From the NCBI GenBank assembly GCA_004022145.1, contig RCNU01000011.1: a stretch of 64,000 nucleotides of DNA; one strand, 5' to 3'. Origin of the DNA: Paecilomyces variotii (lineage: Eukaryota). The first letter of the stretch is position 1. Each line of letters starts with the position of its first letter. A model generated the notes under the pieces. The model was not told the DNA's origin and searched no databases. It worked only from the letters and a program-made list of their open reading frames with translations. A program made the translations under genes and the position numbers. Shown here piece by piece: positions 1-64,000 of the stretch.

Positions 1-239
1 ACAAACATCGACAAGGTTGTGAAGGTCAACGTCTTCTTGGCGAATATGGACGATTTTGCTGAGATGAACTCGGTCTACACGCAATACTGGGGTGATGTCA
101 AGCCCTGCCGAACGTATGTCGCCATTCTGGCAACACTTAAGACTTTGAAACTTTGTACTGACAGGTTTCTAGATGTGTTGCCGTTAAGACTCTTCCACTC
201 AACACTGATGTGGAGATCGAGTGTGTGGCAGTTCTATAG
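1..239 (+). CDS. RidA/YjgF/YER057c/UK114 family imine deaminase, 3' part (5' end outside window)
   Basis: Exon 1..113, GT-AG intron 114..172, exon 173..239. Spliced product ...VVKVNVFLANMDDFAEMNSVYTQYWGDVKPCRTCVAVKTLPLNTDVEIECVAVL*, the typical RidA C-terminus (P-x-R-T-C-V, VEIE). Confidence 0.92.
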
Positions 240-328
240 AATGGTGGACCAATAAAGGAACAGCTCGCAAATGTAGACGACCTTGCATGGTCTATACGAC
301 ATACAGATAGTGAAAATTGAGAAAATAC

Positions 329-2717
329 TCACGCTTCCTTTTCAATAAGCTTGCCAAGTGTTCCATGAGCTTCCCGTAGTAGTTCCCATCGGCATCCTTC
401 TAGACTGGCCTGGACGGCTCGTATCAGCTCTCGGGTCTGCCATGTCACCTTCCTAATCTCGTCCGAATTATCACGAAGAAGCATAATCATATGGACCAGA
501 TACTCTTCTGCGCTGCATGATGATCGCCTCTTCTGCCATAATCCCCTGTCGTGTACCATAAATCCATACACCCAAAGAACTAGCGTGGCTTGGTACAAAG
601 ACCACGGACGCAAAGGGATGTTATCTGTCCTGGCACGGTATTGTTGTCCTGTAAACATGAGTTCTTGAATGAGTAGCAGGCAGTGATAAATAGCCTTCTT
701 TGACTCCTGCTTCAGGCTCCAGGACAGTAGGCGCCCAATCGCTTGAAACCGTTCGCTGTCCGACAGCAGACTGCCTGATAGTGATGGGGCCCCTGCTAGG
801 ATGTGAATGTCTGCCATATTGGTGAAAATAGCCACGTAAGCCATGTGATACAACGGTTTCGACGCTTCGAGGGCTAAGGACGAGCTCCGGGAGACAAGCG
901 AGAACGACCAAGTGTCCAGTGCTTTCTTTAAAGTATCTTTCCGTGTGTCAATGGGGCCCAGGCGGGCCGAACTCTCCAACGAGTGTTGCCCGACTCCTAG
1001 CGCAGCCAACTCCCTGGCCTTGAGGTGATCTGCTACGCTGAACAATCCATGTAAGAGGATCAGCCGTGCATAAGGGCTGCAGTTGCTATGGATCGGGGTG
1101 CCTCCCAAGAGTCCCTTCAGAACCGGAAGGAAACCAGGTGATTTTGGCGTCTTCTGCATGGCCCGATGCCATTCCTGGGCACTTTTACACTCCCAGAGGC
1201 TATCTGCACAAGGCAATAGCAGCTGCACGTCGTGGACAGATAAGACGCAACTGCGTCCAAACATAAAGCTATGCTGTGCATCCATGACAAAACCAAAGAA
1301 TGCAGTCCTGTACGAAGATTGTGCTTCAATCCACCAATGCCACGATTGTTCCTGGGTGGTAATATCGCCACTACAAGACCGAGTCTGCAATGGCGAGTAT
1401 GTCACTCCTTGCTTCATAAGCTGATAACAGGTCAGTTTTTAAATGAATTGCGATAGGAACAGTTCGTTACCGTGATTAGAGCTCCGTGGAATACATGAGA
1501 AAGTTGATGGTGTTTCCTTGTCGAAAACATCATCTCATGTGTTTGGATTAGGAGCAGCGTCTGAAGACACCAGAGCGATGCAGGGGGTCCAAAATCTCGA
1601 GTCTGGAAGTGACAATCAGCAATACCGAGCTGCAGGGATATGATTATATGATACACACGTTAAAGACCATGTAGCGTAAAGAGTCATGGATATTTATCGA
1701 CGTTCGAAAATGCTCGTCATCATCTGATAAGGTCGAGCCCAAAGTTACAATGGCCGCAATCAGCAAAGGAGGTGCGGTCGCCGGATCCAAGGTAGACGGA
1801 TGTAGTATAGGAAAATGCGGATGATAGTTGAGAAAATAAAGGTCGTAGAAATGACATAGATTTAGTGGGTAGAAAAAAGACGATGTCAGGATATCTGGAG
1901 TCAGAGTGTTCAACGCCACTAGAAGATTTTTTCGTACGGTGATCCATGACGACGATGTTGAAGAGTTAGGTGAGGCTGGTAAGTCAACGTGAGGAGGTTG
2001 TACGGCAAAGGAAGGTGCTGAGATATCCTCTCCGGATATACTGCTTTGCGGTGACAGTGAGACAGAATTCCCGTTGGCAACGGAATTGGAGTCTGCTGAG
2101 GTGTTCTCGAACAGAGACTCAAAATCCACGCATGGAGCATGAATGTTGGTACAAGGATCGTAGAACAACCACCTCACTTGCTCTTCAGGAATAGAGTCTC
2201 CTATATCGTAGTTTGGCTGGCGATCACTGATATGATGGTCATCCTTATCACTAGCTTCATCACCGGCATTGTCGGTATCCCCATAACCTGTGTTGTCGGG
2301 ATCAGATTGAGGATCACTCGGAGTACCCCTCAAGTTCGCATCTTCCACGCTGTCCATTGACATGGACTCTGGTATTTGGCTGGTCTGATGTCTCTGGGGG
2401 TCATCGCACGTTTGTCTCGAGCTATGATAGCCCCCACAATTTCTACACCACATACCCGCCTCATGGCGCTGTTCATGTCTTTTGAAAAGATCTCTTCTGA
2501 CGAATTTCTTTGGGCATGATGAACACTGGAATATCTCAGTAGGCCGGTCTATACACTGCGTCAGTAAAATAATAGCAAAATAATAGCATAGCCGTAAACG
2601 CGTCTCTTTCTCGGCATCCAATTAGCACGTACGATTCAGACGATGTCGGGATAGGTGTGAGGATCGAAGGAACGATTTCCCACAACCAGACTCCGGGCAG
2701 ACATACTCCTTTGGCAT
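329..2717 (-). CDS. C2H2 zinc-finger transcription factor with fungal-specific TF domain
   Basis: ATG at 2717. Exon 2717-2633 encodes MPKEYVCPESGCGKSFLRSSHLSRHRLNH; intron 2632-2549; second finger CSSCPKKFVRRDLFKRHEQRH. Downstream YFLNYHPHFPILH and LPCADSLWE motifs of Fungal_trans. Further introns near 1658-1603 and 1470-1421; stop at 329. Confidence 0.9.
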
Positions 2718-2970
2718 CTAGATCGACTGGGTTTTCGGGGTATGGTATATCTTTGTTTTACGGACGGAACGCGTCGCGAGAGAGGAAGATACTGGATTTG
2801 GTCTAATTTCGGTCTAGGCCCCGGGGTTATGTAAGTAAATCCTTATCGCCGCCGTCAACACTGCTTTAATACCTGCTTACCTACCTAGGTAGGTAACTAC
2901 TGCCTGGATTTCTGGATTTATCATAAACATTTCATCGTATGCACCACATCGCCAGAAACACAATAATTCA

Positions 2971-3780
2971 CTAATTTGGCTCTGTGCAAAGAATCCCGCC
3001 CCCTCCTCTATTAGACTCATCTCCTAAAAACCTTGGCAAGGAGTCGAACTCCTCGCATAGCGCATCTTGGTCATCACATTTACGAGCCGACTCAAAGTCA
3101 ATTAAAACAGCTGTTGATCCAAGAATAAGAAAATTGTGCCGATTTATATCGCCATGCCGAATCCCCAGTTGATGTAGCCGACGCAATGTCTCCTGGCAGG
3201 CCGCAAGATCGTTTGGACCGGCATGCCGTGCATTAGTGATGCGTTCCATCAGGAATCCAATCACTCGGCCATTCTCAGTCAAATGGCCCAAGAATCGTGG
3301 TCCAATGCTATGGCCGTCGATCCATCTGTAAGCAGTGGTCTCGTCCTCGAGATATTGGATCTCCCATTCGAAGCGGGCGAACTTGGCGACGACAATTCCC
3401 TCAAATTGTGGACATTGGACTTCGTAGATACCCGTTCGCAGCTTCGCTCCGACCATGAGGTCGAAGTAATCGACATAGGTTTCGTGCCATTGATGCCTCA
3501 CGCCAGGGAACTGAGTTCGGGTAGCACGCGCAAAATAAGGCTTGCCGTCAGTTGTGTTTCTGGCTATCAGCCCATCGTTCCAGTCTCCCGGAGGAAAATC
3601 TGGAAGAATGGAACCCAGAGACGGTCCGAAACACAAATCCTCCGTGCTGTATAGGCCAGGTTCGACAGTGACATATTTGATACTTTGACCGTCGACCAGA
3701 AGACGCAAGAAGCTCTGGTCATCTTCAGCTGCCTCTGCCTGGAGGAGTTCCACCTTAGGTTTGCTGGCAATCGTTGCCAT
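2971..3780 (-). CDS. Protein-kinase-like fold protein (APH/Kdo/RIO-like; fungal family often mis-annotated 'alpha-galactosidase A precursor')
   Basis: Intronless ORF from ATG 3780 with VAKFARFEWE (beta3 Lys), HGDINRHNFL (catalytic loop) and LIDFE (DFG equivalent). Confidence 0.8.
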   Translation of the reverse strand: MATIASKPKVELLQAEAAEDDQSFLRLLVDGQSIKYVTVEPGLYSTEDLCFGPSLGSILPDFPPGDWNDGLIARNTTDGKPYFARATRTQFPGVRHQWHETYVDYFDLMVGAKLRTGIYEVQCPQFEGIVVAKFARFEWEIQYLEDETTAYRWIDGHSIGPRFLGHLTENGRVIGFLMERITNARHAGPNDLAACQETLRRLHQLGIRHGDINRHNFLILGSTAVLIDFESARKCDDQDALCEEFDSLPRFLGDESNRGGGGILCTEPN

Positions 3781-4415
3781 TCCCGGGACACGAGATTTAT
3801 AACGAGAGAAATGGATTGATGTGATACAGTTGTGTATAACTAGTAAAACGAAAGAGTTAGTCGACCCAGGAACACAAGCGAGCGTGCATTCTATTTTAAT
3901 CATGCTCCAAACTCCAAAGCCTCTAGCTGACAAAGAAAACTTACATTTCTCTAGACGTCAGCGCCTTGTCTGTTGCTGTTCTTGTTTCAGGCTTGGGGGG
4001 TTGGCGCTAAAACAGAACATAATATTGGTGGAACAGCCTTACTCAAGTATTATTGAAGGGTCTCCATCTGGCATCGACAAATAGATTTCCGCTCATCAAA
4101 CAACCCGGGCAGTAAGAATGCCGCAGCTCTTTATTGAATTTCGCTCAGCAGGGTCTAAAAAAGGACCGACTCCGTGATGCAGGAGCTATACTATCGATTG
4201 TTAAAATCATCTTTGGATTGTGTCGCAGAAGGGACCCTGAGTGGCTAAGGGACGCGGGGGCTATTATTGGAGCTTTGTAACCCTCTCCCAAGACCAGTTA
4301 CTGTCTTTCGAACGCTTCATAGTCTTATTGGTGGTTTAGCAGGGGGCATGCGAATATGAAGCAATCGGGATTCATTGGATTGCACACCCTAAACCGTAAA
4401 AACCCTTTATTGCAA

Positions 4416-5419
4416 TTAAGTTACTTTCGTTGCGTGCTTTCCGTCTATAATTTCTCCACACTCTCTAAGATGGCTTTTGAATGTCTCCTCTGTAAACTTC
4501 CTTCGCCAATGAAACGGTCGATTATAGTGGTGGATTTTGCAGGCGACGCAGTGAAACCCCCATTCAGGAGATCTTGTACGAAGATCCAGGAACGGAGCGC
4601 GGGCGATTGCCACAAAACGTTTCGGATTTGACGTACGTCCGTCAAACTCATCTTCAGATCTGGGTCGACGTGGAATTGACTGTCTAGCCCCTGTTGGTTG
4701 TTGTGCTTTTCGAGATTGGTATTGCTCCAGTCGCATCGATATGATCTCTAAGGAGTACTGCTCCATTTTGCTTACAGAGCCGTGTATAGCAAGCCCAGCT
4801 AGTCGCGCTGCGTTATGATCGACCAACGTGAGCCGGTTGCGCAGTTTGATCTGTCGCGGGGAATAGTACCCTGGAACAGTCTTCATAGAAGGTAAACTTG
4901 CCAGATGCTCATGACGAAGACCGAACTTTCGAATCGCGTCTGCTTGCCGCAGAGGAAGGTAGTCAGTATTTTCGGTGAAGCAGAGAAAACAGACGCGCCG
5001 GCAAGTAATCAGATACAGATATCCGCCAAAATCACCGCAGCTGTCGCATTTGGCCGTGCAAAGCTTCTTGTGGAGATCTCGACATGAGATCCACCTGCCG
5101 GTACCGATGCTAAGGATCCCACGAAGTGAGGCTGGCGTATGCGTGGTGATAGCCTTGTACTGAGGAATCGAATCCACTGCCTGCATAGCTCGTTGGTTGA
5201 CGCGTCGAAACCCGGTTAAGGACTCTATATCAAGATGAACGAGTACCATATTGAGTAGTTCCAGAGGAAGCTGTTCCAAGGCACCAAGCGTGTATCTTGA
5301 CGAGGATGATGGTGTCGCCCATTGTCCAGAGGACAAAGATTTCCGATATCATCCAACGTCCGGTCTCTCCGATCAGAATACACACAAGTCAGGTCGTTCA
5401 TACTGTCAGTCATCATCAT
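4416..5419 (-). CDS. F-box domain protein with Cys-rich region; apparent frameshift near 5300-5316 (possible pseudogene)
   Basis: LGALEQLPLELLNMVLVHLDIESLTGFRRVNQRA is an F-box, followed by CDSCGDFGGYLYLITCRRVCFLC. The ATG-bearing N-terminus (5419, ...RTLDDIGNLCPLDNGRH) is in a different frame. Confidence 0.75.
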
Positions 5420-5983
5420 GCACGTCGAATTGTAACGGTCAAGCTTCCACTTCGGATTGTACTGGACTATTGATAAAAGCCTTGAGGATAAATCGTAGAG
5501 ATGCTCTTTCTGCACGTCAACGCGAATGTTGTTGTAGATTCCTAAACTGCTGGAGACCCGGATTCTTTAAAGGGTAGACGTGGAAACTTCGATCTCCAGT
5601 CTCACCTCCATCGCTTAAACTCAGAAACTCGATTCAGCATTGGCAAATGTCGTTCATGTTACTCTGAATATATCATCACATCATGAAAGGGTTAAGACGA
5701 ACGAATATTCTTAAGCGTTTATTCAAAGCCGTTTGTGATGTCCAACTCTCATGGATGACACGTTCAGCCAAGACATCATTTCATTGGGGGCCATTTTTGC
5801 CAGCGCTGCCACTGTCGATCCAACAGACAGAAGCCTGACAATCTGACTCAGACTTCATAATCAATGTTAGTTAGTTGTTACCTACAAAACAAGTCGTACT
5901 CTCTACTAAATTGATATATCTCATAAGTACAGTCGAATCGACACCCCTATCGGGCGCAAACTTTTGCGCTGTCCGTCTCCAAT

Positions 5984-7081
5984 ATGAATTTGCTCGATTT
6001 ACCAAACGAGATCCTCGCATTGTTACCATGTTATATCGATAATATCGAATCGTTTACCAACATGGCGTCTTCGTGTCGTCGACTGCGAGATAATTTCGCG
6101 AAAGCATCTCCAAGGACGATCTTGCAGCTTGCAGCAGGCTCAGCTCCAACGTTCTTCTCTCCGCATCCGCATTTTCTCGTCATGGCCACGGCACGGCAGG
6201 TCAGTGACTGGGCTATAAAGAGCACAGAAAACATACGACTGTTTCGAGAAGTTCTTCAGGGAGGCATCGATAGTCTATATGACTTCTGCATTCATAGTGA
6301 GGAGGTCAAGGCAGGCCTAACCATGGATGATATCCGCCGATTGCATCTTTCCCGCTTCTCCATCATCAACCCGTTCGCTGACCAGATCGATAAGATGGCT
6401 GGTGAGCAGTGGTACAGGGAGCCAGATTTTTGGGATGGTGGAGTTAGTGAGCCTGAGACTCTCAACACGGACTCAAATCGAGCAGCCTTCCAGATTATTA
6501 TCTACGGGGAGTTATTCGGCAGCAGCATGCGCGCATTCTTAGAGCCAGATAAGCAGCTTCCGTATTTTGATCTTGATGCCCGGTTAGACTACTTCAAATA
6601 CTGCGTTCCAGATTGTATGTGCCGGAGCTACGCCGGCATGGAAGTCCTTCCTGTGGGGCCATATGCCGATCGAGAGAAGCTGCAGGAGGAGGACCAAGTC
6701 GCCCTTCAGCACATTCTGACCTGCCGCAGGTGGCGCCGCATGTGGGCGTATGGAATGGAGAAGATTGGAGATCACTTCCTGGGTGACAGTGCGTGGTCCT
6801 ATGAGGACCGCGGTGAAGATGAGCCCTGGAGACAGAAGCTATATCAAAATGCACTCCAAACACAGGGACTGGAAGGGATGCAACTTGTAACCCTTCCATC
6901 GGAGAGGATATCTAAAGATTATCGGGAGAAAGTAATAAAGATACGCCAGCAAATCCAGTCACTGCGCAGGCCTCTACCTTCGCGGAATATTGGTACACGA
7001 CTGCAAGCATCAGTCTCCGAAGCACCGGACCCTGGACAGGAGGCATACGTTTGTATGGCGAGTTATTGGCCGGGGGTCTGA
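5984..7081 (+). CDS. F-box-like domain hypothetical protein (365 aa)
   Basis: Intronless ORF starting MNLLDLPNEILALLPCYIDNIESFTNMASSCRRLR, an F-box-like LxxLPxEIL...S(S)CRRL pattern. Confidence 0.75.
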   Translation: MNLLDLPNEILALLPCYIDNIESFTNMASSCRRLRDNFAKASPRTILQLAAGSAPTFFSPHPHFLVMATARQVSDWAIKSTENIRLFREVLQGGIDSLYDFCIHSEEVKAGLTMDDIRRLHLSRFSIINPFADQIDKMAGEQWYREPDFWDGGVSEPETLNTDSNRAAFQIIIYGELFGSSMRAFLEPDKQLPYFDLDARLDYFKYCVPDCMCRSYAGMEVLPVGPYADREKLQEEDQVALQHILTCRRWRRMWAYGMEKIGDHFLGDSAWSYEDRGEDEPWRQKLYQNALQTQGLEGMQLVTLPSERISKDYREKVIKIRQQIQSLRRPLPSRNIGTRLQASVSEAPDPGQEAYVCMASYWPGV

Positions 7082-8833
7082 TAACGATATGGCGAAATTC
7101 TAGATCACTAAATATCACCAACTCCAAGAGCAGCAGAACGAATTTCGCATATTCACTGTTTGACAGTATTACAGGCGACTCTCATAACTACGCCTTTGAC
7201 GTCTTCTTCCAGCACTCTTATCTTGAAACATTGAACTCCGTTAAGTACCTTTATCGATACTGTATTCACCCAGTGACCTTGTTGATACTCTAGCTCCTCG
7301 GATAAACAGCGGTGCCGTAATTTTTCTTTCGCTGGACCTTCGAAAGCTTCGACGAAGGCTTCCACCAACACGAATATATTGATGTGCCATGGCTTTTATA
7401 AGACCAAGGGATTGCTCACCTAGAAGTGGAACGTGACTTCGAAAAGAAGCTCACATATATCTGCAGGGTGACGTATCTGATCAAGGCTATTGCTCAGCGA
7501 GTCTGGATCATATATAGGCCCGTGTGCTATGATCGGCAATCATTGTGAAACATTGGAACATCGACAATGTCAAAGCGAGCCATATCTCAGAATACGTGGT
7601 CTTATTCTCGGACAGCTGATTCTTTTTCTCTGGTTTTTTCTTCTTTTTCTTCTTCTTTTTTACACAAGGGCAGTTTGAACAGGTTATACTATATTGCCTT
7701 ATCACGTCCACAGCAGCTTCCAACCCTGGCATGCAATAACAGGCCTATCTTGAGTGCACACATCCATCAAATGCTCGGTCGATGCGACTATTGAGGGGCG
7801 CTAAGTTCCCCACTAGTATCCAAACCGTTATTCACCAACGTTCGCTTTTTTGACCCCTGAAAATTTGACCGTCGACGGGATGCTGAACCTCTATGTCCAG
7901 ATTTACCGCAGCATCTGTTTAATTCAACGTGCATCGGATCCCGCGGCAATAAAAGCCAAAAGTGCGCTAACTGTTGTCATCAGAAGTACCATAAACTGGA
8001 CCACGGGCTCCCGTGGATTCCCGCGCTGTTATGCAGCCGTTTTACTCCGCCGCGGCGCCTAGATCTCGGATGATTTCCACCACGATCAGGGGTTCTGTGA
8101 ATGATGATTTGTTCCCAGGATAGCTTAACTTTTAACCTACCACGGAAAGATCCTTCGAATATATGAAGCAGAACCCCGATGAATCTCTCGTTGGCGCATT
8201 ATACGCCGCTGTTTGCGATCTGGATCTCACCTGCATTGAGCGGTGGATCATTAGCGGTGCGAGCTTCGTTCTCTTCATGGCTCCAAATGCTCCATAGGTA
8301 GTAGTCCAAGCACTATTTCGGAGTCCGGCCTGGGCCCAACTCGCCATTATAGTTAAGCATCTGTGATCTTCGGTGTCAATCTCTGACGGTTTCGGGCCTG
8401 TTCCTGATGATCGAATCACTGTGTTAGTCTCCCACAACATTGACTGTCCCTCCCTTTCTCTTGAACTCTCACTCTCTTTTTGGAAAGTGTCAGGTGTTTG
8501 AACAATCCCCTCGTTTATGCATTGCTATTCCAACTGAAGTCACTCCTTCGACCCTGACAATTCGTTCGTTATCTTTTCATTCTACGCTATCCGGACCCTC
8601 CGCCCCTGTCTCTCATTTTTCTAGACCAGTGCGCTTAGTGGGATTAATCTGCTTCATACGACAAGTGGCCATGTCTACAACTTGCTAGATCCCAGCAGCA
8701 AACGGTAGAGTGCCGTAATCTCTGGATATTCTCGAACCAACCGACGCAGACAGGTAATTGCATGCCATAGCGGGCTGGGCCGCATGATACCCTCCTTGAG
8801 TTCGAAAAGATATCGTCTCATCCCCTACGGCAT

Positions 8834-9223
8834 ATGGCCCTACAAGAAAAGGAACCACAAACTACGAACCACATGGGCACCAGTACCCCGGATGCGGGAT
8901 TCTGGCGCCGGTTCTCCATTGCTGTCCACGCGGAAGAAGCAGCTAAGACTCCCACTCCTGATAAAGAGTGGACGTTCTGGACGTATGGACCCCGCGTTGT
9001 TCCTGACATCATAAGTGAAGAGATAGTTACTGATTGGGGAATTACAAAACATAGGGATGACTGGCTCAAATCTCAACGTCGGAAGAAAATACGCGCGCGT
9101 CTCCTCGGCTGGCTGCTGGCGTTCTTCATAATCGGTTTTGGTGTCGGTGCCGGCATCGTGATCTGGTTATTGGCGAAAAACCATTGGGATCCTTATGCGG
9201 CATTCAATATTTCTAACCGGTAG
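8834..9223 (+). CDS. Small fungal membrane protein with C-terminal TM helix
   Basis: FWRRFSIAVH and DWLKSQRRKK segments followed by hydrophobic LLGWLLAFFIIGFGVGAGIVIWLL. Probably contains a short intron ending at catag near 9054. Confidence 0.6.
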   Translation: MALQEKEPQTTNHMGTSTPDAGFWRRFSIAVHAEEAAKTPTPDKEWTFWTYGPRVVPDIISEEIVTDWGITKHRDDWLKSQRRKKIRARLLGWLLAFFIIGFGVGAGIVIWLLAKNHWDPYAAFNISNR

Positions 9224-9883
9224 CCCTGTCGTGGTTATCGATGCGTTTTTATCATTCAATCTGCCGGATAGAGGAAAACGCATGTCAATTCACCGACGGA
9301 AGTCTTGAAGGGATCATATTGTCCGTTGATCTACGGACAGGAATATAGGCTTGCCAACGGCCCTTGGGGAATGATATCAATAGGATCCTCGCACCATCGG
9401 TCAGCCGCGCGTGACCAAATGCATATACAATCCGGCGTTCGGGACGGAGTACCACGGAGACAAATAGATTTGACTTAGATACCCGGCATGTCTGGTTCAC
9501 ATGTGGTCCATTTTCATCCATTTCAAATGGATCAAGTTCGGGCTGCAAACTATAGACTAATCCAGATGTCATATCAGCATTGTTTTTCCTCTTTCAAGCA
9601 CCTTGTCATATTCAGTGGGATATCACTCAGAACTAGAATAGACGGATAGATAGGTACTGTACATAATATCAATGTGAGACATTTATCTCGTATTGGGACA
9701 AACTTGGAAATATGAAGTGTATATGAAATACCCCAGACCAGAACGCCTTGCTCCAATCGAAACTTTTGTTCCATGGTTTCTTCTCACCCACCGCTTCATT
9801 ACAACACTGAGACGCAGAACCGACGCATAATCACCAGAGGCCCAGGATCACGATAGCTGTATCTTCTGCATGTTTTCCCCAGT

Positions 9884-10574
9884 CTAATATCTCTTCCGCG
9901 TCGGCTCCGGACTCGGACTTCGGCTGACACTCCGCTCGTCGCGTCCTCTCATCTTCAACCACTTCTTCGTCGACAGCTGCAACTCCCTATCCAACTCGGG
10001 ACTCGGCTCCTTGCGATGGATGAAATTGCAGAATCCACCACGCACGCACCCTTCGCCGGAATTCAACCGACAACACGCTTCTCGAAAATCTGTCACGGGC
10101 GATAACTCGCAATATACAGGCCGTGCCGCGTACCATCTGGAGTTGAGAGCATCGCAGGCCGCCTGTGCCGAATCTTCATATTTGAATCTCGCGTAGACGT
10201 TTCCGATGAGATCTGATAAGCAGAAACGTACTTGTTAGCCACCGATCAAGTCGAAAATGGGGAATATACTCACGATCGTTATTATTATCACACACTACCA
10301 GCTCCTCCAACTCGCCATACTTGCACATCTCGCACCAGATATCCTCGTAGAACGCGTCGAAGTGGTTCTGGAGCTGCGACGGGTTCATCTTGTTCTTGGG
10401 ATCATAGGCTGGGTTCTGGTATAGGTTCGGCAGGAGGATTGTCTGCGAGTATGATGGCTTGACGTGTTTGCGCGAGCAGCGATCACCGTGGCGACACGCG
10501 CCGATTTTGTAGTAGAAGGAGCAGTTGACTTTGTCTTGCTCCGTTCCGAAAATGGAGGCGAGATAGTTGGCCAT
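9884..10574 (-). CDS. U2AF1: Splicing factor U2AF small (23/35 kDa) subunit
   Basis: [37 protein letters not shown] (CCCH1), UHM/RRM, then [20 protein letters not shown] (CCCH2) and RS tail. One intron 10273-10213. Confidence 0.97.
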
Positions 10575-11602
10575 TTTGGAGATGAGTTTATGTGATTGAT
10601 TTTTGTTTTTTTCGCGCTGCAAAAGATGGTTTGAATGCTCGATAGAGAGCTTGGCAGTCACGATGGAGGTTGATTGCTTGACGATATGTCAATGCAAGCT
10701 CCGAAGGCGAAGTTTGGGATGTTCATAATCGCATTGTGGCGAGTGGCTGACTCAGCTTCTTCTTTTTGACTAGCTCCCTGTGGCGCAGGCGTTTCTGGGG
10801 CTTTCCAGAATAAGCGACGGTGATTCGCTGACGGTCGGGGATCTATGACAAGTCATCCCAACATCAAAAGAGAATCATTGTTGATTGGAGAAAAAGAGAG
10901 CAGCAGGGAAGAAAGACTAAGAGTATTGCATATTTCTCTATGAATTATCGCCGAGCGCTAGCGAGGCGATAAAGTAGGGTACTTCTTTTAACTCTCCTAG
11001 TAGGCATCCCATATGAACACTGTACAGAGCCAAGCACAATTGACCTGTGGTGAAGTTATTTATGTTTATCTTCATCTAAACTCGGATAACTCTACTGATA
11101 TGCTGGAGTGTAGTACCAGTCTGACAACTCTTCTAATGTTGCTGTGTCCTTCACTTGAAAGTTCTACCAAGAGAGCGGAGCATTTCCAGTGAATGATTGC
11201 TCGTATTTCTCACCTAGCTCAATCAGCTGACACGCTTATTTTACACTGCTTCAGTGTAGCTGCCATTGGTATTCTCACTTGTGGAAAGAATTGAGAGGAT
11301 GGAAGGATTTACGGGGTTCTCCCAGTCCTTTTGCTTAGTGTGCCCCGTCCATAGGGATAAATAGCTTGAGATTGCTAGAGAATGTAAGAATCAGACAGCC
11401 TCAGCCTGGCAAGAAAGCATAATACCAATATGCACCTGCGGTACTGGAAACTTGATCATAGATTGACTATGGTATTTGTAACCACCTAAATTAGGAGAAA
11501 GGAAAATCAATGTCACTTAATAGAGTGATGTAGCTACTGAAGAAAGTGGCAATAAAATATCAAACATGTTCTAGGAAATCTTCCCGAACTTTCCTAGTAG
11601 AC

Positions 11603-12895
11603 TTAAATGGCAACCATACCCTGTGAATTCTTCCCCGCACCCAAAGCACCAAGTCCAAAGGTCTGTATTATCTTGGCTTTTCCCTGTCCTCCGGATACGT
11701 CCATGACGACTACGTTTGCTTCTGATGTGCCATTTCCCGGCGAGAGAGCGTAGACGAAATTGCCAGCTGCCGCAAGGTCAATGAACCCTGGTCCAGCATT
11801 GACGCTTGATGTGTCGTATTCTTTGATAATCCTGGCATTATCGAGACTCATCTCGACAATGTGGTTAACTTGAACATCTGTCACGAAGGCACTCTTGGAT
11901 GATTGAGAGATAGTGGTCCAGCAGGTAGCTTTCTGACCGCCAATGGCTTGTTTAGACTTCAAAGATAGCTGACCAGCTTTTTGATCGAGAGAAAGGATCG
12001 TGCCACCAAAAGAGGCATCCGTCACGAAGAAGTTCTCGGTGCCGGGTATCGGCTCGGTTCCGAAGAGCACTGCTGTCCCTGATGGCGAACTGAGAGTACC
12101 ATCCATGGATATGCTGGCTGGACGACGGAAAGATGCCTGGTTCACAGGAAACGTCGCAACAAAGCCGGTATTGTTGACTGTGGGGTCCCCTTTAACCATC
12201 GTCAAGAGAGTCGATTCATCATTCGAAAACAGAACCTGGGAGACAGTATTCGTTGGCCCAACAGGAGGCGTACTTTGTCCAATGTTGAATTCACGCAGAC
12301 TATCCATCTTACCCAGTCCCTTCTGAGAGAATGACGAACAAGACACTCCGGCTTTGGCTCCGGTGCTTCCAACACAGACTATTTTATTTTTCATCGAGGC
12401 GGCAAGGGTGTTGGGGAATTCACCCGGTACGCTGGCGGGTTCGCCCACCATTGTCAACTTTGTGGGATCCTGCGCATCGATGGACAGCATGCTGAGAGTA
12501 TTCGAACCGGCATTAACAGCGAAGAGGTACTGTGAATATAGATAGTTGATTAGCTGGGAGAATCAAGTATATGATAAGGTAAATTAGGTATTGAGAAGAC
12601 CTACCTGTCCGGCAACGCTCACTGCGCTTTGACTGACGAGGGCGTCCGGAGCAGCAGGTTGGTTTGTAGTGCCGTCGATAGAATTGGCTCCTTTCCCACA
12701 TGTTTCGGTCACAGTGCCACCTGAGAGAGTACCATCATCGCCAATCGGTACCGCAGCGACAGCATTGTTGCCATCATTGGTGATGAAGTATATTGCCTTG
12801 CTGGTCGAGCATGTCCTCTCTGAAAGCGGGATCGCCCGTATAGACATGGGCCATAGAAGGGCCAGCAAAATGAGTTTGGAAATGAATTGAGGCAT
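11603..12895 (-). CDS. Secreted beta-propeller protein (3-carboxymuconate cyclase/lactonase-like)
   Basis: Signal peptide MPQFISKLILLALLWPMSIRA, then KAIYFITND..DALVSQSAV. Intron 12604-12530; exon 2 has YLFAVNAGSNTLSM, GEFPNT, QKATCW and ends SQGMVAI*. Confidence 0.8.
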
Positions 12896-13419
12896 ACTGA
12901 AGAACAAAATGTAATGTCCCATCGACCAGCGGATACCAAGTAAGAATGGAGAGGTAGGAATTGAATGGGTATCTAGAAGGATTGAGAATTCTCTGGAGTG
13001 CTACATGCAGAATATTAACGGAGGACATAGCAACATGGCTTTATATACCCCTCATGATGGATACAGCGATTCAACATCGCCTCACAGATGTCAAATGATG
13101 GATTGTTGCAGTTAAGGTGATTATGGAAACAGAAATTTCCTCATTAGGAAAGGCACCGTTTCCCAGAGCAGCGCAGAATATGATTGGTCTAGGTGTCGTA
13201 TAAACGGTCTGTGCATTCGCAGAATTCAAACCAAAAAGGGAATCAGAGTTTCAGACGAAAAAGGAGGAGAATCTTGATACAGAACTATCGGGAAACAGCT
13301 GTTGAGCTTTTAAACGCCGAGCGAAAGAGGCCCCTTGTCCTTATACCCCTGTTCCTATTGGGTTCTTGAAAGTGCCAGGTACTGCAACATATTGAATTCA
13401 TGCCTGCTTTATCTGACCT

Positions 13420-14714
13420 TCATTGGATGCGACCAAGTCCAAACGAACGGAGTGTGTCTTCAAATATGGTCTCGTCGATCACGGCACCGAATCTGGATGG
13501 TGTTAGCAATGCTGAATACGTGCGTATCATGAACTCTACCAGAGTGGGACGCTCACCCGTAACATTTGACGTATCGCGACAACTCTCTCGTCAGATTGCC
13601 CAGCACCTTAGAATCTATAGTCCGGAAAGCGGAAAGATGCCGTATGTGATTCCAAGCCTTGATTGGAGTGACTTCTCCCTCAAGCGGGATACTTTCCGAA
13701 AGTTGGAGTAGTCTATCTAGCATTTCATGGGGTGCTTCCCATGCATTACCTGAGGGCAGACCTGGGCCACGCGGACCTGGAGCCTGGAAAAGGAGCGAAG
13801 CAGTGGCGGTTAGGGCGTGACCTGTGGGAGCTTCCGGCTCCTCGGGACTTCCTTGAGCGTGGGCAAGACATGGGTCTTCCAGCCTAGAGGATAGTGAGAA
13901 TTCTGGATGTCAGTACTTTGGTGACACAAGAGCTTACGTGAGAATGAAGTCCATCCCAACTTCGGTAGGATCCAAGTCTCCTTTCGGGTGTGGGTTATCT
14001 TTGGGAGGAGGTGGCGGAGGATGAGAATGGTCTGGAAGTTTTTCAGGACCAAAGTGTGAGTGTCCTTCGTTACTCGACGACGCATGTCCTTTAGTTACGC
14101 GGATATGTGGTGTCCCGTTCTGAGGCTGGTCGAGAATGATCATAGCGTGAGAGGATGAACTGTTGAAGTCATTATCGACGGAAGTCGTCAAGTCTTCAGC
14201 GATATTCGATTCATGTGGGATTCTGTTCTCCGCGAGAATGCGCTGCAATCTGATAACCTCGGCCTTGAGAGAATTGGTCTTTTGGAGCAGCTCGGCCTCG
14301 TTCGTCCGTAGCTGGAGGACTTCCTTTTCCAGCGATTTTACGTAGGCGTCTTTACGCTCACGGTGTGTGCTTAAGGATCATAAGCACAAGGCTCTCCTGC
14401 AAGGAAATAAAATCGTGCATGAGAGATGTGCCTACTGTTGAGCTTTCCGCACCTGCTCTCGCCGTTTCAATGCTTTCTTGTTCCGGTCTTCCTCGTCGTC
14501 CCCTGCAATGATCTAAGATCAATATATGTGTACCAAAAGTCTCAATTGAAGATGAAAATTCTAGAAAAGGAGAAACATGATCTCAAGAAATATAAATGTA
14601 TATATCCGAAGATCTCGACATATAACTAAAAGTTTGTCAGTGCTGTGTATACGGGAGATAGACACACCGACCTTTCGACGGGAACCGAAATTGTCGGAAT
14701 TGGAATCTCTTCAT
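13420..14714 (-). CDS. bZIP transcription factor (Yap/MeaB/FlbB-like C-terminal domain)
   Basis: Spliced model MKRFQFRQFRFPSK|GDDEEDRNKKALKRREQVRKAQH|THRERKDAYVKSLEKEVLQLRTNEAELL... (basic region plus zipper). Later exons GMDFILT|LEDPC, GEVTPIQAW and VKCYG|FGAVI; stop at 13420. Confidence 0.85.
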
Positions 14715-15438
14715 TGTGTCGAAGGATATCTCACTGGCGGATTTAAAAAGCTATCGTAACTGGTGATAATCAAGAACAGTAAGGATGTCAATTAGGTATT
14801 CGAAGAAGGGTAGACACGGCCTCGGCGATTCTGATGGTTAGTGCTGACCGGCCCAAGTATCCCGCTCCAGCTAGCCTCCTGTACTTGTCTAGCACCTAGG
14901 CAGCCTGAAGACACAGACCCTACATTGCGCTAGCTTATTACTGCTGCTGAGGTTTGATACGCGTACAGTCCGTTCCCCTAAAGTCGTATATAGGCCTGTA
15001 AAGGCGGTACTTGACATGTCCAATCTGCCTCCATTAACTAAGTAAGGTTGTGGACCGTTAACATGATAATGACAATTCCTGATCAATGTTTTAATAAGGA
15101 ACGAGAGTGTGTACCAAGTAACTAACTTGACAATAATGATGATCTCCAACTTCGAATGTTCGGTATCAAATGACGTCCGTAGAACGTTAGATCACCTCAT
15201 GGTAGACGCGCAAACAGCGCAAACACTAACTAAGTAAAGTACGCGTCTCCTCATCCGTCGGCGGGGGAAAGAACCCCGCGCCTCCGATGGACGGCCATTT
15301 AATTGATTTTCCATCATATGTCATCTAGCAGTATCTGAGGACTTATTGCTCGGGACAAGGTCGTCGCATCTTTCAATCGTGTCGCAAAGTCTAGATTGCC
15401 GACTTTTTCAGCGCTGAATCGCTCGTATATCGCCCCTC

Positions 15439-17160
15439 ATGAGTCAAGATGCCACTCCGGAGGGGATCTTTTCCCTTCTGGATACAGATCTGTATAAATT
15501 GACGATGCAGTGTGCGGTTCTGAAGTATTTCCCTGATACCCGTAAGTATTAGAAGCTATGGATCGATCGCCGAACGAATTTCATGCTAATCCGTCCTTTG
15601 GACCAGCTGCGACATATGGATACACGAATCGAACCCCGCAGTTGAAGCTCACGCGAGCAGCGTACAAATGGTTGCTGGAGCAGGTTAATAGTAAGTCCTC
15701 TCCATGTATCATGATACAACATATGCGGCATCGCTAACACGTGGCTGATATCTCCTAGAGCTCGGTAATATCCGACTTACGCCTGAGGAACTCCAGTTCC
15801 TGAAGGACCGCTGTCCTTATCTCAACGACGCATATCTCCGATACCTAACGCAGTTCCGATTCAAACCTAAAGAACAAATTGACATAAAGTTCAATCCTGT
15901 TGAAGACACAGGAAATGACAGCGATCCAGGAGACATCGAGTATGAGATCAAGGGCCTGTGGGTGGAGACGATATTGTACGAGATTCCGATGTTGGCCCTG
16001 ACCAGTGAGGCATATTTCCGATTCTGCGACACGGATTGGGACTACGATAATCAGGAGGAGAGAGCATATCGCAAGGGGTGCGCACTGCTGGAGAATAATT
16101 GTGTCTTCTCTGAATTCGGGTCGCGGCGCAGAAGGGATTACCACACGCAGGACCTGGTAATGTCTGGTTTATGCAGAGCAGCGGAACATGGTAAGCAGGC
16201 TGGATGGAAAGGCGTGTTTTCGGGCAGCAGCAACGTTCACTTTGCGATGAAGTATGGTGTGAACCCAGTGGGTACTGTAGCTCACGAGTGGTACATGGCC
16301 ATTGCGGCCATCACCAATGACTATGAGAATGCGAATGAGCTTGGCTTAAGATACTGGCTCGGATGCTTTGGCGAAGGCGTACGTCACATGATCACTCTCA
16401 ATTGCAGATGGATTGATACTGACGACTTCTAGGTCCTTGGAATCGCTTTGACCGACACATTCGGTACCCCCGCCTTCCTGGATGCTTTCCGCAGACCTGT
16501 CCCTGACTACACCATCGCGGGAGTGGGCGCGGTCACCACAAGGCCTGCAGGTGCTTCTACAACCCAGGGGAGCGATCCCCAGAGTCTGGCCGAGACCAAG
16601 CCTCCAGTTGCTGCGCCCCTCCAGGATGGTCAACACAAGCCAGCACAGCGGACATACGCCCAAGTCTACAGCGGGGTGCGCCAGGACTCCGGTGATCCCA
16701 CGTATTTCGTGAAGATGGTGCGCGACTTTTATGATAAGGAGAACATCAAGGAGCCGAAGACGATCGTCTTTTCCGATTCGCTCAATGTCGAGCACTGTCT
16801 CGAGTACAAGGTTATCGCAGAGGAAGCTGGCTTCAAACCCGTCTTTGGTGTCGGCACTTTCCTGACCAGTATGTCCCCCCTGGCTCTCAGGATCTCATCC
16901 ACCTGGCTGTACGGAAGGAAGCTTCAAGCTAACATTCAATCCCAGATGACTTCACTCGCAAATCTGACGGCAAGAAATCCAAGCCGTTAAACATTGTCAT
17001 AAAGATCGCCGCTGCCGGTGGACGCAGGGCCGTCAAGCTCAGTGACAACATGGGCAAGAATACCGGTGACAAGGAGATCGTGCAAGACGTTAAACGTCGC
17101 TTGGGCTACATCGAACACCACTGGGAGCAAGGCGACGAGAGCGCCCGGTGGAAGTTCTGA
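15439..17160 (+). CDS. NPT1: Nicotinate phosphoribosyltransferase
   Basis: SLLDTDLYKLTMQ, SEFGSRRRR, GTVAHEW, LTDTFGT, GVRQDSGDP, FSDSL and KPLNIVIK...AVKLSDNMGKNTG motifs over five exons. Confidence 0.96.
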
Positions 17161-17759
17161 TCGGCCTCAAAAGAAGAACAAGAACTTCTCTTTACTATGC
17201 AGTGCTTATGAAAGATATCACGGAAGGACTAGAACCGCAAGATGAGACTTGGCGTCATCGTCAATCGCTTTTAACATCATAGATGTATATGCGCGTCCCA
17301 TACATACTCGCTAGATACTAAGCAGCTCGGGCTTACACCTCCATTCCTTTTAGCAAGACCTCGATAGCCGGTTTGGATAGAACTAGAAATCATCATTAAT
17401 TCATATTCATATCTCTCGTCGCTAATAATAATCACATATGAAGATCGTCGGGATATATCATCGTCGCAAAAGATACAGTATCCAGAATAGCATAACACTG
17501 GTCCACTGACCGGAATCGCTTAAACCAGATTGAATAACGAGCCCATCACTCGTTGCTTTCAGAAGGTTTCCTTCTACCGTGTTCCCACAATTAGTAGCTT
17601 GGTTCCATGGTATGATTGCTCAGGAATAGCCTGGAACATGTTTCACACAAAATAGCACTCAAAAGAGCTAGTTTGGTCTGGATATTATTCCGAAATAAAA
17701 TGAGTAGATACTCTCGAGTAAAGCCCAGCGTATATCGAATTTTAGTAGCGCAAATGAGA

Positions 17760-20157
17760 TCACACAAAGCCAAGATCCCGATCCAGATCGCCTGTGATTT
17801 CGTTCCCCTGGGATATTTTCCGGGCCGTGGCATCGTAAGTGGTGGTTGTAGCGGTGATATCGGTGTTGGTGGGTTCGTACCCAATATCTGTTTCCTGTGT
17901 GAAGTCGTCTTCGTGCGTGTCGTCGTCGTTGACATTCGTCCATGCTTTTAGGACGTCTTCGGTCCAGTTGATATCCAGCGGCATGTCTGTTGGGGAGGTG
18001 GTGAAGTCAGGGAGGAAAGGCTGGAATGGTTCAACTGGGTTTCTGTCCGGAGGGGGCATTGTCGTACTAGTAAGACTTCCTGGAGCTATCGTGGTAGGAT
18101 GTATTGTGGTTCTGTGTGCTGCTGGATAATCTGCTTGGACGGTACTCGGCTGGGTGCGCGGAGATATGCCGTCACGGGGGCTTCCTGGATCATTGTTGCT
18201 GATGGTTCTGGCACGCATAGTTGGGGTTGGCTGGTCAGGGATCTCTTCAACACCATTGTCGCTCTCGGGCGAAGGTGAGTCTCCGCTACATGCGAGAAGC
18301 TCAGACAAGATTGTTGATGCAGTCTGACGGTCTAGACCGGTGTTGTTATTGCCATTGTTGCACGAGATGCGGATCGATGCTTCCAATCTCATGCGTTGCA
18401 CTTTCACGGCTGTTTCGATCCGGGTGACTTCCATATCTGCGGCCGGATAAATTTCCTTCAGCCTGTGGAGGGCCTCGATGCACCTGCTAAAGTTATATGC
18501 GCTTGTTTGACGTACTGAAGGGTTCGGGGAAGTCAAGTTTACGAGATGAGCAAGGGCCGCTGGTAACAGAACAGTAACTACCGACTGAGGGAGAAACCTG
18601 ACCAAGTTCAACTGGCTGAGTCCCTGTACGATCTGTGTGATACTCGTGGCGGCGTCTTCCAACTTTGTGCGCGCGACGTTGGGTCCTTTGACATTCCTGG
18701 ATCGATCCTTTGCCGAAAATATTAGAGCCTGTGGACGATGGAGCGTGCTCGATGTCATATGATATATCATTCGCAGCATGGCACTATGGAGAAGGAGTAC
18801 ATTTTCTCCTTCTCGGATGTGGTTCTTCGAAGGAGGGATGAATTGTGCGTCTCGTGGGAGTCCATGGAGCCATCGATCCAGCTGCTGGCTGCAGCGGTTG
18901 AGCTCAGCTTCTGATACTTGTCGTGGCACAAGCGTGATCGTGGTCTTGGTTGTGGCTCCAAATTGATGATTCGACGGCGTGTACTGTGCAAAGAGGATTC
19001 TACCCAAACACTGGCACAACTTGACGTTTTCGATAAACATGACCGCAAGGCGCTTCTGATGTGAAACATTCTCGAGTTGCGGGCATCCCAGGACCTCGAT
19101 GACAGACGGGTGAAACGGCTCGATGTCACAGTCATTCAAAGTGATCATGGGGACATCGCATGTGCCTTCGTTGATCTGAGTCGGTCGCCGCAAAGCCATC
19201 GCAATCAAGCGATCGCGCGAATATAAGCTCCACCAGAGTCGTATGCGCAGCCGCTGTAGTTGAGGGTCCATGTCTGATTGCGTCGGGTCTTTGTGCAGAC
19301 CGATCGATAGAGCTTGGGTGTTGCATACACCGATCCAATGCCAAATATCTTTCTGCGGGCTGCTCTCATAGTCGGCCCAATATGTCATCAGCAGCAGTGT
19401 CTGGAGCACTGCAATGCGGTCATCTTCGTAATCAAAAGCATACAGATGCTATCCAGTCGTTAGTATGGATAACACAAAGATGATATGGCGTACTCACCCT
19501 GACACGGGCGAAGAATTCTTTCCGCGCACTCTGTCTCGTTTCGAATCCAGCTTCTTGTAGATATTTGATATCGACAAAAGCCGTGCCCGCAAACATGACT
19601 GCTTGGAAAACTAGAAGGCTGATATTGCCATCAGGGTCGTTCTCCACGACGCAGCGTAGGAATTCATGTAGATCGATTGTTGGCATGAAATTATAAACCC
19701 ATCGCACATAGTTCCGGAGAAGCTCAATCCGCAGCTCCTCGTCCGGTATCGTCAGCGCTCCTCTCTCCCTCAAGAACTCGATGTCTTCCCGAGATATCCG
19801 GGACGGTAATGGCTTCAAAAAGCGCGGCTCGTCATCTTTTGTCAATACGGATGGATCGAAATCAGGATCGATCAGATGCTGCACCGCTTCAACCATATTT
19901 TCGAGCGGCATTGAGTACGCGACATCCTTGGTCCCTATTGACCTCCATGGTCGTTCCCGCTCTTCAGTCCATTGCGCGAGTAACGGCTTCAAGTGGCCAG
20001 AGCCTTTTCTGGACGACAGTGGGCTATCTTCCTCCGACATGTCGAAACGTGGATTCCGATCGTTCGTAGAGGTGGCGTTCGACGCATGTCGCTTGGGTCG
20101 AAGTTCATACCCAAAGAACACGTCTCCGGCACTGTCGATCTTGCGTTTCAGGACCAT
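17760..20157 (-). CDS. CTF1beta/FarB-like fungal-specific transcription factor domain protein, apparently lacking the Zn2Cys6 cluster
   Basis: KPLPSRISREDIEFLRERGALTIP, SLLVFQAVMFAG, LQTLLLMTYW and LWWSLYSRDRLIAMALRRP motifs; intron 19497-19449. No CxxC cluster at the N-terminus. Confidence 0.8.
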
Positions 20158-20934
20158 GACGGCGTCAGCATCTGTTCAGATTTTCTTCTCGAAATGCTGA
20201 TGGTTCGTCTGTCTGAATGGAATTCAACAACGGACCATGGGAAACAATTTTAGCATTCAAAGAGATGAGTTCAGTAGAGGCCCAACAAAACATACGGGCA
20301 TAGACTACACATACTAAGGAGAGTGCCAAGGGGCGGGCCCTGGGGTTTGCGGGAGCCCCAGCTTTACCGCTCTGGCGGCGGGGAAGCAAGCATCATATTC
20401 CTTGTAGAAGTGTTGAAATAATTGGCTGGACTTTTCTCAGTTGTAACGGTTTTGTCTAGAAATGAGCGCCCAGCAAGCCGGTGGAATGTCCGGTGGAAGC
20501 GCCCGTGGGATCAACCCGGGGTTGAGCGTTTAGCCATGCCACCGGATGTCGGTTAACCCCAGACTGGTGTGTATAACATCGAGAATGTCTTTGGGTTTCT
20601 TTTCTTGCAAAAAGAGAAAGAGAGAAGAGGAGAAGATGTAATTCCACTGCTTTGATCATTTATCGATTTTCAGGTCTTTGTAGTGATATAATGTTCTGCT
20701 TACCGGGTTGATTGGTAATAATCATCTGCACAAGCTGTCACCCACGTTAGTTATATAATTTAGAATTGAATCTCCACTGCGAGACAATAATCCATTAACA
20801 TTGCGGTTCCAATATCGAATATAAACCCTAGATACCTATAAGAAGATTCTACGTATTCAACACCAACACAGGACACAGATCTCACAAGAATCCCACCCAC
20901 CAATTTCCCTAGATCACGCAGGCGTGTCTTTACA

Positions 20935-22001
20935 ATGACCACACGTCCACCACACACTCTCAACCCCGATACAATCGAAGCCCTTGTATTCGACCTCATG
21001 GGAACATGCTGTGATTGGAAATCCGGAATCCTGTCCACTTTAGCACGAACCCCCAGCCTGCAAGCCCTTTCAGATAACGACCGGTCTCGACTCGCGGATG
21101 ACTGGAGAAGTGGATTTTTCAATGAGATCCACGCTCAGTTCGAAGCCGGGGCCCCGCCGGAAGACATTGATGTTACGCATCGACGCGTCCTGGATAGGAT
21201 TCTGGCACAGAGAAGATTGGATGCTATGACAGAGGATGAGAGGAGGGCTTTGGTGGGGAGGTGGCATGAACAGTTAGGTTCGAACGCCAGGTTCTCTTGT
21301 TGATGAGTGCTTTGTGTTATGTATGTACTAACAGGGAGTAGCTTGGCCGGATACGATCAATGCTATCGAGAGATTGAAAGAGAAGTTTAAGGTGTTAGTA
21401 ATACCACAACTGAAAGATAATGATAGGAACTAACTATCGAATACTTACGCTAACTGTCTACATTTCACAACCTCAGTGTCGTTCTCGCCAACGGGACCAC
21501 TCGTCTGCAACTCGATATTGTCAAGTCATCCGGGATTCCTTTTCATACGCTATTCTCGTCCCAATTACTTCAGCTTACAAAGGTCAGATAACTAACTTAG
21601 ACCGCATATCCCGTCTACTCATTTATCGATCATGCGTTAACATCAGACGGAACTTCCGCACCAAAACAGCCCGACCCTGCCATCTACTACAAAGCTTTTG
21701 AATTATTACAGATACCGCCCGAAAAAAGCATTATGGTCGCAGCACATGCGTATGACCTTCGGGCTGCGAAGAAAGTGTGCGTATGCGTATTATGAGAATC
21801 GCCTCGAAATATCTTCTCCTTCTCCATTTGTTACTGATTCGTCTCTGTTCTTCTAGGGGAATGAAGACGGTGTATATCCGACGAGATACGGAAGATGTAG
21901 ACGAGGACATGGATCGAATCAGAAAAGAAGTAGATGTATTTTTAGAAGGATCTGCCCATGATCGAGGTCCGATGGAGAAGTTGGCGGATCTGTTGCTGTG
22001 A
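20935..22001 (+). CDS. HAD-superfamily hydrolase (haloacid dehalogenase type II-like)
   Basis: ALVFDLMGTCCDW (motif I), LANGTTRLQLD, KPDPAIY and MVAAHAYDLRAAKK|GMKTVYI; several GT-AG introns. Confidence 0.9.
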
Positions 22002-24505
22002 GGGCATGGTGTTGGGTTTAGTGCTAGAGTATCTTTTATAATAATGATGCCTGGAGTTATACTTGTATATGGTTCTTAGTGCAACTTGAAGAGGCTGTCA
22101 TTAGTCAGTATGTACTCTTCCTCGTCGTCTATTCTCAAAAAGGCCGTCTTGATAAGTTCCTCGGCTATCTACTGCGGAGACATACAAGAAATACTTGCTA
22201 CAGGCTTTGCTTAAGGGTCCGACTTCATATACGTATTCACCCTAGTTATATCCGCTGTCATGAAACAGTATTGGTCATGCCTAGAGAGGGCTGCTGTCAC
22301 GATGTATTTTGATAAAATAAAAAATATTCACATTGAGATTTGGTACACCATAAGCGACACCACACTTGAACTTCGGTTATTGGCAAACTAGGTGGCACAA
22401 GCAATTACAGTAACCTAGGCTCCTATATTCGAAACCGCTGGGAGCAACCATCAGGATCCATGGCAGATACTCGAAAGCTGGCGCGCCATTGGATGATATA
22501 CCGGATCCTCAGGACTACCGGAATCGTCTAGTTGGGCGTAAGACATCCTTGGATATAATTACAGTACAGTGTTCACGGATCTCAAGACCCACCAGACCAC
22601 ACACATTGTTAATAATGCTGAGCTAGACTGCGATCTCGGACGATTCTGCGCAGCCTCAAAGCAGCATCCGCGTCCTAGAATGGAATGTTGGGCAAAGTTT
22701 GAGCTCGTTTGGGTTCTGAGTGGCGATCAGATCTACTCTAAAAGCTGAACCTGGGGCAGTGTCGTCTAGCGAGGCACACCCGTATGATCAGCAAAAAGAA
22801 GCCAGCGGGGAAGAACGAGCTTCTGGAAAAGTTGAGGCCTAGAATCAGCGTGAACCATTAACCGCTGCCCGTTCTCGACACTATCCGAAGGGGTCCGATC
22901 TGACCAAGCAGACGTCAATCCCGAACCTTAACTAAATAAGATGGGATTGCTTGTTGCTTGGATCCCAGTTGCCAATCAACCGTCGTCGGTGACAGAGGCA
23001 GTGCACGTAGCGAGTGGCGCGCTGTGCAGAATTGCTCTTCACATCCCGCCAGCGTGCCACTGGCGCTTGTTTTAACCGTGTTTTTCGCTGGAGGGCGTCA
23101 TCCCTACGCACTTTTTGTGGCGCAAGAAAATGGGAAAATAGATACCTGCAGGTCCCACGGTGGGTTCTGTATAAGAGCAATTGAGCCGTTAAAGACGCCT
23201 AAAAAACAGAAAATGGGCGAGTTTTGCGACGGCGCGTCTGCACGAGACTGAGTAGTGGAGGAGAGCGTCGGCTAGGCATGGTGGCCCCCGCGGATCAGGA
23301 ATGAGACAACAGACAAGAATAGAAATTATCATCAGCCTCGTGGATCGAATCTGAATATTATTATTGTATTGTCACCAGATCTGCGAGATCCAGGTGCTCT
23401 TGACCGTCGTAGAAGCATTGAGTAGAGTGTAGCTGTCAAGATTGCAACAACGGAGAATGGCGGGGTGAGCGGTTACTAGACGAACAACAACAAGAAGTAT
23501 CTAGTCTGGATGTGCAACGGCGGCGAGAGATCCAAGATCAAGTACTTAATCAGCGACCGGAAAAGGATCATCGCGTCTCATTCGAAAAACTCTGGTAGCA
23601 GTAAATTAATTAATCACCCTCAGCAATAATATTAATGGTGATCTGCTCGGAAGTCCGGACGGGGATCGGGAATGAACCAGCGAAAAAGCGCTGCCTGCGC
23701 CTCCGCGACCGTCAGCACGACAGCTGCTTCTTCTGCTTGCCGGCCGCTTCCTGACTGACTCGAGAGAGAATCTCCATCATCCGACCATCTCTCTCCTCGA
23801 TCCTCTCCGTCAGTTTATCTATCTAGGTATCTATCGCAGAAACCAACGGGTTGTGCAACTCGTGTTCGTTTCTCCCTGCCCTCCAGTCCATTCCCCTTCT
23901 CGCAGTCTAAGAAGAAAGGGGCTCGACGATCATCGACCGGTGCGCCCTCGTCCCGCGTTGTCTCGTCCCTCAGGCCAGCAACCCGCCTCCTCTTGACCCC
24001 CGAAGGCCACATCGCAGCGACACTCTGCGATCCCAGACCTCTGACCTTTCTCAGACTCTTTGCGTGTCTCGTTGGCCTTAGCTTAGCGCGGCCTGTGTCA
24101 GCTCCTGTCGCGCCCATCTCTCCTCGACTACGGAGGATTGGCTATCCTAGTCCGCCACTACTCGCATCGGCCCTCGCCCGCTCCTCGTCCCATATTATTT
24201 TACCTCCTCCCCTTCAATCTCACTCTGGAGATACGATACCACCAGAAACATCCCGCCAAGGCCGTTCAACCTTAATATTTTGCTCTCCTTTAATTCTTCT
24301 CCCCATTCCAGTCCACACTCTCTTGCATCTTTCAATCAGGCGATTAGCGAAGCAGGGCTTTCCGCGACTCGCCTCTTAAACGGTCGTATCGCCTCCTTAG
24401 CTGGTTCCTCTCAACCAGCGCTCTTCTCACCACTCCTTTTTTCACGATATTTAAGACCTTTATAATCTCGTTGACGGCATAAAGGCGACAAAAAAAAATC
24501 TCAAG

Positions 24506-25689
24506 ATGAGTGTAAGTGACCAGATTCGGGGTGGACGTTCGATGATGATACCTCAAATAAGGGGTTACCTTCCCCCGACTTGGTTGCGATTACAGCAGCT
24601 AACTCGACATGCCAATTGCTACAGTACCAGGGATACGAAAATAATCAAGGGGGAGGCTATGGCTCGTATAACCCATACGGTGGTGCAAATACCGGCTACA
24701 CGGATATCGAGGCGCAGAACGGTGGTTATGGTAAGACGACAAACCTGAGTTTATTCACAGAGCATGTTTCCCTAACAGCCGGCCTGTGCAGAGATGTCGG
24801 AAGTGAACCAGAACAATGGCTACGGACAGCAACAGGCTGCTGGCGCTAGCGGACCGACTGCTATCCTGAACAAGTGTAAGGAGATCAACAACGGCATCCA
24901 GGAGCTCAGAGCCAAGAGAGAGTCACAACTTGCTGCTGCGCAGAACGCTTTGCTGGACTCGAGCACCGGCAAGGAGGACCAGGCCACGCGTCAGACGCTC
25001 GACTACATCGAGGATGAGATCAACCGCACATTCCGCTATTTGCGCGATCTTCTGCAGAAGGTGAAGAACACGCCCGGATCCGGAGACGCGCGCGTTCAGA
25101 CCCAGATCGATGTCACCAGCAAGAACCTGCAGAGGGAGATTCAGCAGTACCAGAAGACGCAGTCCGACTTCCAGAAGCGACTGAGGGAGCAAGTGCGCCG
25201 ACGATACGAGATCGCGAACCCCGAGGCCAGCCCGGAGCAGATCGAGCAGGGTGTTGAGAATGTCTTGTTGGGTCAAGAGCAGGCCTTCCAGGTCACCGGT
25301 AGCCGAACGCGACAGGCCAACGACGCCCGAGCAGCCGTCCTGGAACGTTCGGGTGCTATCAGAAAGATCGAGAGAGACATGATCGAACTGAGCCGGTTAT
25401 ACCAAGAGGTGGCAGAATTGGTTCAGCAGCAGGAGCCTGCAGTTGAGCAGATCAACCAGGGTGCTGAGGATGTGGTGCAGAACGTCGACAATGCGACCAA
25501 GCACATTGACAACGCTATCATCAGCGCACGAAACGCCCGCCGGTGGAAGTGGTATGCTCTGATCATTATCTGTGAGTTACCCCGCTTCTCTTCGATAAAA
25601 GTACTTTACATTGACATATTCCAGTGATCATCATCGGTATTGTTGTCGGTGTCGCTGTCGGTGTTACGGAGTCCAACAGAGGCAAATAA
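24506..25689 (+). CDS. Syntaxin (Sso-type t-SNARE)
   Basis: 6-nt first coding exon ATGAGT (24506-24511), then exons 24625-24730, 24792-25571 and 25625-25689. Habc region, SNARE motif IRKIERDMIELSRLYQEVAELVQQQEPAVEQI, ARNARRWKW and C-terminal TM. Confidence 0.92.
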
Positions 25690-26473
25690 ATTTTCTTGTC
25701 TTGTCTCCCGATGACTATCAGCGGGATCATGGCGGCTGGGCCAGGAATTGGGTATATGCCGTTCTTCTACGGCGTAGTAGCAATCCAGATATCAGACTGG
25801 TGCTATTTTCCTGTCGCGACCCCGTGTTACTTGCCTCAAATTTCATTGAGGCCCTGCTAAACTGATTGTTCTGTCTTAACATCGAGCCGCTCGAACCCTG
25901 GCTAGATGACTCCTTTTTTAGTTCGAATAAGTTTGATTACCCACACCCGCTCGCTCTTACGTCTCATTTCTGTCCTCTATGTGTTAACTCACATCTCGCC
26001 GCATCTCTTGTTCTGGACCATCTAATCAAAAAGTCCGACTCTGTATCCTTCACCCTGTGTGCTCTAGTGTTCGTCTCCCTCGTCGAGTTCTTTTTTTTGT
26101 CTTTTCTCTGTTTCTTTCTTACTTTCTGGCCATGTGTGAGTCGTGTACAGATTTCCCGTGTTGTGTCCGGGATCATACACGACCTGATGATTGTCCGTGT
26201 TCAATGGCAAGGATACGCCTAATGCTATTGTACATATTAGAGTTTCATTTCCTCCTTTGCTCCTTCTTGGCGCTAGACACTTTTTATAATAATTATTATT
26301 CCCTAGCTTAACGTGTGTCTTGGTCATTTGGATGAAGTGAGATCCAGTCCCACCCATTCCCACGTAGTGACCTGATGTAGAATGTCTAGTAGGATCCGTC
26401 CGGACCAGCAGCATACATCAACAATCGTGTCCCTATATGCTTATATTTCGTTCCTCCCAACGCTGTATACACC

Positions 26474-27108
26474 CTATTGTGTCTGCTCCTGCTGCCGCGC
26501 CGCAATCCGCTCTTCTTCTTCCGGCGTCCGAGTCGTCAGCTGCAAAGCATGAATACCCCCTTCTCGCGCCATCTCCTCCTTCAATAGCGCATAGACCATT
26601 CGATGCCGCGCGGGTTGTGGCTTGGACGCGAATTCGGGAGATGTTATCGTTACGCTGGAACGTCGAAAATGTTAGATGACTTATTTTGTCTAATTCGGAG
26701 AGAGATATAAAGGACAGCAAGATAGGAAGGAGGTATGACGGACTGAAAATGCGTCTCTTTCGACGTAACACCCCTCATAGCACTATGATGTGAATGTAAA
26801 TGCGAATCGTTCCGAATGAGTAGTTTCGTAGGTGAGAATGCGTTCGTGAGCTGTGTTGTATTACGACAGTAGGTAGTTAGTTAGCAATTTCTCTTCCGGT
26901 CATAAATAATTTTCGTCTCTATTCCCTAGGTAGGTAGGTAGGAAGGAATATTAAGCTACTATAGGGAAGTGGAACTGGTATATCTTACCTTTTCACGAAT
27001 CGTATCCTCGATCGGCGTCATGGATGTCATTCTGCCTGCGGAGATGGAGAAGGAACGCAGCGATAATGAGGCACTGGTTGAGAGACGGGCGTGGGCGCGG
27101 GCGAGCAT
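26474..27108 (-). CDS. BolA family protein (mitochondrial BOL1-like)
   Basis: Three exons: MLARAHARLSTSASLSLRSFS...TPIEDTIREK | LTNAFSPTKLLIRNDSHLHSHHSAMRGVTSKETHF | HVTITSPEFASKPQPARHRMVYALLKEEMAREGGIHALQLTTRTPEE. Confidence 0.92.
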
Positions 27109-27929
27109 TCGGATTGAATCTTTTTTGTTTTTTTTTTTGGACTTGTTGTTTTCGCGAGTGATTGAGTATGTGGTGCGTCGGAGTTCTGGGGAATTTTGTG
27201 CTGGGAGGTTCTGTCGTAACTGTAAAACCGATAGGATTGGGAATTATTTGCGGAGTAGGCTACTGGTCGAGTAACTTCGGTGATAACTATCCCAAGTAAA
27301 GCTTCGGCCGGACACCGGAAGTACGGTGGGGCGATGTCACTTGCCGAATGGAGGTATATGGTGTCATGTGACCTTTATTGTGTTGGTAAATGGTTACAGG
27401 TAGTATTGTAGAATTAGACTGGAGGTTTGTATTAACCTCGAGAAGTGTTTCAGCAGAAGCGTTTAATATGTGCAGTACAGAAAGGAGTGGCTTCTTTTTT
27501 GGTTTTCAGTATGCTGGTTCTACTGTAAAGTGATCTATGTCAGATCCGGGCGGAGCAAATTGGAGGACTCCCCTTTTTGGTCGAGTGGCCTGGCGCTAAT
27601 CATCCATTAACTAGTTAGGTATATATGGATAGAAAGTTTTGTGATATTTCAGGTTACATATTTCTCTATTGACGTATGCTAATTCGCGTTAATGAAGAAA
27701 GATATAAGCACCGTAGGTATGTAAGTAAGATAATGGAGCTATTAGCGATTTCTCCTATCCAATTTTGCCCCTCAGCCTGCGATCGTTAGAGAGACTACAG
27801 AACGTTGGGATGTGGCCAGTGAACAATCGATATACCAGATTTAACTATGAACTATTAGACTTGCGGATACTGCGATAGAAAAAAGAATTCATTATTTCAG
27901 TTGTATGCTTACTACTTGCAAATGGGGCA

Positions 27930-28601
27930 GAGAGAAGTCAGTTGAAGGATATATCGACTTGGAACCGTTCCTGGAGATACAAAAGAAGGATCCCGAGCGA
28001 ATTGACGACATAACAGTCGTGATTTATCTCCTTACGGATGTTCTCGCGGAGAGTGACAGCACCGCTATCACTATAACTGCTGTTCTGTACTATGTATATT
28101 CTGAAGAACCTGGAGGTCCACAGTAAGCTGTCTATCTCATCACTGTTCCTGAGGAAGATTTTGCTCTCTCATACGGTCGATTCTTTACAGAAGGTACCGT
28201 TATTGGTAGAAACCTATGCGTGGTAAACTGCAGTGAGGGCGTCTTTGGCAATGAACCGAATCTGTTTATCCCTGAGCGATGATTACTGGGCCTGAGAGAG
28301 CCTGATGAGAAGTTCAGAAAGTGGTTGGGCCGCATGAATGACTGTAACCTGACTTTTGGGTCTGGGAAGCGCGTGTGTACTGGTCGATACTTAGTAGGCT
28401 GGAAGCCTATGAGCTGATTGCAACTATGTTCCTGATGCTCAATGTTGGATTGCTTTCCTTCTCCCTACTTATACAGAATAATAAGATACGGCAGCTTTCG
28501 ACTAAGCTATAAATCCTAAGAACAACTCGAAGGTCATCAGTAGTTGGTTCATGCGGTTGGAGAATGTACCCATGTCACTGCGTAGGAGATCTGCATTGTA
28601 A
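27930..28601 (+). pseudogene. Cytochrome P450 remnant
   Basis: Decayed I-helix (VLAESDSTAITITAVLYY), frameshift at about 28095, K-helix missing, PER followed by TGA (28280), heme motif FGSGKRVCTG at 28355, C-terminal SSWFMRLENVPMSLRRRSAL*. Confidence 0.85.
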
Positions 28602-29961
28602 TTTCAGCAACGGAGGCTCTGTGTTCTAGTGTTAGTTCTTTGCAAACTCTTAGCGATTCTTCACTTCTCTTTTAATGATTACATGAATTCTCCTCTTTCC
28701 AATAGCATTGATATCATCTGTGGGTTAACATTGAATATTATAAGCAATTTGGAAAATATACATATATTCAGGAAAAAAAAGTACTTTTAATCAATGGCCA
28801 AGTTGCAAACAGACAAGGAACTTGCACATGTGTATATATGATTTTGCTATCGGTAGCTAGTAGTTTTGTTATGATAGCAGTCACTACTATTAGTTCTACA
28901 TTATAATTAATATAGGTAATTCGTGATATTTTTTTGTTAGCATGTTGCTGGTCTTTCCATAGTTGATGGGGACAATATGACTGACAGGATGATCTGAAAT
29001 GAGTAGCATCCAGGTGCTCAGGAGGCAGCCTTCATGCAATGTGATTTTTCCCCACTAAAAGAGCAACATTCAGTTCAGATAATGTGATTCATCAAGGAAA
29101 AGGAGAGACTCGAGTGTCCCGATCTCACCAAAGCTAGGTAGTTTGAAACTTTCCCATGGAAGGAGCGAATCACTACTATATTTCCCTTTAAAGACCCTGC
29201 ACTTAAAAATGCTTCAGCTGAGGCATCTATGACCAGGACAGTATCTTCTGATACAGACGGCCTGACTTCCAGCGGGACGCTAATTTCATGAATCTGAAGC
29301 CTGCAGTTGTTGGAGTTACGCGGACGTGGGATGAGACCTCTTCTCGACCTGCCCCATCTCGTTATCCCATGGAAAACAAAAAAAGGTTCTGCATGAGGAA
29401 ACTGAATGAAGTGAATAAGCTGAGATTCTATCAATAGTTAGGGCCTCGTCAGGTTAGAGGAGAAACAGACCCGAATCATTATGGACACGCTCTGGAGACG
29501 AACAAGAAATTGAGACTAACACTGCTTGCACATGCCGCAGAAACACGAAAAGGACATCTGCTGGCCGATTTCGCCTTACAAGAATGATAATGAGACATCA
29601 GCACCTCCATCGACTTAATGTTTTTGGTGTTCTATCGATGCATTTGAGTGGATAGAGCGAGCAAATCTTCTCACGCCTGTGATGCGTGTCTCCCTTGTGC
29701 TAGGTATTGTGTTTTTGCAGAGACCTACCCAGGGAGTCCCTGACGGGAACTCGGCCCTGGAGAAACCATTCCTAGAACAGACCTTGGAAACACATTGCTG
29801 TTGATTTCATGGTTCCCTCAGCGGTGTACCGTGTTCCTTCGCTTCCCCGCTCCTCAGCGTCGAAGTTAATGTGAACTTTCACACAAGCCACCTATTTTAC
29901 TCTGCAGGTCAAATCATAGAGCTCTAAAACATATACTGAAGTCCCCCCTTGTCTGTTCACG

Positions 29962-31053
29962 ATGACTCAGTCCTCTGGCCCTCAGCTCTCTGATAGGTAA
30001 CCATACCTCTGAACCTTTCATAATGAAAAACGACTGATAAATGGCAGGGCTTTCTCTGAATGCCCCATCCAAGTCATGGTTGGCAGTGAAAAGAAAATCT
30101 ACTATATTCATCCTTCAATCTTGACTTCATGCAACTCATCGGTGCTAAATGCGCGAATGACCGGGGGATGGAGGAATAATGATGCAGATAAACCTCTCGA
30201 CTGGACCAATTTTGACGAGGTCACGGTCGAATGTGTTATAAGTTATCTCTACGTTAAGGACTATTACGTACCTGAGCAGACCTTTGAATTTGGGGCATCA
30301 TCTGGAGGTGATACTCAAGGCCAGCCAGAGGAGAAGGTCAAGGGTTAGTTGAATATGCCGCGAATATGAACCCCGCGACTAACTTAGACTCCAGACATTA
30401 AGCCAGTAATTTTTCCTGCGAAAAAGGTCGTAGTCGAGAAAAAGACTCAACCTGATAACGAATTGAAGCGGCCCCTTACTCCCTTGGACAGGTGTCTTGA
30501 AGCTGGATTGCCTGTCAAGACCCGTCCAACTGCTGCTGGAGTCTTTGATCAACTATCCAAACTGCAGAAGGGAAACTCTGGCACGGAAATCCTTACACAT
30601 GCCAAGGTGTACCAGTTTGCGCATTACTTCCTGTTCCCTGAACTAGAAGTGCTCGCTTTACAACGCCTCACACAGGTCCTGCTTGAACTGGATGATTTGA
30701 AAATGCAACATCTATTCCCACAGCTTGCGGATGCCATCCGTGCCGTGTACGGTGGGACTCCGGATACTGCACAAGATCAAGATCCAGCCAGGAAATTGCT
30801 TTCTCAGTTTGTTGCGCTGAAGTACAACTTGCTTTCGGGTGAAGGTCTCGACGCGGTTCTGGCAGAGGAGAGCCAGTTCTCGGTTGACGTAACGCGGAAA
30901 CTCGCTCGACGAATTGCACGTATTGATGAGCTCGAGAAGCGTATTCTTGAGAATGCCAATCAACTTGAAAAAGCGCAAGAGGAGATAACTTTCTGGAGGC
31001 GCAGCACACCTAAGCGTGGCGTGAAATTGACCCCGGATCTCTTGCGATACTAA
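29962..31053 (+). CDS. BTB/POZ domain protein with C-terminal coiled coil
   Basis: Exons about 29962-29996, 30048-30343 and 30395-31053. IQVMVGSEKKIYYIHPSIL, FDEVTVECVISYLYVKDY and HAKVYQFAHYFLFPEL match fungal BTB proteins. Confidence 0.8.
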
Positions 31054-31664
31054 GTCTCTTCCGATACCGGAGGGCTCAATCTGATACGCCGATCTCCAGG
31101 ATCTCCAGAGGCCCGCGATCTGACAGTTTTCATTCGAGTTCACGATCATGTTAATGGGGAGTGGAAGGACCCTCGCTAGTAGCTTGATAGGAGGGATATC
31201 GCTAACGTTGTTATTTACACTTGGCAACTGCAGGTGCTGGTTGGGCTATAGATACCTAGGTCAGATGAGGATGGATATTGGAATAAGGTATCAACGGCTT
31301 CCACCACAGCGGGGGTCGAAAGCTTAGTAGATGCTAGATGGCGCCTTAAAGCAAAGCTGAACTCAATAATATCTATTCTAAGACTCGTGCTGAGTGTGAT
31401 AAGATGCTGATTGATAACTTTGTTCCTACCCCGAAGCCGGCGGTTGATCGGCGTTGCGCGCCAAGACCTGAACATCTCGGCCGATGCTCCGCCGCTGCGT
31501 CACTGATGGGAAACATTTGAGCACATGAAGATACAAACAGAGTCCTGTTGTCTCTTGCTGCGAATGAAATTTGCAGCTAACCCTAGCCTTCAGTTTATCA
31601 TTACAATGTCATCAAGGAACTACTAGTCAATTCCTTTATTGATATTGGCCATTGAGCAGCTTCC

Positions 31665-33802
31665 ATGATGTTCCGCAGCTTCCTTTCCGCTGTTGCGCGC
31701 AGCTCCGCGCGAACACTACGGTCTTCTTCCTGCCACAACACCAGATTCCTTCGTCCAGGACAGCCAGCAATCGGATCTCGAAGTCTCTCTTCCCTGCCAA
31801 ATCTCCCTCTTTTCCGCGCCCTTCGCGATCATGACCCGTCGCACACCGCCGTCGTACACAGCGTCTCTGGCCGCTCATTCACATACAACAACCTCGTGGG
31901 AGATGTACTCCAGACCAAGGAACATTTGACTGCGAAGGGGAACGGGATTGCAGGCGAGCGTGTCGCATTCCTCGCGGAGAATGGATATGACTACGTGGGT
32001 ACTGGCTCTCCCGCCCGTTGTTCTGTTTTGGTATTCATGGGTTGCAAATATTGTGGATGCTATATAGATGTAGAAGGCACGGTCTTTTGCTAATTGGGTC
32101 GCTCTCTAGTGACGTTGCTATCTATCCTTGCGAGCAATGCGATTGCGCTGCCGCTGTCGCCTGCGTTCCCAGCCAGTGAGCTGAAGTATATTATGGATAA
32201 CTCCCAGGCGAAGATGCTAGTTGCTACGGAGAAATACAAGAATAAAGCGGAGGATGTTTTGAAGACAGGTCTAGAGAGGGAGCCAATTTTCGACTTAAGG
32301 CAAAAGACCATGACCGACGCCAGCTCTACAGAATCCGTGGAGTTCCAGAATCTGCACGACGCTGAGTTGAAGGGCGGAATGATGTTGTATACTTCTGGGA
32401 CGACTAATCGGCCGGTAAGCCATGTTTGGGCTTCATGTGCTATGACTCGTGGTCCATTATCTAACTATTATCGAAGAAAGGCGTTCTCATCCCGCAATCT
32501 GCGTTGACAGCCCAGGCCAACTCCCTCATCGAAGCGTGGAAGTACACCCCCGACGACTACCTCCTCCACCTGCTTCCGCTTCATCACATTCATGGTACTG
32601 TCAATGCGATTTTGACACCTCTTTTAGCGGGCTCATCGGTTGAGTTCATGTTCCCTTTCAACCCCACGGCTGTTTGGAATAGGCTTGCTGCTCCATTCCT
32701 GCCCGAGACGGCAGATAAGAACAAGATCAGTTTCCTAACCGCCGTCCCGACTATCTACAACAGACTCATGTCTAGTTTTCCTTCTCTTCCTCCAGCTACA
32801 CAAGAGGCAGCCCGAAAGGCCATCTCTCCGGAGAATCTCCGTCTAAATATTTCCGGTTCAGCTGCCCTTCCCAGCCCGACTAAGAGAGCCTGGAAGGAAC
32901 TCAGCAATGGCAATATCCTACTGGAGCGGTATGGGATGACTGAAGTTGGCATGGCCATCAGTTGCGGGCTCGACTTTGCGGACCGTGTGGATGGTAGTGT
33001 TGGCTGGCCTCTCCCATCTGTGGAAGCCCGTCTGTACGATGCCGATAAGAATGAAGTCATCAAGCCAGGGGAGGAGCTCGACGCTGAAGGCCGGGAACGC
33101 GAAGGCGAGATCCAACTACGAGGACCTACCATTTTCCGGGAGTACTGGGGCAATGAGAAGGCTACACTCGAGACCTTCATGGACAGTGATGATGGTAAAG
33201 GCAAATGGTTCAAGACAGGAGACGTTGCCGTCCGACGACACGTCGAAGGAGCCGGCAAGGGTACCAGCGGAGAATGGGCACGGGGTCCGATGTACTTTAT
33301 CCAAGGCCGTCGCAGCGTGGATATCATCAAGAGCGGTGGTGAGAAGATCAGCGCGTTGGAAGTGGAAAGAGAACTATTATCACTGTGCGTTTGCTCTCTT
33401 CACAGTTCCCCTCTGGTCCGGCTCGTTTTGAAAACTTAACTGACCTTGTAGTCCTCAAATCGCCGAAACGGCTGTTGTCGGTCTGCCATCTGAACAATGG
33501 GGCCAGAAGGTCGTCGCCATCGTCGTGCTCACGCCGGAGGGACAGACGAGCGGCAAGGGAGGCAAACCTTTTAGTGCCCTGGATATGCGGCGCGCATTGA
33601 AGGACCGCCTTGCACCGTATAAGATTCCTCATGAAATGAAGGTCATTGAGGGACAGATCCCGCGGAACGCAATGGGCAAGGGTGAGTTTATCTCTGAGCA
33701 ACTGTACAAGATCTTCATTTTGCTAACCACGCATCTCGATACTCGGATACAGTGAACAAGAAGTCTTTAGTCAAGGAAGTGTTTGGAGACCAGGCAGCGT
33801 AA
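31665..33802 (+). CDS. Acyl-CoA synthetase, ACSF3/malonate-CoA ligase-like (AMP-binding), with mitochondrial presequence
   Basis: YTSGTTNRP|KG, LPLHHIHG, ERYGMTE, WFKTGD, DIIKSGGEKISALEVE and IPRNAMGKVNK motifs; Arg/Ser-rich N-terminus. Confidence 0.9.
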
Positions 33803-34711
33803 ACGCCTGAAGTTCTTCTGTATATGATGTGATGTACATGAGGATAGTTACCATAGATAGTAGTGTATACCAATTTCGAAAGATCACCTACACACCTTGC
33901 TGCCATCTTCGAACCCTGAGTGGAACCATGGAACCCTCGCTTTATCAACAACATAACCAGTGGATCAGGCCAAGAGTTCCGCAATATCGTTTACCGTAGT
34001 TTCGCGAGAATCCAGAGTCCTGATAACAGCGGAAGTACCATAAAACAATGACCAGTAGTAAATTATTGAGGCGCCTGCCAAGATTCCTGTCATTGATAGT
34101 TAGTTAGTTAGCCTGCGGCACAATAATAATTGTTCATTATTATCAATAATTCCGCCCAACACTCCGTAAAGATTTTATCCGGTAAAATTAGGATACCAAG
34201 AAACACAGACCGATCCAGATCTAGATGGTCACTAGCATCCATCTCCAGTCTCGAGATAGCATGGTTAAGCGAGATCCCCGATTCCCCATCGCCCCCCCAC
34301 AACTAACTAATATTCAAAGTGCCACGTGAGGTAAGAAGCCGGCGTTTGCTTATGTTCTATCTTGTAGTCCTGTGGTAACTACATAGTCTTTGTTTCTACT
34401 CCAGATTATTATTAATCAGCGTGATCAGTCTTGGCATTCGATATGTATCTGTATTCAGCGATAGAGGATTCGTTCCACTGTAGTTAATTTTTTTCCTTGC
34501 ACACAGACAGCAGGGTTGCAGTGGCTGTGGCGCCACAGTTATTCATTGTAGCAGCAGCGGGAGAAGTTTGATAGATAGGGGGCCGGAGCGCAGATGAGAC
34601 CTGGCCATTGAGATGGAGGTGTATTGAAGATACGAGAAGAAAGAGGGAGGGAGAAAAGGCGATAAAGGAAAGGCGACTCCTTGTGCATGTTGGAGTTGCA
34701 TTTGTTATCTC

Positions 34712-34868
34712 TGAGAGAGAAAAAGAGAGAGAGGGAGAGAGAGAGGGAACGGTGGGATTTGATTGGCTGCGGAAGGAGGAATGCCAAGACTTGATACGGA
34801 CCAATCGGAGATGAGCGGTGATTGGGTGTTTTTTGTGCGAATTAAATTAATTGATTAATTAATTAATC
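34712..34868. repeat. GA-rich microsatellite and (A/T)TAAT low-complexity tract
   Basis: gagagagaaaaagagagagagggagagagagaggg at about 34713-34747; aattaaattaattgattaattaattaat at about 34840-34868. Confidence 0.6.
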
Positions 34869-36664
34869 TCCCTGTTCGAAGAGAAGAAAAAGAACAACAG
34901 ACGTTGATTTCTTTCTACGACTTCGAAGTCTCACTTATGATATGGGCTGTGTATGTACTGTACTTACAGCTAGCTGATCGACATGTTACACCACACTGGA
35001 TGTTGGTAATAATATCTAGTCCACTCAAGTGTGTCTTACTCCAACGCGTGCTGGGATACCAGAAGGGGTCGTTCCTGGTCTTTGCTGCGCCTGCTAAGCA
35101 CCGTCAAGCTTCACCAAGCCTGTCTATGGCACGGTCCATGCTGGTGCCGTCTTGGAAAGGGACTAACGGGTGGAGAAGCACGGAGTACTCGACGGTTACT
35201 GTACGGTATGAGATTATTGAGCGAGAGAAGATGCCAAGAAGCGTGGCTTCAAGCCAGCTTGCCAAGAAACAGAGGAACTCGGAGCTATACTCGTTATACA
35301 ACTAGTCCCGGAGCGGGCTTCTTGTCAAGACTGGCTTGGTTGGCGAGCAAAGTCCGCAAAGCTGCAATGATAAGACATCCAACAGGGACAGCGAATCAGG
35401 GCAATAATATCATCCTGATTGCAGCGAGTTCCATAGATAACTGCCATACATGCCAGCATAGCTGAACCGGTTCTGTGGGTGTCACCGGATGCGTGGAGGA
35501 CGATCGACAGTGCGTTCGTTTGATCGTGCAACGTTACAGCGACTAGCGGGTTAGACACACCAGGTCTGAGCTTTTGCCCGCGAGATCGCAGACAGCAAGC
35601 CAGAGAGCGGCTGGTACCGACCAATACATGCTACAGCTGTGATCAAAATCATCAAATTGCCTTTCGTAAAAGGAGGCCCCTGCAGCATGATAACGCGGGG
35701 AAAAAAAGAGCGGAGAGAACCGCTCACGAAAGGAAGAACCGGCGGTTGGCATCGGGTGTTTTTGGTATCTTCCTTTCCTCGCGTAGGAATTACCGTTTCG
35801 AGGATGGAGAACAGGCTATCCGGTGGTTTCAATCTGTTCCCCAGGGCTTGAGCGCGACATGATTCAATCAACAAACTTCAGCCGTGTCATTGAGAATATC
35901 CGATCGAAGATTGGAGATTCGTTTGTTCAGCATGGATCCCCGGAATTGACGTGCAATTGAGACTGCCGATTTCACCAGTCATACAGTGGAGGACAGAGCA
36001 CACAACTATGACAGGATCGGGCTAGCATCAGTTGTATAGCCGGTAGTTGCAAGCGCTCCGCAATCAGCAAAGCTCGAGAGCCTCCGGACCAGGGCCAGAC
36101 AGCAAAGTCCATGGGTCCCGGAAACAAAGATGCGTCCGACTTGCTGTCTCACGCGACACTATGGTACTTAGTTAGTCGCCGCAGATAAGAGGCGACCACG
36201 GATCAACAGGCGACTGAAAGAGGTACCAGGCACGATTTCCATTAGATATTATTTACCATACAATGCGCTGGTTTTCTGCTCCGCCAGGATAGCCCGACCC
36301 GGTAAGATTCCAGAAACACTCGCCTGTCTTGCTGCTGCTTCTCTGGACGTTACATTCTGGGTCTCTCCGCTCGGCGGCGCCGAGTCTGTCGTGCTCAAGC
36401 GCGCTGTATCGTACTTGCGATTCGTGGATGGCCTGCTGTTCCCGATCGATCGGCCCGCCAGTGTCAACCGGCGGGCGCGCCTAGGCCCCTCCCGGTCTGT
36501 GTTCAATCCTCGGGAGTCTTGGTCTGTAGTGGAATTGGACTATAAGTCCCCCTCGGGGAACGCTCTCGCACGATCTCCTTGTCTGCTGTGTGCGTGCGAA
36601 AATCTCCCCCCCAGATCGTTGCGCCGGGAAGAGCTCTGCACAAGGCTGTGTCCCATCCATCACC

Positions 36665-38652
36665 ATGTCGACCGGAGACCACGAGTTCGAGGCCGCGTAG
36701 TAAGTGACCCTGCGACGTGTTGTGTCTTGGATGTGAAATTTCCAAAAAATCGGACGAGTGGGCTGATCTCTCTCATGAACAGGCTGCACCAGCAGTTCGA
36801 CAATGTCGAGGGCGCTCATCCTCCGACTGATTTGCTGGGTGGCCCGCTGCCAACGAACCGGGACGTGATCACCGGCGAGAAGATGGTGCAGGGTGAGGTT
36901 GATGAGAAGGCTCCTTCCATCACGCCTGACGGCGAAGAGCCCACTGAGGATGAGAAGCGCACTCTGCGCCATATCGCAGAGCACTTGCCCCTCTCCGCCT
37001 GGCTGGTGGCCGCCGTCGAGCTCAGTGAGCGATTCACCTACTATGGCATGTCGGGTCTGTTCCAGAACTACATCCAGCGTCCTCTTGATGGCAGCGAGGG
37101 TCGTGGTGCGCTGGGTATGGGCCACCAGGGTGCCACTGGTCTGTCGACGTTCTTCCAGTTCTGGTGTTATGGTAAGTTAGGAGGAAGCAAGGCCGGATAC
37201 ACATCGTGGGCCCTGACTGACAAGCATGATTAGTTACTCCTATTTTCGGTGCTATTGTTGCGGACCAGTACCTGGGAAAGTACAAGGCCATCGTGGTCTT
37301 CTGTATCGTCTATCTCGTCGGTCTTCTGATCTTGGTTTGCACTTCGATCCCCACGGCCCTGGCACATGGGGCCGGTCTGGGAGGCTTCGTTGTATCCATC
37401 ATCGTCATCGGTATCGGAACGGGTGGTATCAAGAGTAACGTCGCTCCTCTGGTAAGTCGATAAGGACCCTACCTGTTTCTGTCCCACTGCTAATTCCTTG
37501 CAGATTGCGGATCAATATACCCGCAAGAAGATGGCTATCAAAACCACTCCCAAGGGTGAGCGTGTCATCATCGACCCTGGTGTCACCGTGCAGCGTATCT
37601 ATATGATTTTCTACGGCTGTATCAACCTCGGTTCTCTGTCACTGCTGGCGACCCCTTACATGGAGCTGTACATCGGCTTCTGGTCCGCATACTTGCTCTG
37701 TCTGTGCATGTTCTTCTGCGGTACGGCTGTTTTGATCGTTGGTCGCAAGTACTACATTGTCCGCCCGCCGCAGGGATCGATCATCACCAACGCCTTCAAG
37801 GCCCTTGGTCTAATGGTTGTCCATCGCAACATGGATGCAGCCAAGCCCAGCTGGCAGGCCGCCAACGGAGGCAGGCGGACCAGCCTCCCTTGGGACGACC
37901 ACTTTGTCGACGAGGTCAAGCGTGCCCTGGTTGCCTGCCGCGTCTTCTGTTTCTATCCCATCTACTGGGTTGTCTACGGCCAGTTCTCTGGAAACTTCGT
38001 CACCCAGGCAGGTCAGATGGAGGGCCACGGCATCCCCAATGACTTGATGCAGAACTTCGATCCCATCTCCATCATCGTCTTCATTCCGGTCCTCGAGACG
38101 CTCGTCTACCCGCTCCTGCGCCGTCTCCACATCCCGTTCAAGCCAATCACCCGTATCTCTCTGGGCTTCATCGTCGCTTCGCTGGCCATGATGTACGCTG
38201 CTATCGTGCAGCACATCATCTACAGCTCCGGTCCCTGCTATGACCAGCCGCTGTGTGATGCGTCAATAGTGGACGGTACCGCTCAGGGTAACCACGTGCA
38301 CATTGCCATTCAGACCCCTGCCTACTTTTTCATCGGTATCTCCGAGATCTTCGCCTCCGTGTCTGGTCTGGAGTACGCATACACCAAGGCCCCACCGACC
38401 ATGAAGTCGTTCGTCCAGTCCATGTATCTGCTGACCAACGCCTTCGGTTCTGCTATCGGTGAGGCCCTGACGCCTGTTGCCTACGACCCGGCTATTCTGT
38501 GGATGTTTGTCGGTCTGGCCTGTGCTTCCTTCACCACCGGTATTATCTTCTTCATCCTCTTCCGTCACCTGAATGACAAGGAGGAGGAGATGAACGCGCT
38601 AGATGCCGAAGAATACCCCCCGCCTGTGGCGCCGACTGAGGAGAAGAACTAG
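36665..38652 (+). CDS. PTR2: POT/PTR-family di/tri-peptide transporter
   Basis: ELSERFTYYG (ExxERFxYYG), FWCY|VTPIFGAIVADQYLG, GTGGIKSNVAPL, FYGCINLGSL and LEYAYTKAP motifs; stop 38652. Start ambiguous (ATG 36665, 36775 or 36882; see finding). Confidence 0.93.
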
Positions 38653-39639
38653 ATGCTCTTTTTTCTTCCTTAATTTCATGTATTATACACGCGTCACTAT
38701 ACCAACGAAATGCCTATGCAAGCATGGTTTCTCTTCTCTAACCTCGTTCCTATCGGTTATTGCGGCCATTGTTCCGTTTGTCTGATATATGGCGAAACAT
38801 CGCATGGTGCGGTCTGGAGGTATGTTTCTGCTGGGAAGACGATGCTAGTTGATTTTGTCTATACTCTTCCTGTTTTGCTGCCAGTCAGCGTGTGACTGTT
38901 GTTGTTGGCAATGATTCTGAATGGTCATGCATCCTTTTGAGGCGTCGGGGTTCTGGATGGGATGAATCGTGGATGATGATACCTTCCATGTTGTTACAGA
39001 AACTATAAAAATTCAAAGATACCACAGCGACTCATTGATATTCATCTTCCTTCTCTTCTAAATGCTACCATCAGTATAAGTAAATAAAACTAAATATGCA
39101 TCTGACATGAAGCTCAAATAAGAAGATCAACTCTCACAATCCAGAACAGCGCGTTTCCAGAAACTGTGACCAAGACTAATCAGCCTCGTCACCCACATTA
39201 TCGGCAGATGGTCAATGGAATGGAAGAGTATACTGACAGTTTCTCCAGGCGGGAAAAAGAACTGATCATCATAGTTTTGTACCAGATGATCCATCCCCAA
39301 GAGCAGATTTCCACATGGAAACATACAAACATCTGCCTCAGCGGAAGATATTTACGCTTCCCAATAATGGCAGTGAGGTCGTTATGTCCGCATCTCGAGC
39401 AGTTGGCCACCACTTGAAGGATGGAGAAGCAGTCTCTTTTCTCTGATTATCGGTGCTCTGTCGCAGCTTATCAAGCTTTCCGGTAATCTAGTACTGAAGA
39501 TTTACTGTAAGGTGCAATATTATTCAACATAACTCTGTTTCTCTTTAGCAGCTGCTACCTGACTAGGAGACATCTAGGACAGTATCTCTAAATAGCTATT
39601 TTGTTTACACACGTTACTAGCTAGGATATATCCACATGA

Positions 39640-41013
39640 TTACAACTTCGAAAGATCTCTTTGTGGAACTGCAGTCCATTCAGAGACATTCGCAAAGTCC
39701 ATCACCTTGTTCGGACCTCCAAATCGACCCAGGGTGTCGGCCCAGTTACGCGAGGCTGCTACCCCTGGGTTCCATTTCAGACATTCGTGCATCTTAGGCG
39801 GTATGTTATCCTGCATGGCATCTATGATGGTGCGGCCAATAGTAGGAAGATACTTGAATCCTGGGTTTATTGTCAGTTTCTCTATACATGTGGTTCAAGA
39901 TCACAAGCTACGCCACCTACCTCGACCAGATGCACCGCATCCTAAGACTAGAGACCGGTATTTAGGGTGTCGGTCAATGATAAATTCCCGATTCGCTGTG
40001 TCTGCACACCAACAGATCCGAGCAAAGCTGAATGACCGGTCCGCCAGCTGAGGCATGGTCTCTCGAAGCAGAGCTCTGATGCGACCTTCTGACTCCTTTG
40101 GTATCTGCGTCTTCTCGAAAGGGACACTTGCCAACTCTCCATCCGGTAAGCGGGTCATGTTCGTGTAACCTGGATGCTCGTCACAGAGTTTGATCTCGCC
40201 ATCTTCGTCCGGCTCAAAAAAGAATCCTTTCTCGATGTTGAATATGACGGGGATGTTCTGATACTGCTTTCGCTCCTCCGGTGACAATGCGATATGTGCG
40301 ATTGTCCACGCTGTAGGACGGAGTTGGCCTTGGAAATCGATAAATTGTCCTGCAGCTGCCCCAGCACATAGGATTGTTCTCTCTGCACGGTGAATTTTGC
40401 CGTCCGCGGTCACAACGCCTTTGACGTCGTTGTACTCGAATATCAGCGTGACGACCTGACCTGCAGAACCACCTGCGAGTATCTTCACACCCAGTCGCTG
40501 AGCCTCCTGTGCCGCTGCAGCAAGAGCATTGCGAGCCTGTGCCCATCCAGCACCTTTACGGGTCAGATAGCCTTTCCAGCCGGGGAATTCCCCGCGCAGA
40601 ACACCAGGCGGAGCTAGCTTGCGGAAATCTTCCGGTCGATCAATAGGGACTATGTTATCCTCTTCTCCGGGCCTTACACGTACACCGAGACGTTGCATAC
40701 CAGCTGGTGTAGTTGCAGACATTAACAGGCCGGTGTCGTGGTAATATGGTTTGAAGAGAGGATCGGTCATCCAGGCTCTCATGGCCTCCATTGTTAGGGC
40801 CGTGTTGACATCCACTCGGTCCTGGTCAACGCTGTATTGCCCAGGAGACACGACTTTGTTCACGTCATTTCCAGCAGATATTGGTGAAGGTACCGGATAT
40901 CGATCGAATAGAGTGACGTTCTTATAGCCCTGTCGTGCGAGATGAAGGGCGGTAGACGTTCCCCAGGTGCCTGCCCCGACGATAATGATGGCTGAAGATT
41001 GAGGTATTGACAT
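39640..41013 (-). CDS. Fructosyl-amino acid oxidase (amadoriase II type), peroxisomal
   Basis: IVGAGTWGTSTALHLAR, SAGNDVNK, RPTAWT, CDEHPG, ARICWCADTANREFIIDRHP and CGASGRG|FKYLP closely follow Aspergillus amadoriase II as I recall it. Intron 39920-39861; ends RDLSKL* (PTS1). Confidence 0.93.
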
Positions 41014-41134
41014 GGTCTTTCGGAAGATTGTTGCTGAGTTTTTCGTCTTGAGTAATGGAAGGAAGGGTCGGTTTTTTTGCCAGAGCTCGATATAAGATGT
41101 GGTTTTCTTATCGAACTATGGCTATATATTTACA

Positions 41135-41149
41135 ATCGGTCTCACCGAT
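41135..41149. promoter_or_regulatory. Perfect inverted repeat ATCGGT-CTC-ACCGAT (CGG-N5-CCG), candidate Zn2Cys6 site in the FAOX/OPT divergent promoter
   Basis: Read directly from sequence; inverted CGG triplets are the classic Zn2Cys6 dimer site geometry. Confidence 0.4.
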
Positions 41150-41693
41150 AACGGAGGAATAACGAAGTGCGATACTTTACCATTTCCATGCAATTCTGTA
41201 CAAGCTGCTGTTTCAGAAGGTCCAGGCGATCGTTCCTCGAGTCACGCCACAAGAGGTCCCATTGACTTCAGGTATTTTCTAGTTTATCGGAGACGATATC
41301 GAGCCACGAGACGTTGTTTCGGCCACCGTCCGTCACTTAAGGAGAGGGGAAGTTTGGCCATGGACCAATCAGACCGGCTCGCTTGGACCTTACTTGAAGT
41401 TCGTTCGTATCAATTGAATTCATTCATCCTCCCCGCCTTAGAACTTCGCTTGGACCTGACTGAGATCTAGCTGGGGTCGCTAAGCATTGGAATTCCCCGC
41501 CTTGAACGGGGAATATGGGTTATCTGGACCATGGGAACCGTTCCCAGCGTGTATCTTGGTGGAGCTCTAGATAGCGACTGCTGCGATGGCGGACATCGGA
41601 ACAGCTGTGCACGATGTATAAAGGCTGCCCGCCAGAAAGGACTATGGGAAGGATCCCAGCTGCATTCAGTAATTGAAGTTGATTGACCCGGCC

Positions 41694-44598
41694 ATGGCGT
41701 CTACGCAAGCTGCTTCTCATGAAGGGGATATCGAGGGAGGTGATCGCAAATATCCCTACAGCGATGGAGAGCCTAAGCATGCACCTGTCACTGCTGATGA
41801 GGCGATTGAGATCGCAATCGGTGAGACCAATGTCGAATATACGGTGGAATCCGACAATTCACCCTACCTGGAAGTGCGCGCGAACGTACCAAACACGGAT
41901 GATCCTAGCATTCCCGTCAACACTGTCCGCATGTGGTTCCTGGGGGTAGTCTTTACATTGGTGCGCAGCCGAAACTGGTGAGATACATGTCTGTATACGG
42001 GTAATAGCTAACATGTATGTATAGGTCGGAACCGGAATCAATCAGTTCTTTTCCATGCGATATCCTAGCGTCACGATAACTTCATTGGTAGCACAGCTGG
42101 TCAGCTACCCTGTCGGTTGTATGCTGGCGAAGTCCCTCCCTCTGAAGACTTTCCGTCTTTTCGGGCGTTGGAATTTCGTGTTGAACCCAGACCATCACTT
42201 CAACATCAAAGAGCATGCTGTCATCACTATCATGTCGAATCTGAGCTTCGGCCAATCATGGGTCTGTCATTTCTCCTGAAATTGTATTGTATGGTTGAAG
42301 ATGAATCTGACCAGACCAGGCAAGCGCAATTATTCAAGCGCAAAAGGTCTACTTGCACATGTCCACACCGGTGGGCTACCAGATCCTGTTGGCATTGTCA
42401 ATGCAGATGTTCGGTCTAGGTTTGGCTGGTCTAGCGTACAAATATATTGTCGAGCCTCCACAGATGGTAACGTGCATGAAGCTTGCAGATAAGTATAAGC
42501 TAACTCAAATTTTAGATCTGGCCATCGACACTTGCAAACTGTGCCTTGTTTGAGACTCTGCATAGTGGCGCTAATCCGGTCGCTGACGGCTGGCGGATAT
42601 CCCGATATCGATTCTTTCTGTATGTCCTCGTGGGCGGTTTCTGCTGGTATTGGTTACCAGGTTTCCTGTTCACCGGTCTGAGTACATTTGCATTTATTTG
42701 CTGGGCAGCACCAAGTGAGTATGATGCGGGGTTTAGGAGATCGCCAGGTACTGATGCGCGTGCAGACAATAAGGTACTCAACAATCTCTTCGGGATGACA
42801 ACGGGTCTTGGCTATCTGCCTACCACGTTCGACTGGAGCCAGATTGCATACAACTCGTCACCATTAGTTGTCCCTTTCTGGGCTCAAGCTAATGTCTTTG
42901 CCGGATGGCTCTGCATATATGCTGTAGCCGCACCCATTCTTTATTATACCGGCGTGTGGTATACTTCCTACCTACCCCTCACAGGATCGGACGCATACGA
43001 CAACACAGCGAGCATCTACAAATCCAGCCGGATACTGAACGACAGGGGCGAATTTGACGAGAAGAAGTACCAATCGTATAGTCCGCTATATCTTCCCGTG
43101 ACCTTTTCCCTGTCATACGGCGTAGGATTTGCCGTTCTTAGTTGTCTCCTCACACATGTCATCCTGAATCATAGCAAGGAGATTCTACAAACCTTCAAGG
43201 GATCCAACAAGAAGGATATTCATGCGAGACTGATGTCTCATTACCCCGATGTGCAGTGGTGGTGGTATGGCGGTATGACAGTAAGCTATAGCTCGCTCTC
43301 TTATTTGTGCTAATGCGATAATTGACAAGAGTGCAGTTGATTGTCATAGCTGTATCCATCCTCGTTCAATATGTCTGGCATACCGGGGTTCCATTTTGGG
43401 GAATCTTCTTAACATTCGCCTTGGCGGCTGTCTACGTGATTCCTGTGGGCACCGTCTACGCAGTCGCTAACCTGAACAGCAACGTTCTGACCGTCTTGGG
43501 GGAGATAATCTCCGGGTATCTCTTGCAGGGGAAGCCTCTTGTCATGTTGATATTCAAGGTTGGTGCTATTCAATCCGCGAGGGACCATGTATTGATTAAT
43601 TTCAGTTCTACGCATATACCGGCCTGAGCCAAGCGATGATATATGCTGCCGATATGAAGGTACGACCTCGCTCATCTTTTGGGTCAAGCTTGACTCTAAC
43701 GATTGATTGATAGCTGGCTTTGTACATGAAGATCCCTCGCCGGACCCTGTTCACAGCTCAGCTTATTGCATGCATCCTTGGATCCTTAACCCAAAGTGAG
43801 CTCTTTGCCCCGGTAATTCTTTCAAGATATACTGACGTATGGGAAGATGGCGTGCTCTTGTGGATGCTGGGACATGTGAAGGATGTTTGTTCCAGCGATC
43901 AGTCGGATCATTTCACCTGCCCGCAGGGTAGGGTCAATTATAATAGTGCAATTCTGTGGGGAGGTACGTGTTTACTCGCAGGAGTTAGTATGTCGCCATG
44001 CTGATCGTTTCTGCTGTAGCCATCGGCCCTGGTCGACTCTACAACATTGGCAAGATCTATTCTGGCCTGCTGCATATGTTCTGGATCGGTGCCTTGCTGC
44101 CGATTATCACGTTCTTATTGCGCAAGAAGTTCCCTACTTCGAGATTTCTGAACGCCGTCCACTGGCCCATCTTTTTCGCTGGGACAGGAAACCTTCCTCC
44201 TGCTGTAAGAAATAATGTCATTCGAACTTTGATTGTCGACCATACTGACTACGACATAGACTGGTATCAACTATTCCACCGCGTTCGTCGTCAGTCTTAT
44301 CTTTAACAAGGTGTGTTTTTCAACTCCATAATAGACCAGCAGTTATACTGACACATCAGCACAGATAATTAAGTCGCGAAAGCCTCACTGGTGGAGTAAA
44401 TACAATTACGTTCTGTCTGCTGCGCTCGACTCGGGTGTTGCGACGTCCGCCATTGTCATTTTCTTCACCCTGGTTCTGCCTGGTGTTTCTCTGAAATGGT
44501 GGGGAAATAATGTCAGCAGCAACACGGTCGATGGAAAGGGGACACCGTGGAAGGAATTGGGTGCTAATCAGACGTTCGGGCCTTCTACATGGTCTTAA
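41694..44598 (+). CDS. OPT-family oligopeptide transporter (Isp4-like)
   Basis: NSPYLEVRANVPNTDDP (SPYxEVRxxVxxxDDP), FNIKEHAVITIM, DIHARLM, DMK|LALYMKIPRR, WWSKYNYVLSAALDSG and WWGN motifs; many introns; stop 44598. Confidence 0.95.
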
Positions 44599-45137
44599 TT
44601 TATGATACGTCAATACGGCAATAAGCAGATAGGTTGTAAAGGAAGTTTTAGTTTGGCATCCGTATCTTGTTTTTTCAAAGAGACATCTATGGATCAAAGT
44701 GAATCAGGCGAGCAGGATATGACCAGCATTCAAATTAAAGTAGCGAGGTTGTCTCCTTCTCGTAGACTGTAGTGTCGTGCATCATACTTCTCGACATCTG
44801 ATTGGTGGATCATCTGCTATCGCGGTCGACTCCTCCTTATCAAGCCGAGGTCAGTACTCTCCGTCTCCTCAGTCTCCTCACTTAAGTCTCACTACATGAA
44901 TCTCAGTTCTGCGCTTAGAATGCACTTCTACGCATTCTAGAAGGATCACACCAAGTTCCTGTCTTGGCTATTTCGATTGCGCTGCTGTATTCCTGCGCCT
45001 AGCTCGAGTATCTCCTCCTTAGCGCCGCTCGTCGATTGAGCCCGGCCGGAATTTCCTGCCTGGATATATGTTTGACATCTTGAATGCGGTCCTATTGATC
45101 ATGTAAGACTAAAAGTCTTTCTTTCATTGAATCCTCG

Positions 45138-46898
45138 ATGCCTCGAAAAAGGAGTGCAGACCGTATCGGCCCCCTGAAAACGCGGTCACGCAGCGGCTGC
45201 CAGCAATGCCGCAGCAGCAAGGTCAAGTGCGATGAGAGATTGCCACACTGCACCCGTTGCTGGGAACGCGGCCTGCAGTGCCAGAGAGGCGTGTCATTGA
45301 AATGGGAATCAGAGTACTTGAGTCGTGGTTTAACGTTTGGGAGAGCAGGCGTGTGGAAGAAGGGTCAGGATCAGCATGGGGAATTCGCTGCTGATACGTC
45401 AATATCATCAACATCGCCAACGCTGTCAACGACGACTCTGTACTCGGATGAGTGCCATGAATGGCTTCCTGTACCGCGGGTATATGGATGGAGCTTTATC
45501 AACTCGGATTATGCTACGTTTGAGCAGCCGCGTGCTGTTTCTATTCCAACTAGTCCTTTGACGTATCAAATTGATAGGTCGAAGGATGAGGGTGTTGATG
45601 ATGACGCAGGCTTGGTGACTGTATATCAGCCAAGCAAGAAGGGATGTTTAGTGGCGGTTAAATGCAGCGAGAGGCCGAGGAGATCTCTCTCTATCTTCCC
45701 AGAACTCTCTGGAACGAAACATGCCCAGCTTTTCGACTATTACTTTCAAGCGGTGTGTCCTCGTACCACACCCAGTCAGAAAGAACCGTCTCCTTTCGCC
45801 GCGCTCATTCTTCCATTCTCGACAGTAGCATCGCAGACCCTGGTCAAAGCGATACAGGCACTGGGTGCGTGTCACTGGTCGAAGTCTGACTCGAAATTAT
45901 CTGCGGTTGGTCTTCGCTTCAAATCGGCTGTGCTCAAGGAACTTCGTCACAAGCTCGCCACAGAAGGGCCTTTGAAATGCTCAATGGATACGGAAATCCT
46001 TGTCATTATGATGATGCTCTGCTTGTATGAGATTGTGGATGACTGCGATCAGCGCTGGACTGTGCACCTGCGCGGAGCCAAAGACCTTGTTGCCTTTCGA
46101 AGACAAAGGGAATCTATGTGGCCGTCGCCTAGTATACGCGGCGAGTTAGATTCCTTTTCCGAGGGTTTCTTTGCGTTCCAAGATATAATCGGCCGCACCG
46201 CATGCGGCGAGACTGCAGTCTTTGGCGCAGACTACTGGCGAGGAGATGAGCAGCAGATTAACGTCTGGATGGGATGCAGTCCAGAGTTGGTCTCAATTCT
46301 TTCCATGATAACTGAGCTGAGCCGGTCGAGACGGAGGAATATGAGTGATGATGATGGCTCCTCTTTCTTTCTACCGGCTGCTTCTTTGGAGAACCGCCTC
46401 GACCATCTTCAACAGCTGGCGGCCGATCCTACTGATATTACCCTGATTGCTGCTGCTGATCTCAAGCGCCAGGCGGCGATATTATACCTACACTGTGCCC
46501 TATACGGTGCCTCTCCATCGACTTCGCTGGTCATACAGCTCGTTTGCGAGATCTTGAACAGAGTATCTGAGCTCATTGACCAGGGTATCGTGGCCAGCAT
46601 GACTTGGCCAGTTTTCGTAGCTGCGGTAGAACTCGACCCACTGAATGACGACATTGGAAGGGATACCACTGGTCTACCAATTTCTGGACGGGCTCTTGTT
46701 CTGCGTGCCTTGGAAGCGATGGCCGGGTCTGCTGTCACTAATGTCACTCGTACGCGGGTAGTCATATCGAAGGTCTGGCAGATGCGGGATATGAACACCG
46801 CCGGGACAGGTTTACACGATTTGGGAGAAGATACGTCGCATCTAAATGATTGGGAACGGTATGTTGCTCCTGTGAGCAACGCAATGAGTCTAGCATGA
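45138..46898 (+). CDS. Zn(II)2Cys6 transcription factor (Fungal_trans_2/Acr-2-like)
   Basis: RSRSGCQQCRSSKVKCDERLPHCTRCWERGLQC zinc cluster; LCLYEIVD..WTVHLRGA and WPVFVAAVE; intronless 586 aa. Confidence 0.93.
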   Translation: MPRKRSADRIGPLKTRSRSGCQQCRSSKVKCDERLPHCTRCWERGLQCQRGVSLKWESEYLSRGLTFGRAGVWKKGQDQHGEFAADTSISSTSPTLSTTTLYSDECHEWLPVPRVYGWSFINSDYATFEQPRAVSIPTSPLTYQIDRSKDEGVDDDAGLVTVYQPSKKGCLVAVKCSERPRRSLSIFPELSGTKHAQLFDYYFQAVCPRTTPSQKEPSPFAALILPFSTVASQTLVKAIQALGACHWSKSDSKLSAVGLRFKSAVLKELRHKLATEGPLKCSMDTEILVIMMMLCLYEIVDDCDQRWTVHLRGAKDLVAFRRQRESMWPSPSIRGELDSFSEGFFAFQDIIGRTACGETAVFGADYWRGDEQQINVWMGCSPELVSILSMITELSRSRRRNMSDDDGSSFFLPAASLENRLDHLQQLAADPTDITLIAAADLKRQAAILYLHCALYGASPSTSLVIQLVCEILNRVSELIDQGIVASMTWPVFVAAVELDPLNDDIGRDTTGLPISGRALVLRALEAMAGSAVTNVTRTRVVISKVWQMRDMNTAGTGLHDLGEDTSHLNDWERYVAPVSNAMSLA

Positions 46899-47203
46899 AA
46901 CAGGAGGCTATGCTTGCATATTACACACTGCGGGGTTTATAAGGGGGTACTATCAGTTAAGCTTCTTGTCTGTCTCTATATAGTAGCTTTGTCGTGACGC
47001 TTTGAGAGTTATAGTGTAACATATCTGGATAAGTCTGCTTATGACTTGTTGCAATCTATCTCTTGTGGACGGCGTTTCCGTCACTTTGTTAGATTTTGTG
47101 TAACTGGCAAATGGAGATCTGGATACTTCTCAGATATCTCCATAGTTATTCGCAGGAAATGTCCACTTCCTTTGCGAAAGTTATTCTGCAATATGACCGC
47201 CAC

Positions 47204-48694
47204 TCATCCATATCTTGCATTTTCAATGTCATCGTCAAACCAGACTGGCTTCACTCCGTAATTGATCACTGTGCTCTTCACTTTCGTATAGCTCTCATAG
47301 GCCTCTACTCCATTCTCTTTTCCAATCCCGCTCTCCTTAAATCCACCCCACGGCGACGACGGGTCGTTCAAATGATGTCCATCAATCCATACTATTCCAG
47401 CCTCGATCTGTTCAGCCACGCGATGTGCCTGCGAGAAATCGTTGGTCCACACAGAGGCACCCAGTGCGAAAGACGTCATGTTCGCAACGCGGATGATTTC
47501 CTTCTCATCCGAGCAGCGGATAATAGCGATGACGGGACCGAATACTTCATTGCAAGCCAAGTGGGAAGACTCAGTAACTGAGATGATTGTCGGTGAAAAG
47601 AAAAACCCTTTTCCATCGACGGAAGTCGGCTTGCCGCCACAGAGAAGCGTTCCGCCTTCCTCTACAGCGCGGTTGACGAAGGATGAACATCGCTCCACGG
47701 CTGCTTTGTTGATGACTGCTCCTATCTGCGTCCGGTCGTCTGTTGGAGTGCCGATTCGGAGTGACTCGACTCGCTTTACTAGCAGTTCAACGAAGGCATC
47801 GTACATGTCGTTATGCACTAGCAGCCTACTACCCGTAACGCATGTTTGACCACTTGCAATGAAACTAGCGAATAGAGCTGCCCTGACGGCATCTTCGACG
47901 TTCACGCTTGGAAAGAAACACACTGGTGCCTTGCCACCAAGCTCTGCCGTGATGGGAATCATGTTCGTTGAAGCATTGGGCGCAATGGCCTTGTAAGTTG
48001 CCAATCCACCCGTGAGATCGATCTTCGATAGGTAAGGATTCTCGCAGAGATATTTGCCGGTCTCACGCCCGTAACCGCAGATGATCTGTAAAGTGCCATC
48101 CGGCAATCCGGCCTCTTTGAAGAGTGCACCGAGTCTCAGGACGGAAAGAGGCGCCAACTCTGATGGCTTCACGATCACGACGTTTCCCGCTGCTAGTGCA
48201 GCTGCGATTTTCTTCGTTGCAATCAACAACGGATGATTCCATGGTGTGATCTGCGCGACGACTCCAAGTGGCATTCGCGTCAATGTATTGACCACAGGGC
48301 CTTTGAATGGTGTTACTCGTCCTTCGTGCACTCTAGCTAAAGATGCGAAGTACTCCAACCATTCTGGTATTCGGGCCAGCTGAGCACGCATCTCACGGAT
48401 AGGACGCCCCGTCTGAAGGGTTTCGAGCTCGACGAATTCTGGGATCCGAGAGCGGAGAAGAACTGCTGCGTTGGAGAGCACAGAGAAGCGCTCTGAGGCG
48501 TCTGCTTTTGACCACTTCCCATTGTGAAATACGTTGAGTGATGATAGCACGATCTCATTGACGGTCTCTTGAGGTGTTGCGTCGATAGTGGCGATGGGAG
48601 CTTCTGTCGCTGGATTGAGGACCGTTACTCGTTCGGACGTGGGAGGCGCCTGAGAACCGTCAATCCAGTTGGAGATGTGAGGGAGATCGGACAT
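47204..48694 (-). CDS. NAD(P)-dependent aldehyde dehydrogenase
   Basis: ITPWNHP, VKPSELAP, GYGRETG, AELGGK (general base), SGQTCVTGSR (catalytic Cys), EVFGPV and PWGGFKESGIGKE; intronless 496 aa. Confidence 0.95.
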   Translation of the reverse strand: MSDLPHISNWIDGSQAPPTSERVTVLNPATEAPIATIDATPQETVNEIVLSSLNVFHNGKWSKADASERFSVLSNAAVLLRSRIPEFVELETLQTGRPIREMRAQLARIPEWLEYFASLARVHEGRVTPFKGPVVNTLTRMPLGVVAQITPWNHPLLIATKKIAAALAAGNVVIVKPSELAPLSVLRLGALFKEAGLPDGTLQIICGYGRETGKYLCENPYLSKIDLTGGLATYKAIAPNASTNMIPITAELGGKAPVCFFPSVNVEDAVRAALFASFIASGQTCVTGSRLLVHNDMYDAFVELLVKRVESLRIGTPTDDRTQIGAVINKAAVERCSSFVNRAVEEGGTLLCGGKPTSVDGKGFFFSPTIISVTESSHLACNEVFGPVIAIIRCSDEKEIIRVANMTSFALGASVWTNDFSQAHRVAEQIEAGIVWIDGHHLNDPSSPWGGFKESGIGKENGVEAYESYTKVKSTVINYGVKPVWFDDDIENARYG

Positions 48695-48918
48695 TGTGAT
48701 GTAATTTCAAAGAATAGACAGTATCTTAGGGGTGGTGATTATGTTGATGATCCCAGCGATCCCCACGGGCATTACTTAATGAATGGCCTCAGCAATGTGA
48801 AGCGGGGTCGTCCCAACCAGATGTACTTAACTAGTCGTCAGGTATTCACGAAGAGTTGTCTAGAAGATCGACTTTCTGATTCCACGAGATCACGCAGACT
48901 GTCTGGTACTTATTTACT

Positions 48919-49028
48919 AGATAAAGACAGATACATCGGATCTCACTACTGATTTCGACGCAAGATAACCTGGATATGATCTCGCGATAAGCGATAAGCG
49001 GGGCGGGTGGCAGATAACCTTAGATAAG
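48919..49028. promoter_or_regulatory. Cluster of six GATAA elements (AreA-type) plus a CreA-type GCGGGG upstream of the ALDH
   Basis: GATAA at 48920, 48964, 48986, 48993, 49013 and 49023; GCGGGG at 48998 (another at 48802). Confidence 0.6.
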
Positions 49029-49314
49029 TAAACCAGTTCCCTCCGGGGGTAATAGTCTCATGTAAAAGATCCTCCCTGCCATCCTTCTCTGCTCTGAAGT
49101 ATACGAATATTGTCACTCGATTGAATTATGCTGCATTAGTTACTGTAATTGTCTAATCTTTTGTCAATGCTTCTTTCGCTTCAGACTTTACGGCTTCATA
49201 CACCAACAATCGACCTAAGAGTGGCCATTTCTGTACAGGAGTGAATGGATGAAAAACGGTCTTGCAGTTGGAAAGCCAACTAGTGGAATGGATTATCCAA
49301 AGGACTGAATACTT

Positions 49315-49594
49315 GTCCCTCACTTCAAGCTCGACTGGTACCAACGGTGGTTTCTACTACTCTTTTTATACGGCTGGCACCTCAACTGTCGTGTATACCA
49401 ATGAGGAAAATGGAGAGTATAATGTAACATGGAGCGGCGATGGTGACTTTGTATGTGGGAAAGGATGGAATCCTGGGAGTGCGCAGTGAGGCTTCCTCTG
49501 TGTAATCTTTCATGGGGAAAAGGCATACTGATTATATTCTAGAGCAATTTCTTACACCGCGAAATACGAGCCTAATGGAGATAGCTGTCTGGCC
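49315..49594 (+). pseudogene. GH11 endo-xylanase, middle fragment (no start, no catalytic C-terminal half)
   Basis: [19 protein letters not shown]...[24 protein letters not shown], intron 49486-49542, then QAISYTAKYEPNGDSCLA; breaks off before the expected VYGW/EYY motifs. Confidence 0.88.
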
Positions 49595-50203
49595 AGGATG
49601 CGCAGCTTTGTATGGCACTCCACCGAGAAGTATGTTTCCTGCGATGGCTTCCGGGCCATATCTGTCACATACATCTGCTGCTATGACCCCTAGGTTATAT
49701 TAGTCCTATGGGCTTTCTTCACTTTCTTCATAGGAGTAGATCTGTCAATTCACCTCCGAAACTCCTAGAGAAGGGTTAATAGTCATATGACAGTTGGATC
49801 GTGAGAAATGGATTAAATTACCATCCTGCAATATATGGTAGCTTCACGCCAGAGGCACTGCAAACGGCAGCGAAATCTTCTGCCATTCGTACGGATGTAT
49901 AAGCGTCTGGTTCCACGGGCTGCTCACTACGACCATGCCCACGAAGATCATATCGGAGCTAATAATTGGAACACATCAGCCCTTTATGAATAATAGCTAT
50001 ATTAAGGATGTAAGTTCACCTACTAGATAAAGATTCTCAAGTAGAAATGTATCCTGGAATTGTTTCTCCCATACTGTCCCAGACAACGAAAAGCCATGGA
50101 TGAAGACTACTGCTGGCTTTTCATGATTCCCAGCTGCCTCTGCCCATATCTTGGTGCCGTCTGGTGAGATGATAAACTTCCCGTGTGATTGATATGTGCC
50201 CAT
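49592..50203 (-). pseudogene. Alpha/beta-hydrolase, 3'-truncated
   Basis: ATG 50203; VVFIHGFSL, LRYDLRGHGRS, nucleophile GW|SFG|G split over an 11-nt micro-exon (49764-49754), then GVIAADVC...LLGGVPYKAAHP. Runs into the xylanase fragment at about 49592. Confidence 0.8.
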
Positions 50204-50549
50204 GCTGTTGGCTAGTGACTGCTGTTGTTTCTCCCCTTCGAAATATTTCAAAAAAGATGATCCAGGAATTCCGTGAAAGACAGAGAAGATGGAGATTTGC
50301 GCGTCTTATGTCGCTCGCAATTGGAAGACACTCAATTACATTACTAAAGGAGATATTACTAACTACTGCACTGCAACCAACTATGACATAACTACAGAGC
50401 ATATTTCCATGGGCATAGATAGAACCTTAGTTACCGAGAAGGCATAGCGTTTTAGTTTCCTGCGACATCGCCGTTGTTAGTGTGACCGTGTCATATTTAG
50501 ATTTAGTACGAGCACGGCCCATTACCGTGTTGGTTATTTCTCTTAAGTC

Positions 50550-50930
50550 GAGAATACCATTTTCGGAATCGTCTGAGTTGATTCGTGATAGTTGTCCTCG
50601 ACTTGCTGCCAATTTCGATTTTGTCGCCCATGCAATTGCAGGTTCGGTCGCAGATTGTCTGGCATTCCTCACTAAAGCATCTTCTGCTCATAATGACGCT
50701 TCTCGCCATCAATTTGTTGCAATTCAAGGGCTTAACCAAGCCTTGGTGGAGTTCTCGGCAGAAAGTTCAGATGCAGTACTGTGTGCATCAACATTGCTCT
50801 GCCTTTAAAATAGGGACTGGTAAGTTAGCACGATCAATAGTACTCATATGAGATAGCTGATTGTCTAATGTTGCGAATATATGATAGGCGGGCCTGTGAA
50901 GCGCTCGTGAATGGGACTCGGAGCGTACAT
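50550..50930 (+). pseudogene. Possible remnant of a Zn-cluster TF C-terminal (Upc2/Fungal_trans_2-like) domain
   Basis: PRLAANFDFVAHAI...AIQGLNQALVEFSAESSDAVLCASTLL followed by an in-frame stop and a DW|gtaagt junction; no start or DNA-binding exon seen. Confidence 0.4.
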
Positions 50931-51273
50931 CGGATGTCTATTCAGGGTAAAGAGCACCGACTGATATACTAAATGTCGTTACTTCCATTTACTTATACAA
51001 GGAAACTGTTCGCTTAACAGTGTCTCTCACCCCACTAAAGACCGTACTGAATTGTCTGCTATGAGAGATCTCAGAGATCCATTGATGAAAGTGCGTGATG
51101 CACCGGAGCGTTGTCTGAAGACGACTTAGTCCGTCAATTGCATCCGTGTTGTTCTCTAGTTGGCCCATTCTCGTCGTCCTTGCTCAACGCCACTAATGGA
51201 GATGCCATCATCTTGCTGTAACGATGGTAAAGCCGGCGATAAAATTACCAGGGTTGCTATGATGTTTCATGCG

Positions 51274-51975
51274 CTAGTCTCCACGCTCCTCGTTATTTTT
51301 CTCATCGAAGCAGATACACAAGGCAGCGATAAGCGCAGCATCGATGCCTGGAGCGACCTCCACTGCATAGGTCTGCTGGCCGAATACCATGTCGCGGCCA
51401 CTCAGTAGTTTCCGATTGATGCGCGCCACCGTGTGGCCAGTCTTCTCATCTACGATATCTGCGCTGTGGTCAAACCAGCCGCCCTTGATTCTGAAGGTCT
51501 CAGCCTTGCCGGTCGACGAGGTAAAGACTGCGGTAGCCTTTGAACCGAGTACTAACTCTAGTCAGTAGGAATGATACTATACCTAGCAATAGTATATAAA
51601 TCTCTCGCAGAGAGCTTGAGCAGAACTCTACTGATAGTCAGGGACGACGCATGCTTACACGTAAGATTGCTCTTCACTTCCAGTATCGTCCTTCTGTGGG
51701 TGTCTTCCACTGCGTATGTTGCATGGAGATGCAGATGCTCCTTGACGATATCAAACAGGTGCTTGCCGTTCGCGTCGGAAACTTTCTTACGGCCAGAGAG
51801 GCTCACCCACGCACCATGTACCTTCAGAAGCGGTTCGCCGCTAAGGAGTTTGATGTCGAAGCTGTCTCCGGAGACCGAGAGCACTTTTTCGCGAAGGACA
51901 AGGGTCTGTGTGTCCTTCGATACGAACTGGTCAAAGATGCCCCCTCTCAGGCTGAAGGTAGGGCCTACTACATAT
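51274..51975 (-). CDS. LURP-one-related / tubby C-terminal-like (DUF567) protein; 5' end damaged or unresolved
   Basis: GIFDQFVSKDTQTLVLREKVLSVSGDSFDIK, SLSGRKKVSDANGKHLFDI, intron, GSKATA...KGGWFD and QTYAVEVAPGIDAALIAALCICFDEK; stop 51274. No in-frame ATG found upstream. Confidence 0.78.
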
Positions 51976-52113
51976 ACCACTACCGCAAGCGCCAGATTAT
52001 GTGATTTATTTGTCAGCGAATGCTAGTTACTGAAATTACAGTAGTCAACTCATCTCTCCCTTTTTTCCACTTGGCTTTTAATCTAAGGCTGTCCCAAAGA
52101 CGATTAACACAGC

Positions 52114-52853
52114 ATGTTCCACAGCTTTCTTCGTCGCATGCACGGCCCTACGTGTGGCATGCCACGTTTCCCGAATCGTCGAGCTTTCTCATACGTGTCA
52201 ACGCACCAAGTGTTTCCAGCAAGCTTGTATCGATTTCAGCTGCACCGCGACTCAAAGCTTTATGACAGAGCCACCGAACAGAATGACTCGGAGTATGAAG
52301 ATGGAGTTGAAATCTCTGCGGACGGCTTGGTGCATCCGAATATTACAGCTGATTGTATGCAAGAGCGAATTCACACTTTTCGCCTGCTAACTTATTCAGT
52401 TTCTAACGGCGCATTACTTATGCCAAACACGCACTTTATGCAAGAGATCACACGAAGGTCATTCGATCACTACTTAGATATCGTGGAAAGTGGTCAATCC
52501 ATCACGGCCGAACCACATTATCTGTGCATACCTAAAGGTGATTAAACCCCTTGTCGTAATGTGCAAAGCTAATTTATCTCTACTCAAGGCACCACTATTC
52601 CAGAGTCATTAATTCTTTTCCGTGAGCGCACTTCTCGCTTCTCCCTTCAGCCTGCACGTCCGATGTCACTGGATAGTATGTTCAAGAGATCCCCTTCGAG
52701 AGATAGAATTACTGACAGGGTCAAGTTTTGAACAAAACGTTGACTCAGTTTTATTTTGACTATGGACGTGTTTTTAACCCAGATGACTGGCTTGGTAGAC
52801 ACCCCTACCATGAGGCATCTTTTGACGATCAGGAAGAGTGGATGAACACATAA
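52114..52853 (+). CDS. Tse2-like ADP-ribosyltransferase-fold protein, paralog A (triad degenerate)
   Basis: Introns 52355-52399, 52538-52588 and 52676-52725. FPASLYR...SNGALLMPN...CIPKGTTIPESLILFRERTSRFSLQPARPMSLDILN matches the Tse2 pattern LYR/GxS/IPxGTxIP/HYxxxPxxPM. Confidence 0.78.
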
Positions 52854-53514
52854 TATGTAGGGAGGGAGGAAAACAGGGTCATTTGAGCTTCACTCTGGCT
52901 CCTTGCACCTCGTGACAAACTTGGGCATCGAATTGACAGATCCGTCCTTCTCCCCTGAATATTTTGTGGGGCGTGTCCTGCTATCGAAATAAAAGGCATT
53001 GTTTCTCAAGTGCCACTCACAGATGGCTTTCTTCCATAAGTCAGAATAGGTCTTCTTGTCTTCTTCTTGTATGACTCAATAGCCTTGTCAATAGCCTTGT
53101 GTGCAGTTATTCCTAGCCATTACGACATGTCAAAATGGTTCAGCCCGCGCTGACTAACCCTCTAACTTCGGTAGATACTTGCATGTGTCCTGTGTCTTTT
53201 CCAATCTTGGTATCCTCTTCTTCGACACTGGCACAACTGCATTTATGACCCAACCGTCTGATTGGGCAGGTGAAGCCAAGACAGAATAACCGCCAGGAAC
53301 ACAATTGCCGCTTTATCCCCTCGGTTAGTCTAGTGTAAGATAATTGCACTGGGCTACCGCTACGGACCAAAAGATCTTGAGTCAAGAAGAATCATCCTAC
53401 GTATCAATTGATAGCCAGCCTACAACTAGATAATTGTTCCCGTTGACCGTATCTCTCCGGCCAATAGAAATGCGGACATGATTGCTTCACAAGGAAACAT
53501 CCTTCAGGTAAAGC

Positions 53515-54146
53515 TTACTCAGTTGCCTGAGGGTACCGCTGCAGCCATTCGTCCTTGGTGAATCGCTGCCCCTTGGTGGTCAGAAAATCATTGATCTTTG
53601 AGTTCAGTTCTTTGTTTAATTGTCAGCAAGTACTTTCTTTTTGATGTTAGAGGTATATATTACCTTCCACTGTCATCTCCTCTCGGGCTTGCAATGAGTA
53701 ATGGTCGCCAAACTCGTGGACGAGAATGAGATCGTCAGGCAAAACAGTCCCTGTACAGGTATCGGATGAATAAAGACCAGAGGCTTCAGGAAAGTTAGGG
53801 GACGAACCTGCTGGAATGGCGTAGACATAGATCGAAGAGCCCCGGAAAGTGCGAACGAGATTCTGCTGTATTTCAGAGTTGGGGCGCATGGAAGCACCGT
53901 TTGGCCCTGGACCGATATATTAGTGACGTGAATTAGATATCTTGGATCCATAAATAATGTACATTCATAAGTAGCCGGATTGAGAGCCTTAGGTTGAACC
54001 TTTCCTGCGGTTGTAAGAAGATCGAAGCTGCGTTTCGGTCGCACAGGGCCTGGCTGAGCGCGGAGGCGAACAGTAGCCCCTGTGTTCAGGCGGAACAGCT
54101 CCTTTGGGACCTGAGTGAAAGACTGAATGAATCTGTTGATAGACAT
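53515..54146 (-). CDS. Tse2-like ADP-ribosyltransferase-fold protein, paralog B (R-S-H intact)
   Basis: Introns 53962-53907, 53807-53751 and 53663-53610. PKELFR...WPNGASMRPN...AIPAGTVLPDDLILVHEFGDHYSLQAREEMTVEELN...EWLQRYPQATE*. Confidence 0.82.
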
Positions 54147-54638
54147 CTTGATAGATTGAAACAGAAAGATTGGATAGAATGCTTGGAGTAATTCGGTCTG
54201 TTGGGAGATGGCAGTGTCAGGGTGGCCTATCTTGGGGTGGATGAAGATGATTAATTCTCTCTAGCTAGCTAACTGTGGATAAGACCAATGTCACGTGACA
54301 TCTAGTGCAACAACAATAACCGCCGAGAAACATGAGACACAAGATCTAGACGGATATCCAGAAACGACTAGACTCACCCATCCAGCTGACTCACCGGGAG
54401 ACCACAGTTCCAAAAAGTCTTCCATCGTGGCTATAAGAATCTGCTCCAACTCTCTTTGTCAGTTGTAAGATAGGTACATACAATATCCAACAGCCGATCC
54501 CTATGCATGATGGCTGGCAATCTCCGATCCGCTAAAGTCATACAACTCCTGTCGTCGCGGCCAACATCCAGTCGGGGCATTTCAATCAAGACGTCCATCA
54601 CATATAAAAGGCGCTTTCGGCACCAGTCACCCCGAACC

Positions 54639-55877
54639 ATGCAGTCTCAACCAAGGATCGCCATTGTTGGCGGAGGTCCTGCTGGGCTGACACTGGGTGC
54701 CTTGCTCCACAAGCGTCGTATCCCATTCACCATCTTCGAGCTTCGTCAGAAACCCACCGAGGAACAGCTCGCTCAGCCATCCGGGATGCTTGACCTTCAC
54801 GACGAATCTGGGCTTGCAGCTATCAGGGAATGTGGTTTGTACGATAAGTTCGTACCGCTCGTCGGAGAGTGTAGCGAAGACTTCATTGTTTCCGACAAGA
54901 ATGGAAACATCCTCCACACGCATAAAGGGGATGGTGCACGTCCTGAAATCTCCCGGAACAATCTAAACAAGCTTCTACTTGATAACGTTCCAGCAGATAG
55001 CATCAGTTGGGGTCAGAAGCTTATCTCTGCTACAAAGCCATCCAACTCCAGTACCGAAACTCTTCTCGATTTTGGCGCCCACGGCCAGCACAAGTTCGAT
55101 TTGGTGGTTGGTGCGGACGGCGCGTGGTCTAGAGTTCGCAATCTACTTACGGATACGAAGCCACAATATACTGGGATGCAGATCATCACAGTCACAATTA
55201 GGGAGATCACTAAAAAATACCCGCATCTGGCCGCCCTTGTCGGGTCTGGAACCTTCAGCTCCCTCGGAAATAAACACGCTGTCATGTCGCAGCGCGGACC
55301 TATCGACTCGTCCAGGATCTACCTATGGCTCTCACACCTAGACGAAGATTTTGCAAGAACCTCCGGCCTGGCTGATAAGGCGGCTACAAGTGCTAAAGAC
55401 AAGCTTCTAACAGACAATGCGCTGCTTGGCAACTTTGGAAGCCCCATAAAGGAGCTGGTATCCACCGCCTGCGAGGAGGAAGCAGCAGACCATCCGGGTG
55501 AGAGCCTGGATATCAGAGGGCTCTACACACTTCCTTATGGAACCTCCTGGGAGCACAAGCCTGGCGTAACACTTGTCGGTGATGCAGCCCACTTGATGTT
55601 GCCAAACGGAGAGGGCGTCAACCAGGGCATGCTTGACTCGCTTTTGTTATCCCAAGCCATTATCAAAGCCTATGAGACGGCCGGGAAGGGCCCCGATTCA
55701 TTCCAAAATACGATTGATCCGCTATTGAAAGAGTTTGAAACTGCTTTAGTGGAACGCGCAAAGGAAACGGGCAATGAGACGGAAGCTTTGATTAAGACCA
55801 TGCTTGGGAGCGACGACGCAGCACACAATCTTGCCGGTTTTTTCAAAAGCATTACGCAGCAGCAGCCGGAGAATTAG
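54639..55877 (+). CDS. FAD-dependent monooxygenase (group A, TetX-like clade)
   Basis: IAIVGGGPAGL, SGMLDLHDESG, RPEISR, DLVVGADGAWSRVR and VTLVGDAAHLMLPNGEGVNQGMLD; intronless. Confidence 0.9.
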   Translation: MQSQPRIAIVGGGPAGLTLGALLHKRRIPFTIFELRQKPTEEQLAQPSGMLDLHDESGLAAIRECGLYDKFVPLVGECSEDFIVSDKNGNILHTHKGDGARPEISRNNLNKLLLDNVPADSISWGQKLISATKPSNSSTETLLDFGAHGQHKFDLVVGADGAWSRVRNLLTDTKPQYTGMQIITVTIREITKKYPHLAALVGSGTFSSLGNKHAVMSQRGPIDSSRIYLWLSHLDEDFARTSGLADKAATSAKDKLLTDNALLGNFGSPIKELVSTACEEEAADHPGESLDIRGLYTLPYGTSWEHKPGVTLVGDAAHLMLPNGEGVNQGMLDSLLLSQAIIKAYETAGKGPDSFQNTIDPLLKEFETALVERAKETGNETEALIKTMLGSDDAAHNLAGFFKSITQQQPEN

Positions 55878-55967
55878 CGTTATAGCTATGTATTTAGTCA
55901 ATATGCACACCGATACCCATTATTTGCATGTCTTATGAATCCGCTCAGCGGAACGAAAGGTTTTCAT

Positions 55968-56049
55968 ACTGTCGCCTGAGCAGATCACTTGGAGCAGCTA
56001 GGAGTCCAGTAGCGGCACTGAGTCCAAGGAGAAGGTATGTGAACAGCAT
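55968..56049 (-). pseudogene. GH11 xylanase 5' fragment (signal and propeptide)
   Basis: MLFTYLLLGLSAATGLLAAPSDLLRRQ is a signal peptide with an RR Kex2 site; it joins in frame to the fragment at 49315. Confidence 0.75.
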
Positions 56050-56171
56050 AGTGAATAGCTCTGAAGCTGATGGTGGTTGGTAGATTGAGTTGACGAAATA
56101 GGATTGCTCTTGATCCCCGGGGCATTTAATGATTCCCAACTCGAGAGGGGACGATGCCGATGCACAAATTA

Positions 56172-56281
56172 GGCTAAATATTGACCATCCGGGAAATACA
56201 ACTTTTATAAGAACTTATGTTGACGGTGTTTGGTGTTTCGTGTTTGATGGGTGGGATATATCGTATAGGACTATTTTAGCC
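56172..56281. promoter_or_regulatory. Two XlnR-type GGCTAAA sites upstream of the xylanase 5' fragment
   Basis: GGCTAAA at 56172-56178 (+) and TTTAGCC at 56275-56281; TATAAAA on the - strand at about 56203-56209. Confidence 0.65.
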
Positions 56282-56509
56282 TAAACTTGAAACTCGCGTT
56301 GTTTCCACGAATGACGCTACGCCACCATTCCAATGCGACTTCGAGCTACAGTAGCACAGAATATCTGTATCGCTGATATTATGATTAGCATGCGCCAAAG
56401 AGGACAGATATCTTTCTATGGATACTATAAAGAGGTTATCAAGAGCGATTTCTCATCCCTTACAATAAGGATATGGTACGTGGGAACGTAGATTGTGTGA
56501 CTATTCGAT

Positions 56510-56800
56510 CCTCAATCCCCATCCTGATTCCACCAAGGATCCTTCAAAATCTAGGACATAGTGGCTCTCTCTGCGGGATTGAGCTTCATCATCTGGGATA
56601 TCATTTCCTTTGTCGCCGGGGTAAGATTTGGGAAAGCATCCTCCTCCCACTCACCGAATCGCATGCTGGGATCACTAGCTGTTTCAAAGTCAGCAAATCG
56701 TATTGACATATTCCTGGCAGCCGTGTCTGTCCCCGAAAGGGATCGATTTAGTCGACAAGAATCTCCTCTTCGCAATTAGTGCAGTATGTTCTGGTACCCA
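56510..56800 (-). pseudogene. Protein kinase C-lobe remnant
   Basis: ...RFGEWEEDAFPNLTPATKEMISQMMKLNPAERATMS*ILKDPWW (subdomain XI) with an in-frame stop; upstream frames are broken. Confidence 0.6.
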
Positions 56801-57583
56801 TAGTTCTGGTATTCAAACGCTCGACAACTAGAAGGTCACTGGTGCAACTGAAGAGTACAGTATATTTGTTGCATATTTCAAAGCATAAAAGCGCACTTCA
56901 GCACCGAGAGTTATTCGGAGAGCAGTTCATGGTCGGAGTTACCCACGCGCGAAACGCTTGGACGATTCACACTGGGAAGGTTTCTTCACCGTATTAGCTA
57001 GATCACCCTTGGCGTTGCTTTTACAGCCAGAATTGATCGCCAGCAGATTGCAGTTTCACAGTTAATAATTGCGATATTGGTAATATCCTCTTCTGCGTGC
57101 ATGATGAAGTCCTGCTCAGGCGGGGTATTTCCCGCCAGCGCGGTTTGATGCCGCGACTTACCAATCCCAGCTGACCCCGATTAGTAATCATCGCAGTCCA
57201 AATCGGAGAATTAACCGATTGATTCAAACGCACTAAAACCACGAGATACATAGTCGACATTCTGCTCTCTAGCTATAATAAGTTTAGTCTAATCAGAAAC
57301 CCCGTCGGCAATGGATTTCTATAGGTTAACTTTCCGGAAAGACATACTCCGTATCAAACTATCCAAGTACTACTGGAGCGGTACGGAACAATACTAAGCA
57401 ACCGTTTCTATGTGGATCTAGAATGTCTCCATTGCGTGCTGGCTATCTTTTAGCTCCTTGTCGGCATTATTGCCAGATGATGGTATATTAACTGCCGTGA
57501 CGCTGCTTCCTCGCTTCTAGGATCTCTGAAATCAGTCTCAACGCATTTATATAGAATACGTGATAGCAACTTCTCAAAACACA

Positions 57584-58359
57584 ATGGCGTCCCAGGTTGC
57601 GTTCAAGAACCCGGCAACGGCTACGCTGCTTGAGCTGGTCAAGTCCCGTCGTACATACTACGCCTTGAAGCCGGAGAGTCCTGTCTCCGACTCGGTCATT
57701 GAGAAGATTGTCGAGGATTCTGTCCTCCACGTGCCCAGCTCGTTCAACACGCAGACCACACGTGTCTTGTTGCTTCTGAAGAAGGAACATGAGAAACTAT
57801 GGGACATCACCATCGAGATCATGGAGGGCCTAGTGGCAGCAGGTACCATCCCGAAGGAAGCCTTTGAGCAAAGTACGAAGCCGAAGCTTGAAGGATTCCG
57901 GAATGGTTATGGCACGGTATGATACCCATTCCCGCGTGATTTGCCGCAAATCCGGAAACAACGAGCTAATGTGTAGTAAAGGTGCTCTTCTTTGTGGACT
58001 TTGAGTCTCTAGCTCCCATCAAGGAGCAATTCGCGCTTTATGCGGACAAATTCGACCCATTTGCTGTTGAGTCAAACGGAATGTCCCAATACCTTGGTAG
58101 GTCCTGAGCTATGTCGTATCATTTCCTTAACAATTTTACTGACAACTTTATCCTAGCGTGGCTCGCCCTGGAGGCTGAAGGCTTCGGCGCCAACCTACAG
58201 CACTACAGCCCATTGATCGATAGCAAGGTCCAGGAACAGTGGGGCATTCCAGCATCGTGGAAGCTCGATGCGCAGCTTGTCTTTGGCACTCCTGCCAGCC
58301 CTCCAGGGGAGAAGACATTTGCGCCCCTTGAGAATCGCCTCAAGGTCTTCGGAAAGTAA
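57584..58359 (+). CDS. Nitroreductase family protein (Hbn1/Frm2-like)
   Basis: KSRRTYYAL, HVPSSFNTQTTR, GYGT|VLFF and WLALEAEGFGANLQHYSPLID...WKLDAQLVFG; two introns. Confidence 0.92.
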
Positions 58360-58509
58360 TCCGGAGCGTTATTCAAGGTCGAAGGCCACATGTATATAGA
58401 TTGCGCCATGATGGAATGCTGATGTCTTCGAAATATTTCATAGACAGCTAGACTTATCCTTTATGAGAAATCATCTGGCTTGATTACATGTAATGCTGCT
58501 GGGCACGAT

Positions 58510-59450
58510 TCAAGTAAAGTGTGACACTGGACGCTCTTGTTTCACACCATCTATCCACATATCAACCTTTTCGTTGTAGAAGGCAACGCGTCCTCTGATA
58601 TCTGCACTTTCTGGTGTCGGGTTCTTGTACCACCAGAGCAGATTCTTGATCTTTTTCGTAGGGTGTTCGACATCAAAGTAACTCGCATCGCCCTAGAAGC
58701 CGATACATATCGTAAGAGGTCGGAAGGGTGCAACACAGAGGCTGGGGGAAGGGGGAGAAGGCTAACCTTATATGGGCATGAAGTTGTAAGCTGCGAAGGT
58801 GTAACGAGATCAAGACGGATATCCGTCATGGGAATGTATGCGCGCGTTGGAAGTCCCGTCTCATACAACAACCGCGCTTTCACGGTATTCGCAACTTCGA
58901 TGCCCTCTATTTCGACACGGATGTGTTTCGATGTCTCCAGGATGTCGATTCTCTGCTCATGGTTAGTATGAAAATCCAAGTGTTTCCGATAAGATAGGGC
59001 AAGGGGGGAACCTTATATGGGTCTTTCGGATGCACGTATATCCTTTCATCTTCCTCAAACCACGCATCAGCCTTACTAAAGATGACTTTAACAGAGTCCT
59101 GGAAGGGTCCAGCGTGGAAGACAGTCACGGCATTTTCCGCGACGCGATCATCAACCACGAGATCATATACTCGCTCTGAGTCTGTCGCCCCAGGCTTTTC
59201 ATTCTTAAGATACTCCAGGCGGACATCGAGTTTCTGGAAGTAGTAGGTCGGATAGTATGCGTGTTCCCAACTGCATAGAATTAGTATGTATAGACCAAAT
59301 CATCAACAGATCGTCATCATCGGGTTCCATCTCAACATACACCAGTTTGGCTTTCTTTGCATCTACCACAAACTTTCCGTTGAACAGTACACGCACTCGC
59401 TTGTCAACGTCTTCCGAATAACCAGCGTATGGAAAAGGTCGCGATGCCAT
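58510..59450 (-). CDS. DUF427 (tandem) domain protein
   Basis: KRVRVLFNGKFVVDAKKAKLV|WEHAYYPTYYF, WFEEDERIYVHPKDPYK|RIDIL, LYETGLPTRAYIP, TSCPYK|GDASY and CLLQRKVDMWIDG region (FYNEKVD frame); three introns. Confidence 0.88.
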
Positions 59451-60043
59451 CGCTCATGAATCAAGAGCGATCTATCTGAAGAATATTCTGCGTAATCTGC
59501 TTGAGGAAAATGTACTATCGTGGTTTTTCTATGGTCAAAGGTGTGAATTTGTGATCATGTCAGAAACGCTCCACGGAGATCAATGGATGCGGGATGCGGG
59601 GAAGCTCACGCTCACGGCAGGCTTTATTAATCTTCCTATTACGTCGGCAGACCTTGGAATTTCGGGCAAGGAGTCTCGACCACATTAAGAACACCACTAA
59701 GTATCTTAGACCGCTCTTTATATCATTGTTGTATCCCTAAAAAGATTAGAAGAGAATTGCACACTGTTCCGTCGAGTACTGCATTGCACAGGTACAACTA
59801 GTGGTGCCAGTAGTAGGTATACATCAAACTGGATAATGTATTCTTCTAACGAGACGTTTAGGTTAGTTTATGTTACTATCCTGCTCTAGATGTGCAAGTT
59901 CCACTGGAGTCTCTCTAAGGCCAGGGAAACCCCCGGAAAATATACCAAATAACGAAAAGTCGACAGAAAGTAAATGCACGCCTTGCCACCGAACCATAAC
60001 TATGACATTTGGATACTTATTTCTGTAAAAATGTGAATTGCGG

Positions 60044-61766
60044 CTAGAAACGATGATAAGAATAATGCTTAATATTCGCAAAGGGAGGTTTCCTGCTTAT
60101 AGTTGACATCGTATCCTGCTGTCTGTCTGAATTTCGTTCTAGGTTGCCTCCCTGTTTTAATTGTTCCCGAGACGGTGAGCGTCGGATGGTTCTCTCCCTC
60201 GCAACAGGAGCGGCCGATGAGCGCTGTTGCTTTTCAGCGTGAAGAGCAGACAGAGGCGAGTGTCGATTCTCCAGGAGGACTCGTATGTTCAACATGCTAC
60301 TTGAGGGGTTTGATAAGGCAAGGGCCTGGCCCATGTAACGAATGCTTTCTGCTGCCAGAGGGAGACCTCCAAAATGCTTCCCGACCGGCGGTATATTTCG
60401 GTTAATGTAGCGTGAACCGGAACCAGGAGGCATGGTAGCTTGAGAGTTGGATCCACCACCCATACGTTTCCCCGTGCCAGATGCTGTTGAGTCATCGACG
60501 ACGCCATCTGGGGATACCTGGGCATTGTTAGGATAGAAGATATAACTTCCAAAGGGGACTCACCTGGGACGAATATGTACTGCCAGGCATTACGACATAG
60601 TCTTCTAAAGATGAAGCTAATGTAGCGAAATTGAACCCTCTGCGGGACTGTATTGGTTCGAATTTCTGACCAACTTCATGACGGAAGTTGATCAATCGTT
60701 TCGTGAGTCGTTGATATCGGCGTAAATCCAACCACCAGGTAGGATAGTTACCAAACCACGCGTCTATGACCGGCTCTATCTCAAGAGAGAATTTGAGTCT
60801 ACTGTCCAAGTGAGGTTTCTGGATCAGCATCACAAAAGTGAACTCCCTCGGAAGGCCTGACCGCTGCAACGCGTTCTCGGTCAGCGACCAAACGATCTTC
60901 CCATCGTTGACATGATATTCCTGATTGTCAGGGCTGTCCAAAGTGCGCAACGACCCCTGGATCTTCATCATTTCATACAGTTTGTACTGTGCTTTCAGGC
61001 CCCCAGATGGGCTCAACAAGGCAGTCACTGGGGCATTGGTGATACCAAAAGAGCTAGCCAAGTTGAAATTCCATTGAAGTGTCTCTGGAGAAACGGCACC
61101 GTAAATCAGATGGGGCGCGTACATCAAGAAACGTGGGTTTTCGCGCAAATGACGACCATCATTCATAATATCTCGCGGATGATGTTCAATACTGGCTGTG
61201 ACTGTGGCAGCTTTAAATCGATGCGACTTGGAGTCGGACGGGTGGAATACAAAGTTCACAGCTAGGAAATCAACGAAGTCGATATCCGCCTCCGAAATGA
61301 TCGAGCTGGAGAAGTAGCCATGCTGCAGACGTTCCACATTTGCTGATATATAAGCATCACCTGGTAGGTGTCTCTCATATATGCGTCTCCGGTTCACCAG
61401 CAATCGAGAGTTCGTCAGGTTTGGATCACCGTCCTGTGGCGCGATGGGACGCAACCCAATGCGATGCTGTGGCGCCGTGGGAGGTGTATTTGTCGTATTG
61501 TAGATTTTGGTTTTCATTCCATTCTCTTCAACCATCCTGCTGCTTTGACGAGGTTCATAGATAAGACCTCGTACGGCAGATTTCGTGATGGTAGCTCGAA
61601 TGACCTCGCTGCCTTGCCCGTAACGTCTTCTGAATGACAATCTGCATCATCTTTAAACGGTTAAAAGGAGCGTTGGACGCAATACTTACGATACTAGAAT
61701 CAATACATTATCAAAACTAGGGTGCATATGGTGTCCGAGATATAAATATCGACGCAGGATCGCCAT
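60044..61766 (-). CDS. Conserved fungal hypothetical protein
   Basis: Short first exon (ATG 61766, gtaagt donor near 61689), a 370-codon open exon with FLAVNFVFHPSDSKSHRFKAA and APHLIYGAVSPETLQWNF, intron, and a low-complexity last exon. Confidence 0.75.
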
Positions 61767-62384
61767 GGCTGTCGACGGCGAGCAGCTGATGTGGACAAAC
61801 CAAATGACTACTACTATCACCATACCATCGGCACGGGCTGCTCTAGTGGTCGATCATGATCCCATGACGGATCTTTGAGCGAGAATCCTGTAAACAAGCA
61901 GATCAGATCGACCCTTTCGTTCTACACGGATAGCCATGGGGGCGCTTGATCTGATGAGCTCAACAGAGAGAAGCCTCCGCGAGTCAGAGTAGTCTAGTCA
62001 GGTATGAAAGCAAGGACAAAAAAAACCCACGAGAAACCCATCTAAGTGTGGCAGTTAGTTAGTGGAGGGCTTAATTATATCATACTGTAGAACATTATTA
62101 TTGTCGCGGCTCCACGCGCGGCAGAGAATTGACGATTCCTTCTCTTTTGTTCTTTAGCGTTGTTCAGGCACCAGAGCTGACTGTCCGATCGACGTTCCAA
62201 CTTACCTCGTTCATCATCGCCCTCCCATCGCGATCGCGATCATCGCAGGGACACCTCGATCCTGTAAGATGGCTACTTGCTCGACCGACATCCTATCTGC
62301 CTCCTTTGTGTGGCCAGATCCCATGATTCCTGAAGCTGAGCGCTGCGACGCCTTCTCCGTCTTAGCTATTATGATCTCTGGCGG

Positions 62385-63780
62385 ATGATGGCCTACCAAG
62401 AAGACCGGTTTCCTTGGCGTCGAAGGCCGCTATCGACTTCAAGGGACCGCGTTTGTCCGCGCGTGATCTATCGCTGGCGCGCTCTCTTGATACTCATTAC
62501 TGTGTTCTGTCTGCTTCTGTACAGAACGCCTACTCCGCCCCAGCGCAAGAACGATACCGGCGCCCACCGGCCGCCTCCACTACATGATGTCGAAATAAAG
62601 CCGAGCTTCCTGTACCGGTCGCCCTTTCGGCAAAATCCAGACCTGGATTATGAATATAAGCTGTCCGAAGCGTTAAAGTCACTGGAGCAGACGGCTCTGG
62701 AAGATGGCAGCGATGTTGGTGCGACCAAGAAGATTTGGCAGATCATGCTGCAGGAAGGATCGAATACTAGAGATAGAAACCCATATTCCGTACTCTTCCA
62801 AGAGTATAACCCAGAATGGCCAACGACGGTATGTAGCTTCGCCACGTGAGCAAAGTGACCTTCCCTAGCCACAGCTAGATCACAAGTATTGGTAGATGAC
62901 ATCTATCGAACAGGTGGTGACAAGGGACTGGGCAATCGAGTTCATTAAGGGACCGCTTTCAACGGTTCCAGATCTATTGGAACTCTACAGCTCTTATCCC
63001 CACGATGTCATGCGCGCAGACCTTCTGCGATATCTTATCCTCTGGTACCATGGTGGTTATTACGCCGACACCGATGTGTTTCCAGCTCGGACAATTTTGT
63101 CTTGTCCGTCACTGGAGCCTCTCTTTCAGCCTCTCTCGTCTTCTTACCGAAATAGGGCTTCTCTACAGCCAAATATCTCACTCGTTCTAGGGATCGAAAT
63201 CGATGAACCGTACGCTTCGCCTACGTTGATGCGCGACTGGCATTGGAGCAGAAACTACGGCCTAATTCAGTACAACATGTATGCTCCCCGGCGCTTCAGT
63301 CCGCTCTTGAGACGGGCAATCGTCCGGGTCTTGGCCCACACCAAAAGGCATAATTCTCGGAGGAAAACATTCCTGCGCCCCAGGTACGATGAAAGGACAA
63401 CGTTGGAAGTCACGGGCCCTGGCGTTTTCACGGACGCGATCCTGGACGTATTATCAGAGACCCTGCCACCTACACATCCTTTAGTTGAGACATCGGTCAG
63501 CGCAGATTCCGGCATAGGGGATCTCAGGTCTCATGCGGATACAGTGCAAAGGCGCGTGACTTGGGCGGCATTCCACAGGTTGAAACATCCACTCTGGATC
63601 GATGCGTCTGAGGCTGCACCAGGCAGGGAGATGGGCGGTCTCTTGGTCCTACCGGTAAGTGTATGGGGAAATGGTCAAAGGCATAGTGAAGCCGAGTGGT
63701 TCGATAGTCCGCACGCCTGTATTAACCACCAGTTTGGGCGCTCCTGGAAAAAAGGCTGGTGGGAGTATTTTTTTGGTTGA
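62385..63780 (+). CDS. Glycosyltransferase family 32 (Och1-like alpha-mannosyltransferase)
   Basis: N-terminal TM anchor, KIWQ, RADLLRYLILWYHGGYYADTD (DxD), TGPGVFTD and HQFGRSWK; intron about 62830-62913. Confidence 0.9.

Positions 63781-64000: not shown

Follow-up and report, generated by a model that had tools for sequence, protein, structure and literature searches.

Within the window, that is, the 64,000-nt stretch of Paecilomyces variotii DNA (contig RCNU01000011.1) analyzed here, open reading frames and Pfam domains revealed five genes in a row in the interval 36665–48694: POT (+), fructosyl-amine oxidase (FAOX, –), OPT (+), a Zn2Cys6 regulator (+) and an aldehyde dehydrogenase (ALDH, –). 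This order and these strands agree in full with the preliminary description of the locus. The POT/PTR2 gene (36775 or 36883..38652; PF00854, E = 1.2e-69 on the large exon) does lie on the plus strand as described, although the start proposed for it, 36665, falls slightly upstream of both in-frame ATGs (36775 and 36883). Likewise, the OPT gene is divergent from FAOX, although the spacer between them (41005..41693), put at 680 bp in that description, measures 689 bp from the gene models.

The RNA evidence consisted of assembled contigs of run X1, from which genes cannot be ranked. These contigs spanned all five genes and displayed GT..AG or CT..AC splice joints; because spliced contigs cover them, all five genes must be transcribed in at least one sample. 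A single X1 contig continued unbroken across 41005..41693, from spliced FAOX into spliced OPT, and this segment is presumed to be the promoter region shared by the two genes.

The FAOX gene (39640..41004, minus strand; PF01266, E = 2.6e-37) comprises two exons (41004..39921 and 39860..39640); the 60-nt GT..AG intron between them was seen both in the sequence and as an RNA joint (39859/39920) in X1. When compared with PDB entries, its product matched amadoriase II (3DJD) with E = 7.7e-191 (637 bits, residues 2–362), as against 1.4e-133 for amadoriase I (4WCT) and approximately 1e-60 for fructosyl peptide oxidases, and its exon 1 was 100% identical to a P. variotii protein named 'fructosyl amine:oxygen oxidoreductase'. 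Cys 331, encoded in exon 1, corresponds in the alignment to the first Cys of the 3DJD stretch RICWCADT; the Cys in this stretch, which we take to be the covalent FAD carrier, was invariant in 21 of 21 FAOX sequences. The translation ends with DLSKL and a stop codon, and thus carries a C-terminal SKL (PTS1), so that an amadoriase-II-type enzyme ending in SKL, as originally proposed, was indeed found. As judged from sequence, FAOX is an ortholog of Aspergillus fumigatus amadoriase II (PDB 3DJD/3DJE), with which it has the fold, the family and the conserved RICWCADT Cys in common, and in the FAOX tree it lies in one clade with the section Fumigati ortholog. Given its PTS1, it is a predicted peroxisomal matrix protein. 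Members of this family are described as oxidizing fructosyl amino acids to glucosone, an amine and H2O2 (PMC5813194).

The OPT gene (41694..44598, plus strand) has 11 exons, three of which matched PF03169 (E = 3.8e-64, 2.5e-11 and 9.5e-08); eight of its introns were seen as RNA joints in X1 and two more were inferred, yielding an open 786-aa model. This model was 48% identical over 770 columns to a 775-aa Colletotrichum OPT named isp4-like, and in its domains and length the window OPT is a full-length OPT-family member. In A. niger, An11g05340 is FAOX and the adjoining An11g05350 appears as 'oligopeptide transporter optE'; in A. oryzae, an OPT fragment with 76% identity was two accessions from FAOX in four assemblies. 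Wherever the gene next to FAOX could be named (the window, A. niger and A. oryzae), it was an OPT. The window OPT is thus the positional counterpart of A. niger optE, an orthology assigned by position rather than by a tree; with PF03169 and 786 aa it resembles optE and the isp4/Opt1-like OPT family, and optE likewise adjoins FAOX.

The fourth gene (45138..46898, plus strand, one exon) encodes a Zn2Cys6 factor with a fungal middle domain (PF00172, Zn_clus, E = 6.1e-09; PF11951, Fungal_trans_2, E = 2.6e-71). We surveyed its linkage to FAOX in 80 metagenome FAOX loci, which represent 61 dereplicated groups and approximately 506 kb of flanks. A tblastn search with the window regulator returned matches in 13 of the 80 loci, and 12 of these, from 8 of the 61 groups, were strong (37–43% identity over 312–585 query residues, 187–432 bits) and full-length where the contig allows. 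In all strong matches, the regulator homolog was located directly upstream of FAOX on the opposite strand (divergent), with a gap of approximately 430–830 bp where the contig holds both gene starts. Pfam searches of two loci, L004 and L049, identified Zn_clus and Fungal_trans_2 in the linked homologs, and a second Fungal_trans_2 factor in L012, which the window regulator did not match, served as an internal negative control. The eight regulator-linked groups were Dothideomycete-like and Leotiomycete-like, and all of them belonged to the FAOX clade that includes the Eurotiales amadoriase II clade. The 29 locus rows that fall outside this clade gave no strong regulator match; within it, the regulator was missing from seven FAOX loci whose contigs include 3.6 kb or more of upstream sequence. 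Apart from FAOX, the regulator was the sole gene that the Dothideomycete-like and Leotiomycete-like loci had in common with the window. By gene position, then, the adjacency of FAOX and the regulator is conserved in three fungal classes.

The transporter gene differed. We found no OPT in the approximately 506 kb of metagenome FAOX flanks, and 7 of the 61 groups had a member of one MFS orthogroup beside FAOX (46–57% identity, Penicillium-like versus Dothideomycete-like loci). This MFS gene was present in all five regulator-linked groups whose contig extends beyond the regulator. Outside Eurotiales, the gene order was MFS-TF-FAOX, with the MFS gene in the place of OPT.

Gene order in Eurotiales was read indirectly, from GenBank accession order and equal sizes of contigs, by a rule calibrated on the window and on the P. 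variotii tags 5603 (FAOX) and 5606 (ALDH). Accession order places exactly one gene between FAOX and the regulator in Paecilomyces as well as in Aspergillus sections Nigri and Fumigati. The accession difference was 2 in many strains of P. variotii and in A. turcosus, A. eucalypticola, A. neoniger, A. costaricaensis, A. tubingensis (five assemblies) and A. udagawae (one of three assemblies), and the locus tags 004562 and 004564 gave the same spacing in P. lecythidis. In P. alfredii, FAOX and the regulator were on separate contigs, and in A. nidulans and A. puulaauensis the genes flanking the regulator ortholog encoded a P450 and a protein of 655 aa with no match in the window. The FAOX-OPT-regulator adjacency is, on this indirect reading, conserved within Eurotiales, although it is not universal.

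These results suggest that the real unit comprises three genes for the use of Amadori compounds, namely, a peroxisomal FAOX, a divergent OPT and a Zn2Cys6 regulator, a reading to which we assign a probability of roughly 55%. The regulator would sense fructosyl amines and activate FAOX and the transporter, and the transporter would import glycated amino acids or short glycated peptides; in the case of peptides, intracellular peptidases would be needed before FAOX could act. In peroxisomes, FAOX would then free the amino acid together with glucosone and H2O2, so that Amadori compounds might be used as a nitrogen source. A. nidulans faoA is, according to the title of one study, induced by fructosyl amines. 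Characterized OPT substrates are oligopeptides and glutathione, whereas the substrates of amadoriase II are fructosyl amino acids in free form, not peptides; because of this mismatch, the proposal requires either the peptidase step or an OPT with an unusual substrate. Our literature search found no paper on the substrate of the window OPT.

We consider it somewhat unlikely that the genes are adjacent without a shared function, that is, that a general OPT and a regulator with other targets have been kept beside FAOX in Eurotiales simply by descent. Microsynteny could persist inside Eurotiales without selection, and regulator orthologs (47–55% identity) are retained by numerous species of Penicillium and by section Nidulantes, lineages in which a link to FAOX is either missing or unproven. 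The promoters are also compatible with such an account: we found neither a CGG/CCG dyad nor an over-represented 8-mer in 41005..41693 common to other window promoters, and no motif common to window promoters and to the promoters of regulator-linked metagenome loci. Moreover, A. niger optE is up-regulated on anafp overexpression in a table from which the oxidase is absent. However, descent alone accounts poorly for the recurrence of the regulator-FAOX adjacency in Dothideomycete-like and Leotiomycete-like loci without other window genes, and for the attachment there of another transporter gene, from a different family (MFS). It also fits poorly with the retention of the trio in both Paecilomyces and A. 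niger despite differing flanking genes.

A functional module might instead act on other N-substituted amino compounds or peptides, such as opine-like compounds or N-alkyl amino acids, which we regard as distinctly unlikely. Close homologs of FAOX are variously named L-pipecolate oxidase, sarcosine oxidase and saccharopine oxidase, the family includes amino-acid oxidases that act in secondary metabolism, for example fmpA, and the OPT partner suggests a peptide-like cargo. However, the enzyme matches amadoriase II, which is defined both biochemically and structurally, with E = 7.7e-191, and within the same 90% cluster set a member from A. terreus is named 'fructosyl amino acid oxidase' from the characterized entry Q92204. 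Furthermore, an A. oryzae FAOX knockout has reportedly lost growth on fructosyl-valine.

The ALDH gene (47204..48694, minus strand, one exon at 48694..47204; PF00171, E = 9.1e-150) had been proposed to dispose of glucosone, and the POT gene had been allowed to be only a neighbor. The best PDB matches of ALDH were betaine-aldehyde and hydroxymuconic-semialdehyde dehydrogenases (approximately 1e-99); its translation contains AELGGKAP and GQTCVTGSR, presumably the catalytic Glu and Cys motifs, and its C-terminus, ENARYG, lacks a PTS1. Across fungal classes, ALDH orthologs were 74–80% identical, as against 53–59% for FAOX and approximately 42% for the regulator, a degree of conservation that fits a general housekeeping enzyme. 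ALDH adjoins the regulator only in Paecilomyces; in 12 or more further Eurotiales species it lies elsewhere. It is far from FAOX in A. niger (An11g10290 versus An11g05340; EHA20066 versus EHA19675), A. oryzae RIB40 (BAE60353 versus BAE58870), A. flavus, A. udagawae, A. felis, A. brasiliensis, Monascus purpureus and A. alliaceus, and is on a contig other than that of FAOX or the regulator in A. heteromorphus, A. saccharolyticus, A. homomorphus, A. bertholletiae, A. clavatus and A. mulundensis. Neither an ALDH of any kind nor a POT was found in the flanks of the 80 FAOX loci (approximately 506 kb), even at E = 1e-2, and the next lower locus tag to that of FAOX in A. niger belongs to a gene for a Dpp1-like phosphatase, not a POT. 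ALDH is therefore probably a betaine/aminoaldehyde-dehydrogenase-like neighbor rather than a conserved member of the module, and ALDH and POT are, on comparative grounds, lineage-specific neighbors; of the conserved cluster originally envisaged, the linkage of FAOX, regulator and transporter stands, whereas the inclusion of ALDH and POT does not, and the caution about POT was justified. A complete four- or five-gene Amadori pathway, in which ALDH oxidizes glucosone (for example, to 2-ketogluconate) and POT perhaps serves as a second importer, is accordingly very improbable given this dispersal, conservation and missing PTS1, even though ALDH is transcribed in X1 and adjoins the regulator in P. 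variotii and P. lecythidis, one 11,572-bp Logan contig appears to carry OPT, regulator and ALDH, and an L-sorbosone dehydrogenase (an ALDH-family enzyme with an osone substrate) is among its PDB matches, at E = 1.2e-86 and not among the best.

Returning to the three-gene module, we tentatively propose as a possible, although less than probable, extension that an ancient fructosyl-amine regulator has exchanged its transporter partner (MFS or OPT), and that the optE-clade OPT is a dedicated Amadori importer. If so, the pairing of regulator and FAOX would predate the split of Eurotiomycetes, Dothideomycetes and Leotiomycetes, the transporter partner would have been exchanged in evolution (MFS in Dothideomycetes, OPT in Eurotiales), and the optE-clade OPT would be the first importer in any eukaryote to be dedicated to Amadori compounds or glycated peptides, a class of substrate that, to our knowledge, has not been linked to OPT proteins. 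The module would also offer a clean example of transporter exchange inside a conserved catabolic unit. Fungal amadoriases serve in assays of HbA1c and glycated albumin throughout the world, and our literature search found nothing on fungal import or sensing of amadoriase substrates; the conserved regulator and the two alternative transporters would provide named, deletable, first candidates for sensing and uptake. P. variotii is present in food-fermentation samples. Since Maillard products are plentiful in foods, this occurrence suggests that the module may be relevant to growth on foods that have been heated or stored.

A. fumigatus amadoriase II has been described as an enzyme only, and our literature search found no paper tying it to a transporter or regulator gene, whereas here FAOX is accompanied by genes for both. 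Among bacteria, the Agrobacterium soc and moc operons serve the use of santhopine. In Escherichia coli, the frl system handles fructoselysine via fructoselysine 6-kinase and a deglycase, as outlined in one report (PMC2674406). The fungal module resembles these systems in combining an importer, a catabolic enzyme and a regulator for glycated amino acids. However, its predicted peroxisomal oxidase takes the place of the kinase and deglycase of frl, its transporter and regulator families are unrelated to those of the bacterial operons, and it consists of three separately transcribed genes. Closer parallels in organization are the prn (proline) and qut (quinate) clusters of A. nidulans, in which the enzyme, the permease and a pathway-specific Zn2Cys6 factor are clustered. 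As in these clusters, the enzyme, transporter and Zn2Cys6 regulator genes are immediate neighbors, and a divergent promoter separates two of them. In contrast to prn and qut, Amadori compounds would represent a new substrate class for such a cluster, and the transporter partner varies by lineage, being an OPT in Eurotiales and an MFS protein elsewhere.

Judged from sequence, the conserved unit is a fructosyl-amine oxidase (FAOX) together with a transporter and a Zn2Cys6 regulator. The preliminary description had proposed a five-gene Amadori-utilization cluster, all five members of which were identified by Pfam in the order and on the strands claimed: a PTR2-type peptide transporter (POT; + strand, ending at 38652; PTR2, E = 1.2e-69), FAOX (– strand, 41004..39640; DAO, E = 2.6e-37), an oligopeptide transporter (OPT; + strand, 41694..44598; OPT, E = 3.8e-64, with two more exons also matched), the regulator (+ strand, 45138..46898; Zn_clus, E = 6.1e-09, and Fungal_trans_2, E = 2.6e-71) and an aldehyde dehydrogenase (ALDH; – strand, 48694..47204; Aldedh, E = 9.1e-150). 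FAOX contains a single intron of 60 nt (39920..39861), ends in SKL and is separated from OPT by a 689-bp spacer. Its exon 1 matched the A. fumigatus amadoriase II structure (PDB 3DJD) at E = 7.7e-191, compared with 1.4e-133 for amadoriase I and ~1e-60 for fructosyl peptide oxidases. This exon was 100% identical to one Paecilomyces variotii protein and 64–75% identical to FAOX orthologues from Aspergillus, Monascus and a small number of Penicillium species; the cysteine of the RICWCADT stretch did not vary in an alignment of 21 sequences. Adding two inferred introns to OPT yielded an open 786-aa model, which aligned with a Colletotrichum OPT of 775 aa at 48% identity (770 columns). Elsewhere in the window, an AMP-binding (acyl-CoA synthetase-like) gene at 31588–33752 has four introns, with RNA joints in two runs. 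Two ORFs with a Tse2-like ADP-ribosyltransferase toxin domain (52108–52545, + strand, Pfam E = 3.6e-14; 53673–54260, – strand, Pfam E = 4.1e-05), a pair unusual for a mould genome, lie near a LURP-one-related ORF (51558–52022, – strand).

Gene order in named genomes was deduced from GenBank accession order, locus tags and equal-sized contigs, not from DNA, and the accession and tag method was calibrated on P. variotii, where the window order is FAOX, OPT, regulator, ALDH (tags DTO212C5_5603 for FAOX and _5606 for ALDH; accessions KAJ9268275 for FAOX and KAJ9268277 for the regulator). Many P. variotii strains had FAOX and regulator accessions separated by exactly 2, a spacing also found in A. 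turcosus (RHZ61298/96), A. eucalypticola (PWY82501/03), A. tubingensis (five assemblies), A. neoniger and A. costaricaensis. In A. udagawae they were 2 apart in one of three assemblies and 4 and 5 apart in the others. Locus tags gave the same spacing in P. lecythidis (FAOX 004562, regulator 004564), and the A. carbonarius protein numbers are 204591 and 204589. Weaker evidence, namely FAOX and regulator on contigs of equal size, came from A. heteromorphus, A. glaucus, Penicilliopsis zonata, A. saccharolyticus, A. ambiguus and two Logan contigs (27,970 and 10,366 bp). The gene adjoining FAOX was OPT wherever it could be named, which was in three species only: in the window, in A. niger, where FAOX is An11g05340 and the next tag, An11g05350, carries the name ‘oligopeptide transporter optE’ (PMC11802824), and in A. 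oryzae, where an OPT fragment 76% identical to the window OPT lay 2 accessions from FAOX in four assemblies. Accession and tag look-ups did not locate the A. oryzae regulator orthologue. The linkage was missing in P. alfredii, with the two genes on separate contigs. It was also missing in A. nidulans and A. puulaauensis; in both, the regulator lies between a P450 and a 655-aa protein, and an outdated A. nidulans model, AN2125.2 (1745 aa), fuses these three genes. The 655-aa neighbor in A. nidulans was considered as an OPT and rejected, having no match in the window; a ‘glutathione transporter 1’ in the regulator cluster from A. udagawae was also discarded as a hint of an OPT neighbor, since this protein is a misnamed regulator.

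Scanning metagenome contigs with a FAOX alignment yielded 98 relatives, and the 80 loci retained from these were dereplicated at 95% nucleotide identity into 61 groups; their flanks totaled 505,616 bases, with at least 5 kb on each side in 14 groups. Using tblastn with the window proteins, we found no OPT, ALDH, POT or AMP-binding match in the 80 loci, even at E = 1e-2, and the full 786-aa OPT query gave the same result. The regulator, by comparison, matched in 13 of the 80 loci. Twelve of these matches were strong (37–43% identity over 312–585 query residues, 187–432 bits) and fell into eight groups (L004/5, L011/12, L035, L037/38, L043, L045, L049/50 and L063); the remaining one, L057, was weak (25% identity) and adjoined a distant FAOX-like gene. 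In all eight groups, the regulator was directly upstream of FAOX on the opposite strand, with a gap of ~430–830 bp where the contig held both gene starts. The homologues in L004 and L049 displayed the Zn_clus and Fungal_trans_2 architecture. A second Fungal_trans_2 factor in L012 was unmatched by the regulator query, so the regulator matches are not generic ones.

When loci were assigned to lineages from FAOX sequence, the regulator-linked loci comprised Aureobasidium-like loci (FAOX 87–93% identical to A. melanogenum), one further Dothideomycete-like clade (62–69% to Phyllosticta) and one Leotiomycete-like contig (67% to Botrytis). On such assignments, the FAOX–regulator pairing is one that spans three classes. 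A quick maximum-likelihood search was run on 87 rows, consisting of the window, 34 of 120 named homologues and 52 of 61 locus representatives (those of at least 300 residues). It placed all eight regulator-linked groups inside one 45-row clade, which was not strongly supported in this quick search (SH-aLRT 88) and within which the Eurotiales amadoriase II clade (support 100) was nested. The 23 locus rows in the 45-row clade included eight with the regulator, seven without it (at least 3.6 kb upstream being present) and eight that were too short; no strong regulator match came from the 29 locus rows placed elsewhere in the tree.

De novo clustering of the flank ORFs revealed one MFS_1 orthogroup adjoining FAOX in 7 of the 61 groups. 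The order MFS(–) TF(–) FAOX(+) was observed in L004, L049, L012, L063 and L038, with the MFS gene ~4–5 kb upstream of FAOX; these are all five of the regulator-linked groups whose contig reaches past the regulator. L013 and L032, which are Penicillium-like, have the MFS gene divergent from an adjoining amadoriase I-like FAOX and lack the regulator; their MFS proteins are 46–57% identical to those of the Dothideomycete-like loci. The orthogroup is unrelated to another MFS cluster in the same flanks, has no counterpart in the window and received only generic MFS names in a protein atlas look-up. Just past the MFS gene in L012, L038 and L063 (~1400–4100), which represent a single Dothideomycete-like lineage, lie an M20 peptidase and the second Zn2Cys6 (Fungal_trans_2) gene; the peptidase could process glycated peptides.

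Synteny thus upheld the proposed cluster for FAOX, transporter and regulator, and not for ALDH and POT. ALDH had been proposed for glucosone disposal; its orthologues lie elsewhere in at least 12 other Eurotiales species, and the 80 FAOX loci had none. It is far from FAOX in A. niger (An11g10290 vs An11g05340; EHA20066 vs EHA19675), A. oryzae RIB40 (BAE60353 vs BAE58870) and Monascus purpureus (MPDQ_007500 vs _005624), and also in A. flavus, A. udagawae, A. felis and A. brasiliensis (two assemblies each) and A. alliaceus. It is on a different contig in A. heteromorphus, A. saccharolyticus, A. homomorphus, A. bertholletiae, A. clavatus and A. mulundensis; in Capronia coronata, the ALDH and FAOX tags are 18 apart. 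ALDH retained 74–80% identity over Leotiomycetes, Chaetothyriales and Eurotiales, far more than FAOX (53–59%) or the regulator (~42%) at similar distances, and this conservation suggests a housekeeping role. Its closest solved structures were betaine-aldehyde and hydroxymuconic-semialdehyde dehydrogenases (~1e-99), with L-sorbosone dehydrogenase far down the list (1.2e-86). ALDH adjoined the regulator only in P. variotii, in P. lecythidis (as tag 004565) and, apparently, on a single Logan contig of 11,572 bp; a glucosone role would be conceivable only as a Paecilomyces-specific recruitment, which we regard as very improbable. The suspicion that POT is a mere neighbor held: the 80 loci contained none, and the gene one tag below FAOX in A. 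niger, An11g05330, is annotated as a Dpp1-like diacylglycerol pyrophosphate phosphatase (PMC3722221), the outside evidence on POT being negative only.

The RNA data comprised four runs, all as assembled contigs, from which gene ranking or co-induction is not readable. Contigs of run X1 covered all five genes, with GT..AG joints marking eight introns of OPT and the one in FAOX. A single X1 contig (39920–41959) ran from spliced FAOX unbroken through the 689-bp spacer into spliced OPT, possibly reflecting overlapping long 5΄ ends, antisense transcripts or residual DNA bridged during assembly; another covered the convergent regulator and ALDH. Pieces from run X5 lay on OPT and ALDH with FAOX almost uncovered, a pattern that carries no evidential weight in assembled contigs. 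Runs X2 and X3 gave long, unspliced contigs ~98% identical to and collinear with positions 31001–43768; they come from libraries labeled food-fermentation metatranscriptomes and are probably a close relative's DNA inside RNA libraries; they show only that this relative keeps the gene order from 31001 to 43768. Among CGG/CCG dyads listed for eight regulator–FAOX spacers and four window promoters, none linked the window promoters mutually or with the spacers elsewhere; CGG-N6-CCG was common to five closely related loci only and missing from the window. Nor did any over-represented 8-mer join the window's promoters or the spacers of other loci, and 8-mers common to the FAOX–OPT spacer and the regulator, ALDH or POT upstream regions were within the shuffle range and not above five control regions.

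In the Eurotiales arrangement, OPT lies between FAOX and the regulator and presumably shares the divergent promoter with FAOX; in the Dothideomycete-like arrangement, the regulator faces FAOX and is followed by MFS. Because two unrelated transporter families accompany the same enzyme–regulator pair, a functional uptake–catabolism module is favored over chance, with a probability of roughly 55%. The FAOX enzyme itself is already known. A. nidulans faoA is reportedly induced by fructosyl amines, to go by a paper's title, and an A. oryzae FAOX knockout reportedly lost growth on fructosyl-valine. In such a module, the regulator would sense fructosyl amines and OPT would carry glycated amino acids or peptides. 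FAOX would then follow the chemistry established for its family, in which an Amadori compound is converted to amine, glucosone and H2O2 (PMC5813194). Our search, outside which lay subscription journals and supplements, found no paper in which a transporter or regulator is tied to an amadoriase of fungal origin. The FAOX–transporter–regulator unit is the same kind of system as known catabolic mini-clusters and bacterial Amadori operons.
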